Positions 1 through 64,000 of a stretch of DNA of 64,000 nucleotides are shown piece after piece. Source of the stretch: Gnetum montanum (Eukaryota > Plantae > Gnetophyta); the NCBI GenBank assembly GCA_015680685.1, contig MNCI01000474.1, positions 1 to 64,000 of the forward strand. Direction: 5' to 3'. Positions within the stretch are counted from its first letter, which is position 1. Each line of letters begins with the position of its first letter. The notes under the pieces were generated by a model that was not told where the DNA came from, did not search any database, and was given only the letters and a program-made list of their open reading frames with translations. A program made the translations under genes and the position numbers.

Positions 1-663
1 GTTTGGGGGTGATATCAAGATTGCTCCAAAGAAGAAGAGAAAGAACAAAAGAGCCCTTCCAAACAAGAAAATGAGGAAAAGGTTGAAGAGAAAGCTCCTC
101 TAGATCAAGGTGAGAGCTCCACCAAACAAGAAGACAACAAGACCGCCTACATCACATCAGAAATATCCTATGAAAAGGTGAAGGAGATGAGGATTTCCAC
201 TAGGGTAACCCTCACAATTCAGTTTCCATCCCAAGAATAGTCCATTGAAGGACTTGATAATGTATAGTTGTTATGTACAGTTTGATTTTCTCCTAGGAAT
301 GAGGTTTTTGTCCCATCTCACCTTATGTTAAATGGGAATTTTCCTCAAAAAAGACTTCTTCTTGAATGTAAAAATTCAATGAAAATTTCAAGATTTTTTT
401 TAGTTTGGGAATGAGGCTGCATAAGTTTATTTAAGTTTTTTTTAAAGGGGCAGAAATGTTGGCACATTTGGCCATTCCATAGAACAGTTGAAATATTTTA
501 TTGGAAGAATCTATGGTTGTAAATGCAAAAGTAAATTTCAGCTTTAGTGTTGAAGGTTGGGTGTTCTTAGGGAAGTAATTCACTGGTGAAGAATTTGAGA
601 TAAAGGTGCCAAATTATCTCTTTATTAAAATCAGAAATTAGTACTATGGCAAGGGAGGAAGTA

Positions 664-1440
664 TGTGATTCATGTGAAATCATTAAGTTGCAGATCCCGA
701 TTGTCAAAACCTGGATATATCCTTGCAAGACAAAATCAAAAATGTAACAAAACTAGCAATGCCTTCATTGTTTTAAGATTATGAAGAAAAAAAGGCAAAT
801 CAACCTCCACCGTATACTACACCTGCTGAAGAGGAAAACAGTGGAGATAAGGAAAATAGCGAAGGTAAAGGAGACCGCGTTGCAGGAAAACACGCAACAC
901 CACTCACCGCGATGTTCACCCTGGCACAGACTCAAAGAAAAATTTTGAAACCCTCATTTACCAAACACGTGAGGAAAGGGGTTATGCCCTGTTAAAACCC
1001 CGATTTGTATTGCAAGCCGTGGCATTTTTTTTTTCTTTCTTTCTTCTCGTGATGCAGGCTACGGATCCGCCGGACAAAGATCTACGAAATATTGGCCCGT
1101 AATTCGGCAAACAGAAAAAAGAGAGAACAAAAAACGCAGGAAGCCCTAAATTAATTTAGGAGGCAAAATAGAAATTGAAACCCTCTGTTTAGGGCACGTT
1201 GTTCTCCTCCAGCGCGTAACGGCAAAATTAGATCGCAGTTGCAGAGCCTTCTTGTGCGGAAGTAGCTTGAATCTGCGATTTTGATGACGCTGCATATTGG
1301 ATCTTGACACAAACATGTGCCGGTTCTTGCAGGTTCTGGGCAGAAATAAGAGAATGACTGTTGCCCTGAAACTATGAGGAAACCTCCACGCGATTTACAA
1401 GGAAGAGAAGGAAAATCGTTTCGCCGTTTCTTTTCCAAAA
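664..1440 (-). pseudogene. Host-gene-like 5' fragment with micro-exons inside the putative LTR
   Basis: CpG-rich, UTR-like 1000-1440. Minus-strand micro-exons 920-908 and 822-805 and an exon starting at 721, separated by GT-AG introns of 85 and 83 nt with pyrimidine tracts. Confidence 0.4.
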
Positions 1441-3099
1441 ATTATTCAATTATTTCTACCGCTCAAGCATATGGTCAAATGGAGTATAAATTAACCAGTA
1501 ATATATACATGTAGATACATATATATTCACAATATGAAGTACTCATCGTATGAAGTATTAGAGACCTGCCATCATTTATCCCAAGTTATGAAATATATTA
1601 TTTACTGCCCATTAAAAATTTGTAATATTGGTTATCCTATTCAATGTCACATTACATTAAAGTTAGCATAAAATGCTCCTCATTTCATGCATGACTTCCT
1701 AACTCCCTAACCACATAACCTTCTCCTAGCTTGTTGGACAAGTAATCTTCTGATTGGTTAGTCAAATTCCTTGAGAGAGAAGTTAGGAGAGATATTTTTG
1801 AGATATTTGGAAATTGTAACTTCCCTATACATCACTTAGAAGACTTGACATCTCATTTTGGAGAAACAAAATACAAGGGATATATATGTATGGAGTAAGT
1901 TGCAACTATAGCTTGTATTCCTAAGTATCTTAAAGATTGTATATTGTAACTACCAAGGCCACTTGTCAACCTCTTTTTCTCTTTGGTGGTTGCAACCACC
2001 CAAAATTGTTGTAACTTACCTAACTTGTTGGGCAAGTAATCTTCCGATTGGTTGGCCAAGTTACTTGGGAGAGAAGTTAGGTGAGATATTTTCAATATAT
2101 AACTTCCCTACCTACCTTGGAACCCTATAAAAAGGCTTCAGGGGTCAAGGAGGAAAAAAAAGGGGGGGGGGGCAATTGAAAAGGAAGGATACTAAGAGTC
2201 TCATATCATCATCACTTGAGCTCTTTCTTGGAGACACTTTGAGTCTTGAGGAAGAGCATTTTGTATAGAAGAAAGTGTGAACGATTGCTTGCAAGATGGC
2301 TTGTTAGAATAAAGATTTCAGCCTCTTTGTCATGGTCCTGTGAGTTATGCATTTCATTTTTTGTTTTGTTTAAATTGCTTAGCTAGTGGTTTAGATAGTA
2401 TCATCCTTGGCAAGTAATTTTGGGATTTTTAGATTGCTCTTATTGTTCTTGTTGCCCAATAGAAATTTCTATTAAAATTTTGTCATAGAAACGCTTGTGT
2501 TTAAAAGCCTTAAGAGCATTTTAGTAGTAAATTTTGTTATTGTGCAACATGTGGGAACTGCTACTGGGATTGTTGTAAGACAGCCTCTGCTTGTAGTCAC
2601 GCCATTGAACAATTCAGTAGTCGAGAGGGTTCAGAAAATCTTTGGTATTTTGATGGGACTAGAATAGCTTCTTTTTATCTTTAAGGTGAATTCCCATGGT
2701 TTTTCAATCAGAAATTGTCAAGTCTTTTAAAGGTTCTATTTGAATGCAATCGTTCACATCTATTATCTAGTCAAAATGGAGTCTCGTACGTGGTAGTTTA
2801 CGCAGATATTTTTGGTAGCATAGTAGGATTGTCTTGAAGATATTGCTTGTTTCAGCCTTGGTAGTTTGAACAATTCGTAGATATTGAATTTGGGATAGCT
2901 TTATTGCGAAGTGTTTACTCGTGTCATTTTACCTTGTTTAAATATTTGAGGTCTACACAAATCTGCTTTCTTTTCTTTTCTACTTATTTCTATCGAATCT
3001 GGCTCTATTTCTAGTTTTCTTGTGGAACTATTTCTCTCTCTGAGGAAAATTAGGAGTAGATTTGTGGAGTTGTGCTCAAATGTTTATGCAAAATTTTAT
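664..3099 (+). mobile_element. Putative 3' LTR of a Gypsy-type retrotransposon; right end lost at a single-N scaffold join
   Basis: Purine tract AAGGGAGGAAGTA (651-663) directly followed by TG; ~70-bp U3-like direct repeat (about 1733-1800 vs 2025-2092); CCCTATAAAAAGG TATA-like motif near 2123; T-rich R/U5-like sequence to the N at 3100. Confidence 0.5.
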
Positions 3100-3100
3100 N

Positions 3101-4009
3101 CTACGAGATGGCGTAGTTGATCCTGCTACGAGTAACCATGGCCTAGACAATGATGTAACAGTGCATAGTATCAACCCATGGTAGCATCCAAGGGTTCATG
3201 AGTTTCCTGCTTCCATCCTTGGATTTGCTTTCATAGGTTGGACACCTAGGAGTATGTTTGATACTTATTGTTAAACAGTTCTAGCATCGTACTCCACCTT
3301 CGAATGGATTCCAGTTCTAAGGACCGGTACCAGCTTTCTGCTTCTTTTACTAGTGTCCTTGGGAGCAACTTTAATTTTTTCCACTCGTTCTCAATTTTCT
3401 GCAAGGCACATGCATTGTGAAATGCTTGTAAGTGGTTCTGAGGATCAACGTTGTATCCCCCCTCAAATCGTGAGATGTTATTCATGTCTAATCTCTTGAT
3501 CCTGCTATCTTTTTGGTGCCTTTTAGGAATTCTTATAGCCTCTGTGATGTCTAACATGCTTCAACTTGCAAGTAGGGGTTCTTCATGGTCATTTCTTTCA
3601 TAGCGTCTGTGATGTCTACGTGGTTTCCTGCTTTCCCTTCTTCCATGTTGTGATTCTCTAGAATGCCCTCGTCCTCATTCTAAACTCTCTTGTCGAGGTC
3701 TCTCATTTTGTTTACCCTTATCCTCACGGTTAGGTTCCTTATGACTACATCATGATGTTGAAAGAGAGGGCGAACGTGACGATGAAGGTGAAGAAGAAGG
3801 AGAACCATCACCATGGCGATGTTTCCTACCTTCTCTTCGATGGTCCTGACCCCAATCATGATGACGATCAGAATGCCTGTCCTTATCATGTGTTTGTGTT
3901 CCCTCGTTCCACACTTGGTGTTCGTGGGGATCAGAACCAGGGTTGTGAATTGTGGAGTGAAGGTTCTGATACACCACCTCCTCACTATCGTTAGGAGGGG
4001 GAACATCAT
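3101..4009 (-). pseudogene. gag: Degenerate Athila-type gag (E1)
   Basis: ORF 3246-3557 RFEGGYNVDPQNHLQAFHNAC...LKLLPRTLVKEAESWYRSL...IRRWSTMLELF (retrotransposon Gag motif); His/Ser-rich N-terminal extension; stops. Confidence 0.85.
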
Positions 4010-4655
4010 TTTGTGGAAAACTTATTAAAGTAGGTTCACCACCCTCAATTTTTGCTTAAGATAGGTGGAGTGTTATGGGGTCCTTTGCCCTTCAAAGATG
4101 TATAGTAACTCTCCTATCGCAAGTCCCATTGACGTTGCGCTTCTGTGGGATGGTAGTCCNCTAGTAACTCTCCTATCACAAGTCCCATTGACGTTGCGCT
4201 TCTGTGGGATGGTAGTCCCTTGTGTCGTAATCACATGCAACATACTCTACATACAATTGTGATATGCCTATTCATGCAAGAGCACGAAGGAGCATGTTGG
4301 GGACTGCTCGGTCTGGACGCAACACTATGTTACCCTCCAAGTCTCTCCAACATAGTTGTTCATCTTGATGGAGAATAAAAGTAAAGTCATGTACATATTA
4401 ATCATGATGAATATATACCACACGGAATTATTGAGGAACTAGCAATTCTTGGTTACGTGTGTTGTGCCGCTGACTATCTCTAGTGTGAGTCCTAGGCAGT
4501 GAAGTGCTTTTGTGCAAAGAAGAAGACATTTTAGTCTTGTTCGGTGTGTTTTTTACCATTATCTTATTTTACTCTTGATCAACCCTAAGGGTTTGTTCTA
4601 GCTCCCAATGATATGAATGATTTCCTATGTTCTACGTAGCGCACTAACAACTAAG

Positions 4656-4673
4656 TCCCCGGCAACGGTGCCA
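4656..4673 (-). promoter_or_regulatory. Primer binding site, tRNA-Asp
   Basis: TGGCACCGTTGCCGGGGA, complementary (1 mismatch) to the plant tRNA-Asp(GUC) 3' end; typical of Athila. Confidence 0.9.
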
Positions 4674-4674
4674 A

Positions 4675-5459
4675 TGATGAGTGGCGAGGTACCCCTACAC
4701 TCAACCATACGAATACGAGTGTCTCATGCGTGATTCGGTCGAACTCCAAGGACTAAGTGCTTACTCACCTTAATGGAACACTTAAGGTTAACTAATCATT
4801 ATCCTCCCAAACTTACTTGTATTGTCACGGTTGTATGGTTAAGTAAGTCTGAGGTATGTGATTTTTATATCTTTTGTCTTTTTAACGCTTATGCTAGTAG
4901 GGAAAGGTGAAGAGAACTAAATAACTAATTTTCATTAACTATTCACTAACTAAGCTTTAATTATATCCTTTCCCACTTGCTGCACACACCCTGACCCAGT
5001 GCAATACTACTGGGATTACCAAACGCTACTCATTACTAGGTTACCATGTGTTACACATGTGCTCAAAGTGGTCGTACTGAATGCACTTACCTAGGAGAGT
5101 CAAGGGTTGAGAGAGATTAATTATTTAGGAAAGCATTTAAACATGTAACAATAATTAAATCCTATTTAGCTTAGTCCATATGCTGCAAGTTTTATCAGAA
5201 AGTTCATCTTTATTTCCGTACACAAATGTGTGCTCAGGTACAATTTACTCGAATAAAGATCTGTTCACTTTGAGACACCTACTACGAGCACATGGAAATT
5301 ATTCTAACTCTGGAATGGTAAAACTACTATAGTTTGGCTAAGGGACTAACTCTAGATGTGTGAACAAGGGAAAGCCACCTCTTATTTATAGACATGGTGA
5401 TGGGCTGTGATATCGCGTACTCGATATTGCAGGGGACGACGTGATATTGCGGCTCATCA
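4675..5459 (-). repeat. 5' LTR of E1 (785 bp)
   Basis: TG..CA termini; GATATC palindrome cluster then TATAAATA near 5389; U5 end GTATGGTTGAGTGTAGGGGTACCTCGCCACTCATCA shared with E2/E3 LTRs. Confidence 0.9.
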
Positions 5460-8400
5460 TATGTTGTCTAATAATTAAACTAATAGTGGAACCTATTGGT
5501 AAAGGTGTTATAACTCTAAAATAATTGCAATATAAGGATAACCAATATAGAGTCCATTCAAAACTTTATAACATAGAATTTCCCACCAAAATAAAACCCA
5601 TAACTTTGTGTTTTCAAATCTAGAGACTTACCACTAGGCTAACTTATTATTTTCACATGATAATAAGACTATGTCATCTATCCTTGCTTCTCCAATTGAT
5701 AATCAATCCTTATTATGAGAATAAAATTATCTTCATCTATATCTATAATATCCTTCCATCCTGTTGCATTATACAATATTTCCTTAATAAGGTTTAGGGT
5801 TTATAGTTTAGGATCTTTTTGCATTTAGGATTATGGGTTACAGGTTATGGATTTAGGTTTTAGGTTTTAGGGTTTATGGTTTAAGCTTTTTAGGATTTAG
5901 TATTTAGGTCTTTTAGGGATTAGGGTGTAGGGCTTATGATTTAGAGTTTAGGGAAGCTAATTTTTATGATTTTCTTATTTTCAAAACTTTGGTGGAATCC
6001 ATTTCATAGCCTAGATATACCTAGGACACCTAGATAATTTTCTGTTAATTGAATTACCAATGATGATGTAGGAATCAAATGCATAGGTTGGAATTTTATT
6101 CTATGTTGTCTAATTATTAAAGAAATTACTACACCTACAAGGGTGTTGGAACCCAATATATATAGTCCAATCAAAACTTTATAACCTAGCATTTGGCACC
6201 ACAATCTAATCCATTACTTTGAGTTTTCAAATCTAAAGTCTTACAACAAGGCTAACACCTCATTGTATGCATATGATAGTAATACTAAGTCATCTATCCA
6301 TGCATCTCCAAATGATAATATGTTCTTATTATGAGAATAAAATTATCTTCATCAATGCCTTTAATATCCTACATCCTACTACATTATAACACATTTTCTC
6401 AATAGGTTTTAAGTTCTACATTTTAGCATTTAGGATTTTTAGAGGTTAGGCATTAGGGATTAGGGATTAGGATTTAGGTTTTAGATTTTAGTATTTAGGG
6501 TTCTTGGGGTTTAGGGATTTTTAGGATATATGATTTTTTAAGGTTTAGGATCTTTAGGATTTGGGTTAGGATATAGGGTTTTAGGGTTCAAGATTTTAGG
6601 AATTAGGATTTTATAGGATATTGGGTTTTCTAGGATTTAAGGTTGAGGGTTTAAGGATTTTTTAGGGCACATAATTTATGGTTTTTAGTGTTTATGATTT
6701 AGATTTAGGATTTAGTGTTCTAGGATTTAGGGATTACGATTCTCAATTTTTATGGTTTATAGCTTTTGATTTCTAAGGATTATGGCTTAGAATTTTTAGG
6801 ATTTAGTGTTTAGGGATTAGGATTTTAATATTTAGGCTTTTTAAGGTTTATTGTATAGGATTTTAGGATTTTTAGAGTTTGCAATTTTTAGGGTTTAGGG
6901 TTTGGGATTTTTAGTGTTTAGTTTTAGGTTATTTATGTTTTAGGATCTAGGGTTTTTAGGACTTTAGGGTTTATGGCTTAGAATTATTAGGGTCTAGTGT
7001 TTTTAGGATTTCTAGAATTGAGGTTGTTAGGTTTATGATTTTTTAGGGTTTAGTGTTTTTAAGGATTAGTATTTAGGTTTTAGGTATCATGGTTTAAGGA
7101 TTTTATGGTTTAACATCTAAGGTTTTAAGACCTTACGTGTTAGGTTTTAGGGATTCTTAAGGTTTAGGTTTTACTATTTTAGGATTTAGAGTTTATGATT
7201 TATGTTTTAGGATTTATTATTTTTTATGATTCAAGGCTTTTTGAGTTTAGGGTTTAGGAATTTTAAGGAAAACAAATTTTTATGATTTCATAATTTTTAA
7301 ATTATTTATGAAACCCATCTCTCAACCTAGATAAACCTAGGAGGCATAGATAACTTTATGTTAATTACATTACCAATGATAATGTAGGAATCAAATGCAC
7401 TGGTTGAAAATTTGTTATATGTTGTCCCATTATTGAACAAAGAACTACACTTACTGGGAGGCATGTTGGAACACTAGAATAATTATAATATATATACATA
7501 CAATATATATAGTTTAATTAGAACTTTATAACTTAGCATTACCCACCAAAATTGCATCCATAACTTTGAGTTTTCAAATATAGAGACTTGCTAATAGGCT
7601 AATGTCTCATTTTTTGTACATGATAGTAAGACCATGTCATCCATCCTTGCATCTCTAATTGATAATGGCTCCTTATTATGACAATAAAATCATCTTCATC
7701 TATGCCCTCAATATCCTTCCATCCTATTACATTATCTAACATTTTCTCAAATGGGTTTCAGTTTTAGGATATAGGATTATTAGAACTAATGATTTAGAGT
7801 TTTTAGGGTATAGGATTTTTCAAGGTTTAAGGTTTATGATTTAATATTTATTGATTAGGGATTAGGTTTTAGGGTTTAAGGTTTTTAAGATCTACAATAT
7901 ATGATTTTCATGGTTTAGTATTTATGGTTTTAATAGTTTAAAGTTTAGATTTTAGGGTTTAAGGTTTAGGATTTTTAAGGGTTTAGGGGTCTTTATAGTT
8001 TAGGCTTTAATGTTTTAAGTGTTTAAGATTTATGATTTTATACGATTTATGATTTTCAAGGATTATGGTTTATGCTTTTTAGTGTTTAGAATTTTTAAAA
8101 ATGTAATTTCTATTATTTGCTAATTTGCAAAACAATTTAATTTTATGTTAATTGCATTACGAATGATGATGTAGAAATCAAGTGTAGAGTTTGAAATTTT
8201 GTTCTATGTTGTCTAATTATTGAAAAAATAATTGTACCTATGGGTGGGGGTATTAGAAGCTTAAAATAATTGTAGTATAAGTACACCATACATATATAGT
8301 CTAATCAAAACTTTATAACGTAGCATTGCCTAGCAAAATCGAATTCATGACTTTGAGTTTTCAAATCTAGAGTCTTACCTCTAGGCTAATACCTATTATT

Positions 8401-9690
8401 TGCACATGATAGTAAGACCACGTTATCTATCCTTACCTCTCCAATTGATAATAGGTTCTTATTATGAGAATAAAATTATCTTCATCTATGCCTTTAATAT
8501 CCTTCCATCCTATTGCATTACATAACATTTTCTTAATAGGTTTTAGGGTCTAATGTGTAGGAGTTTTAGGATTTAGGGTTTATTATTTTAGGATTTAGAG
8601 TTTAGGTTCTAGGGTTTAGGATTTTAGGATTTATAAATTTTTAGGGTTTAGGATTTAGGATTTTAGGATTTATGGATTTTTAGGGTTATGGTTTAGGATT
8701 TTATGATTTATATTTTAGGGTTTTTTAGGATCTAGGTTTTACTAATTTTTTAGGGTTTCGAATTTTTGGGTTTAGTATTTATCATTTTTATGGTCTAAGT
8801 ATTTTAGGATTTAGGGTTTTTTAGTGTTTAGAAAAGCTAATTTTTATGATTTTGTAATTTTCAAAATATTGGTGGAACCCATCTGTTGGCCTAGATAAAC
8901 ATAGAAGGCCTAGATAATTTTATGTTAATTGCATTACTAATGATGATGTAATCAAATAATTACACCTACCAATTTTATGTTAGAACCCTAAAATAATTGT
9001 AATATAAGGACACCCAATATATATAGTCTAATTCAAACTTAATAACTTAGCATTGTCCACCAAAATCATGTCCATTACTTTGAGTTTTCAATTCTAAATT
9101 CTTACAATTAGGCAAACACTTCATTGTTTACATATTACATACAGTAAGACCATGTTATCTATATGTATATCTCCAATTGATAATATGTTCTTATTATAAA
9201 AATAAAATTATCATCATTTATGCCTTCAATATCCTTCTATCCTACTATACTATACAACATTTCATTAATAGGATTTAGGTTTTAGAATGTTTAAGGTTTA
9301 GGCTTGGTAGATTAGGGATTAGGGATTAGGTTTTAAGGTTTAGTGTTTAGGGGTATTAGGATTAAGAGCCTCTTGGATTTTAGGATTTATGGTGTAGGGG
9401 TTTTTAGGATTTAGGGTTTAGGGTTTTTTAGGGTTAAATAGTTTTTAAAGTTTAAGGTTTTATAGGCTTTAGAATTTTTAGGAGTTAGGTTTTAGGATTT
9501 TCTAGGGTTTATGATTTGTGATTTTTTAACATTTAGAATTAGGAATTTTTAGGGTTTAAACTTTTTTAGGTTATAGGATTTAGAATTTCAAATGTAGGAT
9601 TTAGGATTTTTAATTTTAGTGTTTAAGGTTATTAGGATTTATGATTTAGGAATTTAGGGTTTAGGAAATCTAATTTTTATGATTTTCAAT
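5460..9690. repeat. Tandem array: five copies (first truncated) of a ~450-bp conserved block plus a stub, alternating with degenerate telomere-like (TTTAGGG)n tracts
   Basis: Blocks at about 5460-5790 (cut by E1), 5950-6405, 7268-7755, 8100-8540, 8832-9270, stub 9665-9690; intervening TTTAGGG/TTTAGGA/TTTATGG variant tracts of ~160-860 bp. Confidence 0.9.
5950..6375 (-). pseudogene. Two-exon coding cassette of unknown protein (representative array unit)
   Basis: Exon A 6375-6245 (TAG acceptor, GTAAG donor), 110-nt intron, exon B from 6134 (matches ORF 6004-6204 frame); equivalent splice sites recur in the other units. Confidence 0.55.
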
Positions 9691-10424
9691 GATGATTTTA
9701 TGTCAATTTTGAGGACCAAGCACTTCGAAGAGTGGTTGAATAAGTTTCCCAAAATGAAAATTAATTAGCTACAAAAACCACATCCAAATTTCATGTTGTT
9801 CCCTACCCAAACTCAATATATTACAAGTAGAGATAATGCCATCGAATGTCCTCGCACTACCTTTAAGACTTGGAAGATGTTAACTATTTACATTCTCGAT
9901 CTTTTTCAATAACACTGCCATTAACGTGATCCAAGTGTGCACCCTTCAAAAAATTCAATATCCAATTTTGCTTAACAACAATGCTACCATGTCATGGGTT
10001 TTTTACTGAACAAGTATTTGGAAAGTAATTCCATCTATGTTGCTTTGCACATGCTCACTGGTGTACCCACTTCTTTATTGTCTTAAGTTTTAATAGCAGC
10101 TATCAGTCTGGAATGCACCTTCTAGGGTGATTGCAAGTTGCAACCTCTGACAGTTTCAAAGGCAATATCAGCCATAGCAAAGGCACAGGTCAGGTTTTTT
10201 TGTCTAAACATTGTGAAAGATGTTTACATTCTTTCTTTGCTTAGTCAAGACATTCTGCAAAGGCTTTACTTTATTTCATTGTCTCCTCACCTTCTTTGAC
10301 TGGATTAGAAGGACTCTCATCTTGAACATTTGAACCAGGGAAGATAGGCTCCTCATGTAAGTAATAGAACCTTCTTTTTCTAGGTTTCTATTGAGCTATC
10401 TTTGAACTGGATGCTACGTACCTG

Positions 10425-11375
10425 TTGGTTGGAGCACCTTCTCCTAATGCTCGATCCCTTGCAGACCAAGCGATTCTACACCATAGGGATATTAATGATC
10501 TGCAGCAGAGCAATGATGTGGTGCAAGGCGAACTTGAATCTCATGTGGGCAAGATTGAGGCTTTAAATGTATGCTTGTTGTCTCTTGAGGATGAGATCGT
10601 GTTGCTAAAGAAGATCGTTGCAAGATCTTCGCATTGGAGTGGAAAACCCAAAAACTCCAAACTGAAAGTGCCGAAGCCAAAACAATTTGGAGGAAGCCGA
10701 AACGCGAAGGAGTTGGAAAACTTTCTATGGGACATGGAGCAATACTTTTGTGCTGCTCATGTTCCTGGGGACCAGAGGGTCATGATAACAAGCATGTATT
10801 TTATGGAAGATGCAAAGCTCTGGTGGAGGACGCGGCTAGAGAATGATGCAAGTGTCGGTCGCCCTCAAATCACAACGTGGAAGGCGATGAGAAAGGAGTT
10901 GAAGGATCAGTTCCTTCCCCTAAATGCTGCATGGGTAGCACGGGAGTCTCTCAGAAATCTGAGACACACCACTACCTTGCGCGAATACATCAAGGAATTC
11001 AATTATTTGATACTAGACATAAAGAATATGTCTGACGAGGATAGGCTATTTAACTTTCTTTCAGGGTTGGCAGAGCTAAGAAGGCAGAACATGAAAGATC
11101 TGCCAACAGCCATAGCTGCTGCAGATGGGTTGGTTGATTACAAACGGGATAATTCTAAATCCAATTTAGAGCAAAAGAAGTCCCATGAAGAGGGCAAGAA
11201 TGGGGGAAAACAGCATGGAGGCCCGAAAGACAAGAAGGAGGGGATGCCCTCCAAACCCAAGGGAGATGGAGCCTCCCAAGGGAAGAAATTCTCATTTGGG
11301 TGCTTCATTTGTAATGGACCACATCGGGCTCGCGACTGTCTTTCAAGGGAAAAGCTTGTGATCCTCAGACTTTAG
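10425..11375 (+). CDS. gag: Gag (retrotransposon gag domain plus CCHC zinc knuckle), Galadriel-like
   Basis: KVPKPKQFGGSRNAKELENFLWDMEQYF, DAKLWWR, CFICNGPHRARDC. Confidence 0.9.
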   Translation: MVGAPSPNARSLADQAILHHRDINDLQQSNDVVQGELESHVGKIEALNVCLLSLEDEIVLLKKIVARSSHWSGKPKNSKLKVPKPKQFGGSRNAKELENFLWDMEQYFCAAHVPGDQRVMITSMYFMEDAKLWWRTRLENDASVGRPQITTWKAMRKELKDQFLPLNAAWVARESLRNLRHTTTLREYIKEFNYLILDIKNMSDEDRLFNFLSGLAELRRQNMKDLPTAIAAADGLVDYKRDNSKSNLEQKKSHEEGKNGGKQHGGPKDKKEGMPSKPKGDGASQGKKFSFGCFICNGPHRARDCLSREKLVILRL

Positions 11376-11469
11376 GAGGAGTCTGAGGGAGATTGCAGTA
11401 ACACGAGGTGTAATCCGTTACAGTTGCTAAATACCCTTTCTTCCCAAAAGTTTGCTCCACCCAACGAGC

Positions 11470-11800
11470 TAATGTTCGTTGAGGTCGTTCTCAAGGGATA
11501 GAAGGTAACCGCAATGCTAGATATGGGAGTGATGAACAATTTCGCATCCCAGCGGTTGGTGAAGAACCTTGGCTTGCCATCTCCATGAGCCAGAGCAAGG
11601 TCAAGGCCGTGAACTCAAGGGCACAACCAGTTCATGGCATGATTTCTTCTCTTCTCAAAGTTGGTCTCTGGGAGGACATTTGTAATTTTGTTGTCATCTA
11701 TTTAGATGACTTTGAGTTGATTTTGGGCATGGAATTCTTTGTAAGGGTGAAAGCTCTAGTGGCACCACACTTGGGAGGATGTTGATTGCTGATGAAAGGT
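11470..11800 (+). pseudogene. Degenerate aspartic protease
   Basis: MFVEVVLKG*KVTAMLDMG...VKAVNS...LDDFELILGMEFF with stop and frameshift. Confidence 0.8.
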
Positions 11801-12315
11801 AACCTAATTTTATTCCTATCAAATGTAAAGAGCTAAAACCAATGTTTAAATTAGCAACCCAAAGGAACTTGGGGGTAAAACAGGGTGAAGTCACTATGTT
11901 GGGTGCCTTGGTAGAGATCAAGGAGAACTTGATAGTGAACGTTCCCAATTGTGTGGGCAATCTGCAAATGGGATCTACATATGCGATGCCAAGGTCTTAC
12001 CTTTAGGGATGAAGGTAGACCATCGGACAGGGCTAGAACCAAGGGCAAGGTTGCCTACAAGTGTTTCATATCTAGATAAAGGTGGAAATAGGGGTAAGAG
12101 TGCCCGTGAGTGTTTTGTACTGTACGTTCCCCATGGAGTGGGATGAACTGCAAAGGAAGTTGCGAGTGTTGTTGGAGGCTTGCTACCTTCAACTTTTGGA
12201 AGTCCCGTATGGAGAAGTGGTGCTCTCCAGAGAAGCAGGCAAGGTGCCAGAGTACCTTGCAGAGCTCGACATCGATTGGGTTCATCGACTTGGTTAGGAG
12301 AACCAGGTAACGAAT

Positions 12316-12520
12316 TTGCTGAGTCGAACGAAATTCCAAAGAACAACTGAGAGGATTCTTAGCCATCGGATGGAGGGTGCGAGTCGAAGGAATCAATGCA
12401 CTGACTACTTGTTCCAGTGTGAGGATGGTAGTAAAATGGATGCCACATGGGAGCGTGGCGAGGAGTTGATCCAACTCCTATTCAGAGGGACTTCCGATGA
12501 GAACATCGAACTACTCATTC
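12316..12520 (+). pseudogene. Integrase C-terminal chromodomain remnant
   Basis: ERILSHR...DYLFQ...DATWERGEEL, followed by PPT GGTGGGGGTGGG. Confidence 0.75.
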
Positions 12521-12534
12521 GGTGGGGGTGGGTT

Positions 12535-13068
12535 TGTCACAACATCTTGAGTTGTCACAATCGTAGACTCATGTGCAAGCGTACGTGAGTTACAATTAAT
12601 CCACAGCTGGGGTGTGGAAAGACATCTGGTACCGCTAGGCAAAGCCAAGTGTGATGCATGTGAGGGGGCTATAGCTGGAGTCATCCAGATGTAGCACATG
12701 CACACCTCTTATCATTAAAAGAGGGTAGGTGCGACGGATGCAATGGGCCTACTACTGCATTCATCCAGATGTAGCGCATGCGCACCTCTTATCATTAAAG
12801 GAAGGCAAGTGGGACGAATGCGCAAAGGGACTGCTGCTGGGTTCGCCCATGCCTTTAAATACAAAAGGCTCTGCTCACATTGGGGCATCCTCTGTACATG
12901 TTGTAACGTATTCCTTTATGAGTAAAGTTTGGAGGTTTTCTTGTAAGCGTGTTTCCTTTGAGCTTGTGCATCGTTGTTGCGTTCGTTGCGAGTAGCTGGC
13001 TAGGTGTCGGGGCACTTAGCGTTATTACCTGGTGAGAAAAATTATCCGCTGTGATTCACCCGGTGAAA
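12535..13068 (+). repeat. Chromovirus LTR copy 1
   Basis: Starts TGTCAC after PPT; TTTAAATA near 12853; followed by TGATATCAAAGC (13071-13082), a degenerate TGGTATCAGAGC Met PBS. Confidence 0.75.
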
Positions 13069-13251
13069 ATTGATATCAAAGCAAGGAGGACCTTGTTGAG
13101 TCGAAGGAGTTGACTCACAAACTACCTGTTCCAAGCAGAGGATGATAGTGAAATGGATGCCACATGGGAGCGTGGTGAGGAGTTGATTGAACTCCTACTC
13201 AAAGGGACTTCTGACAAGGATGTCAGACTACTCATCCGGTGGTGGTGGGTT

Positions 13252-13845
13252 TGTCATGACCCTTTGAGCTTTCAATGCGAAGGCTTGTGCACAGGCATGC
13301 ACGAGCTATGGTTGGTTCACACACGAGGTGTGGAAAATCATATGTTCTCTACAGATGACTTGCGAAATGAGCATGTAGCAAATGCGCTAGGTAGCTAGAG
13401 TTACCTAAACAGATGGAGCCAGAGGCGACGCATGTAAAGAGGCTGCAGCTAGACTCATCCAAATGCAGTGCATGCACATCTGTTACCGTTAGGTGCGGCG
13501 CATGCAAGGGACTACATCTAGAGATGCCCAAGCGTATCACATGCACACTTGCTATGGCTAGTTTGGGCCAAGCATATATTAGAACTACATGGGCCCTGAT
13601 CCTATGATGCTAGTAGGTATGTAGGCAGCCAAGATCGGATGTCTTAGTGCAGTGTCGATCTAGTGCGAGGCCAGACCACCCCCTCCTATGCAAGCTACAG
13701 GAGGGGGCACCAGTTACGAGAGCGTACTGGTAAGGCCGGGAATGCCTGTGCCTAAAGACAAGATGTGCGTCATTGTGAGTAGCTGGCTAGGTGTCGACGC
13801 ACTTAGCGTTATCACCTAGTTAGAAAAAAATAGCCGCTGCGATTC
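13252..13845 (+). repeat. Chromovirus LTR copy 2 (diverged U3, shared U5)
   Basis: Starts TGTCATG after a second PPT; shares GAGTAGCTGGCTAGGTGTCG...CCGCTG(T/C)GATTC with copy 1. Confidence 0.7.
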
Positions 13846-13870
13846 TCTACTCTTTTTGTTTTGTTTAGAA

Positions 13871-16800
13871 ATGGAGAGTTTTGTGTTAAAATTGGCTACG
13901 AAGCTTGCAAAGTTTGCACTTACATCAGCAACCAACAAAATTGGCCAAGAAGCTGGGCTTATCCTTGGGTTTGGGGATAGTTTTCCTTGGTTGCAAATGA
14001 GACTGGATGATCTGCACTTATATCTCATGGTTGCAGATTGAAATGGGGGAAGGCAAGAGTCCAACTTTTTGGTCAAAAAGCTGATAAGAGACCTTGAATC
14101 TGCAACACTGGAGGCTCAAGATGTCATTGATTTATGTGTCGTGAAAGGATTAGACCCAATTGCCTCCTCCTCCCATCCATGTCCTTGGGCTTCTTGTTTT
14201 AACAATTTGCTAGTTGCATGTTTTAGTACAGTGCAGTCTATAGATTCTATACCCGCTACTTATGAAACTGCTATGCAGATCAAAGAAATGAATACAATAT
14301 TAGATAAGATTGAGGAAAGAGCACGATCAATTACAAATTGTCTATAAGATACCGATGTTATTTGATGAGCATAGCAGAGACCTCATGTTTAAACATCTTC
14401 TTCCTCATTCTCAAGTGGAAGGTTGATGGTAATGTAGAGGTAGAGGCTACAATTGATACTACTCTGAAGCACTGCGATGTCCTTCCTTTATCTATTATCA
14501 TAGTTGCTAGATTATTGCATCAAAACCCTGATGAATGGGCTAAGTCCATGCAGTACCTTCCATCATCTTCTTCCACTGCTTCATAGCAAAATGAGATGAC
14601 CATAGCACCTATGTTGCTAGAAACGCAACGGATTCATAAAGTTTCACATTTTTCGTTGCGGAAATGGAATCCCAATCCCATTTCAAAATGCCATTGCCCA
14701 TGAACAGTAACCGTCACTTGCTGGGTGAAATGTTTCCAAGCCAACTGAAACGTTTTTAACAAGTTTCATTTACATTGATTTTATTTTTTAATTTTATGGT
14801 TTCAACTACTGCATCTGTCACAAATTAAATGCACATCTGCAGCACAGAATTAAATGCACGTCTGTCACAAATTAAATGCAGATTTGTGAATTGAATGTGA
14901 AATGGTAAACATGGAGGGCAAAAAATTTAGGGCCACTTCTATGATCAGGATGGCAATAAGCAACATATTCAAGTGAAGCATTTGGGGCCTGTGCTGTGAA
15001 CGCTGCTAATTCTGCTATTGCTGCGGCTACATCGCTGTGCTATGAACACTACTAATCCTGCTATTGCTGTTGCTTTTGCATTGCTCTCCACAGCCATTGC
15101 TGTGTCGCTCTCTACTAATCCTGCTATTGTTGCTGCTTTTGCATTGCTCTCCACAGCCATTGTTGTGTCGTTCTCTCCACAACATAAATCGTTCGTCAAC
15201 TTTGTGTGGTAAGTCACTGCTTCTGCAACAAGCACTCCTCCTCCCTCTTCTTAATGGGCTAAACTGCAGATTCAGAGACCATTTTTGTACATTATCTCGT
15301 CTTTCTTTACTGAAATTCTTTTCTTTGAGCGAGTTTCTTATTATAGTAAAGTTCAATCACTGCAATTCATCTGCAATTCATTTTCTGACAGAATATCAGG
15401 GTCTCATTCTTAAAGTCCATCTCTTCAAAGTTAATATAATAAGCTCATATTTGGCCTTTCTCTATTCCTAGTTCAAGGGGGCAGCAAATTCTTCTATTTG
15501 TAGATCTAATCTCAGATCTTGCTTTATGCTTGTTTATCTAAATGAAAGAGCAACAGCAGAGTCCTGCACTGTTTTCAGCTCATCTTTGAGGATTTTTTTT
15601 ATTATTAATATGTTATTATTGGTCTGAGACTCTCTGAGTGCTATTTAGAATGAAAGATTTGATTATTAATATGTTATTATTGGTCGGAGACTCTCTGAGT
15701 GGTATTTAGAATGAAAGATTTAGAATGTTGTTCACTTGTTCTGCCACTACCTTTTTGTCACTGGTATTTAGAATGAAAGATTTAGAATGTTGTTCACTTG
15801 TTATGCCACTACCTTTTTGTCACTGTAAGTTCTAGCATATTGATTACCTATGTCTAAATATTTATTTCTTAAATAAATTCTTTTACAACTTCTATCTAAG
15901 TTTACTGATCAACTTGTTTCTTTTTTCGCAACCTAATTTTTTGCGGTTTCCATTGTGTTGCCGTTACCGTCACGTTGCCCAGTTTCCGTTTCTGGTAACT
16001 ATGCATAGCACTAATGCTCAGTTTCAATGATTTAGATTACAGTATAAAATCTTGTTTTGCTATACTAGGATTATTGGTAGAGGATGAGAAGATAGATGCA
16101 GAAAATCTGATAGGCATGTGGTTGGCCAAAGGTCAAATCAGAAGTCATGAAGAAGGGATCCACATGCTCAAGCACCTATGCAATAGATGCTTGCTTGAAA
16201 TGAAGAAAACATATGCAGCTAGTCTAGAAACTGTAATAACTAGCATGATTTGGCGGTGAAATTATGCACAAAGTATGGAGGGATATCTGAAGTTTCACAT
16301 TAAAGGATGTGTTGCAGTAGGAGCTCAAGAATATCACGAATCAGCTTGTTCAAAGTTGCGCTTGGATCAAAATGAGAATCTTGGTTGGATCAAAATGAGA
16401 ATCTTTCAGAAGTTCCATCGAAAAGTCTGGCACCTGCAGTTGCTGGATATCAAGGGTACTCATATTGCAAGTTTGCCCAAATGCATCGGCAATTTCCTTC
16501 TTCTCAAGTATTTAGATATTAGGTACTCTTCCATTAAAAGATTTCAATAGTGTCTTACAAATCTCAAGATGCTGGAATATCTTTACACCAGCATTTGGCA
16601 TGATGTGTCCAATCATGATGTGCCCCAATGGATTGGAGACCTGGAACAACTGGCATTCTTTGCGGCTGAGTTAGTATGGTGGACAAAAATAGATAGAATA
16701 TCAAAATACTTAAAATGTTTGAACGTGGTGCAAATAGACGTAGGGAGCCATGATGATGATGATAACAATAATAATGAAGGTGATAGAAGAAGGCAGGAGA

Positions 16801-17270
16801 AAGGTCCAAGAAGAAGAAGGTTGTGGATAGGGGATTCTCAGTTGGAGTTTTTGGATCATACCTCCTCCCAACATTGTACACTTGACCCTGGCCATCATGA
16901 CCGAGCACTAACTTTACTGAATGAGTGGCAATGCTGTCTGCAAAGACTGCAATATTTAACAATGACGGGGATTAAATTTCCAGATATGCCTTCTTCAAAA
17001 CGGTGTTGATTCAAAGGTCATCTCTGATCTTCCTGACTCTGATGGTAATCAATGACGATACATGCGAGTCCCTTTCTGAAGAATATGGAAGGCCTGGGGC
17101 ATTTCCAAAGCTTCACGCACTTATTATTTTAAACTTTGGTGAGTTAAAGAAGATGCCAAAGATAGATTGGAGGCATGCCATGCTTAAGTGAATTGGATTT
17201 ACTGAATTGTCCAGAGTTAAGTGAATTAATGATGAAGCAGAGTTGGAGGCGACTTACAATTCCGTAAAAG
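13871..17270 (+). pseudogene. CC-NB-ARC-LRR (NLR) resistance pseudogene
   Basis: Rx-type CC with EDVID-like AQDVID; RNBS-C-like EHSRDLMFK; GLPL-like CDVLPL; RNBS-D LSFNDL..IKSCF; HDLA near 16244; LRRs (LQLLDIKGTHIASLPKCIGNFLLLKYLDIRYS). Stops, frameshifts, no P-loop, hAT insertion. Confidence 0.9.
14609..16003. mobile_element. Non-autonomous hAT DNA transposon (1395 bp)
   Basis: 8-bp TSD CATAGCAC (14601-14608, 16004-16011); imperfect TIRs CTATGTTGCTAGAAACG / CGTTTCTGGTAACTATG; removal restores NLR frame NEMTIALMLSFNDL. Confidence 0.9.
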
Positions 17271-20124
17271 TAAGTGAGTAAAGTACATTCTTGCCAAGAA
17301 GACTAAAGCCACTGTTTCATGAAATGGTTTTTATTCCATCATATCTTCAAATAGTTTAAAGTTCCTGGTGGTGTTGCGAATCTTAATCTTACACCAGTAA
17401 AATTATACAAAACGTTAATATTGGTATTGTATGTTTTATTATAAATTTATGTATTGTTTTGTTCAGAATAATGATAAAATAGTCTTCTCAAATCTTTCTC
17501 CGTTGATGGACTCTTATTCATTACCTGATACATGTTATCCTTAATGTGACATCATTTCCAGTGCATATGTATAAATTTGTTACTCTGGAGTCTCTTTTTA
17601 TGTTTTATTTTAGTGATTTTTCATATTGATTCACATCATATCAATGCTATACAAGTCCAATATTGTTGTTTCAAGTATTCGAATGTAACATCCTCTGCTT
17701 GTAAGTCGTATAATCATGGTGTTTTTTTTTTTTTACCTATTTCAGGAATTAGGTAGAATTTCTGTTACCGGATATACAATCACAATTCAAGAGCTATCTG
17801 AAGACAGAAATGATAGAATGTTATTCAAGTGTTTTATTTATCAGATAATTGCATCCTTGATGCCTTCAAAATTAAAAAATACCTCCAAAATTGTATCAGA
17901 GTGAAAACATAACTATACAAACAAAAGGCAAGAGATAAATATCATGGACAAACTTGATAATCCAGATGTATCAATTATCTAATGCCAATGAAATGAAAAT
18001 TCTGTAAACCAATGCTGCAGCACTGCAGTAGTTTGCATTTAATATGGCTTGGATTTTTTTCTGTATTACTCCTCTAAACCATGCACTAATTCATAACAAA
18101 TTCAAAAAGAAAACTGCAATAGATGGGATGGGCAAAATAGTTTTTGCTCTGCAGAACTGAATTCACGTGCTTTATTGTGAAATTCTGATGTCACAATTCC
18201 CTTATCAAAAAATTTTTTAATCACCATTAAACCAATTTTATGTTTGTTTAACATTCCTTCAAATCCTCAATGTGCTAATAGATTATTACTTGAATGATCT
18301 TTCATTCATTACATTGGTGTTGTTCAACATTGAGAGAAGCTTACATACATTATTTTTCTTTTCTATTACAAGTCAAAACACAACTCAAAGTTCTTGCTTT
18401 GCTTGCATTTTAAGTGAACAGAATCCATGATATCGAATGATCATACTGAACTTGTTAGATCAGTGTTGTGTCATTATGAATTACAGGTTGTAAGAAATAA
18501 ACACGAAATAAAAATATTCACATTTTATCTTTCAAATCTGCAATTTTAATTCTTGAACAGCTAACACAACTCCTATTGCAAAGATCCTTTTATGCAATTG
18601 ATTTTTTTGTTATTGCACTTTGAATTTGATTTCATGCAATTGATTTGTGTGGATTATCTTAGGTATTTCAAAAGAATGGGAAGGTTGAACAATAGGGGTC
18701 CTTTGTACGAGCAAGCTTTGGTATTGAATCATCAGATTAAGCTTGCTATTTTTTTAAACCATCAAAATTTTCCAGCACATCTACACAGCTGCATGATTAT
18801 TTACAATGCAACATTTTTTTAATGTGTATGTTATTGGTCTCTGTCATTTTTCAATTGAGAGTACTTTGTCCTCAAAATGATAAAGAAATACTTTATATGA
18901 CTCTAGAATTCTTGGAGTTAGACGAGAAGATCATGACAATGAAGAGGTAACAAAATAAAATGTTATGTTAAATGAAAATGCCATGAAGAGTTTCATTTTT
19001 AAAATAAGATACTGAAGATTATATTTATTTCTAAGGAAATAGAGAACAAGCTTCACTTAACTATAGAGTTTAGTTTGTTCAATGTTACAAAAAACATTTT
19101 TAAAAGGAGAGTTTTTAATTTTGAGATAAAGTTAATGAGTTTTTATAAACTTGATTGTTTATCATTGATATCTTCCCAACCTAGAGTGTTGTTTTTTTAG
19201 GGTTATATTCCTTTCATGCCTATTCCTTAAAGGCAATCCAATATTGCCACCTAACAAGAAAGCAACGCTAAATCCTTTCTTTTCTACTCAGCACTCATCA
19301 CTTGCAATTGTTAGCTTTGCAATTCTATGCTAGCATAAACTTTAAGTTACTATCATAAATACCTTAGGTCAAACCCTAAAGGTTTCTTTAAGAGACATGT
19401 CTATACAATGTGCCCTTTCATTAATAATACAATAATTACAACTCCTAGTTATGAAATGTTACCATTTAGGGTTAGGCACATGGTATTAGTGTTCCCTTAA
19501 TTAATTACTATGCAACAAGGTCTCATTACTTAATTTAAATTACTATGATATTTGTTCCTATTTTGCTAAGAGAAAGCTAGCATGAGGAGTTCAAATCAAC
19601 CATGACATATCAAAATGGTCAACACCAAAAATTTTGGTCTAAAATTATTATCATTAGGTAGACTTGTTCTACCGATTTGGTTGTGGTATTTTGCCATAAT
19701 GTTACATGTGACATGTTCATATGTGGTATTTGTAAGCTACTTTAAAGAAAAGGGCTTGTTCACGATATGTCTTGTGCAAACATGTGGTATTGTTTATCAA
19801 TGTGTCTATCCTTAAACCTTCTAGGTTCATGTTTTGAGGTCTCAAGGATTTAGAATGAATAAGTAATTACAAAGTTGAACTACAAAAAATGCACAATGTG
19901 CCATATTTGCAAGTCAACCATGGATCATGGCCAAGTTGCATTAGTGAACATGAGTTACAATCAACTCACAATATGGTTGTATCAAATTTTTCAAATCACA
20001 TTAAGATGACAACAAGTCACAATGTAACTAAGATTTTTAATTAGGGATTTGTAGGTCATGGTGTCCTCGCATTGAGAGTGCCCTCAAGATTTATTTTTAT
20101 TAATGTAATTTATATAGACTAAAG

Positions 20125-20293
20125 GATTATCATGCATCATCACACAAAGGCTCCATGCTTAGCCAAGGCGAATCTTAAAAGGTTGGTGGATAAGTGAAAT
20201 ACTAATATTTCTCAAGCAGCTGTGTCTAAGCTTGAACCTAGGTCTTAGGACCTAAGAAATAAGCATCTTACTCTCACTCCAAGTGATGGTCCC
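20125..20293 (-). mobile_element. Degenerate tRNA-derived SINE (Au-like)
   Basis: Minus-strand head AGGGACCATCACTTGGAGTGAGAGTAAG...GGTTCAAGC (A/B-box-like), about 170 bp. Confidence 0.35.
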
Positions 20294-21361
20294 TATATTT
20301 TGTATAAAATAATTTATCAAAAAAGATCATTTAAGTTTTAATTAAACTTCAAATTTTAGTTCCATTATAATACTTTGTAAAATCATTAATTAACAATTTT
20401 AAAAATATTACATATTTAACAATAACCAAAATTAATAACTTATTAGTAATTTCATCAGGTTTAATTTTCTACTTTTTATAATATAAATGATACTAGTTTC
20501 AAATCCTATTTAAATTCATCATCAAAGATACTGAATAAGAAAAAAAAAGATTATTTATATGCAGAGCTAAGGCCTATTTATTACCAAGAATATTTTATAA
20601 AATATTATATGCTAATCAATTATTTGCCTAGTTTCATTTTTGGAATTAATTTGACATCATATCATGCATGTCATGGTATTATCACATCCACACTTTGCAC
20701 AATGACTAGCAATTGTTGATGCTTAAATTTTGGATAGGCCAACACCTGTGAAAACTCATTTTAGGAGACTTATCGCCTAGGGCGCCTCCCACTAATGAAA
20801 TATTCTCACCCATATGTATAACAACTTTAATGAAAATAAAATTTGTTAATAAATTGGTAGTAAAGATACACAACCTTTCATATCTCTGTAACATCAAACT
20901 TCAAGATTTTGCAATAAAAATTTAAATCCTCAAAAATTAAACAATTTGTGATCCCCTATGCATTTTATGGAGAAATCATAATGGTGAAACTTAAATTGCT
21001 TCTCTGACTCTAGATTGACTAAAAATTTTAAAAGATTGTCGTGACTAAGTCAAAACTCATTCCTTTGGTACAATAGAGACACTGATTTCGTCACACACAA
21101 TGCCACTCCAAAGCAACAACTATTTGGAATTTAAATACATAAATAATTTTAAGTACATCAGAAAATGGCAGTGTTATCATAGATAGAAACTTATACTTGC
21201 TACTATAATACATCAGTATCTAAGGATTGCTTCGAATTATAAAACAATGAAAGTTTAAGCATTTAAAAAAAATTTAAAATTAATGCATAAAGTGATATAA
21301 TGGCCGGCAACATGTTTGGAAATGCTGGAAATATTAAATATCTCTAATGGAAAATGCCCAA

Positions 21362-22289
21362 CTATTTTGATATCGGTGTATGTCGGTGAGATGCGAGTGT
21401 GGTTGCAGCCATGGATGTGTCCGTCATGTTATTCATGACCGACCGTCCTGCTAACTTGCTACAAGCGCCTGTCGTTGCCCCGGGGTCACGTGAAACGCCC
21501 ATTTTCTGCCGCCTGCTAGCAGAAGAGAGAAGACTGCTGGAACATGCTGGAGGCGTAAACCATCCATTACTCGGACCTAATAATTTATGCATTGGTGTTG
21601 ACATCTTCAATCTACTATTAAGCCAGTTCTTTGTTTCCCCAGTAGCCTTCGGCCAAGTGGTACCTTGAACAATAAGCTTGCATTAAAATAGTTGTCTAAA
21701 ATGGTTTAACCCAATGTTTTAAAAAAATGTGAGGCATCTTGTCACACAAAATAATGCATTTTTCTTACTAAAAAACTTTTATTTATGTTCAGGTCATTAG
21801 TGTTTCATGATACATGCTTACCCTTCAGATTTTCATCTCCACTTTCACTTGCCACCTAGTCTCTAACCTTCCTATTTCGATCCAAGAAAATTTTGTGCGT
21901 TTTCTATACTTGAATGTAATATGATTCCGGTTCTGGCCAATCTATTACAAGTTGATAAAATGGAATCTGGAATCAATCCTTTAAAGTGTCCTTTACTCGT
22001 AGCTGCACTCTGACCTTAGACTAACACCCTAAGAATTATCGTTTATAAAAGAAAAGCAGTCCTGGATGGCCTATGGTGCTTTCAGCAACCAAACAACCAT
22101 TGAAAAAGCATAGCCTTCTATAGGGATCCATAAAAATCCAAAACATTCCATAGTCCCAGCAATTATAGGGCCACTATTGGAATTATTGTCCAAAACAATT
22201 ACATGATCCATTCTATCATCGAAGGTATCCTTCGTTTCTACGGTTTTTTCCCCCTCTTCATATCCCGGTTCAAAAATAGATTTCCTCAC
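21362..22289 (-). pseudogene. Last three exons of an unidentified host gene
   Basis: Exons 22289-22098, 22014-21822, 21663-21362 join in phase via GT-AG introns: ...MECFGFLWIPIEGYAFSM|VRVQLRVKDTLKD*FQIPFYQLVIDWPEPESYY...SESGDENLK|GTTWPKATGETKNWL...; three internal stops. Confidence 0.6.
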
Positions 22290-22640
22290 CTTGAAATTTA
22301 AAATATAAACAATGTCTTAAAAAATCATATAACTGTATCTCACAACAATTGCTACTTCAGGAAACCTTCCGAGAAAAAAAATACAAGGATATTGACTTAA
22401 GATCTGGACATGACCTCCGGTATCTATCTACCCGCCCAGATGTAAAAAGAAAAACATAACCGGGCACACCACTGTCTCTATTTGCAACATGAAATTTCTT
22501 CGAATATTTTCTTCAACCCAACGTAGATTTCACATAGATACACAGAATACACTTACTTAAAGAGCAAAGTGAACATAATTTAGTGATACGTTCAAACTTC
22601 AAAGGCTTCAAAAATTTCGAAGCTCAAATGCTTTGATTGA

Positions 22641-23461
22641 TTACTTATCAGCCTTCACATTTGCTTCCGATTCCTGGGATTCTTCAATAATCTCCTCAGA
22701 TGGTGGTATGTACTTATGTACTCATTAATTCCATTTATCATTGCGGACAACTTTTTTTTAGCCTCCCCATCCAGGAAATCCACTTCTTGCATTGCGTGTC
22801 TTTTCTCAGGAACATTTTGGGAACACATCACTGCAACATGCACTATTCGTTTCAGTTCTTCCCCAAATTACTTACCCTCAAGCTTTGGATCAGCCAGTTG
22901 GTCGTAATTCTTTTCCAAAACCAAAGGAAGTGCCCAATCTACTATACTGCGAGTTATTCTATTGCTGACTTTCTCAATTGGTTTTGGCCACTCACAATTT
23001 CTAGCAACAGGATCCCTAAACTGTACACATCACAACTTTCAAAAGCTTTTCCCCACATTCAGGAGCAAAGTAACCCAACGTTCCCTTAACTCTTGTGGTT
23101 ACATGAGTAGCACCTTCAGGTATAAGTTTTGCAAATCCAAAATCAAAGACCAACGCCTTGAAGTTGGAATCCACTAGTATGTTGCTGGCTTTGATGTCTC
23201 TGTGAATTATGAGGAGTCGCCTGATGGTGGAGATACCTGTCTGAATAGACATGATAGTGTATGAAAAGCATTCCAACAGTATAAGTCTATTATAAAAAAA
23301 TTACATTACTGATAAATCCCCTTACCTTTTAAAAAAAAGTCTTATCAGGAAAAGAATTAGAAGCATCTCACGGAACAATTTGACACAAATGGCAATTTTG
23401 AGGAAAAGATAATTATAAAACTTACGTCCGCAGCGCCAACTGCAATGTGCATTCGCCTCGG
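22641..23461 (-). pseudogene. Receptor-like cytoplasmic kinase 3' fragment (RLCK-XV / At3g15890 PTI1-like type)
   Basis: Exon stub RRMHIAVGAAD (23461-23426), intron, last exon from 23236: [72 protein letters not shown]; frameshifts; N-lobe missing. Confidence 0.9.
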
Positions 23462-24719
23462 CTCTGCTCTAAGGTGTCGGTGAAGATGGGACTGTTTGAC
23501 ATCAACATCACCTATGAATGGGCCTTCTCACCCTTCCATCAGGGTACCATGACACCAAACTCCCTGTACAGAATAATCTTAATGACTGCCACTACCTACA
23601 CCAGTGTTATTCCCGTTGTCACTGTAATGACCGCCTTCGATGATATAGCCAGGATGCCGCATAATTTAGACTCCGACATTTGCTGGTAATTTTTAACAAA
23701 TGTAGCTTGCTTTTTTTTTTCATCTGTTTATGTTTCAAACCCTAGTCATCCCCATACCGTCACTCGTCCTTCCCCTCCTTCCTGAGCAGTGCATGCAACC
23801 CATCGCTCTGCCATGATGTCACCTTCTTGTTCTTACCGTGCCATTCTGCTTGGCCTAGCCTCCAGCTACTGCCATTGCCCTCTGCACACCACACTGCACC
23901 ACGAAAATACTTCACCGTTCGACAATCCTCTTCCTCATGTGAGGAAACCCTCACTGTAGCCCTACTGCCATTGTTCTCCTTTTGACACTGTGCCTTGTGT
24001 GTAGGTGCCCTGCCACTGCTTGGCACTGCCACTTCACTGCCTCGTTTCCTATCACCCACCGGCCACCATCAATTGCATGCCTTATTCACTCTCTTCCACC
24101 ACGTTGGCTAGCCTTGGACCGTGCAGATCTACAAGTGCCATACTGCTACATAGCTCGTATTGGCACCACACAATCTGATGAACTCGTCGCCTCCCTCTTC
24201 CTTTCTTCATGTGGGCTGTGCATCTAGGCCATGCAGGCCCTAAAAAACACTGCACGATGTAAATCCCAGGTGTTTGTCGCCTCGTGTTTGCTAGTGAACC
24301 ATCATTTTGTGCTATGCCATGTTGTGCTCACCATCATTATGAGACTCGGGCTTTGCGAGTGACCCATTTTCATCAAAAGACTCGGTGAGTTACTCCGTAA
24401 ATTTGCAAAATAATGAAAATATATATTTCATCTTTAATATTTCTACTGTGCTTCTTTAAGTTCAATTAAAATTATTAGTCAGGTTTCTCTTTCACTGGAT
24501 ATTATTTCCAAGCTAGCCATGATTATTAGTCATGTTTCTCTTTCACTGGATATTATTTCCAAGCTAGCCATGATTATAAGCATGGTGCCCTAGGTAATAG
24601 CTTTGCCAAATCGTGTTTCTTTTGGTGCCCTAGGTAATAGCTTTGCCAAATCGTGTTTCTTTTGGGTGTTGTGCATTAGTTTGCCTCTTGGCCCAAATTT
24701 TTGCATCAACACCCCTCTC

Positions 24720-24735
24720 TAGTGCTAGAAGGAAG
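24720..24735 (+). promoter_or_regulatory. Degenerate PBS, tRNA-Asn
   Basis: TAGTGCTAGAAGGAAG resembles TGGCGCTAGAAGGAGG, the complement of the plant tRNA-Asn(GUU) 3' end. Confidence 0.65.
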
Positions 24736-25026
24736 ACCACCATTATAGTTTCCCTCAAGCAACTTTCATTACTCTGCTATCTTGGCCTAGTTTCAATTTC
24801 CTTCCTTCCTTTTCTTTTCTACTCTAATTATAAAAATTCAAAAAATGTTTTTAAAAAATCACCTTTGTTATTAACTTAGTTTATGGTTGGACCTAGTTAA
24901 ACTCTTAGGCCTTGAATGAGGAAAACAACAAGACAAAACTTCATAGCCAACAATTTTGCATGTCATATTCCTACAAGACTTAGATTTAAGCCCTCACATT
25001 CCTCCAACATGGCAAAACTTGCTGCC

Positions 25027-25725
25027 TGATGAGACGCGATATCGCGTACGCGATATTGCGTTGTCCCCTGCGATATCACGTACGTGATATCGCGGTCCGT
25101 AGCCAAATCTATAAATAAGAGGCAGCACTCCCCTAATTTATCATCCTAGGCTAGAAGTAGCGAAGCTCTGGCAGTTTAGTCACTCCAGAGATAGAATATC
25201 TTCCATGTGCCCGCAGTAGGAGTCCCCAAGTGAACGGTTCTTTATTCGAGCAGCTTTGTACCTGAATGCAAGTTGTGTACAGTAATAAAAACAAGCTTTG
25301 TGGATAAACCTTGCAGTGCATGGAATAGGTTTATTACATGTTATTTCTTACCTGTCATTTATTACATGCATTAGCGCAGCATGAGTACGATTTGGTTACG
25401 AGCATTGACGAATGTGTACGGCTAACCAAGAAATCGGCTACTCATCACGATTAGATTCTCTCACCCTTATCNNNNNNNNNNNNNNNNNNNNNNNNNNNNN
25501 NNNNTTAGCGTAGAAGACATAAAACCAGAAAAGACCAAAAAAATCATATACCTTGGACTTACTTAACCATACACCGTGACAACAAGTAAGTCTGGGAAGA
25601 CAATGAATGATTAACCCCAAGTGTTCCATGGGGCGTTTAGGCATTTAGTCCACGGAGTTCAACTGGATCGCGCGTGCTATGCTCGTTTTGTATGGTTGAG
25701 TGTAGGGGTACCTCACCACTCATCA
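25027..25725 (+). repeat. E2 5' LTR (contains N gap)
   Basis: TGATGAG...CTCATCA; TATAAATA at 25110; closely similar to 30965-31721. Confidence 0.95.
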
Positions 25726-25726
25726 T

Positions 25727-25744
25727 TGGCGCCACTGCCGGGGA
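25727..25744 (+). promoter_or_regulatory. PBS, tRNA-Asp
   Basis: TGGCGCCACTGCCGGGGA. Confidence 0.85.
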
Positions 25745-26053
25745 CTAAGTGTTTGTGCACCAAATAGAACATAAGGAATATCACTCACATTGTTGTGAGC
25801 CTTAAACGAATCTTTGGGTTAATCAAATAAAAATTTATATAACAGTGAAATAGCACACCGATTAAAAATGCCTTCTTTTCATAAGAGCAACTCACCGCCT
25901 AAGGACCACACACGAGACAGTCGGCAAGAGAAAACGCATAACCAAAATCAGCCAAGTCCTAAACAATATAAGATGATATATACTCATCCCACTGAGTATA
26001 TTCCTAATTTTACTTTTGTTCTCCATTAGGACGAATAGCTGCGATGGAGAGAT

Positions 26054-28245
26054 TTGCAAGGTAACATTGTGTTACCCCCAGATCGATCAGTACCTCAGAT
26101 GATTTTCCGTGCCTTGGCACAGATTGGCATGCAAGAATTATTTGCTGAATACGTTGCAAAAGATTTGGACATGAGGGATTATTATCCCACAAATGCCCAA
26201 CGTATGAGAGACTTAAGGCAGGAGAGCCAACATACATTGTTGAAGGGCAAGGCCCCGCACGTCCTTAGCAAAATAGGAGACGAGGAACCCCTTATCACGA
26301 GTTTTTTAGCAAAGGATGTCCCCCCCCCCCTCCTAACGATGGTGAGGAGGATGAGTATCAGAACCTATGATCAACGATACATATCCCTGGTTCTGATGCT
26401 CGTGAACACCAGCTGTTCACAGAGGGAACAACTACTCATGCTAAGGACGGGCACTTTCATCGTCACAACAATCGGGGTTGTAGCAGCCGAAGAAAAGGCA
26501 AGAAACATCGTCATGGTGATGGTTCCCCTTCTTCTTCCCCTTCTTCACATCACTCATCCTCTCCTTCCACATCTGGGCACAACCACCATGAACATAAAGG
26601 TGAGGATAAAAGTAAAAAGGATGAAAGACCTCGACGTGAAAGTCGAGAGAGAGGACAAGGGCAAGGACGTAGGGAGAGTAGGGAACAACGCAGACATCAC
26701 AAGCATTATAAAAGAGACAATCATGATGAGCCCCTACTCACAACCCAAAGTATGCTTAACATAATAGAGGTAGTTAGGATTCCCACAAGGCATTTAAAGG
26801 ATAGCAGGATCAAACGATTAGACATGAACAACATCCCACGGTTTGAAGGGGGATACAATGCTGATCTGCAAAATCATTTACAGGCATTCCACGATGCCTG
26901 TGCCTTGCTAAATTTAGATAGTGAGTGGCAGAAACTTAAGTTGTTCCCAAGAACACTCACTAAAGAAGCAGAGAGCTAGTACCAGTCCTTAGAGCCAAAA
27001 ACCATCAGGAGGTGGAGTACAATGCTAGAACTATTCAACGAGAATTATCAAATGTACTCTAGAGTGTCCAATTTGCGTAAGCAAATCCAAGGTTGGAAGC
27101 AAGGTACGCACGAACCCTTGGATGCTACCATGGCCTGCTATTACACATTGTTACATTGTTGCCCGGGCCATGGATACGCTCAGCGAGATCAACTTCACCA
27201 CATCGTGGATGGGCTAAGGAATGAAACTAGAAGAACCCTTGGGACTTATGCCCAGGGGAGACTCTCACAACTTAGAGCCCATGAAGTACGTAGCTTGTTG
27301 GAGCAAGTAGCAAACNTGCCGATCCAAAAATTAACAACCAAGGTATCGGCCAAAGTAGACCAAATGTGGGATTCCTTAGACTCAAGAATTGAAATAGTAT
27401 TGAAAATTGTAGAAGTGTCTAAGGTAGAACAAAGTAGTGACAAATGTAAGAAAAAGTGGAGAGATTTAGGCCCTGCACATAACAAGGGTAAGGGAAAAAT
27501 CACTAACTCCGATGTGGCTGAGGATTCTGATTCAAATGATTACGGTGGATGTGAGATCTGCCATTATGACCATCCTAAGGGATGTTACCCCATCATCTCA
27601 CATCTACAGGATTCTAGGGTGTATGCACTTAATCCAAGACTCAACCAATGGCAAACACCTCGAAGGTTACCTTATCCACAAGGTAACCCAAGGAAGTTCC
27701 ACCAACCCTTAACGTATTATCCAAGTGAAACTCCACCATAGCCCACCGGACAGCATCAGTAGTGGCAATACCCACAGTCATGGGGGATGCCACCGCCAAC
27801 ACAACAGTACCCTTACCGATAGCCCAATCCTTATGGTTATTATGTGCAGCAGCCAATTTCTCCAATTGACTCTATGGGTCACACAACTCTCAACCGTCAC
27901 TACCAAGTTTGGGAGTACTTCAGAAGGACTCCTTCTCCTCTGGGAGACATCTCACACTCATTCCATCCTCCTAATCCATCTGCACCTCTTCCACCACAAG
28001 TAGTTCCCATAACACCTCATGCTCCAACAATGCAAGGGGAACTTCCTCCTCAATCGCAACAACGTCACGCTGCGAGAGCTGTAAATATCCAACCTGCTGC
28101 TGGTTCTAACAACTATAAAAAGAGAAGACCTTACTTCAGAACCAAAAGCCCAGACAAACTCTCACAACAACAAGTGGTTGAGGCCATGTACACTCCTCCA
28201 TCACCATCTAACACTTCGGAGAACCCTTCATCCAACAGAGCGTAA
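26054..28245 (+). pseudogene. gag: E2 gag (degenerate) with CEICHYDH knuckle-like motif and Pro-rich tail
   Basis: ORFs 26752-26979 and 27022-27741 (PRFEGGYNADLQNHLQAF, KLFPRTL, DGLRNETR). Confidence 0.85.
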
Positions 28246-28299
28246 CGCATACAGTTATGTTAACGCATACCGTAACTGACTGGATCAAGGTAGGTCACC

Positions 28300-28700
28300 T
28301 TCCCAAGAAACTAACTAACCCTAGGAGTCCCTTAATCTATTTGCAAATCATCAGAAATAAACCACATAGGGCTCTTCTTAACTAAGGTTCCGAAGTCAAC
28401 TTAATTTCACGAGAGATGTATCATGCCTGGAACCTGCCCCAACTTAAGAAGAGCAACATTCAACTAGAGTTGACAGACCAGTCCATCACCATTCCCTTGG
28501 GATTGGTGAAGGACATCATCACCACTGTGTGCGGTTGGTCTTACCCAGCTAATTTTCTGGTGATTGAAGTAAACAACAACGAAGGGGACTTCCCAATTAT
28601 AATGGGAAGGGCATGGCTAAGCACAGTAGACACATGCCTTAGGATCCGCGATCTTTCCTTCGAAATTTCCAAGATCAACATATGTGGAAAGATTGAGAAG
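28300..28700 (+). pseudogene. E2 aspartic protease
   Basis: HRALLN*GSEVNLI (decayed active site) then LELTDQSITIPLGLVKD...PIIMGRAWLST. Confidence 0.85.
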
Positions 28701-30964
28701 AGGAAAGTTTCATGCATCACATACAATGATTCATCGGGTGATGACATGGAGGAAATGCCTCCATGTAACAAGTGTGCCCACGAAACTTTGAACCAAAGAT
28801 GCTTGTATGTAGCAACCACACGAGAAGTAGTAGACACCCTGTGGTGGACAGCTAAAAGGAGCAGAAAAATGTGCATGGAACGAACTGAGGAAACCCATGC
28901 CTGTAACGAAGGCATAAACACATTGAAATATGAGCGTTGCCAACTTCCACCCCTCAACCTAAGAACATCAGTTGGGAGAAGTTGGGCACTTCTACAAAAT
29001 TCAAACAAATGCTCATTATTTTAGATCTCTCCCTTATAACTCAATCATGGGGGAGATGGCCACCCATGCTAACCATATGGGGCCCTTAGTTCTTTTAAGT
29101 TTTTGTTTTACATGTTTTTGTTTTACAACGTTTTCTGTTTTACACATTTTTGTTTTACAAATTTCTTTAACTTTTCTACTTTTTGTTTTACAAATTTCTT
29201 TAACTTTTCTACTTTTTGTTTTACATCATCATTGTACTTTTTCAATTTTTGTGTGTGTGTGTGTGATCCACCCTATAAGTTTGTCCCATAATAAGCGTTC
29301 TTCATGATGGTATGAACTATTTTCATATTGATTGCTAATGTTTGGTTTTTACCTTTAAGTCACAATGTTGATACTAGGATATGTTTCTTTTGATATGGTA
29401 GGCAATGAGTTCACTTTATCCATCCATCCACCAATTTCTATGGTTTCCCTCGGCTTGGAAATGTACAGTCCCTTTCTAATAGGAACTTTAACGAATCGGT
29501 GACTAGGGATTTCTCAAACTAAGGAAGGACTCAAGGATTGAAAAGGGTGTGACTTCAAAGGAACTTGATGCTTTTGTGTTGGTCATTCTTTTGGGTGCTT
29601 GAATGTTTCTTCTTGAGTTTTGTTGCTGTTCCGATGTTACCCAATTATCGGAAGCTGAGATAATAAAAATAAGAAGTCTTTGCATGGTGTGGTTCTCACA
29701 CATAAAAACACAAAACACAAAAAAAAAACACACAAACCAAGTGAGAATTCAAAGCACACCCCTTAGACGAATAAACTTGGGCTACAAGCACTAGTTATGG
29801 AACCCAAAAGTGTTCCCTCTAACTAAGGCCCTTCTCGCTTCCCATTCTCTCCTTTGTTCTATCGGAATGATGGTGGCTCTTGAAGTATGCATTTTTGTTG
29901 CCCAAGTGAATGGTTTAACCGAATGCATTGATGCGAAGTCACTGGATGTGATTGGTTTGAGGCTGGAGTTGGAATGAGATTTACCACGTCACATTAATCA
30001 TCAAACACACAAGGGGCTGTACACCACCTTGTTCTTGGGATTCCATTCCATTTCTCTTCTCTCCATCCTTCTCTCCATTGTTCACCTCATTTTCGGTTGT
30101 ATCATTAGTGTATATATTNCTGACATTCCCAGGGCCTATGGACTCTTTGAATGTGGGTTTGTCAAGGCATTAAGGGCATGAGCCTACTTTGGGGAGGACC
30201 CACTAACATTCCTATTTGGAGCATTAGTTAAATTCTTTCCCTTAACATTTTGCAATTAATTTTATTTTTTTCATTTCCATCTTGACATCCACTTCATCAA
30301 TGCCATACTTGTTCCTTTTTATCTATCTTTTTTACTCCTTTTCTTTCTCCATTCTAATGCTACCGGAGGTTCGTGATTAGTCATGGGGGTACGGGGCTTG
30401 ATTTTTTTGATTTTCTCCTAGCCCCAATATTTTTGATTTTCTTCCTAACCCCTACACCTGCGGTAGTCATCAATCACATATTCCCAGATCCATATTATCC
30501 ATACCACAACCTAGCCAATGAGTTTACACTGAAGCAAGGTATCAATTACATGATGATTTAATTACCCTTACTAATATATATGATTGTGTTCTTTGTGTAG
30601 ATGGCAGACATGCAAACAATGGATTGGATCTGGAGTAAACACTTGGAGTGGAGCCGTGCTAGATGCAACGATGCAAGGAGCAAGATCGATGATGCGCTTA
30701 CAGATGGATAACGAAAGCGCAATCTTGGCGTTGGAAGCAACAACACTTCTTTCTCTCTCTCTCTTTCTTAGCTGCCAACAAAGGTCCGATGTCATTGTAA
30801 TAAGGTGTTCACCCTTGTTGTCATGAATACCAGTTTTGTCAAGTCTTGTAATAATGATCCGTTCACATGTCATCCTATTAGTTCCATTCCCCTCAATAAT
30901 TCCATACCTACCTGATATTATTGTAAGGAACTCGAGGACAATTTTTTATTTATTCATGGAGGTA

Positions 30965-31721
30965 TGATGAGATGCGATATCGCATGCACCACGATATCGT
31001 GGCCGTCGCGATATTGCATCCCATGTGATATCGCGTCGTCCCTTGCGATATCGCGTACGCGATATCGTGGTCCGCCACCAAATCTATAAATAAGAAGCGG
31101 CACTCCCCTCATTTATCATCCTAGGCTAGAAGTAGCGAAGCTCTAGTAGTTTAGTCACTCCAGAGATAGAATATCTTCCATGTGCCCGCAGTAGGAGTCC
31201 CCAAGTGAACGGTTCTTTATTCGAGCAGCTTTGTACCTGAANNNNNNNNNNNNNNNNNNNNNNNNNNNNNNNNNNNNNNNNNNNNNNNNNNNNNNNNNNN
31301 NNNNNNNNNNNNNNNNNNNNNNNNNNNNNNNNNNNNNNNNNNNNNNNNNNNNNNNNNNNNNNNNNNNNNNNNNNNNNNNNNNNNNNNNNNNNNNNNNNNN
31401 NNNNNNNNNNNNNNNNNNNNNNNNNNNNNNNNNNNNNNNNNNNNNNNNNNNNNNNNNNNNNNNNNNNNNNNNNNNNNNNNNNNNNNNNNNNNNGCTCTTA
31501 GTATAGAAGACATAAAACCATAAAAGACCAAAAAAATCATATACCTCAGACTTACTTAACCATAAACCGTGACAACAACAAGTAAGTCTGGGAAGACAAT
31601 GAATGATTAACCCCAAGTGTTCCATGGGGTGTTTAGGTATTTAGTCTGCGGAGTTCGACCGGATCACGCGTGCTACACTCGTTTCGTATGGTTGAGTGTA
31701 GGGATACCTCGCCACTCATCA
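30965..31721 (+). repeat. E2 3' LTR (contains N gap)
   Basis: Preceded by CTCGAGGAC...GGAGGTA; matches the 5' LTR. Confidence 0.95.
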
Positions 31722-33595
31722 CTGCCCAACCTTTGGTCAACAATCCCTTTAACTTTCAAAACTTCAACCCAATTCCAAAACCTCTTTAACATACTTCCCT
31801 TTCTTTCAATCCCTCTTTAACATACTAGGCATCCACAACATAGTTCAACATGATGTGGCTTGTAGGCCTTTTGTCACTACCTTCTGATGCACAACCACTC
31901 AATGGTTTTTAAACCTCCCCAATTCATCAATCTCAACTTGGAATGACTTCAAATCATGTTTCCTCTTCCGATTTGACAAGTTTACTAGCCTCGCTATAAC
32001 TTCTAGTAACTTTACTAGCCATCAAGAGCTTAGTGGGAAAACAATTAGAAATTACAATTTAAGTTTCCTCCAACAATTGTCATATGTTCTTAGTGAGATG
32101 TGACCACAACCAGAAGGACCTAAACTTTTTCCTCTTGACCATAGATCCTTTCTTCGCATATGCTATCAAATGTAATCCTAATATCACCAACTTGGAAGGA
32201 GCCATGTCCAAAGCAGTAGAACTTTGAACAAATCACTCTCAAAAACTCTTTACAATCCCAATTCAAAACTCTTAACTTAGGTTCCCAAACCCCAATAGTC
32301 CCAAATCCTTTTCAAACCAATCCTTCAATCTTCAATTATTTATCAAACATTCAAAGTCCAAATGCTTCTTCTTTATTTTCTCAAAACCTTGGCTTAAATG
32401 ATGATCAATCAAAGGCCTTAATTCAATCTATTATCAATCCTTCCTCCATACCTTCTATCCCTAACCCTAAGACAACATAAACCTTCAACTTACTTAAGTT
32501 TATGGTCAACCTCCAATGAATCAAGTCTTGACCACCCTACACAAGCTTTCCAATGAAGTGATTGAACTAAAATGCAACAATGTTAAGATAAGAATTCAAC
32601 ATAATGAGGCAAATGGAAATCTAGAAGAAGTAGCTCTTAGCAAATATTGTAGATCACATAACACCAAACAACATTTTGAGAAGTCTTTCACTCAATTTCA
32701 AGATTGATATGGGGATATCACATAAAAATTACAAAATAACCAAAATGTAAAAACCTTGCTAATGGTTTTAGAAATCCCTAGTGAAATTGAAAATGAACCA
32801 ATAGCATCCTTTGAGTAAGTCATGATCAATGAACCTATCACTACAAATGCATGATTTAGGAAATTGAGTGACATCATGAATAACTCTAGTAGACCAAAGG
32901 GAAACACATACATTCCTCCTAGCAAATGAAACCACAATAATACATCTCAACAACAAACACAACCTGGGACATCATTACAAATCCATAATTGTTCCAACCA
33001 AAACTAACCTGAGCCTAGGAGCGAGATGAAAACTTACGATCTTATAGAAGATTTGAAAAGGGTTAAGACCAACATATCTATGTATGAACTATTACAATTT
33101 AAAGAAGCAAAAGAAGCTATACATGAATTGGTCAATGAATCTAGAGATAAAGGTAATACCTCTACAAATGAAAAACAAGTTCATTTCGTAAATGGTGTTG
33201 GAATCCTTGACACATCCATTCTTCACTAATAAGCCAAAAAGGCCCAACTTCTTTTCCTAACTACTTTAGTTATACTAGGAAAGAATGTTCATAATTGTCT
33301 AATGGATTTAAGAACTACTATAAATGTAATGCCTCTTTAGGTATGTGAACCTTTAGGAGCCCAAATGATTCCCCAAATAAGAAGTGTTATCCAACTTAAT
33401 GGATCCAATGTCCATGTATTAGAATCACTTAAAAATATTCAAATTTACCTAAAGCAATATCCTAATTTTTCATGTCACATAGACATCTTAGTAGTTTATA
33501 TGAAACCTACTTATGGCATGTTTCTTTCATGTATCTTTGATGCCCAATTTGGTGGTTTCTTTAGATCTAATTTCTTAGAACTCCTTCTGTCAATT

Positions 33596-35652
33596 TGTTG
33601 ATGCATAAATTTTGGACATATCAACACCTGTGGAAAAACTCATTTTAGGAAACTATCACCTAGGGTGCCTCTCGTATGGGTATGGAAACCCAAGAATAGT
33701 CTCACCTGGAGAGGGCTTGATCTCGTTGCTACTGCCTATTTGCTGCCCATAGCCACCACTAGATGAGAGAAAGGGAAGATGGATCCCACATTTGTCACAT
33801 GGACCAATAGAGAAAAACATGACTGCAAGTGTCACTTTTTTGTTTTCATGTCTCCATGCATAAGAAAGAGAAAACAAAACATAGAAGAAGCCTGCCACAC
33901 TTACGTGGTCACCATCGTCATTGAACCACTGTTGTTTGGTGTGCCGTCTACCACCTTTTGCAGTGTTCACCACTGATTCTCTGTTGGGAGAGGAGAGGAT
34001 GCTGTTCATGTCACCCGCTGCTTCCACAGAGAAGAGTGAAATCACTGCTTGTAGGTTTACTCTCTACCACCTCCAGGATTTGATGGATGTCTCCTTATGC
34101 ATCTTTGACGTGCACGGATACGTCAACCACCGCTGTAGGTGTTAGATGTTGTTGCCGTATACGCATAAACTAATGCCACCGTTAGGAAGAAAGAGTGTCG
34201 TCACATGTTCTATTAGACGTGCATTACATTGTTTGTTACGCGTCACGTACTGTAGATGCACGCCAAGCCGTCGTTTCTGCATCGCTCATGTCTCCCTCCT
34301 ATCGCGCCTGCTGGTAACGGGAAGCCATGTTGCTGCTCGTCACCCGCCTGTAGGAGATAGAGAGAGACTGCCACTGCTCACGTGCCGTTGTTGTCACTGA
34401 TGCACGCGTGTGGCCACTGTGTGCTTCTCTACTGTCTACACGCTATTACTGCATTGGCAAACCACTATTTTCCATCATTATATCGCTGACTACCGTTCGT
34501 TGTTGTGTCTCCCGTGTTGTCTTGCAATCTGCCTCTACGTCATGCATTGTTGTTAACATCTTTTACAACGTCTCGTAGTCTGCCACCGCTCGCTTGGACA
34601 CCCCAAAATTAGAGAAGAGGCTCCTTCCAAGTTGCTTCCCTCGTGTCCTCTTTTTTTCTTGGTTAATAGCGACTTGCGAGAGAAGAAACCTGTCAACCGC
34701 CGTTAACTATCATCCACCACCTGCCATAACCACCTTTCGCCATCAGCCCGCTACGCGTTAGTTACCACAGCGCCACTCCTGTCTGACATCGGTTACGGCC
34801 ATGACGGTTACCAATGGTGCATACGATGAGGATGGTCATGCAAACGAAGGAGCAAGAATTTGGAAGCAAACGTTTACGTATGTCGCTGGCTACCATAGTC
34901 AATGAGTTTGGTTCCGTGGGCAGAAATGGTGGTGGTCTGCAAGGCGGAAGACTGACACAATGTGATTGATGGCTTTGACCTGTTCCTGTATCACCTTCCA
35001 TTCATGTTCAGTTATCATAATGTGTAAGAACATTGGGTAGGTTGAAAGGCAACGGTGAGTAGTATACTATTGATGGTGGTAGGTTTTTCTTTTGCTTTTT
35101 CAACCGTGGCTAACTAACTAACAAATCTGTTCTAGACTTGTAGTCTATTGTAGTTGGAATTGGACGCTAGCTCTGAACATTATCGTGAATGAGGGTTGAT
35201 CCCAATACCGGCTCAAATTAGTGAAATGCATGCATGCAAGTGCAATGATCAATCAATGGGTCCAATTGTTTATTTGCTTGAATTGAAGTTTGCTTCGTGG
35301 ATATGTAAACCTCTGGGTTAACGTGTATGAGTACGATACAAGTCACAAGTTGAATTCTATGGTCTTGCCTTCTTGACGATTCACACCTTTGTTGATCACT
35401 ATCCTCTCCTGATATTAGTTTTACACTATGGATATTTAATAATTTCTTGTGATTTTATACTAGTTTCCACCTTGGCACCTTGTAAAACATTATACTCAAA
35501 AACTTTTGGAAGAAAATTAAATAGCTTCGTATAAATATTTTTTGAATTTCTATAAATTAGATCTAAGCATTTTGACTACTTTGCAACTATAATGGCCTAC
35601 CTGTGCACTGATTGTGGCCCTACGCCTAGCATGAGTGATGTTGGCATCAACA
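33596..35652 (+). mobile_element. Solo LTR (~2.06 kb) inserted just after the E4 protease
   Basis: TGTTGATGC...GCATCAACA termini; TSD CAATT/CAATC; removal restores frame ELLLSIKEGSEHVIILRDP. Confidence 0.85.
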
Positions 35653-36099
35653 CAATCAAAGAAGGATCTGAACATGTAATAATTCTTAGAGACCCTTTCC
35701 ATTGTCATGTCATCTCAAGTCCTGATGAATCTCATGTTACGTCATCAAATTAAAGTGAAGACTTTGTGAGAATCATTGATTTTAACTTTGGTGAATACAA
35801 GTTAGATGAAAGTTTAGATGCAATGAACGGCTCCTTACCTAACATAAACCCCTATATTCATACTTATGCCACATCCTATTACCAAACCTATAGGGAACTT
35901 TCTAAACTTTACATTGACACACTACCTTTCCACCAACATGAAGGAAAGACTTTCCTATTTGGTGATCCTCCACCAATTGGTAAAGACAAGGATATTAGTG
36001 AAATCCTCACTATCCAATCCTTAGATGATAATCCAATCTATATGATGATGATAATGCTTATATCGATCAAAGAGCTTGCTTTTTGAATTTCAATAACTT

Positions 36100-36480
36100 A
36101 AACACATAGATACTTAGGATTGATGGAGCCTCATCAAAATGAGGATGTGGTGTTGGAATTTTGTTAATTCCTCCTGGGGAACCTTTAAAGCTAAAAGCCA
36201 TTTATTTTTCAAAGCCCATGACACACAACATGGCTTAATATGAAGCTTTAATCCATGGACTAAAGTATGCTATTGACTTTGATCTTTGAAAGTTAAAGAT
36301 TTATAGCGATTCACAACTTATTTTGAATCAAATTAACAACATTTATGAAGATAAGCATCCTTTAATGATAGCATACAAGACATATTTTTTGGAATTATTC
36401 AAGGAATTTGATCGTATCACATTAGAACATGTTCGTAGAGATGAAAACCACATTCTTGATGCTTTTGCATAAGCTTCTTG
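36100..36480 (+). pseudogene. Archaeal-type RNase H (aRH) of E4
   Basis: FDGASS.*GCGVGILL...THNMA*YEALIHGL...IYSDSQLILNQI...HVRRDENHILDAFA. Confidence 0.85.
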
Positions 36481-38186
36481 TGTTATTGATCTTCCATTTT
36501 CTTATGGAGCTTAGGATTTTGAGATCATCATGAAAAAAGTTGATTGTTACTCCATCCATGATAATGTGTTATCTGTACAAGTGTTTGATGATGATCATCA
36601 AATTACATGTTTTCTTACTTGTGAAGGGGATTTTTACCATCAGATTCTTGAAGCTTCACATACTTATGACTTAATCCTTATCAATGAAGTTTCACCCAAT
36701 GCTATTGCTAGGGAAGTTCAAATGGATAAGAAAATTAAAGTACTACAACATAAAGATTGACAAGTATTAGCAAAAACTGAAATTTCTTTAATCAAAAAGA
36801 AAAATCAGTAATACCTTATTTGAATAGGTAAACATTTACATTCTAACAAAAAGGATATGTTAATTGCATTGCTACATGAAATCAATGATGTTTTAGCCTA
36901 GTCTTATGAAGATTTAAAGGTTTGTAATAGTATGGAACCTTTATTCGAGTGTGACGTACTTGGACATGCACATGATCGGCAATAAAGATCGAGATTAGTC
37001 CATCATTGCAACATTCACTTAGTTTTAATTATTTAATTATTATTGTTATTTATTGTTTTCTTAGTTAATATTTCTTTACCATCATTTACTATTCCTGTTG
37101 TTAAATGTTGAATGAGTATGACTTAATCACGAACATTGAAGTGTAACTACTTGGTAACCCAGTAGCATATTTAGGAGTGCTTAAGTAGTGTGTGCTTGGT
37201 AATCCCAGAAGTAGTACATGAGGTCCAAGATGCGTACGGATGATTAAGGACGGATGCTCATCACACTTAGGTTAGCTAGACTTCGTCTCCTGTTGCTTAC
37301 TAGTTTAATCAAGATTATTTTATTATTTTCCATTGTCCTTAGGAGTAGCCTAGTGTTAGAAATCATATCATACACCTCATTCTGGACTAAACCATACGTG
37401 AAAAAGCAAATACTAGTCCAAGTGGGAAGACAGTGAACTGCAATCAATGTGTAACTATCTAGATACCACAACTAGCTTGTCTATGGAGTTCAACTAGATC
37501 GTGTGTACACACTTGTATTCATATGGTTGAGTGTAGGGGTACCTTGCCACTCATCATTGGCACCGTTGCCAAGGACGGTGCTAGTTATTTAGATTAGTTA
37601 TATCATACAAGATCGTTGTAACAAAGTATTCACGATATATCTTTTAGAAAGAAGTAATTGCAAACAAATCACACACAAGTTCACAACAATGTCTCTCTCA
37701 CAAGACTATGACAACGCAACAACTAGTGAGGCAATTCATTAGAGAACCAATGAAATATATGATGATGAAGACGAAGTTAGGAGTACTCAATCCTATGCAA
37801 GGGTCTCCTATGCTCATGAGCACCCCAACGGTACTCACAGACTCTTGTCATCCAACTCTAGCACCTCTAGTAAGGATGGGACATCCCATAGAATGAGGGG
37901 GCCCGTAAGGCCTAAGACCTTCTCAGTAGTTAACAAGAATCTATCCAAGGATGATTGGGAGACTTACCAAAGTCATGATGAGTCTTCCCGTTCTTTCTCT
38001 TCCTCTGCCCCTTCAATGTCAGATCGTGACACAGATGACCGTCTTTCAAGGGGTCGACATAGAAATAAAAATCAAACCCACAGGCAAACTCAGAAATGCC
38101 GACATGGACAAAGATAACATCATCCCAACTTGCAAATTCATAACCTACCTAGTGATGATGAACCCCTACTGGCCACTAAGAGCCTA

Positions 38187-39600
38187 ATGCATATACAAGA
38201 GGCTATTTGAATATCCCACAGGCATCGCAAGGAAAGCCATCTATCTAAGCTTGATTTAAATAACTTTTCCAAGTTTTCAGGAGGCTATGATTTAGATCTG
38301 CAACATCATTTACAAGCCTTCTATGATGTCTGTGTATGGAAAAATATTGATAATGGGTGGAAAAAACTTAAGCTCTTTCCTACAACACTCATTGGCCAAG
38401 CAAAAGTATGGTATAGGTCCTTAAGACTACAATCAATTCGACGTTCGTTGACAATGGTAGAACTCTTCAATGAAAGATATCAAACCTATGCAAGAGTGTC
38501 AACCTTGAGGAGACAAATCCAAGAATAGAAATAGGGGTAGCATGAACTCTTGGACATGGCCTTAGAAAGATACTATTTGTTGTTAAATAATTGCCTAGGG
38601 CATGGATTCTCCAAGGAAAGGCTGATGTACCACATCATGGATGGGCTCCGTAATGAAACAAGGGAAACCCTAGGGATGTATGCCCAAGGTCAACTATACG
38701 AACTACGAACCCACCAATTCCAAGAGCTTATTAAGTGGGTAGCAAAAGAAGAAGGAGAAGTGGCTAAATGGGAGAATGTTGAAAGCTCTCAACAAGACCA
38801 AAATCTCGAAATAGCAAAGGGCCATGATCATGAAAAGGAGAAATCAATTCACCTAAAGGAGGTGGAATCATCTTTGCCAATATTACAATCACTAGATGAA
38901 ACTAAGGCAAAGATCAATAAGATGAACAAATGGATACATGAAAAATGTAGAGAATATGCCAACAATATTAGAGGTAGGACCATGATGAACCAAGAAATAG
39001 GATAGAACACCACTAGACAATCAGAAAGAAGGGTTGAAGAAAATAAGGATAAGAACTCAACTGCCAATCATACGTATCAATGTAATATTTTCCTATATGA
39101 TCACCCTAAAGGTCAATGTCCAATCTTGTCACATTTACATGAGCATTGGGGAGGAATGTTATACCTAGAGTTCGTACAAAAATACTGTGTCCAACCATAG
39201 TGGCAAAAACCTTAGTCATGAGGGAGGCCACCACCAACTAGACCATACCCTTCGTATGTCCCAATGCCAAATGCTTATTATGTTCAACACCCTATTTTTC
39301 CAATGGGATCAGCATCCTCTACCTCACCTCATTGTTGTCATTCTCCCAAGTACTATCCACCCATGTCCTCTCCAACAAGATCACCACCTCATGTACCTTA
39401 CACTTCTCCTCCTCAATATTCTCATAATTCACCCCCTTCTACATCACCACCAACTATGCCAAAAGGTTTTGCACCACAACACCAACCCACGAACGTTACT
39501 TGTGCTACTACTATCAATAGCAATGGAGGTCCTCCACAACGTCAAAAGCATACTTTCTTTAGGCATGACCGTAGAAAGAGATAGCACAATTTTGAAACCA
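38187..39600 (+). pseudogene. gag: E3 gag (degenerate)
   Basis: FSKFSGGYDLDLQHHLQAF...LKLFPTTLIGQAKVWYRSL; ORF 38550-39005; YDHPKGQCPILSHL. Confidence 0.85.
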
Positions 39601-41458
39601 CTACATCCACCAACTCGGCACAAGTTCAGCACTGTGATGCATCTTCTCCCTCGAACTCAACACCTCCTGTGACTCTATCCAGACCACCAATTAATGATCC
39701 AACAACCATGCGACCCAATGAATATAGCCACATAGGAAGACATATTGATCCTTGCATACCATCTTACGGTCATAGGTGCCATAGTGGGTTAACTCCTTAT
39801 CAATTACCACATCTTATAACTTGCCCCACTATGTCAACTTTCATCAAGTTTGTGCATCCTAATTTGGGTACATTCCAGCCACCACATCAAAAGACACCCA
39901 ATGGTTTGGACATGACCAGACTATAATATTTCCAACATGCATGGATCCACATTTTCCATTTATTAATTCTAGCCATGCCCAAAAGTTTAGTTATGGGGGA
40001 TATCCTCCATTCTAACAAGCAGAATTAATAAATGTTTTTCCTTTTCTTCAATTTTACAATTTTTTAATTTTTTAATTTTTTCAATTTTTTGTTTTTTGTT
40101 TTTCAGTTTTTTATCTTTCAATTTGTTGTTTTCTCTTTTTATCTTTTTATGGGTAATCTCATCTATGAATAAAACACTCATGTGACTCGTTGATTGAGCT
40201 GTTGTTCTATGCTATCAAGTCTCAGGTGACTAATTATTTGGACAGTGAGCCCACAACATCTATCCACCCATTCTATTAATAAGAGGTTCTACTCTAGGTA
40301 CAATGATATTCTTGATATCATTAAAACTTAAAGTAATTTTGTGCTCATTACACCCAGAGCGAAGAAGGATGGACTAAGTGGGAATGGCCAGGGTGTGACA
40401 TCAAGGAGACTTGTGGATTCTCTTTGGTAACTTCTATAGGTGCTATCATGCAGCTTGGTCGTACAAAGATCCTTGTAGATATAACAAAAAATGGGAGTAA
40501 GAGTAATAAAGGCACTCAATAGAAACTCAATGTTGTTTTAAGGATTCCACTGGAAAGACATGCACCCATGCCTGAAGGTTGGTGGCTTCTCTGGTTCACT
40601 ATTGGAAAGGACAAAGTGCCAAGCGGCTAAAAAAAAGAAGGAAGAGAAGAGAAGAGAAAGTGTGCCAAAGCGGCCAAGCAAAAAACAAATGTGCCGCAAA
40701 CCAAATCACCCCTTTCTTAAACATACCACCAAGTGATTGTATGCCTTGCTATCATGGTGCTCTTATAGTTGTTCATCATTGGATGAAGCAATGCGATGTC
40801 ACTAATTGAAGGAATGGACTCAATCTTGATTTTGGAGTGATGGGTTAATGACACATTAATCATGCCCTACACTCAAGATTCATTGTGCTGTGGGTCAGCA
40901 ACCTCATGTCCCAATCTCTGCAATCCCTTCTATAATTCACCTCATCTCTTTGTTCATGTATTTGTGACTCGTGTCTTGTGTAGCATTGAATTCATACCTC
41001 ATCATGGTGGTATCTACATGTGTGTGTTTTGTGGAACTGATATGGATTACATTTAACCCTTCTAGTACCTATGGACATTTTAAGATGTGGTTACGCAAGG
41101 GCATTATAGGTTGGAACCTACCTTGGGGAGGATCCACTTGCGTGACCTTTGTAATTTGTACTTGTTGCACACCACCACATCATTTTATACTCTCCAAGTA
41201 CTTCATTGTTAAATCTATTCTTTCCTTTGTCATCATTTTATCAAAAGTTCCTTAAAACCATTACGTATGTTTTGATGTGTCACCTAAACAAATCAAGTAA
41301 AACATTAAACTTTTAGGGAAACTTCCTTGAAAAAATTTCTAACTCTAAAATCACACTAAGCAAAGAATGCAACATTCATGAAAGGTAATAAGTAAGGTAT
41401 GAAATAATTAAAATTCTTTCAATAACCTTACTAATAGTTGATCCTTGTGTGATTGTAG

Positions 41459-41894
41459 ATGGCCCCTAAAAGAGGACAATAAGGAGGACCTTCTCAAGGT
41501 GCAACTCAATGCCCAGGGGGAGGTAGAGGCCAATGACCTCATGAAGAACATGCAAAGCAAGAGGCACAATCATTCAGCATCCATCACAAAACTCCTGTTA
41601 CTACACAATCTAGCTAAGAAAGAGGTGGAGAGGTCAGGGCCAGCCTATGAAGAGGAATGGTAGTTATTTGTAGCATGGCATGACAAGGCCAATCAAGTGT
41701 TTCCGCAGCTACCGTGTCCATGGGAAGTGTTGACTCCATCAAACATTGGAACATTAGCATGGACAGCTCAGAATCCTGAGATAGACGAGAAGAAACGTCA
41801 AGCGCTTCTTCAACAGTATCAATCTCAGAAGCCTGAATCGTAGGACAAAGGAAAGGCACCCATGGAGGAGCCACTACCACCAAGAACCACATGA
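41459..41894 (+). pseudogene. Small 3' extra ORF of E3 at the env-like position
   Basis: Branch point plus AG directly before ATG; MAPKRGQ..., then in a second frame EEEW*LFVAWHDKANQVFPQLPCPWEV...DKGKAPMEEPLPPRTT*. Confidence 0.5.
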
Positions 41895-42077
41895 ATTCTA
41901 ACAAAGTTTTGTAATTCTATGTCTATGTTCCAATTTTGATTTTGCTCAATCCCACACTGCGGCATGAATAAATTTCTAGTCAATTAATAATCCCATACCT
42001 ATCCACCATGTAATCAATTGTGCTTGTTCCTCACTTTCTTTAACTCGAGGATGAGTTGTTATTTAGTCGTGGGGGTA

Positions 42078-43061
42078 TGATGAATTGTGGTTTGTCAAGT
42101 GTTGATATCGGACCCTTGATATTGGACCCTTGTTAACCAGGTGCTGATATTAGACCCCTATTATTGGACCCCTAATATCTTATGAGTCACGATATTGGAC
42201 CCCTGATATCGAGGACTGCATCAACTAGGCCACATCAACGCAGTCACGTTGACATGGCCGCATCAACGCATCTGTCCATGTGTTAACGCAGTGTCTGTCT
42301 CTAGCTATAAATAAGTGTGCACCTGCCGCACTTAGGCACTTTTTGTTCAAGTTGTAGCAAAGCTCTTGCAGTTTGTTTTTGCAAGAGTTAGACTATATTC
42401 TCAAGTGCATGCCTGCAGTGTGATGCTTGTAATTGTACAAAACCTTTATTCGAGTGTGATGTACTTGGACACGCACATGATTGGCAATAAAGATCAAGAT
42501 TACTCCATCATTGTAGCATTCACTTAGTTTTAATTATTTAATTGTTATTATTATTTATTGTTTTCTTAGTTATGATTTCTTTACCATCATTTACTATTCC
42601 TGTTGTTAAATGTGGAATGAGTACGACTTAATCACAAACATTGAAGTGTAACTACTTGGTGACCTAGTAGCATATTTAGAAGTGCTTAAGTAGTGTGTGC
42701 TTGGTAATCCCAGAAGTAGTACATGAGGTTCAAGATGCGTATGGATGATTAAGGATGGATGCTCATCGCACTTAGGCTAGCCAGACTTCGCCTCCCATTG
42801 CTTACTAGTTTAATCAAGATTATTTTATTGTTTTCCATTTTTCTTAGGAGTAGCCTAGTGTTAGAAATCATATCATACACATCATTCTGGACTAAACCAC
42901 ACATGACAAAGCAAATACTAGTCCAAGTGGGAAGACAATGAACTACGATCAACATGTAACTATCTAGATACCATAACTAGCTTGTCTGCGGAGTTCAACC
43001 GGATCGTGCGTACATGCTTGTATTCATATGGTTGAGTGTAGGGGTACCTCACCACTCATCA
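42078..43061 (+). repeat. E3 3' LTR (984 bp)
   Basis: TGATGA...TCATCA; GATAT(C/T)GGACCC repeats 42104-42215; TATAAATA at 42306. Confidence 0.9.
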
Positions 43062-43659
43062 CCTTCCATTTCTCATACATATTTATTTCAGAGAAACTTC
43101 GTGGTGGATGCCCATACTAAACAGGCCACAAGTTTTGCAATCAAATTAAAAAAATAAATAATAAACTATGAGAAATCAATTGAAGAACAAAAGCCCTTTC
43201 TTTACACAATGCACACTAGGCAGAGAGAGAACAGTTCTAGATAGGCATAGAATTTCCCATGGGAGAACATAAGGATGCCTACTACTGGTGTCTGCACCAC
43301 CCCTAGCCTCTGCTTTAGCAGCAGTAATCTTGGCACTCTCTAAGTATGACATCAATGCAGGTGAGGGAGCAAATTGTGTATAGCAATAGGCCTATGCATG
43401 GGCACACGTGTGAAAAACCATTGAAGTAGACCCGTATGATTATGCTAGCTAAACATAGGCATTGGCTGGGCCAACAAGTCTGCCAACATTGAAGGATGTG
43501 TCTCTATTAGAGTATCTACATTTCTTAGGTTCTATTCCTTTTTTCCACTCCTATTTCAGTGAACTTGTTAACTTCCTTTTCTTGTGCCCTTTTGCTTCAT
43601 CAATCATCAGCTCCACCATTCCCATGTGAGATGTGAATGAAACCTTCAATTTTTGTACA

Positions 43660-44001
43660 AGTAGTTAATTCAAATATTAGTAACAAATTTTTATTGGGAG
43701 AAGTTTGGGAGTAGCATTCATTGATCAAAAGATTAAAGGAACCTGTTTGAAATTTTTTGGTTATATGCTAAGAAGGCCAAAGAATGCACTTGTTAGAAGT
43801 AGTTGCATTATTAAAGTCAGAGGAAAAACTACAAAGAGGTAGACCTAAACATTCATGATTTGCAAACATAAAAGAAAGACATCCAAGTTTTGTGTATTAA
43901 CACTTATTTAGCTCTTTAATGGTAGTGAATGGTGGAAAAGAATTCATATAGCCAACCCCATGTAGTTGGGATAAGGCTAGGAGAAGAAGGATGATAATGA
44001 T
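43660..44001 (+). mobile_element. RTE-clade LINE 3' fragment
   Basis: LGVAFIDQKIK..LKFFGYMLRRPKNALVR..RGRPK..W; 3' end CATATAGCCAACCCC..GGGATAAGGC plus microsatellite-like tail. Confidence 0.75.
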
Positions 44002-45594
44002 ATTTGAATGTTGGTTTCTTTGAATAGTTAAAAGAAATGTGACTATTAATAAATTACAAAGTGCAACCAAAAATGCCTTGGGATCCTATGTTTTTAATGG
44101 ATGGCTATCTTATCAACACCAAACTGTGTATATTTTTACACTGCTTCCAAGTGACGTGTGCCTGAACCTTAAGCCTAGTGATTGTAAATCAAGTTTTTAT
44201 TAATATTATTTTACCAGCTCAAAAAGGCTTATACTACAAAGGAAATGTTAAGGCTTATTTTCAAGGAACAAATATTAAGTAAACTATGAAAAAGAAAATA
44301 TTCTGGTGATGATTATTTTATTAGAAATTTACTTGTATCATCTTGGTTGATCAGTAAGATTCTAAGAATAATCTGTGGTACCTTGACTCTCATTTAATTA
44401 ATATATTCTCTTTTAACTTGTTAAGAAAAGGACACATACTAGAAATGATCATCAAATAAACATAATATACAACAGATGGCATCTAAATTATAAAAAGAAA
44501 AAAGGAAAAAACAAGCATGCCACACAAAGAACATATTTTAATATTGATGCCCTAAATATGAAGGAAATGCCATGGGAATAGGTTTTTCATAATAATTGTA
44601 TATGTACCTAATTTTATCTAAATTCTTCTTATATACTTGCTATGAAAGGAAGCTAATTGTTGAGAAATGACTTTGAAGATTCAGAGTTAAGGTAGAGGTA
44701 CATTGAAACACTTTCTTGTGTTTTTCTAAGCCTTGGTTGACACTCTTTATGGGGATTCAATAATATTTTCAACTTGTCTTTCTCTTATGTAAGAGATTCA
44801 ATTACCATTGATCCTCTCAAAATTCTTACATGTAATATTGATGGTTATGACATAAGTTAATTGTGATTATTTAAAAAATATTAAAACTAGCAAAAAAAAT
44901 TTCTACCAAAAAGAATTAGCAAATAGTATGTTTACTAAATGATATTTATTTGCACTACTGCTCGTTATTATCAAGCCTACTGTGCTCACAAAATAGCAAG
45001 CTCATACCTAAATGAGAAAATTCTTACATTCTTAATTGGTGACTATTCTCTGAATTATAATGTTTTAAAAGCTCTTATATAAGAAATAATTTTTTGAACA
45101 CTTTACAACCTTTTAGGATCTTCATGTAATTTTGCTTGGAGTTCTCTTTGTTCTTTCATGTTTTCAATACCTGAATCAGTGGATGAGGTATACCCAAGTA
45201 ATTATCCAAGTGTTATATAATTTGCAAATTTTCTTACCTTAATCAATTAGCTGATACAAAATATAATGATTAGAGTAATAGCATATGTAGGCAGATTGCT
45301 TTGTTGTTTGCAGATTAAATTGAATTTTGTTTCTCACACATTTTCTTCACAATGGAGAATTCATTTCCCAACGGGAGGGGAAATGATGTTGATTATTGAT
45401 GATGTCCATAATGGAAAGAGTATTATATTTATGATTGTTTTTGATGTCCATAATGGAAAGAGTATTATATTTATTATAATGGAAAGAGATTAAATGATGA
45501 TGATTGTTGTTGATGATGTTGATTTATGATTGACTTAGAAAAATTTCTTGTAGACAACTATTGGCATTAAAGAGTATTATATTTGAGTCTATTT

Positions 45595-45655
45595 ATCATA
45601 ATCATCCTAGCCTTGTCCCAATAAAATGGGGTTAGCTCTCTGAGTTTGTATATCA
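45595..45655 (-). mobile_element. Short RTE 3' tail
   Basis: ATCATAATCATCCTAGCCTTGTCCCA..TGGGGTTAGC resembles the reverse complement of the RTE end near 43950-44000. Confidence 0.5.
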
Positions 45656-48243
45656 TCTTGGTGCCTTTATCCCATTCATGATGGGCTGACCATTAAAGTA
45701 GGAAAAGGACTTGATGATGATTTATTATGGTTGACTATATACTGTGGCCTCTACATGGCATGTGTTTTAGCATGCCCTTTAAAATCGTACTTGTAACTTG
45801 CTAATTATAAGCCACATGCTCTAACCATGTGAGCAATGCCTCACTGACCTATCTAAGTCTGTATATGTCAGGAATAATATGTCCAATTTTTTTATTATAT
45901 TTCATTTTAGATCTCCAAAATTCTATGAAAATTTTATGTATAACAAAGGGGCATTCATTAGTTCCATCTTATGTTTCNATTTTATGTATAACAAAGGGGC
46001 ATTCATTAGTTCCATCTTATGTTTCACATTCTATATTGAAGAGGGGAAAGATATTATTGTTGTGGTTCCAAAATGGATATTTAATCATTGATTCTGTAAT
46101 GCTTGCACAAGCTGGTGGCTTCAACCATATGCTCTATTTGCAAAAATCATCATTGCCAAAGTGGGTATGGTTTTGTCAAGAATTTAAATTATCAACTCAA
46201 TTTTTCTCAAGCTGACTGAACTCAGAGCTTGGAAAATTTTTTGTTGATTTATGCATGAAAAATTATTGTTTCACATTATTCAATATTTTTAGTGTTGATG
46301 GTTTATTGCTTGTTTAGGTGAATTGTTATTTAGGCAAATTATTTCATAAAATAGTTGTAAGATGATAATTGATGATAATTTAGAAGCTCAAAAATTAATC
46401 TTTTTCACATTAACAAATTTCCTCTTTATTTTCTTTTGTCTTTTGCCAATTTAACCCTTGTTGTTTCTACTACTGATACAGTTTTGGCTAGTATAATAAT
46501 TGCACTATGCCCTGAATTTTATGCAATATTGTTATCTTGTATGAAGCATTGAAATGTGCATGTACATAGGTATGCCCTTGCATGTAGGCACCTATGAATT
46601 TGAATATATGTATGATATATTTTATTTACTTATTTTAATGCATCATATTAATGGCCCAAATATTATTCTTAGTTTATTAAAATTACATGTTTAGTGAACA
46701 CATTTGATATACTCTGTAAATATTGCTATTGATATATTTTTTTTCAAATTTATCATTCATATAATTTCAGTTTGGATCAATTAGTTTCTTAATGTTTTCT
46801 CAATCTCTTTGAGGTCTATGGTTGTAACTCTAATTGTTTTCTTTTTAATTTATAATTTTTTTGGTACCCATCACCAATTTCATTGTTTATTTTCTATGTT
46901 ATATAGATCGTAAACATGGTTAAGCAAACACCATCTTACAAGAATAGATTAAGAGCTTTGGAAATTGAATGAAAAGGAGGAATAACCAACAAAAAGAAAA
47001 CTTCAAAATAAAAACAAACATGACTCCTTTCTTGTGTCTGAATTGCTATGAAGCACTTGTTTTTACTTAAATATATAGTCTACTAATATTCATAGTGGTG
47101 TTTTTCATAGTCGAAACTTTAACTATGCCTCTAGGCCATACAATCAATACAATATTTTGGTAAAACTTAAGCAAAATATAATGGTGCCTCAAGCACAACC
47201 TAAACTTGTAACCTATTACAAAAAAAACAACAAGCTTACCAATTGAGCTATGCTAATTGCCAATCACATTAATAGTTATAAAAATATTGTTATATTAAAT
47301 AATTTGAAAATTATCATATGAATGCTAATTAAGTAATAAGCATCTTGAACTTGTGAATTGAAAATGGACATAGGTTTGGAGTAGATCTAGTAGCTGCCTA
47401 GCTCAATCTAGTAAAGGACACATGACACAAGTGCACACATGCACTAAAGTTGAACATGATTCCAACCTTCCCATTAATATATAACCCATTTTTTTGAAGG
47501 TTCAAAGTGTTACCATAACCATGTGGAACTACCTTTGTTGTGCATATTTTTTTAAAAAAAATTTGAGGGAAGGATGGCAATTGTTATACGTGGAATGAAA
47601 TCCCAACAAAAAAATACAAACTAGGATTGTCAGCAACAACTAAAAAAAATCCCAATCACCAAAAAAACATAAGAAACTGCTTGGGAGAAACCCCATATGA
47701 AAGAAAACATGGAGAAGAAAGGGCCAAAGCACAAAAACAAAGAGGCTGATCCTATTAAAAACAAAAGTCATGGGAAAGGCTAGGGATCATTAAATCACCA
47801 CTATTAAAATCAAACTAGCACTAAACATCAATGTCTGTTATTGATGTTGGAATCAATTCCATGCAGCTGCATGGTGTCACATGTGGTGGAAATCTTGCTA
47901 GCCTGGTGGAAATCCTGCTAGCAAGATCTTTGCCTTTGGAATGGAAGCTTGGAAGAATATGAGTAGACATATCTAAAAGATAGTTCCCCTTTGTAGGGAA
48001 GATACAACCCCAACCCATCAAAGGCAACGATAGAGTTTATCATCTAGGAGGGTAAAAAGGTAAGGGGATAAGGGGTCTCCTTTCCAAACACCTCCTTCCA
48101 GATGGAACTACTAAGACCCCCTGCCTCCTATCTAAACTTGAATACAAATAGTACTCATAGAAAAGTTAATAAAATTCTTGATTCAAGAATTAAAACTAGG
48201 ATGATCCAAGGTAAAGTCAAGGGTCTTCCAATCCAGTTGATTT

Positions 48244-48760
48244 TTAAGCTTTGGCTAGATCTAACTTGAGAAAACAAATTGCCTTTACAGAAGAGTGGGC
48301 CCAGTGGAATGCCTCTTGGGCAAGAATGATATTGTTAGTGATGTTGTCAACGATGAAACCAAATTGGTCTTCCTTAATGAGATTATGCAGGAGGGGCTGT
48401 AAATAGTTCACCAGAATCTTGAGCATGAGTTTATAGATAATTGTAGAGATTAAGGGACCAACAACTTGCCATGGAGCAACTATCATCTTTCTTGAGGAGA
48501 AGCATGATCTGGGTGTCCTTATGAATTTTGGAAAAAAAACTAATAATGAGATCTAGATTTTATAATGGCATATAGATTAGCACCTATGATGTCTTGGTAT
48601 GCTTAAAAAGACTTAAAATTCAAGCCATTGGTGCCCAGGGTTTTATTTTGGAGCATTTGATTTAAGCCTGTTTTGATCTCTACACATGTGAGAGGGTCTT
48701 GAAGTCTAGTGCAATGTACTTGGGAGATTTTCCTAGGGATCAGAAAAATAGAATGGATAA
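48244..48760 (-). mobile_element. L1-clade LINE reverse transcriptase fragment
   Basis: NKTLGTNG..YQDIIG, IYKLMLKILVNYLQPLLHNLIKEDQFGF..NIILAQE..LKLDLAKA. Confidence 0.85.
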
Positions 48761-51700
48761 TGATCACATACCAATAGTTGGCAATGTATTATCTTTCTTT
48801 AATGATTCAATAAAGGAAACAATACATATGAATTAGGCGATAGATTTTAGTTGTACCGAACATATTCCTAAAAGTAAAGATATGTTTAAAACCATGAATC
48901 CATCCATGATAGGAGGTTCTACCACTACTCTTGGAGATCCATGCAAACATAAATGAATTGGAAAAGTAGACATAAAGATGTTGGTTTTGAGGATGAGCTT
49001 GTGCCATCTCTAATGTTGGTTTTGAGCCAACATTTTTCTTCGTTGTAGGTTGTGACTTTGCTCCTTTTTGCATAGACCATTGAAAATTTGAGGTGCCTTG
49101 CTTCGAGATGATCTGATTTTTGCCTTAACACCTAATAAGTTTATGCCAAATTCCTTTTTTTAAACAAATCCTATAAAAATTTAGAAAGTTTTCTAACTCC
49201 ACGACCTAACATATCTTCCCAAATTGGCCCTCCAAGATTATCTTCATGTGAAGATATGAACCTAGCAACATGTAGACACATATGCAAACATTTATTAAGT
49301 GAGACTTAAGTCATTCTGGGATTTTCTAGTGTGATCAATTCTCCATATACCTGGGTGACCAATTTGGTGGATAGCAAGACTTAATTATTTATGAGATTGT
49401 CTAAGTTGTCTAGTGACTCAGTTGCACAAGCATTTCTATGCCTCAATCTATCTAGGTGTCTACTGCATTTCCCTGTCCACCATTGCCCTCCAGGATGCCA
49501 CCAACCGCTCTTGCCTTGGCATCCTCTATTTCTTGGTTTCTTTTCCATCTTTCATGTTATGACTCTAGTTTTCTATTGTAATTGTTTATGTCATTATTTA
49601 GAATTTAGTTTGTACTATCCTAGTGTTTATCTTCCTTTAACAAAATGCAATGCAGGGTAGATATTGATGATGAGCTAAGTAAATAGCTTGACTTGCAAAT
49701 TGAAGGAGTTGAAAAGCATCAGTTTGCACCCTCATTGGTACTCGAATGCTGTTTTTTCCATATATGCTTGGAAAGATACGCATCAATTCAAACATTTATG
49801 CTTGCTCTATTTCTTGCATTTTCCTTCTAAATGTAATAAATAAATCTTTGTGAAATAAATTCATTAATGTTGGATTTACTGCTTCTTCACAAAAATCAAG
49901 CATGACATGAAAAATTTTTTCTACCAGTCTTGAATAGTTGAAATCAGAGAGAGATTCGATGGAACAAGTGTGGGGAAATTTGGATCCGTATTGTAATCAG
50001 GGAGAGATTTGATTAGAAAAATGTAGGGAAATTTGTTAAAATTATGAAAATTGTAGAAAATAATGACTACCATTAAAACAAAATAATTATCTTTTTGAAC
50101 TGGTAATTTGTTTCATCAACTGATGAGCTACATGTTCAAGCTATGTTGGAGACATTATTATACCTATACCTTTTGGGTTACAAGGACACTATGGAGTGGA
50201 CTACCATGAATTAACTATTAAAATGTGAAAGAATTTTACTTGTTCAACTAATTTCAAGACTCACAACTTTGAAATGCACTAAATGTGCTTGCCATTTATG
50301 TCATTTAATCCTACTACATATCATGAAAGACTTTTAAATGTTAAACAGAAGAGTTAGATTTTCCTTTTCTGCATCCTAATAATTCTATTTGCATTTGTTA
50401 TTGCCACAATCTACATCCATATACCATTAGGTCAACTATAGCACCTTGCATACTATAAGGAGCAATATTTTGCGTAAATACATACTGTGCTACTATACTA
50501 ATCAAGGATGGCTTTTGAGATTCTTAGTTAGCTAACGTGTTAAGGTGTTTCTTTGTCATCATGGAAGGTTTGTGGTGTCTTCCTACATATTTAGTTCCAA
50601 ACATGATTGCAACTTGCTCTTTTAAGCATTTTTGTGTCATAGATCTGTTAAATCTATTTGTAGAACTTTCATACAATCATTAACTTTGGTAATTATTTCG
50701 CAATTTACTTCCATTTTTGGATAATCCTTTTTAGATAGATTATACCATTTGTTATTTGTTCATAAAATGTTTTAGGTCTCTGTTGTTTAATGATTCTCTT
50801 ACAAACATTTTGGTGGTTTTGCGATTCTGTTGGTTGCATGGAGATGTTGTTGGCTTTGGAGGTACAAAATAAGGCAGTTACCATACACTTGGAATGATGC
50901 ATGTTACTTGACACAAAATAGCCTTAGGGTGCCTTATACAGCTTGGATTACCATGGGTAAGATTGATGTTTTATTAAGTTATAGGATGCTTTATTTTGTC
51001 ATTTGATGTTGTCTTCTTATGATTTGTAATTATCAATATTATTGTTATTTGGACTAGATGAATATAAAAAGGAGGAGCTTGTCGATACGCGCTTATGGAT
51101 AAAGGAAAACATGCAGAAATATATGATGGATTTGAAAATTGAATTTAAAAACTTTGCCATCAAAAATGCAAGTTCATGACTTTAAGATCATTTGAATGAT
51201 AGCAAGGAACATGATTCTTGGGTTAACACATTTTTTTAACCATTAATCTATCTATCTAAAGTCTTATATGATTTTATCTCAAACAATTATCACTCAATCA
51301 GAATATTTAACATCTTGATTTTATCAATGATGATGATAATGTAGAATGGTAAAGAACCTTTCTTCTTCCTTGATGTAGCTTAAGTTTAAAAGACACCTAA
51401 TGGATGGGCTAGCTTTACCATACATTAAAGAGGTGATTAAACCATCTTTTTCATGTCTGCATGGTACCTCGATGGATAATGCTATCTTCCATTAAGCCAG
51501 AGTCCTCATCTCTTTAAAACCATGCAGTAAGAAACATCTAGAGTCATGTTCATAAAGCATGTTTCATCCACCTAATTACAAATGCACATTCATTTGTTTA
51601 GTTGGACTTGTTACAAGTCATTTCACAAAGCAATCAACTTTTGCATAATCTCCTTCATTTTCCCCAATTTTGGGAATTAGTACATTATAAGAAAATGAAA

Positions 51701-52060
51701 TTATGTACACATTAGTTTATTACCATCATGATGAATTTGTAAATCTTCTTGGATGGAGGATTTTTTTTCATTTAATCATGTTTTTAACAATGTGTTAAAA
51801 ACATATCTTTTTTACAATTTTTTATTTTGTTATGGATTGATCAATTTTTAAATTTTTAAGTAAATATACTTAAATATTAAAATCTACTATAAGATTAAAA
51901 TTTTAAAAAATAGAAAAAATATTATAAAATAAATTTTAAGAAAAACTAAGCAAAATATAATAAAACATGAAAATAATTATATAATATCATAATAATATTA
52001 ACATATTAGCTTAAGCTAAAAGAAAAGGATTTTCCTATGTCTCTTTTCATGTTGAAAAGC

Positions 52061-52440
52061 TTAAGAAAGATTTCTTTCCTTAGTATAGGGAGGAACCCCC
52101 AAAGATACAAATATTAAATTATTAAATCTAGATATTTCATCATTTTTAATGTACTTCATCTTTAAGAATCTTCTTTCACAAATGGGGCTAGCTTGAATAA
52201 CAAAAACACCTTGCCATAAATATAATATATTTGGATAAAATAGATTCCACATTTGATTTCTCACAAACTAATCAATTATCTTCAAAGAAATTTGTATGAT
52301 ATGTTCATAGTTGAAAATTATTGAAGCTCTCCTNAAAATTTGTATGATATGTTCATAGTTGAAAATTATTGAAGCTCTCCTTCACATCTTTTGATACCTT
52401 GCAATCAAATTGTTGTGTCTCTATCTAGAACATTATTGTA
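52061..52440 (-). mobile_element. hAT transposase C-terminal dimerisation-domain remnant
   Basis: WNLFYPNILYLWQGVFVIQASPICERRFLKMKYIK (matches S..CER.FS.M..IK pattern). Confidence 0.65.
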
Positions 52441-52678
52441 ATGGTATTTTGAACTAATTCATTTAGTTGCATTGAAGATATGAAGATCCATAAACTATGA
52501 AAATGTAGTTCATTGGGACCATTCACCCATGGAGGGTTGGTTTACATGTGGTTGTTTGTAGGCATGGCTAATTGTGGCCATTTCACTTGGTTTCAAACTA
52601 CAAACCAACTAGCTATCATTGTATGCAAAAAACTACAAACCTTTACTTAATTCCCATGTCGACTAAAATTTTGAGCTA

Positions 52679-54461
52679 TGTCATAACCAAAAATAATGCA
52701 TGTGACAAATAGCATAGGTCATGGCTATTTAATGACTTTAATATTAGTCATGCCATGGCCCTGAAACATCCCAAAAATTCAAAGGCATGCTTGCTTCACC
52801 AAGTCTTTGCAATTCGCACAGCGCTACAGCAATTCTTCAAGAGATAGACGCTCTGATGTTCATACTATCTAGTTCAGCAAGTTTTCTACCCCAAGTGTCA
52901 ACAGGCTAAATGGATACTCCAACCTTCCCACCTGAGTAGTTCATCTAGCCAACAACACACTAAGGAGCGGTGCGTGGAATTTTTGGGGATGCCTAGAATA
53001 CGCAAAACGCTTCAGCAAGTTTTCTGAGTTACGGAGCTTTGCTACGCCACGCTACGTAGTGTAGCAAACTTTAGAACACGTTTGCGGAAGTGCAGTGCTA
53101 CACTATGCTATGCTACGTAGTGTAGCACAGCGTAGCAAAAGCTAGACGATCAATCCCCCTCACCCGACTTCAAGTCCTTCGGCAATGTCTCCTTCTGCCA
53201 AAAAGCGGCTAACTTGGCAAAAAGCAAGTCATGTTTGCCACTACGCTATGCAAAGCTACATGGTGCAATGAGGCGTAGCAATTCTGTGAAAGTGATTAAA
53301 GGAAACTCACAGGGTGGGATAAGATAGTTCACAAGTTTCACTGTGCAAGAGGCAAAGTTTGCAGATTGATGACGTTTTTGTGACTAAGGCTAGTCTCTAC
53401 GCTATGCTACGCTACGTAGCATAGCATAGCATAGAAAATATGCAATAAACAACCAATGCACTTCAAATGTTTCCAATGCATGCAGTAGGACACAACGCAA
53501 ATTTTTTGCTTCGAGCTGGCAGCTACGCTATGCTATGCTATGTAACATAGCACAGCGTAACAAGATGCTATGCTATGCCAAACATGCTACGCTACAAAGC
53601 ATAGCAAGGCGTGGCAAGCAATTACGCTACATCAATGCACTTCACCTAATTACATCGCTTCTCTGACAACACAATGACAATGTGGCAAACTTGTAATTAC
53701 GGCATGGAAGACCCACCCAATGATCATGTAGGCACATGCCGCACAGACAGGTCAGCATAAGCCTAGGGCACGTGGTGTCCAAATTGCATCTTTCACACAC
53801 CCTTGGTCCTATAAATACCCAATGAGCAATGCTCGGTTAGCTCCCAGGGGTTTGAGTTTTCTCTTGGCAATTGGATCGACTAACAATTTTGTTGGCTGAC
53901 AAGCAAAAAAAAAGAGCTAGCAATATAACCTCGAGCATTGTAAGCTTTCTGTTTGACATTGTAAACAGTTAGCACTCTCTGTTGGTATTTTTTTCTCCCC
54001 TTTTCTACCACCTTGGTAGTAGTTTGAATTGTTAACGCCTCAGCCCGCGTTCAAGCACATAGCCGTCTTGCTCTACACGTCTTGGTTACTCTCGGGATCT
54101 CTGCATTTCTCAACGTTGTGCAACCAACTATATTCATTTTGACAGAGTGAAGTCGTAGCTTCGAAGCGGTGCATTTTTCTAACTGCATTTCACTTTGTCT
54201 CCTATTTACTATTGCATTTTACACTGTTTCCTATCTCTTTTACATTTAAGCATTACTTAGCGCTATCAGTCTCGTTTTCAAATCACACATTGCAAAAGGT
54301 TATATTAACACCGACTAAGTCCCTGTCTGATCGACCAGACCATTCAAGGTGCCCTGTTTCGGTTTTATCCAGCATGGCCCTCCTGTAAATTTGGGGTTCA
54401 AACTGTCAACGGCTGCCGACCCCTCGGTGTTTTCTAGCCACCAACGTTTTTGGTCGCTATA
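52679..54461 (+). repeat. E5 5' LTR (~1.8 kb)
   Basis: TGTCATAACCAAAAA ... TTTTTGGTCGCTATA; CCTATAAATACCC near 53808; GCTAC/GTAGC pentamer arrays in U3. Confidence 0.75.
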
Positions 54462-54467
54462 GTTTTC

Positions 54468-54484
54468 TGGCACTAGAAGGAGGG
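54468..54484 (+). promoter_or_regulatory. PBS, tRNA-Asn
   Basis: TGGCACTAGAAGGAGGG. Confidence 0.9.
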
Positions 54485-54539
54485 CCTTTGGTGCCCTTTC
54501 CACATGTTCCCACTCTCAGCAATTCCATACCTTTGACAC

Positions 54540-57500
54540 AGATAAATCAAAGGCTTCTAGACCAACTAATCCAGTTGGCTAGGCTTAGGAAGCAACAGGA
54601 CACAGTGTCTAACCAGTATGAGGCCTTCCAAGATGGACAGGAGGAACTCGATTCCCAATCCGACGAGGGAGGTTAAACCAACCCTATTCCTATCCCTCCT
54701 ACCCAGTCCTTCTAGGCCAATCCATTGTCTACCACCTCTCCCTTTGTGATCACGCCTACGCTCGCGTAGCCTACAATCACAACCGCAATGGGTAGCCATG
54801 TCAACCCTTTGGCATATCAACATCCTCCTTTGTCGATTTTGCCCATTTCATTTGCAGCAACTATGCCTTCGAAAACTGTTCATCAGCCCGTTCCTGTAGC
54901 ACATCACACACCAATCACAGCTACCTTGTCACATGTTCATGTTGTACCTACTTCACAGTCGTAGGCAACTTCCATTTCCATTCCTACTTTCACGTCTATT
55001 CCACCCACCGTGGCGGGCCTGGGCCTGTCCACATGGTGGACCCCATTCACTTCTTCAGCTATTCCACAACCATTGCCGATGTCTCATTATGTTCCCCCTC
55101 AGACCTACCAACCCCCGCAAATGGTACAACCCAACACGGGGCTATGGTCTATGTCATCGATGACACAAGCGGTCTATCTGGCAGCCCAACCAACAGTTGC
55201 TGCCCCAATAGCACCACCTACCAGGTGGTGGACAGCGCAAGTAGCAGCATTCGTGGGGGCTATCCCAATGGTACCATCAATGGATCATGCCCCCACCCCT
55301 ACCATTCTATAGATGGGATCTACCTCGGTAGTTCCCCAACCATCCACAACGTCACAGGGTTTGAACCAAGCGTTCCAGCTCATCCAAACCCTCACCGAGG
55401 AAATAAGACACCTCAAAGCTATTGGGTCTGACACGGTACAAGTCATGGACTTTTACCAAGATGACCCTATCAGCCCTACAATCCCTGCTCTGATGTTACC
55501 CTCAAGGATTTCCCTCCCCCACTTCACGAAGTACAATGGGTAGGGAGATCCCAATGCACATCTTGTCACCTTTAGGTCTAAATCCCTTTTGCTACAACAA
55601 TGGCCGCACATGATTATTCATGTCTTTGCTATGTCCCTAACCGGGAAAGCCATAGATCCGCGCATTACCATGCTCATCTATTTTAACTTTGGAAGAGCTT
55701 CTGACCCAGTTCATGATGTGCTTCAAATACAACTTGAAGCCAGAAACCACGTTGGACTAGTTGATGAGTGTGAAGTAGGATCCTCTAGAACCAGTCCAAA
55801 AGTTCATCCAGCGTTGGAGCGTAACCCTTAACGAAATCTGCGAGCCCATCACAGAGGCCCACTTGATGGCCATCTTTAAGGATGCAGTGAATGACTTTAT
55901 CAAGTCTAAACTGTACTACCTCTCCCCTCGCACTCTTAGTCAAGCCTTCGCTCAAACCATGAGTATACAGGACGCGGTCGAGGCAAGCAAAGACCCAGCC
56001 TACATTACCTACAAAAACACCTTTACAAAGAAGGACAAGGGTAAGGCCCCAACAACCATAGTGGCCGTTGTGGCGACCGAGGTCAACCCCAAACCTAGTA
56101 ACAATAGTAACAAGAATAACAAGAAATTGGCCGTACCCGTAGCTAACCCCGTTCCCAAACAGGGCCACTCACCATAACCTGCTATACTTGCACCTGAGAC
56201 ATCTACACAACCCAAATCAAACTTTGAGCATAAAGATCACTCAAAGTACACCCCACTACCTCTCAAGCCTTCAGAACTTCTGAAGCAGCTACTAGTGGTG
56301 GGGAATATCGAACACAAGGAGATGTCGAAAGAAGGAATCAGGAAACATCAACGCTACTGCTAGCTCATTAGGAACCCTTCTTTGGCCCTACCTAATGAGC
56401 CCCCAGTTCCTAAGGGTTTCAGGCTGGACAAGTTTTCTGACTATCACCAACAGTGTGGTCACAACACAAATTATTATTTGACGTTGCAGTATGACATCCA
56501 GAGGTTGATCGATCAGGGAAAACTAGTGTTGGACGAAAGCAACCCAGTACACCCTGAAAACCAATATATGCATGTCTACACAGACCCCCTCAACGCCAAA
56601 AATGTCGATTATGTGATCAATGCCATTGGTATTGACAGTGATCCTAGGCCACCCTAATAGCCATTCGTGGTCTGAGTGCCTCAATGTAGTGCACCAACAC
56701 CACCAGCGACTGGCCGAAGCTCACAACAATCATCTGTTCTGAGAGTCACTCCGTGGGCATCCATCTCTGCGTCACCTGTTACTGAATCCACGCAACTTTG
56801 CCCACTAACACCGTTAGCTCCTTTCATCATCAAGGGGCCGACTCCTTCAATAGCCCCCACCCCACACAAGACAGTCGAACAACCTTCTCATCCTAAAAAA
56901 TGAGAAGTGTGTTTCACAGGTGAGATGTTGAGAGGAAGTACCATTCCTAGTATTTCCAAGCCTACGTCTTCACCCCGTACATCTACGCCCTCATCACCAA
57001 AGAAAAACGTTGCTATAACTGCATAGTCCACGCTGCCCTACCAAAAAGGGTCTGAACTCAGACCTGAAGTCACCCCTCCTTGGGAAATTTGTCTTCTGGG
57101 ACGAATCGAAGAAGAGGAAAGCATTAAAAAGGGGGGTGACAAAGACCTTTTGGATGCCCTCACTCAGGCCAAGCAAGCTCTAAAATAGAAAAACACTACA
57201 TTGAGCTTGTACGACCTAATCATGGTGTCCATCCCACACTGTGAGGCTCTGATCCGCATGTTGACAGCGATTCCAGTCAATGAAGACATGCCAACAGTAG
57301 AGGAAGCGATCCACTTAGTCATGCTTCCCTCTACGCCTACAGAACCAAAACCATCTCAACTGACTTTCAACAATGACTCCATTAGGGAAGATCTCGAGAG
57401 AGGTCAGGTGACTATGGCACCTCTATTCATCACAATTTGGGTCAGCCAATATCGGATCCGAAGGGTGCACGTTGATGATGGAGCTGCCACGAACGTCATC

Positions 57501-57914
57501 CCCTTTCCTATTGTGGACAAGTTGGGCTTGGTCGACTAGATCAAACCCACCATGATGTCATGCTTGAGGTCATTTAATGGGGCACATGTCCTAGTGAAAG
57601 GCATAGTCCACATAGACTTCGTAGCAGGGGACCAGTTTCCCACAAATGCAACATTCATCATGGTCGAGGAAATGCTCGGGTTTAACCTAATCTTGGGGAG
57701 ATCATGGTTAGCACAACTTAGGGCTGTCTCCTCACCTATACACCAGGAAATTCACCTACCATACACAGGCAAGGAGGTGGTGATCCATGGTGATGAGGTA
57801 GTAGCGCAAGCAATCAACAACATAGACATGGAGCAAGGCTTAGAGGTCGTAACCTCTGAGGATGAAGTGCCTTGTTACACACACGTTAACCATCTAGTAG
57901 GAGAATCATCTTAG
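54540..57914 (+). pseudogene. gag: E5 gag-protease (degenerate)
   Basis: LPHFTKYNG*GDPNAHL; DYHQQCGHNT..LQYDIQRLIDQGKL; RRVHVDDGAATNVIP; FNLILGRSWLAQLRAVSSPIHQ. Confidence 0.85.
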
Positions 57915-58199
57915 CAAGTCAGTCTCCAAGATGAAAGCACATGGGTTGAGTTGTCCTTCCAAGCAGGGGATAATGATGCAAACAAAGACCCTAGCGAAGT
58001 GCCTCGGCCTTACATTCCACTCAATCCATGATGGGTTAAGAAGCAGCTATGCATAGCATAGCAACCCGACTGCTCCCTGCCCAGTTTCCATTCTTTGCAC
58101 ATTACCACCCTTCATGATTTATAATCCATTTGTCTACATATGTTACTAGTTAGCCTTTGTTAAATTTGTTAACGTATCATCTCTTGGGCATGCTACGCT

Positions 58200-58370
58200 A
58201 TGGCCCGAAATAGCCTAAAACTAGCAATGGCCTGAAACGGCCTAAAACTAGCTATGGCCTGAAATGGCCTAAAAATAGCAATGTCCCTCAAAGGCCTGAA
58301 ATGGCCTAAAACTAGTAGCGGCCCGAAATGGCCTAAAACTAACAGCGGTCTAGAATGGCCTAAAACTAGC
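58200..58370. repeat. ~27-30 bp tandem repeat (TGGCCYGAAATGGCCTAAAACTAGCA)
   Basis: About six visible copies. Confidence 0.85.
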
Positions 58371-58505
58371 ACATGAAAATTTTATGCAAAAAATAGCACA
58401 TATACAATGCATAAGTTAATGCAGAATCAATTTCTTTTCCAAAATTTTCTTCTTTATTCAAAACTTTTATCTTTTGGAAAATGTTTGCAAAAATTTTACA
58501 GAAAT

Positions 58506-61500
58506 TCAAAATTTTAGAAAACATCCCATGCTGCACAGGTTGTCCCTGTTTGCATCATCTTCGACATTCATTTCTACATCATTTCCTTTTGCATTGCCTT
58601 TCTCTATGTTGTCCTCTGCCGATTCTTCATTCTTTCCCTCTATGGGCCCTGCACCCTCATCTGGAGCCTACATCGTAGGAATGAAGTGGTCGACTAAAGC
58701 AATGCATGCAAGCTACAACAGAGCATAACCATTAATACAGTAGAAAGTGACTAACCTGAGAAGGGCCTATGTCCGTCTTGAAGGGTATCCAGTCTACACC
58801 AAGCCTGAGGCGACGCCAACCTCCTCTGCCGTAATGTCCATCCAACACCTGTTGCTTGGTTCAGCGTCTGCAGCTGCTCTCATCCTTTCGACGATTATCC
58901 ACCTTGGTGATCCCAGAGAAAAGGAGATGGTTGCGATCTCTCCTGTGGGAAGGTCCACTTTCCAATTAGGAGATTCTGTAACCTTTACCTGCTCTTTGAA
59001 CTTGACATATGTCTCAGAAGCGTCAATGGCATTTACAAATGCTTTATACGTAAACGCCTCCACAGCAGCGTCCGTGTACAGTTTACGATGGGTGGCATTT
59101 TCCAGTTTATACATGTGTTTGTGGTTTTTCTGGGACTGCCCCCATTCGTAAACCTTGGCGCTAAAATCTTTTAAATCCTGACACTTCTGGGCCAACAAGT
59201 CCATTTGCATCCACTGTTCTATTATTTCAAAGGTGGCTTCTACATTCTAACATGCGACAGTTCAAACTCTGGCATAGTCTATCACAACCGTGCACCAATC
59301 CTCATTATTAGTGTCATGGGCTATGAGGAATTCATTCCTCGATTTGAGATCCTCCACCTCGGCGCTCAAGTCAGCCTCCTTTTACTCAGCCTTTTGGACC
59401 TGCTTCCACAGGTCCTCATTGACACACTTATACTCCCACAAGGAGCATGTCGAGTGCAAAGCACATTTGCAAGCCTAATCATATGCGCAACGAGACACCT
59501 CGGCCACTTCAGGTAGGAATGTAGACACTAACTTTCAAAGGTCGTTCTGGGTCCCATTTGAGCTGAGAGGCTACCATGACACAAAGGGTGTAGCAATCAC
59601 GTTAGCATAGCAAGATTAGCAAGCTCAAGAAATTCTAGCATAGCAACATGAGAGCACCTAACACTACTACTTACCCATGTCAAGGTCCACCTACTGAAGA
59701 CGGTTGATCATGTCATCGACAATTCCCTGCATGAACGTAAACTTATCGGGGATATTGGCCCATGGTTTCACATGAGTCAAAGGGGGTCCCGCAGCATCAA
59801 TAGTGGTGCCTGTTACATAACTAAACATATTGGCAATGGCTGAAATGGGCTATGATAAGGCACACACATTGCTGAACTCACCAGCGTCTGATTGCGGTCT
59901 CCCTTCTTGCTGATGCAAGATGATGGTGACAGCCTTGGCGAAAGTCCCTACCAAGTCTGTACAGGCCTCTTCTTCATGCGCTGGTGCCTTTCCTTTTGAG
60001 AGACCAGCATCTTTTTTATTCAAAGAAAACTCTTCTTCATCTCCAAAATTTCCCTCCTTGTTAGTAGGAGGATTCTGCCTGATAACGAGAGCCCCTGCCT
60101 TAGCTACAGGAGTTCTTTCCTTCTTGACCGGGACCCTTCTCTCCAAGACTGGGGCCTCTATGTCTTTATTCATCGCCCCCGTCTTATGAGCTGACACCTC
60201 TTCATCGCCTTCCTCTTCTTCTTCTTCTTCTTCTGCCAATCAAGAAACATATTTGCATTAGCCCAAAACAAGTTAGCGTAAAGCAGGTGCTACACTACAT
60301 TACGCCACCCAACGCAGCATAGTGTAGTACACATCAACAAGATAGGCATCAAACAAAAGTGTATACCAATGGGGGTTGCCTCCTCTATAGTTTAAGCTAC
60401 AGCCGCTGCCCCTCCTCTTCTTCCATGCGAAGGGTTTTCTTAGCTCAAGGAGGCCTCTTCCGCTGCAACTTTTTGGCCACAGTCTCGGCTATGAGACGCT
60501 CCCCTTGTGACACGCTACCGGCTACAGCAGATGACGCCTCTCCTACGCTATCTTGGCCACAAAAGTTGTAGGCCTCTTGATCCTTAGTCATCATAGAGAA
60601 CGACTCCCCAATTATTTCTGGGAGATCTTAGGCTCGGGTGGTCCAGAGGATCTGGCGAATCCACGGTTTGGAAATCTATTCTGCATGACCTAAGCTCCAT
60701 TCTCGTGAACCACCAAAAACTCCACGAAGTGCTTCAGACAGGCTATGTAAAAGGCATAATGTATAATGAAACGGGACTCCAATTTCTTATGGAGCCCCAA
60801 GATTTCAATCTGCAAACCTTTACATAGAAACCTAACCCAGTTGTAATAGGCCCCCTCTTTCATGACCTCATGCATTATCCAGGCCTACTCAATCCCCAGA
60901 ACCTTCCCTTGGGAAAGTAGCTGGGGAAATGCACAAGCACAAAAGATAGGGTAAATATCCCTAGTGAGTCCTTCTTTAAGCTTCTCCATGGGGAGCCCCT
61001 TTGGCTCCTTAGCAATCCCTAACCACTCCTAAATGCCCTTCTTCTGAAGGGTTAACTCCTTCTTGTCCTTTGAACCTATGCCAACGGCAGGGACATCAAA
61101 GAGGTCCACGAACAACTGGTCATTGATTTCAATGATCACCCGTACGTCCTGTATGTGCATGCGGAAGAGGCTCGTCTTGTTAGAAAAGGAGCTAATCAGG
61201 GAGAGCATCTTGGTAGCAAGAACGCTCGGATTCGGGGCTAGGAATAGATCCATAAGCCCAGCCTTTTGAATATTCTAGACCAAGGAGTCTGAAGCCGCAC
61301 CGTTTATCCAATGTTGGCTCATATCTACTTCTTCATACTTGAAGTAGATGTTTGCCTCCTATGTCTCTGCAGTTACCACCGTCACCTCCCAAGGATTCTT
61401 CGCCCCTATAACAGTTTTCACAAGAAATTTTTAGCATAAAAATGTAGAAAATCCAAATATTGCAAAGACACTTGAGCATGTAACACTTACTGTTCAACCT

Positions 61501-62980
61501 ACCAAGTCGGTACAGCAATGGGAACGACAGAAGACTAACTAGAACTTGTTCAACGATGATTGGTTTAAAGGGTTGTGCCCACCCCTCATCCAGCCGACCA
61601 GACCCCTTGCACTGATCATAGGGAATGGGGTATAGGTGTGGGTAGGTGTGGTATTCACCCCTGCATTGACCAATCACACCCGCCCGCAAGTTCTTAGCAG
61701 AAGAGAACTCCTGCAGGGCTATACGTGTTGTAGTCAATAGACCCGGTCAGTTGTGAGGCCCTTCTTTGTTGATATAGAACCTGGTAACAAAACCATACTA
61801 TTAGCATTTGGCCAATATGGCCAGCGTCACACAACACAGTGGAACAAGGCTGCAAAACTCACCCGCCAGCATAGTAAATAGTTCCTGGTGGGTTTTGAAA
61901 GCATGTTGCCATATAACGCGCAAAAAATAATGTGTTGTAAGAATGGTAGTAGTTGTATTCAGGCATATCCCAGATCCAGGCCAAACGCCTTAACCCTATT
62001 GGGCATTAACTAGATCCTTCTCCCTGCCTGCTCATGACTACCCCATCCGTCAGAAACCTCAGGATGCCTCGACTTGCCCCAAGAAATATGGCTTCGGTTA
62101 TGACAGTTGCCTCTTCCTCCTCTAGGTATGACCATACAATCACACTAAAGTATTGGAGGATATATTGTAGGAACTCCTGTGCTCCTTTCCTAAACCAAAC
62201 CCCTCGCTCTCCCATACGTATCTAGGGAGGAGGGGCATTGGCCATGAGCTTGCTTACATGACACAGGACCCCTGCAATTTCTAAGATAATCAGAATTGGC
62301 CTTAGCCCCATCCTGCAAAATACCACTAGCAAGCGTTAGCATCATGTCTAAGTGCAATACATACACAACATAGCAATACCTAGAAGTTCATGCATATAGT
62401 GTAGCATAACCCTCTTCCCGCACATAGCGTAGCAAGAACTCCCACGTCGCGACGTGCACTTGTGGGCCTAATGTAGTAATAGAGCAATTGGTCCTAACAT
62501 GATGATTAACAATATGCCCTAACAAAATACGTGTTGCACTATCACATCACACATGGCCAAACCCTCCTGAAGGTCCTACGCCATGCCATTCGAAATCCAA
62601 GTAATTTAAACTGTCCAAACCCCCGCGATTATGACAACCGTGGCGGTGGCAGTTTAAGTGACCTTGCATGCAACAATGGCATAGCATTTATGCACCCGTC
62701 ATAGCCAAAACAGCAACAGCGGTGATGCAAAGGCCAAAACAACATGATGAAAAAAAACACAAATGACTAAGACTAGCATACAAATGAAAGCAAAAGACAA
62801 CAAAAGCAAAAAAATGATAATAGAATCGCGAAAAAATAAAGGAAGCATAGTAGCCTACCGGGTTAACGGTGTGTCCTCCCACGTCGCGACGTGCACTTGT
62901 GTCACGCACCCTAGGGCTTCCTTCACCTTCTCAACCTTTGCAAGTGCTAGGTAAGTACGTTCCTTCTTTGGAGCCATCAT
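58506..62980 (-). pseudogene. Seven-exon antisense accessory gene of E5: NIF/FCP1-like HAD domain + transposon-accessory-like domain + acidic linker + coiled coil
   Basis: Exons 62980-62859, 62312-61863, 61780-61491, 61405-60367, 60232-59675, 59570-58756, 58667-58506; all introns GT-AG; AATAAA near 58455; TATA-like CATAAATA near 63135. Confidence 0.75.
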
Positions 62981-64000
62981 CCTACTTGCAGACTTTCCCT
63001 CGTCGCTATATAGGAAACCGTCTTGCTCACTATTAGCATGATCGCTCTATGCTCCGAAATCGCTTTGTGCTCCGAATATGGTCTTTGCACTCTTACGATG
63101 AGAATGACAAGCTTACCAAGGTTTAATCTCTATTTATGGCTGTAATGGTGAAAAAGGGGAACTTTCCGCTCTCTCTCTCCATTTAATGTGAAGTGCACCG
63201 TATAGCGTAGCATGCTCACCACGACATCGTAGCACTGTTGGCATTAAAACTTTGACATGCTCCAAGCTAACTGCATGCTTTCCCAAAAAATAAAAAAAAT
63301 ATATACAGCTCTCATTACCAATCCAAAAATACCTTAAACTAGCAATCCCAGAATAGTTGTGACTTTCGCAGTCCGAAAAGACCTTAAACTAGCAGTTTCG
63401 ATCTATCATACGCTAAACTAGCAGTTTCACGTTTTTGCATCGGTAGTTTTGCATTTCTTAGCAGTTCCACGTTCTCGCATCGACAGTTTCACATTTCCTA
63501 TTTTAGTAGCTCTGCATCTTCATGCCATAGCAGTTTTCCATGACTTTAAACTGGCAAAATTTTAATCTTTACATCATACTTCGCTAGTTACATCTCGTCA
63601 TTACTTTGTAAGTTTTCGTTATGCACGATTACTACCAACAGGTGCCTCTTAACCAGACTATCATCTCATCTTGACAGGTTAAGCAAAAAATGGAAGTCCA
63701 TCGTGATCTCTCCACATCTTTAGCTTTAGCAAGTCCACATGGAAATCTCGCAAGACAATTGAACCCCGACCTGATCGACTGGGGGTCGACCACAGCTAGC
63801 AATATAGTGTCCTTAGAAACATCTCCAGACTAGCATGAGCATCTGGTCTGAACTCTAGATTTGATGGCCGAGGATGTAACTGAGGACCCTCTCGTCAAGA
63901 CACTTGTGATCACGTCCAAGGGGGAAATAGAAACATCAAAACTTAGCTTCCTCCTAGACACATAGATGCACAAAAACGTAGCCAAGATTCTACAAGACAA

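What the first reader, a model, noticed from the sequence alone, without database searches (positions are those of the whole stretch)
5460..9690. Tandem array of a two-exon coding cassette separated by telomere-like repeats
Seen: the satellite block is a spliced minus-strand unit with a ~132-nt exon A, a ~110-nt intron and a terminal exon B. By-eye consensus: GWKDIEGIDEDDFIVIIRSHYQLEMQGWMTWSYYHVQTMRCxPx|GVIIxSIIxQHRTKFQPMHLIPTSSLVMQLTENYLGLLGLSRLRDGFHQYFENYKIIKISF. Five copies plus a stub are each flanked by degenerate TTTAGGG tracts of variable length, G-rich strand on + and the gene 5' end facing the would-be telomere. Knowledge: this polarity, intron retention and interspersion with telomeric repeats characterise telomere-associated endonuclease-less Penelope-like elements; yeast Y' elements are also interspersed with telomeric repeats. 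Inference: a fossil telomere-associated element array or a rolling-circle/unequal-crossover amplified transposon end. Identical breakpoints in all copies favour tandem amplification.
Basis: partly seen in the sequence, partly recalled or inferred. Interest (0 to 1): 0.8.

Follow-up and report, generated by a model that had tools for sequence, protein, structure and literature searches.

The report
Decayed SINE-cored repeat with telomere-like spacers
Five head-to-tail copies of a decayed unit sit between telomere-like spacers in a plant genome; each unit has a tRNA-like core that is likely a short jumping element (SINE), so this is likely a dead, non-coding repeat multiplied by DNA copying rather than a spliced gene or a Penelope element.

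Summary
The array is real: five minus-strand units of about 470 nt (70-81% identical) plus a stub, separated by 166-861 nt degenerate TTTAGGG/TTTAGGA tracts. The coding reading is not supported. Substitutions ignore codon position, every copy has stops, three searches found no true protein relative, and no spliced read was listed. The supposed intron, with the end of 'exon A', is a tRNA-derived head. A 17-mer from it matched 60 viral loci, all 60 in the D-arm of tRNA genes, and a B-box-like motif lies in tRNA register in all five copies. In public reads this ~100-nt core is roughly 10-50 times deeper than its flanks and has mixed 5' neighbours, as a high-copy SINE would; the flanks are themselves a mid-copy dispersed repeat. 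Best reading: a SINE entered a repeat beside a telomere-like microsatellite, the module was multiplied in one burst, decayed neutrally, and was cut at 5459 by an LTR retroelement. Penelope features (RT, hammerhead, variable 5' truncation, terminal position) are absent. A telomere-repeat-targeted retroposon stays possible (about 10%). Modest interest.

The parts
5460..5797 (-). Unit U1, cut inside flank B by the LTR insertion (flank A 5797-5651; tRNA-like head 5650-5550, A-box from 5641; flank B 5514-5460)
5798..5952 (+). Telomere-like tract T1 (degenerate TTTAGGG/TTTAGGA, G-rich on +)
   Evidence: (counted over 5790-5955): 4 exact, 14 within one mismatch, 1.3 expected
5953..6412 (-). Unit U2 (head 6266-6163, A-box from 6254; 27-nt deletion in the linker removes the putative acceptor)
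6413..7268 (+). Tract T2, the longest (~860 nt)
   Evidence: 12 exact, 57 within one mismatch, 5.4 expected
7269..7760 (-). Unit U3, the complete reference copy (flank A 7760-7614; head 7613-7510, A-box from 7601; TA-rich linker 7509-7473; flank B 7472-7269)
7510..7613 (-). tRNA-derived SINE-like head in U3: A-box, B-box-like motif in tRNA register, very high read depth
7761..8099 (+). Tract T3
   Evidence: 4 exact, 16 within one mismatch, 1.9 expected
8100..8546 (-). Unit U4 (head 8399-8297, A-box from 8388; 43-nt deletion in flank B)
8547..8832 (+). Tract T4
   Evidence: 7 exact, 24 within one mismatch, 1.9 expected
8833..9278 (-). Unit U5 (head 9127-9024, A-box from 9115; 49-nt deletion in flank B)
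9279..9659 (+). Tract T5
   Evidence: 6 exact, 26 within one mismatch, 2.8 expected
9660..9709 (-). Stub: 3' end of flank B only
   Evidence: nhmmer E 0.003
4677..5459 (-). 5' LTR (TG...CA, followed by a primer-binding site) of a gypsy-type element inserted into U1; a later insertion, not part of the unit
   Evidence: gag remnant further left, PF03732 E 5e-4

Best explanation
This is a decayed compound tandem repeat, likely non-coding, whose unit is flank A, a tRNA-like core that is likely a SINE, flank B and a telomere-like microsatellite, and it was likely multiplied by DNA-level copying. Shown: the unit structure, the tRNA-like A-box and B-box spacing, the much higher read depth of the core than of its flanks, position-blind substitution, and the later LTR insertion. 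Inferred order of events: (1) a ~100-140 nt SINE of a family with very many genomic copies inserted into a repeat next to a TTTAGGG-like tract; (2) the module was multiplied head to tail in one burst, by unequal exchange or rolling-circle copying, probably helped by the tracts as recombination substrate; (3) the module was spread to tens or hundreds of other loci, probably as cargo of a non-autonomous DNA transposon whose ends are not visible here; (4) the tracts changed length by slippage and all copies decayed without selection; (5) an LTR retroelement inserted into U1. It has no present function that I can detect.
For: tRNA head: the U1 17-mer matched 60 viral loci and 60 of 60 lie at positions 6-22 of ARAGORN tRNA genes (59 His, 1 Asn; 20 distinct sequences). 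The T-arm 12-mer of those tRNAs, which was not selected on, matches 10, 9, 10, 9 and 7 of 12 at offset 42 (tRNA offset 41) in U1-U5; shuffle p = 0.001, 0.005, 0.0007, 0.005, 0.15; it is the best site in 4 of 5 copies. Copy-number contrast: summed contig depth in run X1 is 56,000-90,000 at 7510-7549, 660-2,070 over most of flank A and 33-870 over flank B, against 6.5 for the contig of this locus; depth is 42,240 at the U2 A-box in X5. Reads diverge with mixed flanks (agreement 0.5, 59 reads) just past 6266, the 5' edge of the head. Non-coding: differences per codon position are 34/29/34 in A and 51/38/54 in B; pN/pS in the proposed frame (0.67, 0.82) is no lower than in other frames; no base periodicity, p = 0.41; no true homologue in Pfam, the 5.8-billion search or 1.84 billion representatives. 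One burst: shared derived states are spread over 9 of 10 possible pairs (1-4 each), a star pattern. Other loci: at least three gap-free contigs carry A plus head at 80-82% identity and cannot be U1, U2, U4 or U5 of this locus, which have indels there; multi-copy X5 contigs join tract to A (8520>8640) and tract to B (7974>8902).
Against: Rfam and ARAGORN call no tRNA in the copies, and the acceptor stem does not pair. No clear target-site duplication or A-tail flanks the head; the longest shared words are 5-6 nt. The copies are not independent, nor are the viral tRNAs. Contig depth is not copy number and depends on how far U3 has drifted locally. The joints that look tandem could all come from this locus, so tandem arrangement elsewhere is not shown. 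No carrier transposon end or transposase was found. Flanks A and B are jointly more open than most shuffles (86 of 1500, P = 0.057), and the periodicity test caught only 8 of 14 coding controls. The B count includes some non-homologous U1 columns.
Confidence: 0.6

Rival explanations
1. Flanks A and B are remnants of two exons of an unknown gene (host or transposon accessory gene) with the SINE inside the intron; the fragment was dead before or at amplification. This differs from the best reading only in the ancestry of A and B.
For: AG-like acceptors stand before A in 5 of 5 copies and before B in 3 of 5. An AG|GT site at the 5' edge of the head would join A to B in frame (alignment; one chance in three). 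Joint openness P = 0.057. A decayed minus-strand reading frame lies just upstream, 10387-9891.
Against: No homologue. No codon bias or periodicity. Majority stops in both parts. None of the 10 joints has RNA support, and the 15 X11 reads on flank A run through the putative acceptor unspliced. RNA variants on the upstream frame show no synonymous excess in any frame.
Confidence: 0.2
2. The unit is a non-autonomous retroposon that was inserted again and again into telomere-like repeats by a site-specific LINE, like MoTeR2 arrays; the array is an internalised fossil of a chromosome end.
For: Head-to-tail units with fixed ends between tracts of variable length match the MoTeR layout (PMC7367193, passages). 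The C-rich strand follows the 3' end of the sense strand. The star phylogeny also fits independent insertions. Tract-unit junctions exist at other loci.
Against: Flank A lies ~150 nt upstream of the internal Pol III promoter and TTTT runs occur 50-80 nt into the head, so a Pol III transcript would not cover the unit. No 5'-truncated copies, no poly(A). Tracts never exceed 2 perfect units. 54 kb of interstitial DNA lies on the distal side. No partner RT in the flanks searched.
Confidence: 0.1
3. The array is a decayed tandem cluster of true tRNA genes with their flanks.
For: A-box and B-box spacing is that of a tRNA. Tandem tRNA clusters occur in plants (recalled, no call).
Against: No tRNA call by ARAGORN or Rfam. 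No acceptor stem. The head is thousands of times deeper than single-copy DNA and read variants keep it non-tRNA-like at its 3' end.
Confidence: 0.06
4. The array is a fossil of an endonuclease-less Penelope-like element.
For: Polarity fits: 5' end towards the G-rich direction, C-rich repeats after the 3' end, as described for Terminons (PMC6431247, PMC12477314, passages).
Against: No RT. No hammerhead core on either strand and no Rfam hit. 5' ends are identical, not variably truncated. The 'retained intron' is a tRNA-like head.
Confidence: 0.03

Closest known systems
Plant tRNA-derived SINEs (PMC5585668, passages seen)
   Same: tRNA head with A and B boxes, ~100-140 nt (grass families are 102-399 bp), T-rich or TA-rich 3' end, very high copy number, read-through in unrelated transcripts.
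   Different: No TSD or clean tail could be shown in these old copies; the family could not be named because no plant repeat library was available.
SINE-derived satellites and tandem-like SINE arrays (squamate sSats, PMC10702118, parts 1 and 4 of 5 and passages; bivalve and potato arrays, PMC11481361, passages)
   Same: Short head-to-tail array that contains SINE sequence and is explained by DNA-level duplication.
   Different: sSat units are 70-290 nt and shorter than the SINE; here the unit is 610-1350 nt, mostly non-SINE flank plus a variable telomere-like spacer, and is not homogenised (about 20% divergence).
Tandem arrays carried by non-autonomous Helentrons (Cg_HINE, PMC7492417, abstract and outline only)
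   Same: Short satellite-like arrays dispersed to many loci by a carrier element.
   Different: No Helitron, Helentron or TIR end was found here; the carrier is inferred.
MoTeR1/MoTeR2 telomeric arrays of Magnaporthe (PMC7367193, passages)
   Same: Head-to-tail units separated by telomere tracts of variable length; non-coding member exists.
   Different: MoTeRs sit at chromosome ends in near-perfect tracts and have a known RT partner; no tRNA head is described in the passages seen.
Endonuclease-less Penelope-like elements and Terminons (PMC6431247, PMC12477314, passages; the 2007 primary paper was not read)
   Same: Orientation relative to the G-rich strand; interspersion with telomere-like repeats.
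   Different: No RT, no hammerhead, no variable 5' truncation, interstitial position.

Membership tests
tRNA-derived SINE (the core) | 5' head related to tRNA, with A-box | tested here: met
   60 of 60 viral matches of the U1 17-mer lie in tRNA D-arms; the five copies differ from it by 0-3 of 15 bases
tRNA-derived SINE (the core) | B-box at tRNA distance from the A-box | tested here: met
   7-10 of 12 matches at offset 42 in all five copies, p 0.0007-0.005 in four and 0.15 in U5
tRNA-derived SINE (the core) | Short, non-coding, many dispersed copies | tested here: met
   ~100-140 nt; depth 42,000-90,000 against ~6.5 for one locus; mixed 5' flanks; depth is only a rough proxy
tRNA-derived SINE (the core) | 3' tail of poly-A, poly-T or short repeats | tested here: inconclusive
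   TTTT and (TA)n follow the head; read laying skipped 7487-7512 as repeat
tRNA-derived SINE (the core) | Target-site duplication | tested here: inconclusive
   Longest shared words 5-6 nt, chance level in AT-rich DNA; solo copies were not available
tRNA-derived SINE (the core) | Pol III transcription and a partner LINE | not testable with these tools
   RNA reads come from other loci in both directions; no genome is held
Penelope-like element, EN-deficient | PLE-type reverse transcriptase | tested here: not met
   No Pfam or profile hit for the units or for the flanks translated
Penelope-like element, EN-deficient | Hammerhead ribozyme before the C-rich repeats | tested here: not met
   No CTGANGA core on either strand of 5400-9800; no Rfam hit at E 10; decay could hide it
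Penelope-like element, EN-deficient | Variable 5' truncation capped by telomere repeats | tested here: not met
   All five 5' edges coincide
Penelope-like element, EN-deficient | Terminal or subterminal position | tested here: not met
   54 kb of ordinary DNA distal to the array, no perfect telomere run in the window; a past terminal position is untestable
Spliced protein-coding cassette | Purifying selection or codon periodicity | tested here: not met
   periodicity test has about 57% power
Spliced protein-coding cassette | Spliced transcripts | tested here: inconclusive
   No RNA-supported joint among those listed in five RNA runs, of which 2-26% was read; RNA cover of A and B is very thin
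DNA-transposon-borne tandem array (CACTA, MULE, Helitron) | TIRs or Helitron ends, TSD, transposase | tested here: inconclusive
   None seen; left end hidden by the LTR insertion, right flank 9710-10390 has no Pfam or homologue hit

The most novel reading that the evidence does not exclude
[quoted passage not shown] A 2025 review says that no telomere-forming retrotransposons of the Drosophila kind have been found in plants (PMC12477314, passage).
Probability: 0.1. Interest if true: 0.7.

Novelty: new variant of a known kind. Interest (0 to 1): 0.27.

Why it matters
As read here it is a small, ordinary piece of repeat evolution: a SINE-containing module turned into a short satellite-like array with telomere-like spacers. 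It adds a plant example to a link that was called thinly documented in 2023 (PMC10702118), and it warns that tRNA D-loop GTAAG and AT-rich flanks can mimic an intron and exons. Nine literature searches listed no plant array of this exact design, but the library lacks most subscription papers and repeat databases, and I read only listings for most hits. It would matter much more if the units proved to be telomere-targeted insertions, because that would imply an unknown site-specific LINE acting on plant telomere repeats.

Tried and rejected
No genome is held for this window, so no genome-wide copy set. Protein searches with the U3 frame or the unit alignment found nothing real: Pfam only UPF0014 at E 0.02-0.08; 0 of 130 candidates (longer proteins only); phage tblastn none; the single hit among 1.84 billion representatives, P0003, is a bacterial-type peptidoglycan-binding repeat protein whose exact repeats sum a weak score, HH probability 3%, so I rejected it. 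No language-model look-alike result was obtained for the unit. The upstream frame 10199-9816 gave 0 of 65 candidates and no Pfam hit. The one metagenome scan gave a chance 21-23 nt match, L001. Pattern scans for other copies of the head found none in prokaryote genomes or viral contigs. Rfam gave no tRNA even on 111-nt stretches; its few hits at E 1-10 are chance. blastn of the head against phages gave only E 0.2-10 noise. No RNA holder listed. The 'goes back' joints were first taken as tandem copies elsewhere, then set aside because this locus can explain them. Earlier scan notes had nothing on this sequence. PMC6410037 and PMC4700185 (passages) added nothing; one paper id was not held. No supplements were read. 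Two scripts stopped part-way; only output printed before the stop is used, and the missing controls were rerun.
Full report
Observation. The window is plant-like: TTTAGGG repeats, gypsy gag remnants, an LRR remnant and a kinase remnant; no genome is held. Between 5460 and 9709 lie five minus-strand units and a stub, found nowhere else in the 64 kb. They are 70-81% identical over the aligned stretches, with head-to-head spacings of 613, 1347, 787 and 727 nt. The spacers hold 4, 12, 4, 7 and 6 exact TTTAGGG against 0.1-0.4 expected, but never more than two perfect units in a row, and TTTAGGA is as common as TTTAGGG. U4 and U5 have 43- and 49-nt deletions in the 3' part, and U2 has a 27-nt deletion in the linker. 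U1 ends at 5460, where the 5' LTR of a gypsy-type element begins; that LTR aligns with another copy at 25027-25745 and is followed by a primer-binding site. The array may once have been longer.

Is it coding? Differences from the majority fall 34/29/34 on codon positions in the first part and 51/38/54 in the second (the latter includes some non-homologous U1 columns). pN/pS in the proposed frame is 0.67 and 0.82, within the range of the other five frames. For the first 40 codons alone the counts are 17/17/24 and pN/pS is 0.59, the lowest of six frames but close to three others (0.68-0.72). Openness of each flank is unremarkable (P 0.29-0.83). Jointly it is borderline: 86 of 1500 shuffles, P = 0.057. 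Base periodicity is absent (p = 0.41), though the test found only 8 of 14 coding controls. No homologue was found in Pfam, among longer proteins of the 5.8-billion set or in phages. The one hit among 1.84 billion representatives is a spurious repeat protein. On U3, 145, 136 and 98 RNA reads were laid from three runs; none was 99% identical, all fit only partly, none of the 10 listed joints had RNA support, and the 15 reads of X11 on flank A cross the putative acceptor unspliced. In one search the 15 joints shown of 1,404 were all from DNA.

What the 'intron' is. Read depth pointed to the middle ~100 nt. In run X1 it reaches 56,000-90,000 at 7510-7549, against 660-2,070 over most of flank A, 33-870 over flank B and 6.5 for the contig of this locus. 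In X5 it is 42,240 at the corresponding A-box of U2. These are summed contig depths and only a rough proxy, but they suggest thousands of copies of the core and tens to hundreds of the flanks. Reads leave the unit with mixed flanks just beyond 6266 (59 reads, agreement 0.5), as at the 5' end of a dispersed element. A 17-mer from U1 had 60 exact matches in viral contigs; 60 of 60 lie at positions 6-22 of ARAGORN-called tRNAs (59 His, 1 Asn; 20 distinct, closely related sequences). These tRNAs are not the donor; they show that the 17-mer is a D-arm, that is an A-box. The T-arm 12-mer of those tRNAs, not used in the selection, matches 10, 9, 10, 9 and 7 of 12 at offset 42 in U1-U5 (41 in the tRNAs), with shuffle p of 0.001, 0.005, 0.0007, 0.005 and 0.15. 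Read variants at 7555 and 7557 move the family closer to the tRNA T-arm than U3 is. Against this, ARAGORN and Rfam call no tRNA, the acceptor stem does not pair, and no TSD is clear. That is usual for an old SINE head (own knowledge) but leaves tail and TSD unproven.

How the array arose. Shared derived states are spread over 9 of the 10 pairs, 1-4 each, with 9-19 private changes per copy in 335 columns: a star, which fits one burst followed by independent decay. All parts of the unit have decayed to a similar degree, so the SINE was in place before amplification. A related organism (run X5) has contigs with 0-3 differences over 338-699 nt of this locus, so the array is old and stable relative to that split. 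The module exists elsewhere: records 3, 5 and 8 carry A plus head without gaps at 80-82% identity, which the indel-bearing copies here cannot give, and multi-copy X5 contigs join tract to A and tract to B. Whether those loci are tandem is not shown, since the tail-to-head joints may be this locus. The carrier is inferred: the right flank 9710-10390 is low-copy, has a decayed minus-strand frame without homologue and shows no synonymous excess against a transcribed paralogue.

Comparison. The core meets three SINE criteria, two are inconclusive (criteria from PMC5585668, passages). The array works like SINE-derived satellites and tandem-like SINE arrays (PMC10702118, parts 1 and 4 of 5 and passages; PMC11481361, passages), but the unit is larger than the SINE and carries a variable telomere-like spacer. 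It may be spread like Helentron-borne arrays (PMC7492417, abstract). It is not a Penelope-like element: no RT, no hammerhead core, fixed 5' ends, and 54 kb of interstitial DNA on the distal side; the features come from PMC6431247 and PMC12477314 (passages). The layout resembles MoTeR arrays (PMC7367193, passages), which is the bold alternative; but flank A lies upstream of the internal promoter, TTTT runs occur within the head, and no truncation or partner RT is seen.

Verdict. Observation partly confirmed; interpretation partly supported (tandem amplification yes, coding cassette and Penelope no). Best explanation 0.6; coding ancestry of the flanks 0.2; telomere-targeted retroposon 0.1; tRNA cluster 0.06; Penelope 0.03. 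New variant of a known kind; interest 0.27.

Noticed in passing
window 9891-10387, minus strand: Decayed reading frame with one frameshift and several stops, low copy, with oligo-dT reads from a paralogue about 88-90% identical. No Pfam hit or homologue. Could belong to the carrier of the array or be an unrelated gene fragment.
   Followed up: partly
window 3100-5459 (minus), 25027-27206 (plus), 31007-31724: Three copies of one gypsy-type LTR family: a 5' LTR plus gag remnant cut at an N at 3100, a second element, and a probable solo LTR. Read depth near 1,000,000 in X5 marks a very high-copy family.
   Followed up: partly
window 10395-14000, plus strand: Ty3/gypsy gag (PF03732 E 4e-15) with broken protease and internally repeated downstream sequence; no LTR pair found in the window.
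   Followed up: partly
window ~16100-17300, plus strand: Broken LRR-type coding remnant (PF23598 E 1e-8), likely an NB-LRR pseudogene.
   Followed up: no
window ~22000-24000, minus strand: Broken or spliced receptor-like kinase remnant (PF00069 E 2e-11).
   Followed up: no
window 36922-43061: LTR retroelement with 635-nt LTRs 92% identical, sharing its LTR 3' end with the family above.
   Followed up: no
window 4103-4220, 15597-15825, 24471-24665: Near-perfect two-copy duplications of 40-62 nt, one across an N at 4160; possibly assembly artefacts at joins.
   Followed up: no
window 58200-58371: 27-nt minisatellite inside a retroelement region.
   Followed up: no

Follow-up and report, generated by a model that had tools for sequence, protein, structure and literature searches.

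A decayed, intron-containing antisense gene with a catalytically altered NIF-type domain beside retrotransposon-like frames in Gnetum montanum

Why should a frame resembling an FCP1/NIF-type phosphatase lie on the strand opposite to retrotransposon-like gag and protease frames, and could such a gene have served a mobile element? The question arises in a 64,000-nucleotide stretch of Gnetum montanum DNA, analyzed here as a whole and referred to as the window. A preliminary description of this DNA proposed a 450-nt exon with two stop codons and no frameshift, and the minus-strand frame from 62312 to 61863 agrees with that account. This exon, exon 2 of the antisense gene (61863 to 62312, minus strand), was delimited by frame reading and profile matches as an NIF/FCP1-SCP-like HAD domain. 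It comprises 150 codons, with in-frame stops at 62222 to 62224 (TAG) and 62006 to 62008 (TAA) and no frameshifts; the translation quoted earlier is that of the minus-strand frame beginning at 62311. Both stops had been labeled as being of the C>T type, which is true but carries no information, since each of the stop codons can arise from a sense codon by a single C>T or G>A change. The present copy of the antisense gene is dead, and nothing in it is functional now.

The middle piece of exon 2 (62009 to 62221, 71 amino acids) matches the Pfam NIF family (PF03031) with 23.6 bits, above the curated cut-off of 21.8, and an E value of 4.6e-5. Corrected for the whole six-frame sequence of the window, this E value rises to about 0.08, a figure that by itself would accommodate a chance NIF-like open frame. 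Two further approaches point to the same family. Language-model neighbors of the middle piece in the ESM Atlas fall in NIF clusters in 30 of 30 cases. An independent NIF profile, made from 15 giant-virus open reading frames that are all NIF by Pfam (best E value, 2.2e-51), detects SCP1, CTDNEP1, UBLCP1, Tim50, and Fcp1 in the PDB and places the middle piece first among the 1,135 six-frame pieces of the window, at 20.2 bits against 4.2 for the runner-up (E = 1.8e-5 across all 1,135 pieces). The best of 2,000 shuffles of the piece reached 5.9 bits with this profile. The strong score is confined to only about 50 residues, and exon 2 read through with X at the stops scores 18.5 bits, no gain over the 20.1 bits of the middle piece alone.

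The three pieces of exon 2 are colinear on the giant-virus profile, at positions 29 to 42, 86 to 134, and 145 to 186, and each flanking piece scores best at its expected offset. For the C-terminal piece (61862 to 62005), a 42-residue core scores 7.8 bits at the expected offset and -2.8 at the next, a score reached at any offset by 0.7% of shuffles (P about 0.007). The N-terminal piece, which carries motif I, is not significant alone, as 24% of shuffles reach its score. Motifs I to IV lie in order and in register, consistent with the motif order and the NIF identity first proposed for this locus. Taken singly, two of the three pieces match nothing in the databases, as a chance resemblance might predict; however, the second, independent profile, the colinearity of the pieces in their expected registers, and the strong depletion of stops in the exon chain make a chance resemblance to NIF very unlikely. 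Judged from its aligned sequence, exon 2 encodes an NIF/FCP1-SCP-type HAD domain.

Other searches returned no usable relatives. A PDB sequence search with the three NIF pieces gave no NIF match, and the C-terminal 48-amino-acid piece alone had no Pfam or PDB match and no usable Atlas match. A scan of metagenome contigs turned up no relative, NCBIfam had no match, and word-index homologue searches returned nothing for the 71-amino-acid piece, for a 150-amino-acid antisense open reading frame (58797 to 59246), or for the protease piece described below. The sole phmmer match of the 71-amino-acid piece among 1.84 billion representative proteins, a 699-amino-acid tandem-repeat protein aligned over seven short stretches, was rejected as spurious. 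An AlphaFold model of this piece, made from the single sequence with no alignment, is a helical hairpin of two helices (pLDDT 80) that lacks the strand-helix pattern expected for an NIF piece; we judged it uninformative.

The profile register also identifies the residues at the catalytic positions. Motif I reads E-I-A-G-V (62267 to 62281, minus strand; key codons GAA, GCA, and GTC), whereas the family has D-x-D-x-T. In motif III an Arg (AGG, 61988 to 61990, minus strand) stands in place of the conserved Lys of the profile, and in motif IV Ala-Arg (GCG CGT, 61916 to 61921, minus strand) replaces an invariant Asp and a nearly invariant Asp. The replacements are thus Glu for the nucleophile Asp, Ala for the acid/base Asp, Val for Thr, Arg for Lys, and Ala-Arg for the Mg-binding Asp pair. 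The first and last of these had been noticed in the preliminary description and hold in the profile register, which adds the other three. What exon 2 retains are the fold-core motifs R-x-G-x-x-E-F-L, V-W-S, and N-P; the motif II Ser within V-W-S (62129 to 62131, minus strand; hmmsearch alignment) is the sole catalytic residue left. By this alignment, all residues required for phosphoryl transfer are replaced in this copy. A transversion separates the Glu codon from its canonical counterpart; for Ala (GCA or GCG), for Val, and for Arg (CGT), each codon is two nucleotide changes away from the canonical one. From these codon changes, together with just two stops in 150 codons, we infer that catalysis was probably lost before this copy died.

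Exon 2 belongs to a chain of four exons on the minus strand. Exon 1 runs from the first ATG (62859 to 62980; donor CG/GTAGGC) and is followed by a 546-nt GT-AG intron (62313 to 62858; acceptor ttttgcag/G). Intron 2, of 82 nt (61781 to 61862; GG/GTGAGT to ttaccag/G), separates exon 2 from exon 3 (61491 to 61780), and intron 3, of 253 nt (61238 to 61490; CA/GTAAGT to ttcctag/C), leads to the exon 4 frame of 181 codons (60693 to 61237), which has TAG stops at 61029 to 61031 and 60885 to 60887. All three GT-AG introns keep the phase. For exon 3, the acceptor that preserves it is at 61780 and brings in a third in-frame stop (TGA, 61747 to 61749). Counted on the concatenated exons with the stops left in place, the chain of 469 codons has five stops against 26 predicted from base composition (Poisson P about 5e-7); stops number 27 and 33 in the two remaining frames. 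The preliminary description let exon 3 add a peptide to that of exon 2. This peptide is indeed there; the profile finds no NIF signal in it and gives no support for reading it as the NIF C-terminal helix. The remainder of the antisense gene (58453 to 60692, minus strand) contains open pieces at 59853 to 60239, 58797 to 59246, and 58509 to 58667 and ends in an AATAAA at 58453 to 58458; downstream of 60693 too many splice choices are equally good for one exon chain to be preferred.

On the plus strand, gag-like open pieces at 55313 to 56654 and protease-like open pieces at 57189 to 57911 (VDDGAA, then ILGRSWL) were recognized by eye; neither frame has a Pfam, PDB, or homologue match, the PDB search including retropepsin. 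The 3′ end of the antisense gene (58453) lies about 540 nt past the end of the protease frame (57911), and the gene occupies the space before a polyprotein-like frame, also read by eye, at 63860 to 64000. The protease is followed by at least 5.8 kb, an interval that contains the whole antisense gene. When the region was compared with the remainder of the window by tblastn and blastn, neither a second copy nor a 3′ LTR turned up, no LTR-like sequence was found between the antisense gene and 64000, and blastp of the element's frames against other elements in the window returned nothing.

Upstream of the ATG is a promoter-like stretch (63130 to 63211, minus strand) with GCTACGCTAT at 63202 to 63211 and CATAAATAG at 63130 to 63138. 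A putative LTR promoter region (53097 to 53817, plus strand) carries 11 motifs of the GCTACGCTAT type and TATAAATA at 53810. In total GCTACGCTAT occurs 18 times against 1.3 expected, with 17 of the 18 occurrences within 53097 to 63211, and it is common to the putative LTR and to the flanks and an intron of the antisense gene. Among its sequence features, the antisense gene counts a separate TATA-like promoter stretch, introns of the GT-AG type, and a poly(A) signal.

These features bear on whether the gene is element cargo or a pseudogene of the host's NIF family that happens to neighbor a truncated gag-protease fragment. Within the window there is no second LTR and no RT, and the gag and protease frames lack any tool match, as such a chance neighborhood would have it. 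Against this, GCTACGCTAT links the putative LTR to the antisense gene, where it occurs in the flanks and an intron, and the gene begins shortly past the protease frame and fills the space up to the polyprotein-like frame; we consider an adjacent host pseudogene improbable. Of the original proposal that an LTR element carries the domain, the part that stands is a spliced antisense gene beside retrotransposon-like gag and protease frames. Membership of the element, whose RT, RNase H, and 3′ LTR would lie outside the window, is suggested by the motifs read by eye and by the short motif common to the putative LTR.

Our main reading, to which we give a probability of roughly 0.6, is that the locus represents an accessory gene of a Ty3/gypsy (presumably Tat/Ogre-like) LTR retrotransposon, in a copy that is now dead. 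The gene would have lain antisense to gag and protease, immediately downstream of the protease, and would have used its own promoter, introns, and poly(A) signal. To our knowledge, antisense is the sole orientation that lets introns survive copying via the element RNA. The exon 2 product would have kept the NIF fold core and lost catalysis prior to the death of this copy. By analogy, the domain in the progenitor protein most likely bound phosphoproteins or partner proteins without acting as an enzyme; binding to a polymerase CTD or an effect on silencing is speculation.

A host NIF gene or fragment could instead have been captured once and multiplied with the element without ever being useful, its catalytic residues drifting away neutrally. 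Plant LTR elements are documented in the literature to capture genes, the copy is decayed (five stops in 469 codons), no intact relative was found in the protein collections searched, and loss of all catalytic residues is expected in the absence of selection. Uniform neutral decay, however, would not pick out catalytic positions: the fold-core motifs remain detectable by profile, yet all six catalytic-type positions are altered, several of them by two nucleotide changes. The splice sites and phase are also intact across three introns, and the promoter-like stretch has a motif in common with the LTR. Such passive carriage is possible but not probable.

Compared with enzymes of the NIF/FCP1-SCP family (SCP1/CTDSP1, CTDNEP1, UBLCP1, and Fcp1; CPL and SSP in plants), exon 2 agrees in the profile match, in how motifs I to IV follow one another, and in retaining both the motif II Ser and the core made up of R-x-G-x-x-E-F-L and V-W-S. 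The enzymes have D-x-D-x-T, Lys, and the Asp pair, whereas exon 2 has E-x-A-x-V, Arg, and Ala-Arg, so its product would be unable to act likewise; moreover, the enzymes are host genes and the exon 2 domain is putative mobile-element cargo. The V-W-S and N-P signatures hint that its nearest host subfamily may be UBLCP1-like or a related one. Tim50 is an NIF-fold presequence receptor in which the catalytic motif is not conserved in yeast and the domain is non-catalytic. Detected by the same giant-virus profile, this NIF fold without catalysis provides a precedent for a binding-only role, although Tim50 is a mitochondrial host protein and its closeness to exon 2 is at the family level only.

As a genetic arrangement, the locus resembles the extra open reading frames of Tat/Ogre/Retand elements, among them a PMD in Ogre, a Transposase_28 in Retand, and an antisense gene in Grande, some with their own promoter. 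If the main reading holds, the likeness lies in a large gypsy element, outside the chromoviruses, whose accessory gene runs antisense to gag-pol. Those frames, however, are found either on the 5′ side of gag or in the stretch that separates pol from the 3′ LTR, a position not matched by the gene here, which follows the protease. The plant LTR-retrotransposon literature examined lists no NIF domain, no intron-bearing antisense gene, and no post-protease position. The suggestion that NIF is an undescribed accessory domain is upheld to the extent that it is absent from these surveys. Nor do the exons beyond the NIF domain recall a known accessory domain: Pfam gives no support for a PMD-like character of exon 4, and neither PMD nor Transposase_28 nor any other Pfam family matched at E values up to 10 for those exon 4 pieces searched at this threshold or, for the remaining downstream pieces searched, at E values up to 1.

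Two published systems suggest a bolder version of the accessory-gene reading. In Ogre, a non-coding gap with a mean length of 274 bp directly follows the protease, and the interval here is likewise a non-coding gap on the sense strand directly after the protease; at 5.8 kb or more, however, it holds a whole antisense gene, and with RT beyond the window its equivalence to the Ogre gap is hypothetical. MAIN and MAIL1, which are PMD proteins, with their phosphatase-like partner PP7L, and PMD-PP7 fusions function in transposable-element silencing and gene expression. They combine a transposon-related domain with a phosphatase-type domain, which might offer a functional parallel were the downstream exons PMD-like, but PP7 belongs to the PPP family, whose fold is unrelated to NIF, and PMD similarity is undetectable in this copy. 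A Tat/Ogre-like family may carry a complete, separately promoted, intron-containing antisense gene in its protease-RT gap, which sense transcripts would then need to remove as a very large Ogre-type intron. The product of this gene would be an NIF-fold pseudophosphatase, possibly joined to a PMD-like region, that docks, to the element's advantage, on host factors in their phosphorylated form (the polymerase CTD or parts of the silencing machinery, for instance), as an element-made counterpart of the host PMD-PP7L pair. We regard this fuller scheme as rather unlikely and offer it tentatively.

Extra genes are widespread in large Tat/Ogre/Retand retrotransposons, and the few domains recognized in them (PMD and Transposase_28) tell little about mechanism. 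If the accessory-gene reading is true, a phosphatase-fold domain devoid of catalysis would offer a handle on a binding partner, on escape from silencing, or on the tuning of an element's own transcription. With its copy dead, this single locus is of modest value by itself. Its layout suggests that the protease-RT gap of Ogre may expand to hold an entire gene, and the arrangement illustrates how backward carriage could let a retroelement retain a spliced gene.

Translating the minus strand from position 62320 downward exactly reproduces the exon 2 peptide of the preliminary description, which had read the region as a retrotransposon-encoded FCP1/NIF-like domain. Its two stops without a frameshift are also present, TAG at 62222-62224 and TAA at 62006-62008, with a single frame kept throughout. 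These stops divide the frame of exon 2 (62312-61863, minus strand) into an N-terminal open piece that includes RPILIILEIAGVLCHV (62225-62320), a middle piece of 71 aa (62009-62221), and a C-terminal piece of 48 aa that includes NTLFFARYMATCFQNPPGTIYY (61862-62005). The G+C content of the region is 44-46%, and CpG stands at 0.54 of expectation with TpG and CpA in excess, the usual mark of methylation-driven decay.

The middle piece matches the Pfam NIF profile (PF03031) at 23.6 bits (curated cut-off 21.8; E = 4.6e-5), with residues 6 to 45 aligned to profile positions 35 to 74 of 160. In the ESM Atlas, all 30 of its neighbours are NIF clusters (top score, 0.92). The Pfam assignment does not extend to the flanking exon 2 pieces, neither of which has a match of its own in Pfam, the ESM Atlas, PDB, or NCBIfam, and we therefore built a second, independent NIF profile. 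A degenerate DNA pattern for D-L-D-E-T-L-V-H yielded 19 loci on viral contigs, mostly in giant-virus bins, from which 15 uninterrupted ORFs were aligned. Pfam identifies NIF in all 15 (best E = 2.2e-51), and the resulting profile recovers CTDNEP1, SCP1, CTDSPL, UBLCP1, Tim50, and Fcp1 from PDB. Giant-virus NIF phosphatase ORFs have intact catalytic motifs; those at IMG/VR loci L002, L004-L009, and L011-L017 have V-W-S-A-G and N-P-x-N signatures in common with the domain of the Gnetum element.

Among 1,135 six-frame pieces of at least 30 aa from the window, the giant-virus profile ranks the middle piece first (20.2 bits, with E = 1.8e-5 over those pieces), followed by a runner-up at 4.2 bits; the top score in 2,000 shuffles of exon 2 is 5.9 bits. 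Within the C-terminal piece, a 42-residue stretch scores best at the expected colinear offset (profile positions 145 to 186, 7.8 bits; next offset, -2.8), a score equalled by 0.7% of shuffles at any offset. The motif I stretch likewise ranks its expected offset (positions 29 to 42) first, as do 24% of shuffles, a placement that is consistent rather than proven. Reading through exon 2 with X at the stops gives a local score of 18.5 bits versus 20.1 for the middle piece alone, because the substituted catalytic columns cost what the flanks gain. Neither Pfam nor the giant-virus profile finds a NIF signal at the start of exon 3, and protein, word-index, and metagenome-contig searches found no relatives outside the window. 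Pfam, the Atlas, and the giant-virus profile agree on the middle piece, and the flanks fall in colinear register, bearing out the proposed NIF/FCP1-type identity; on sequence comparison, the domain is NIF. A chance resemblance, with which the unmatched flanking pieces would be compatible, is very unlikely beside this agreement.

Catalytic positions were compared at invariant or nearly invariant columns of the giant-virus alignment, in colinear register. In motif I, the family's nucleophile Asp is Glu (GAA, 62279-62281), the acid/base Asp is Ala (GCA, 62273-62275), and the Thr at the third site is Val (GTC, 62267-62269). The motif III Lys is Arg (AGG, 61988-61990) and the motif IV Asp-Asp pair is Ala-Arg (GCG CGT, 61916-61921), whereas the Ser/Thr of motif II is retained as Ser (TCA, 62129-62131); all are read on the minus strand. 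The Asp-to-Glu and Asp-Asp-to-Ala-Arg changes reported at first are thus both present, within a total of five replacements, and as aligned the catalytic residues are lost in this copy. A single transition suffices for Lys to Arg only; reaching the Glu codon takes a transversion, whereas the codons for Ala, Val, and Arg (CGT) are each two positions away from the canonical one. Since these changes took several steps and the exon 2 frame has only two stops in 150 codons, we infer from the one copy compared that catalysis was probably lost before maintenance of the copy ended.

We favor, with a probability of about 0.6, an accessory gene of a retrotransposon, present here as a dead copy: its NIF-fold domain would have lost catalysis before the copy died and, already non-catalytic, would have served as a binding module. 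A role in CTD binding or silencing is speculation. The main rival, a host gene that the element captured and that never was more than a passenger, is possible but clearly less likely.

Exon 2 lies in a phase-consistent, minus-strand chain of four exons. Exon 1 starts at an ATG (62980-62859) and is followed by intron 1 (546 nt, CG/GTAGGC..ttttgcag/G), the NIF-like exon 2, intron 2 (82 nt, GG/GTGAGT..ttaccag/G), exon 3 (61780-61491), intron 3 (253 nt, CA/GTAAGT..ttcctag/C), and the exon 4 frame (61237-60693). The chain has 5 stops in 469 codons versus 26 predicted from base composition (Poisson P ~5e-7); stop counts in the other two frames are 27 and 33. The splice junctions were picked so as to keep phase and therefore lend no independent support, which the shortage of stops does. 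The exon 3 peptide described previously is present, but with the acceptor at 61780 the exon begins 34 nt before the peptide and gains a third stop (TGA, 61747-61749). The predicted gene continues in further open pieces that end with a TGA at 58506-58508; beyond it stands an AATAAA at 58453-58458. Upstream of the ATG, the minus strand carries CATAAATAG (63130-63138) and a GCTACGCTAT motif (63202-63211). An exact 26-bp direct repeat occurs in the first intron (62439-62464) and exon 1 (62876-62901); it includes a 12-bp palindrome, ACGTCGCGACGT, with four CpG, intact in both copies despite the CpG depletion (0.54); possible explanations are an ACGT-core regulatory site and a small duplication of recent origin. 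Directly oriented tandem arrays of 27-nt period on CCTAAAACTAGCA lie on either side of the gene (58175-58398, ~8 copies; 63319-63423, ~3 copies). The internal regions of Tat-clade elements are known to contain tandem repeats.

Frames resembling a gypsy gag (55.3-56.65 kb) and protease (57.19-57.91 kb) were recognized by eye on the other strand (plus), with the motifs Y-H-x-x-x-G-H .. L-I-D-x-G, V-D-D-G-A-A, and I-L-G-R-S-W-L. They have no Pfam match even at E up to 10 and no PDB match; domain libraries offer poor coverage of the GAG and PROT domains of LTR retrotransposons (Neumann et al.). A homologue search for the protease-like piece found none. The gag-like frames show no similarity to other gag genes within the window, and those at 10395-11372 and 26980-27738 (both plus strand; Retrotrans_gag E = 4.4e-15 and 3.1e-4) are unrelated to them in sequence. 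Upstream of the gag-like frame, sequence appearance points to a putative LTR promoter at 53.1-53.8 kb, with TATAAATA at 53810.

With at most one mismatch allowed, the window contains 18 copies of the 10-mer GCTACGCTAT versus 1.3 expected, 17 of them between 53097 and 63211. The putative LTR holds 11 copies (within 53097-53595), mostly on the plus strand, and six surround the antisense gene (58053, 58192, 60542, 62396, 62424, and 63202). The three nearest the gene's 5' end (62396, 62424, and 63202) are on the minus strand and so have the same transcription-relative orientation as in the LTR. This distribution ties the antisense gene to the putative LTR region, and the tracking of local transcription direction suggests a promoter element common to both. 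The gene probably belongs to the element. A neighbouring host pseudogene, which would fit with finding no second LTR or RT before the window ends at 64000, is unlikely beside the GCTACGCTAT distribution. By eye, the final 140 nt on the plus strand resemble the linker preceding RT, and we infer a location between protease and RT from the gene's position after the protease-like frame.

Published extra ORFs of Tat-clade elements, sense or antisense, are placed either 5' of gag or in the stretch from pol to the 3' LTR. Of the antisense ORFs at the 3' end of Ogre, 431 contain PMD, and 506 Retand elements carry Transposase_28. The antisense gene of Grande is transcribed from its own promoter, and in Ogre the RT frame is set apart from GAG-PROT by a short intron (average, 274 bp). 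Across 121 angiosperm genomes, a screen reported 15 non-canonical LTR-element domains, nine of them named in the text (PMD, G-patch, AIR1, DUF1409, YgdH, L26, B3, ArgoL2, and 2-ODD). NIF features in none of the papers compared, and a literature search linking PF03031 or FCP1 homology to transposable elements found no report, which is not proof of absence. Extra genes are known from Tat/Ogre-type elements, to which the element here would belong, and a NIF-like one appears new. The host NIF-type family is large in plants, with five CPL and 16 SSP genes in Arabidopsis. A transposon-borne phosphatase-like domain beside a possibly PMD-like region would make an attractive analogy to the host module of MAIN/MAIL1 and PP7L; PMD similarity is not detectable by Pfam in this copy of the antisense gene. 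Elsewhere in the window, direct repeats (25052/31027 and 25579/31575), a pair spaced 5.98 kb apart, are probably the LTRs of another element; an assembly gap within the pair, at ~31130-31500, appears as a run of N (291 N in the whole window).
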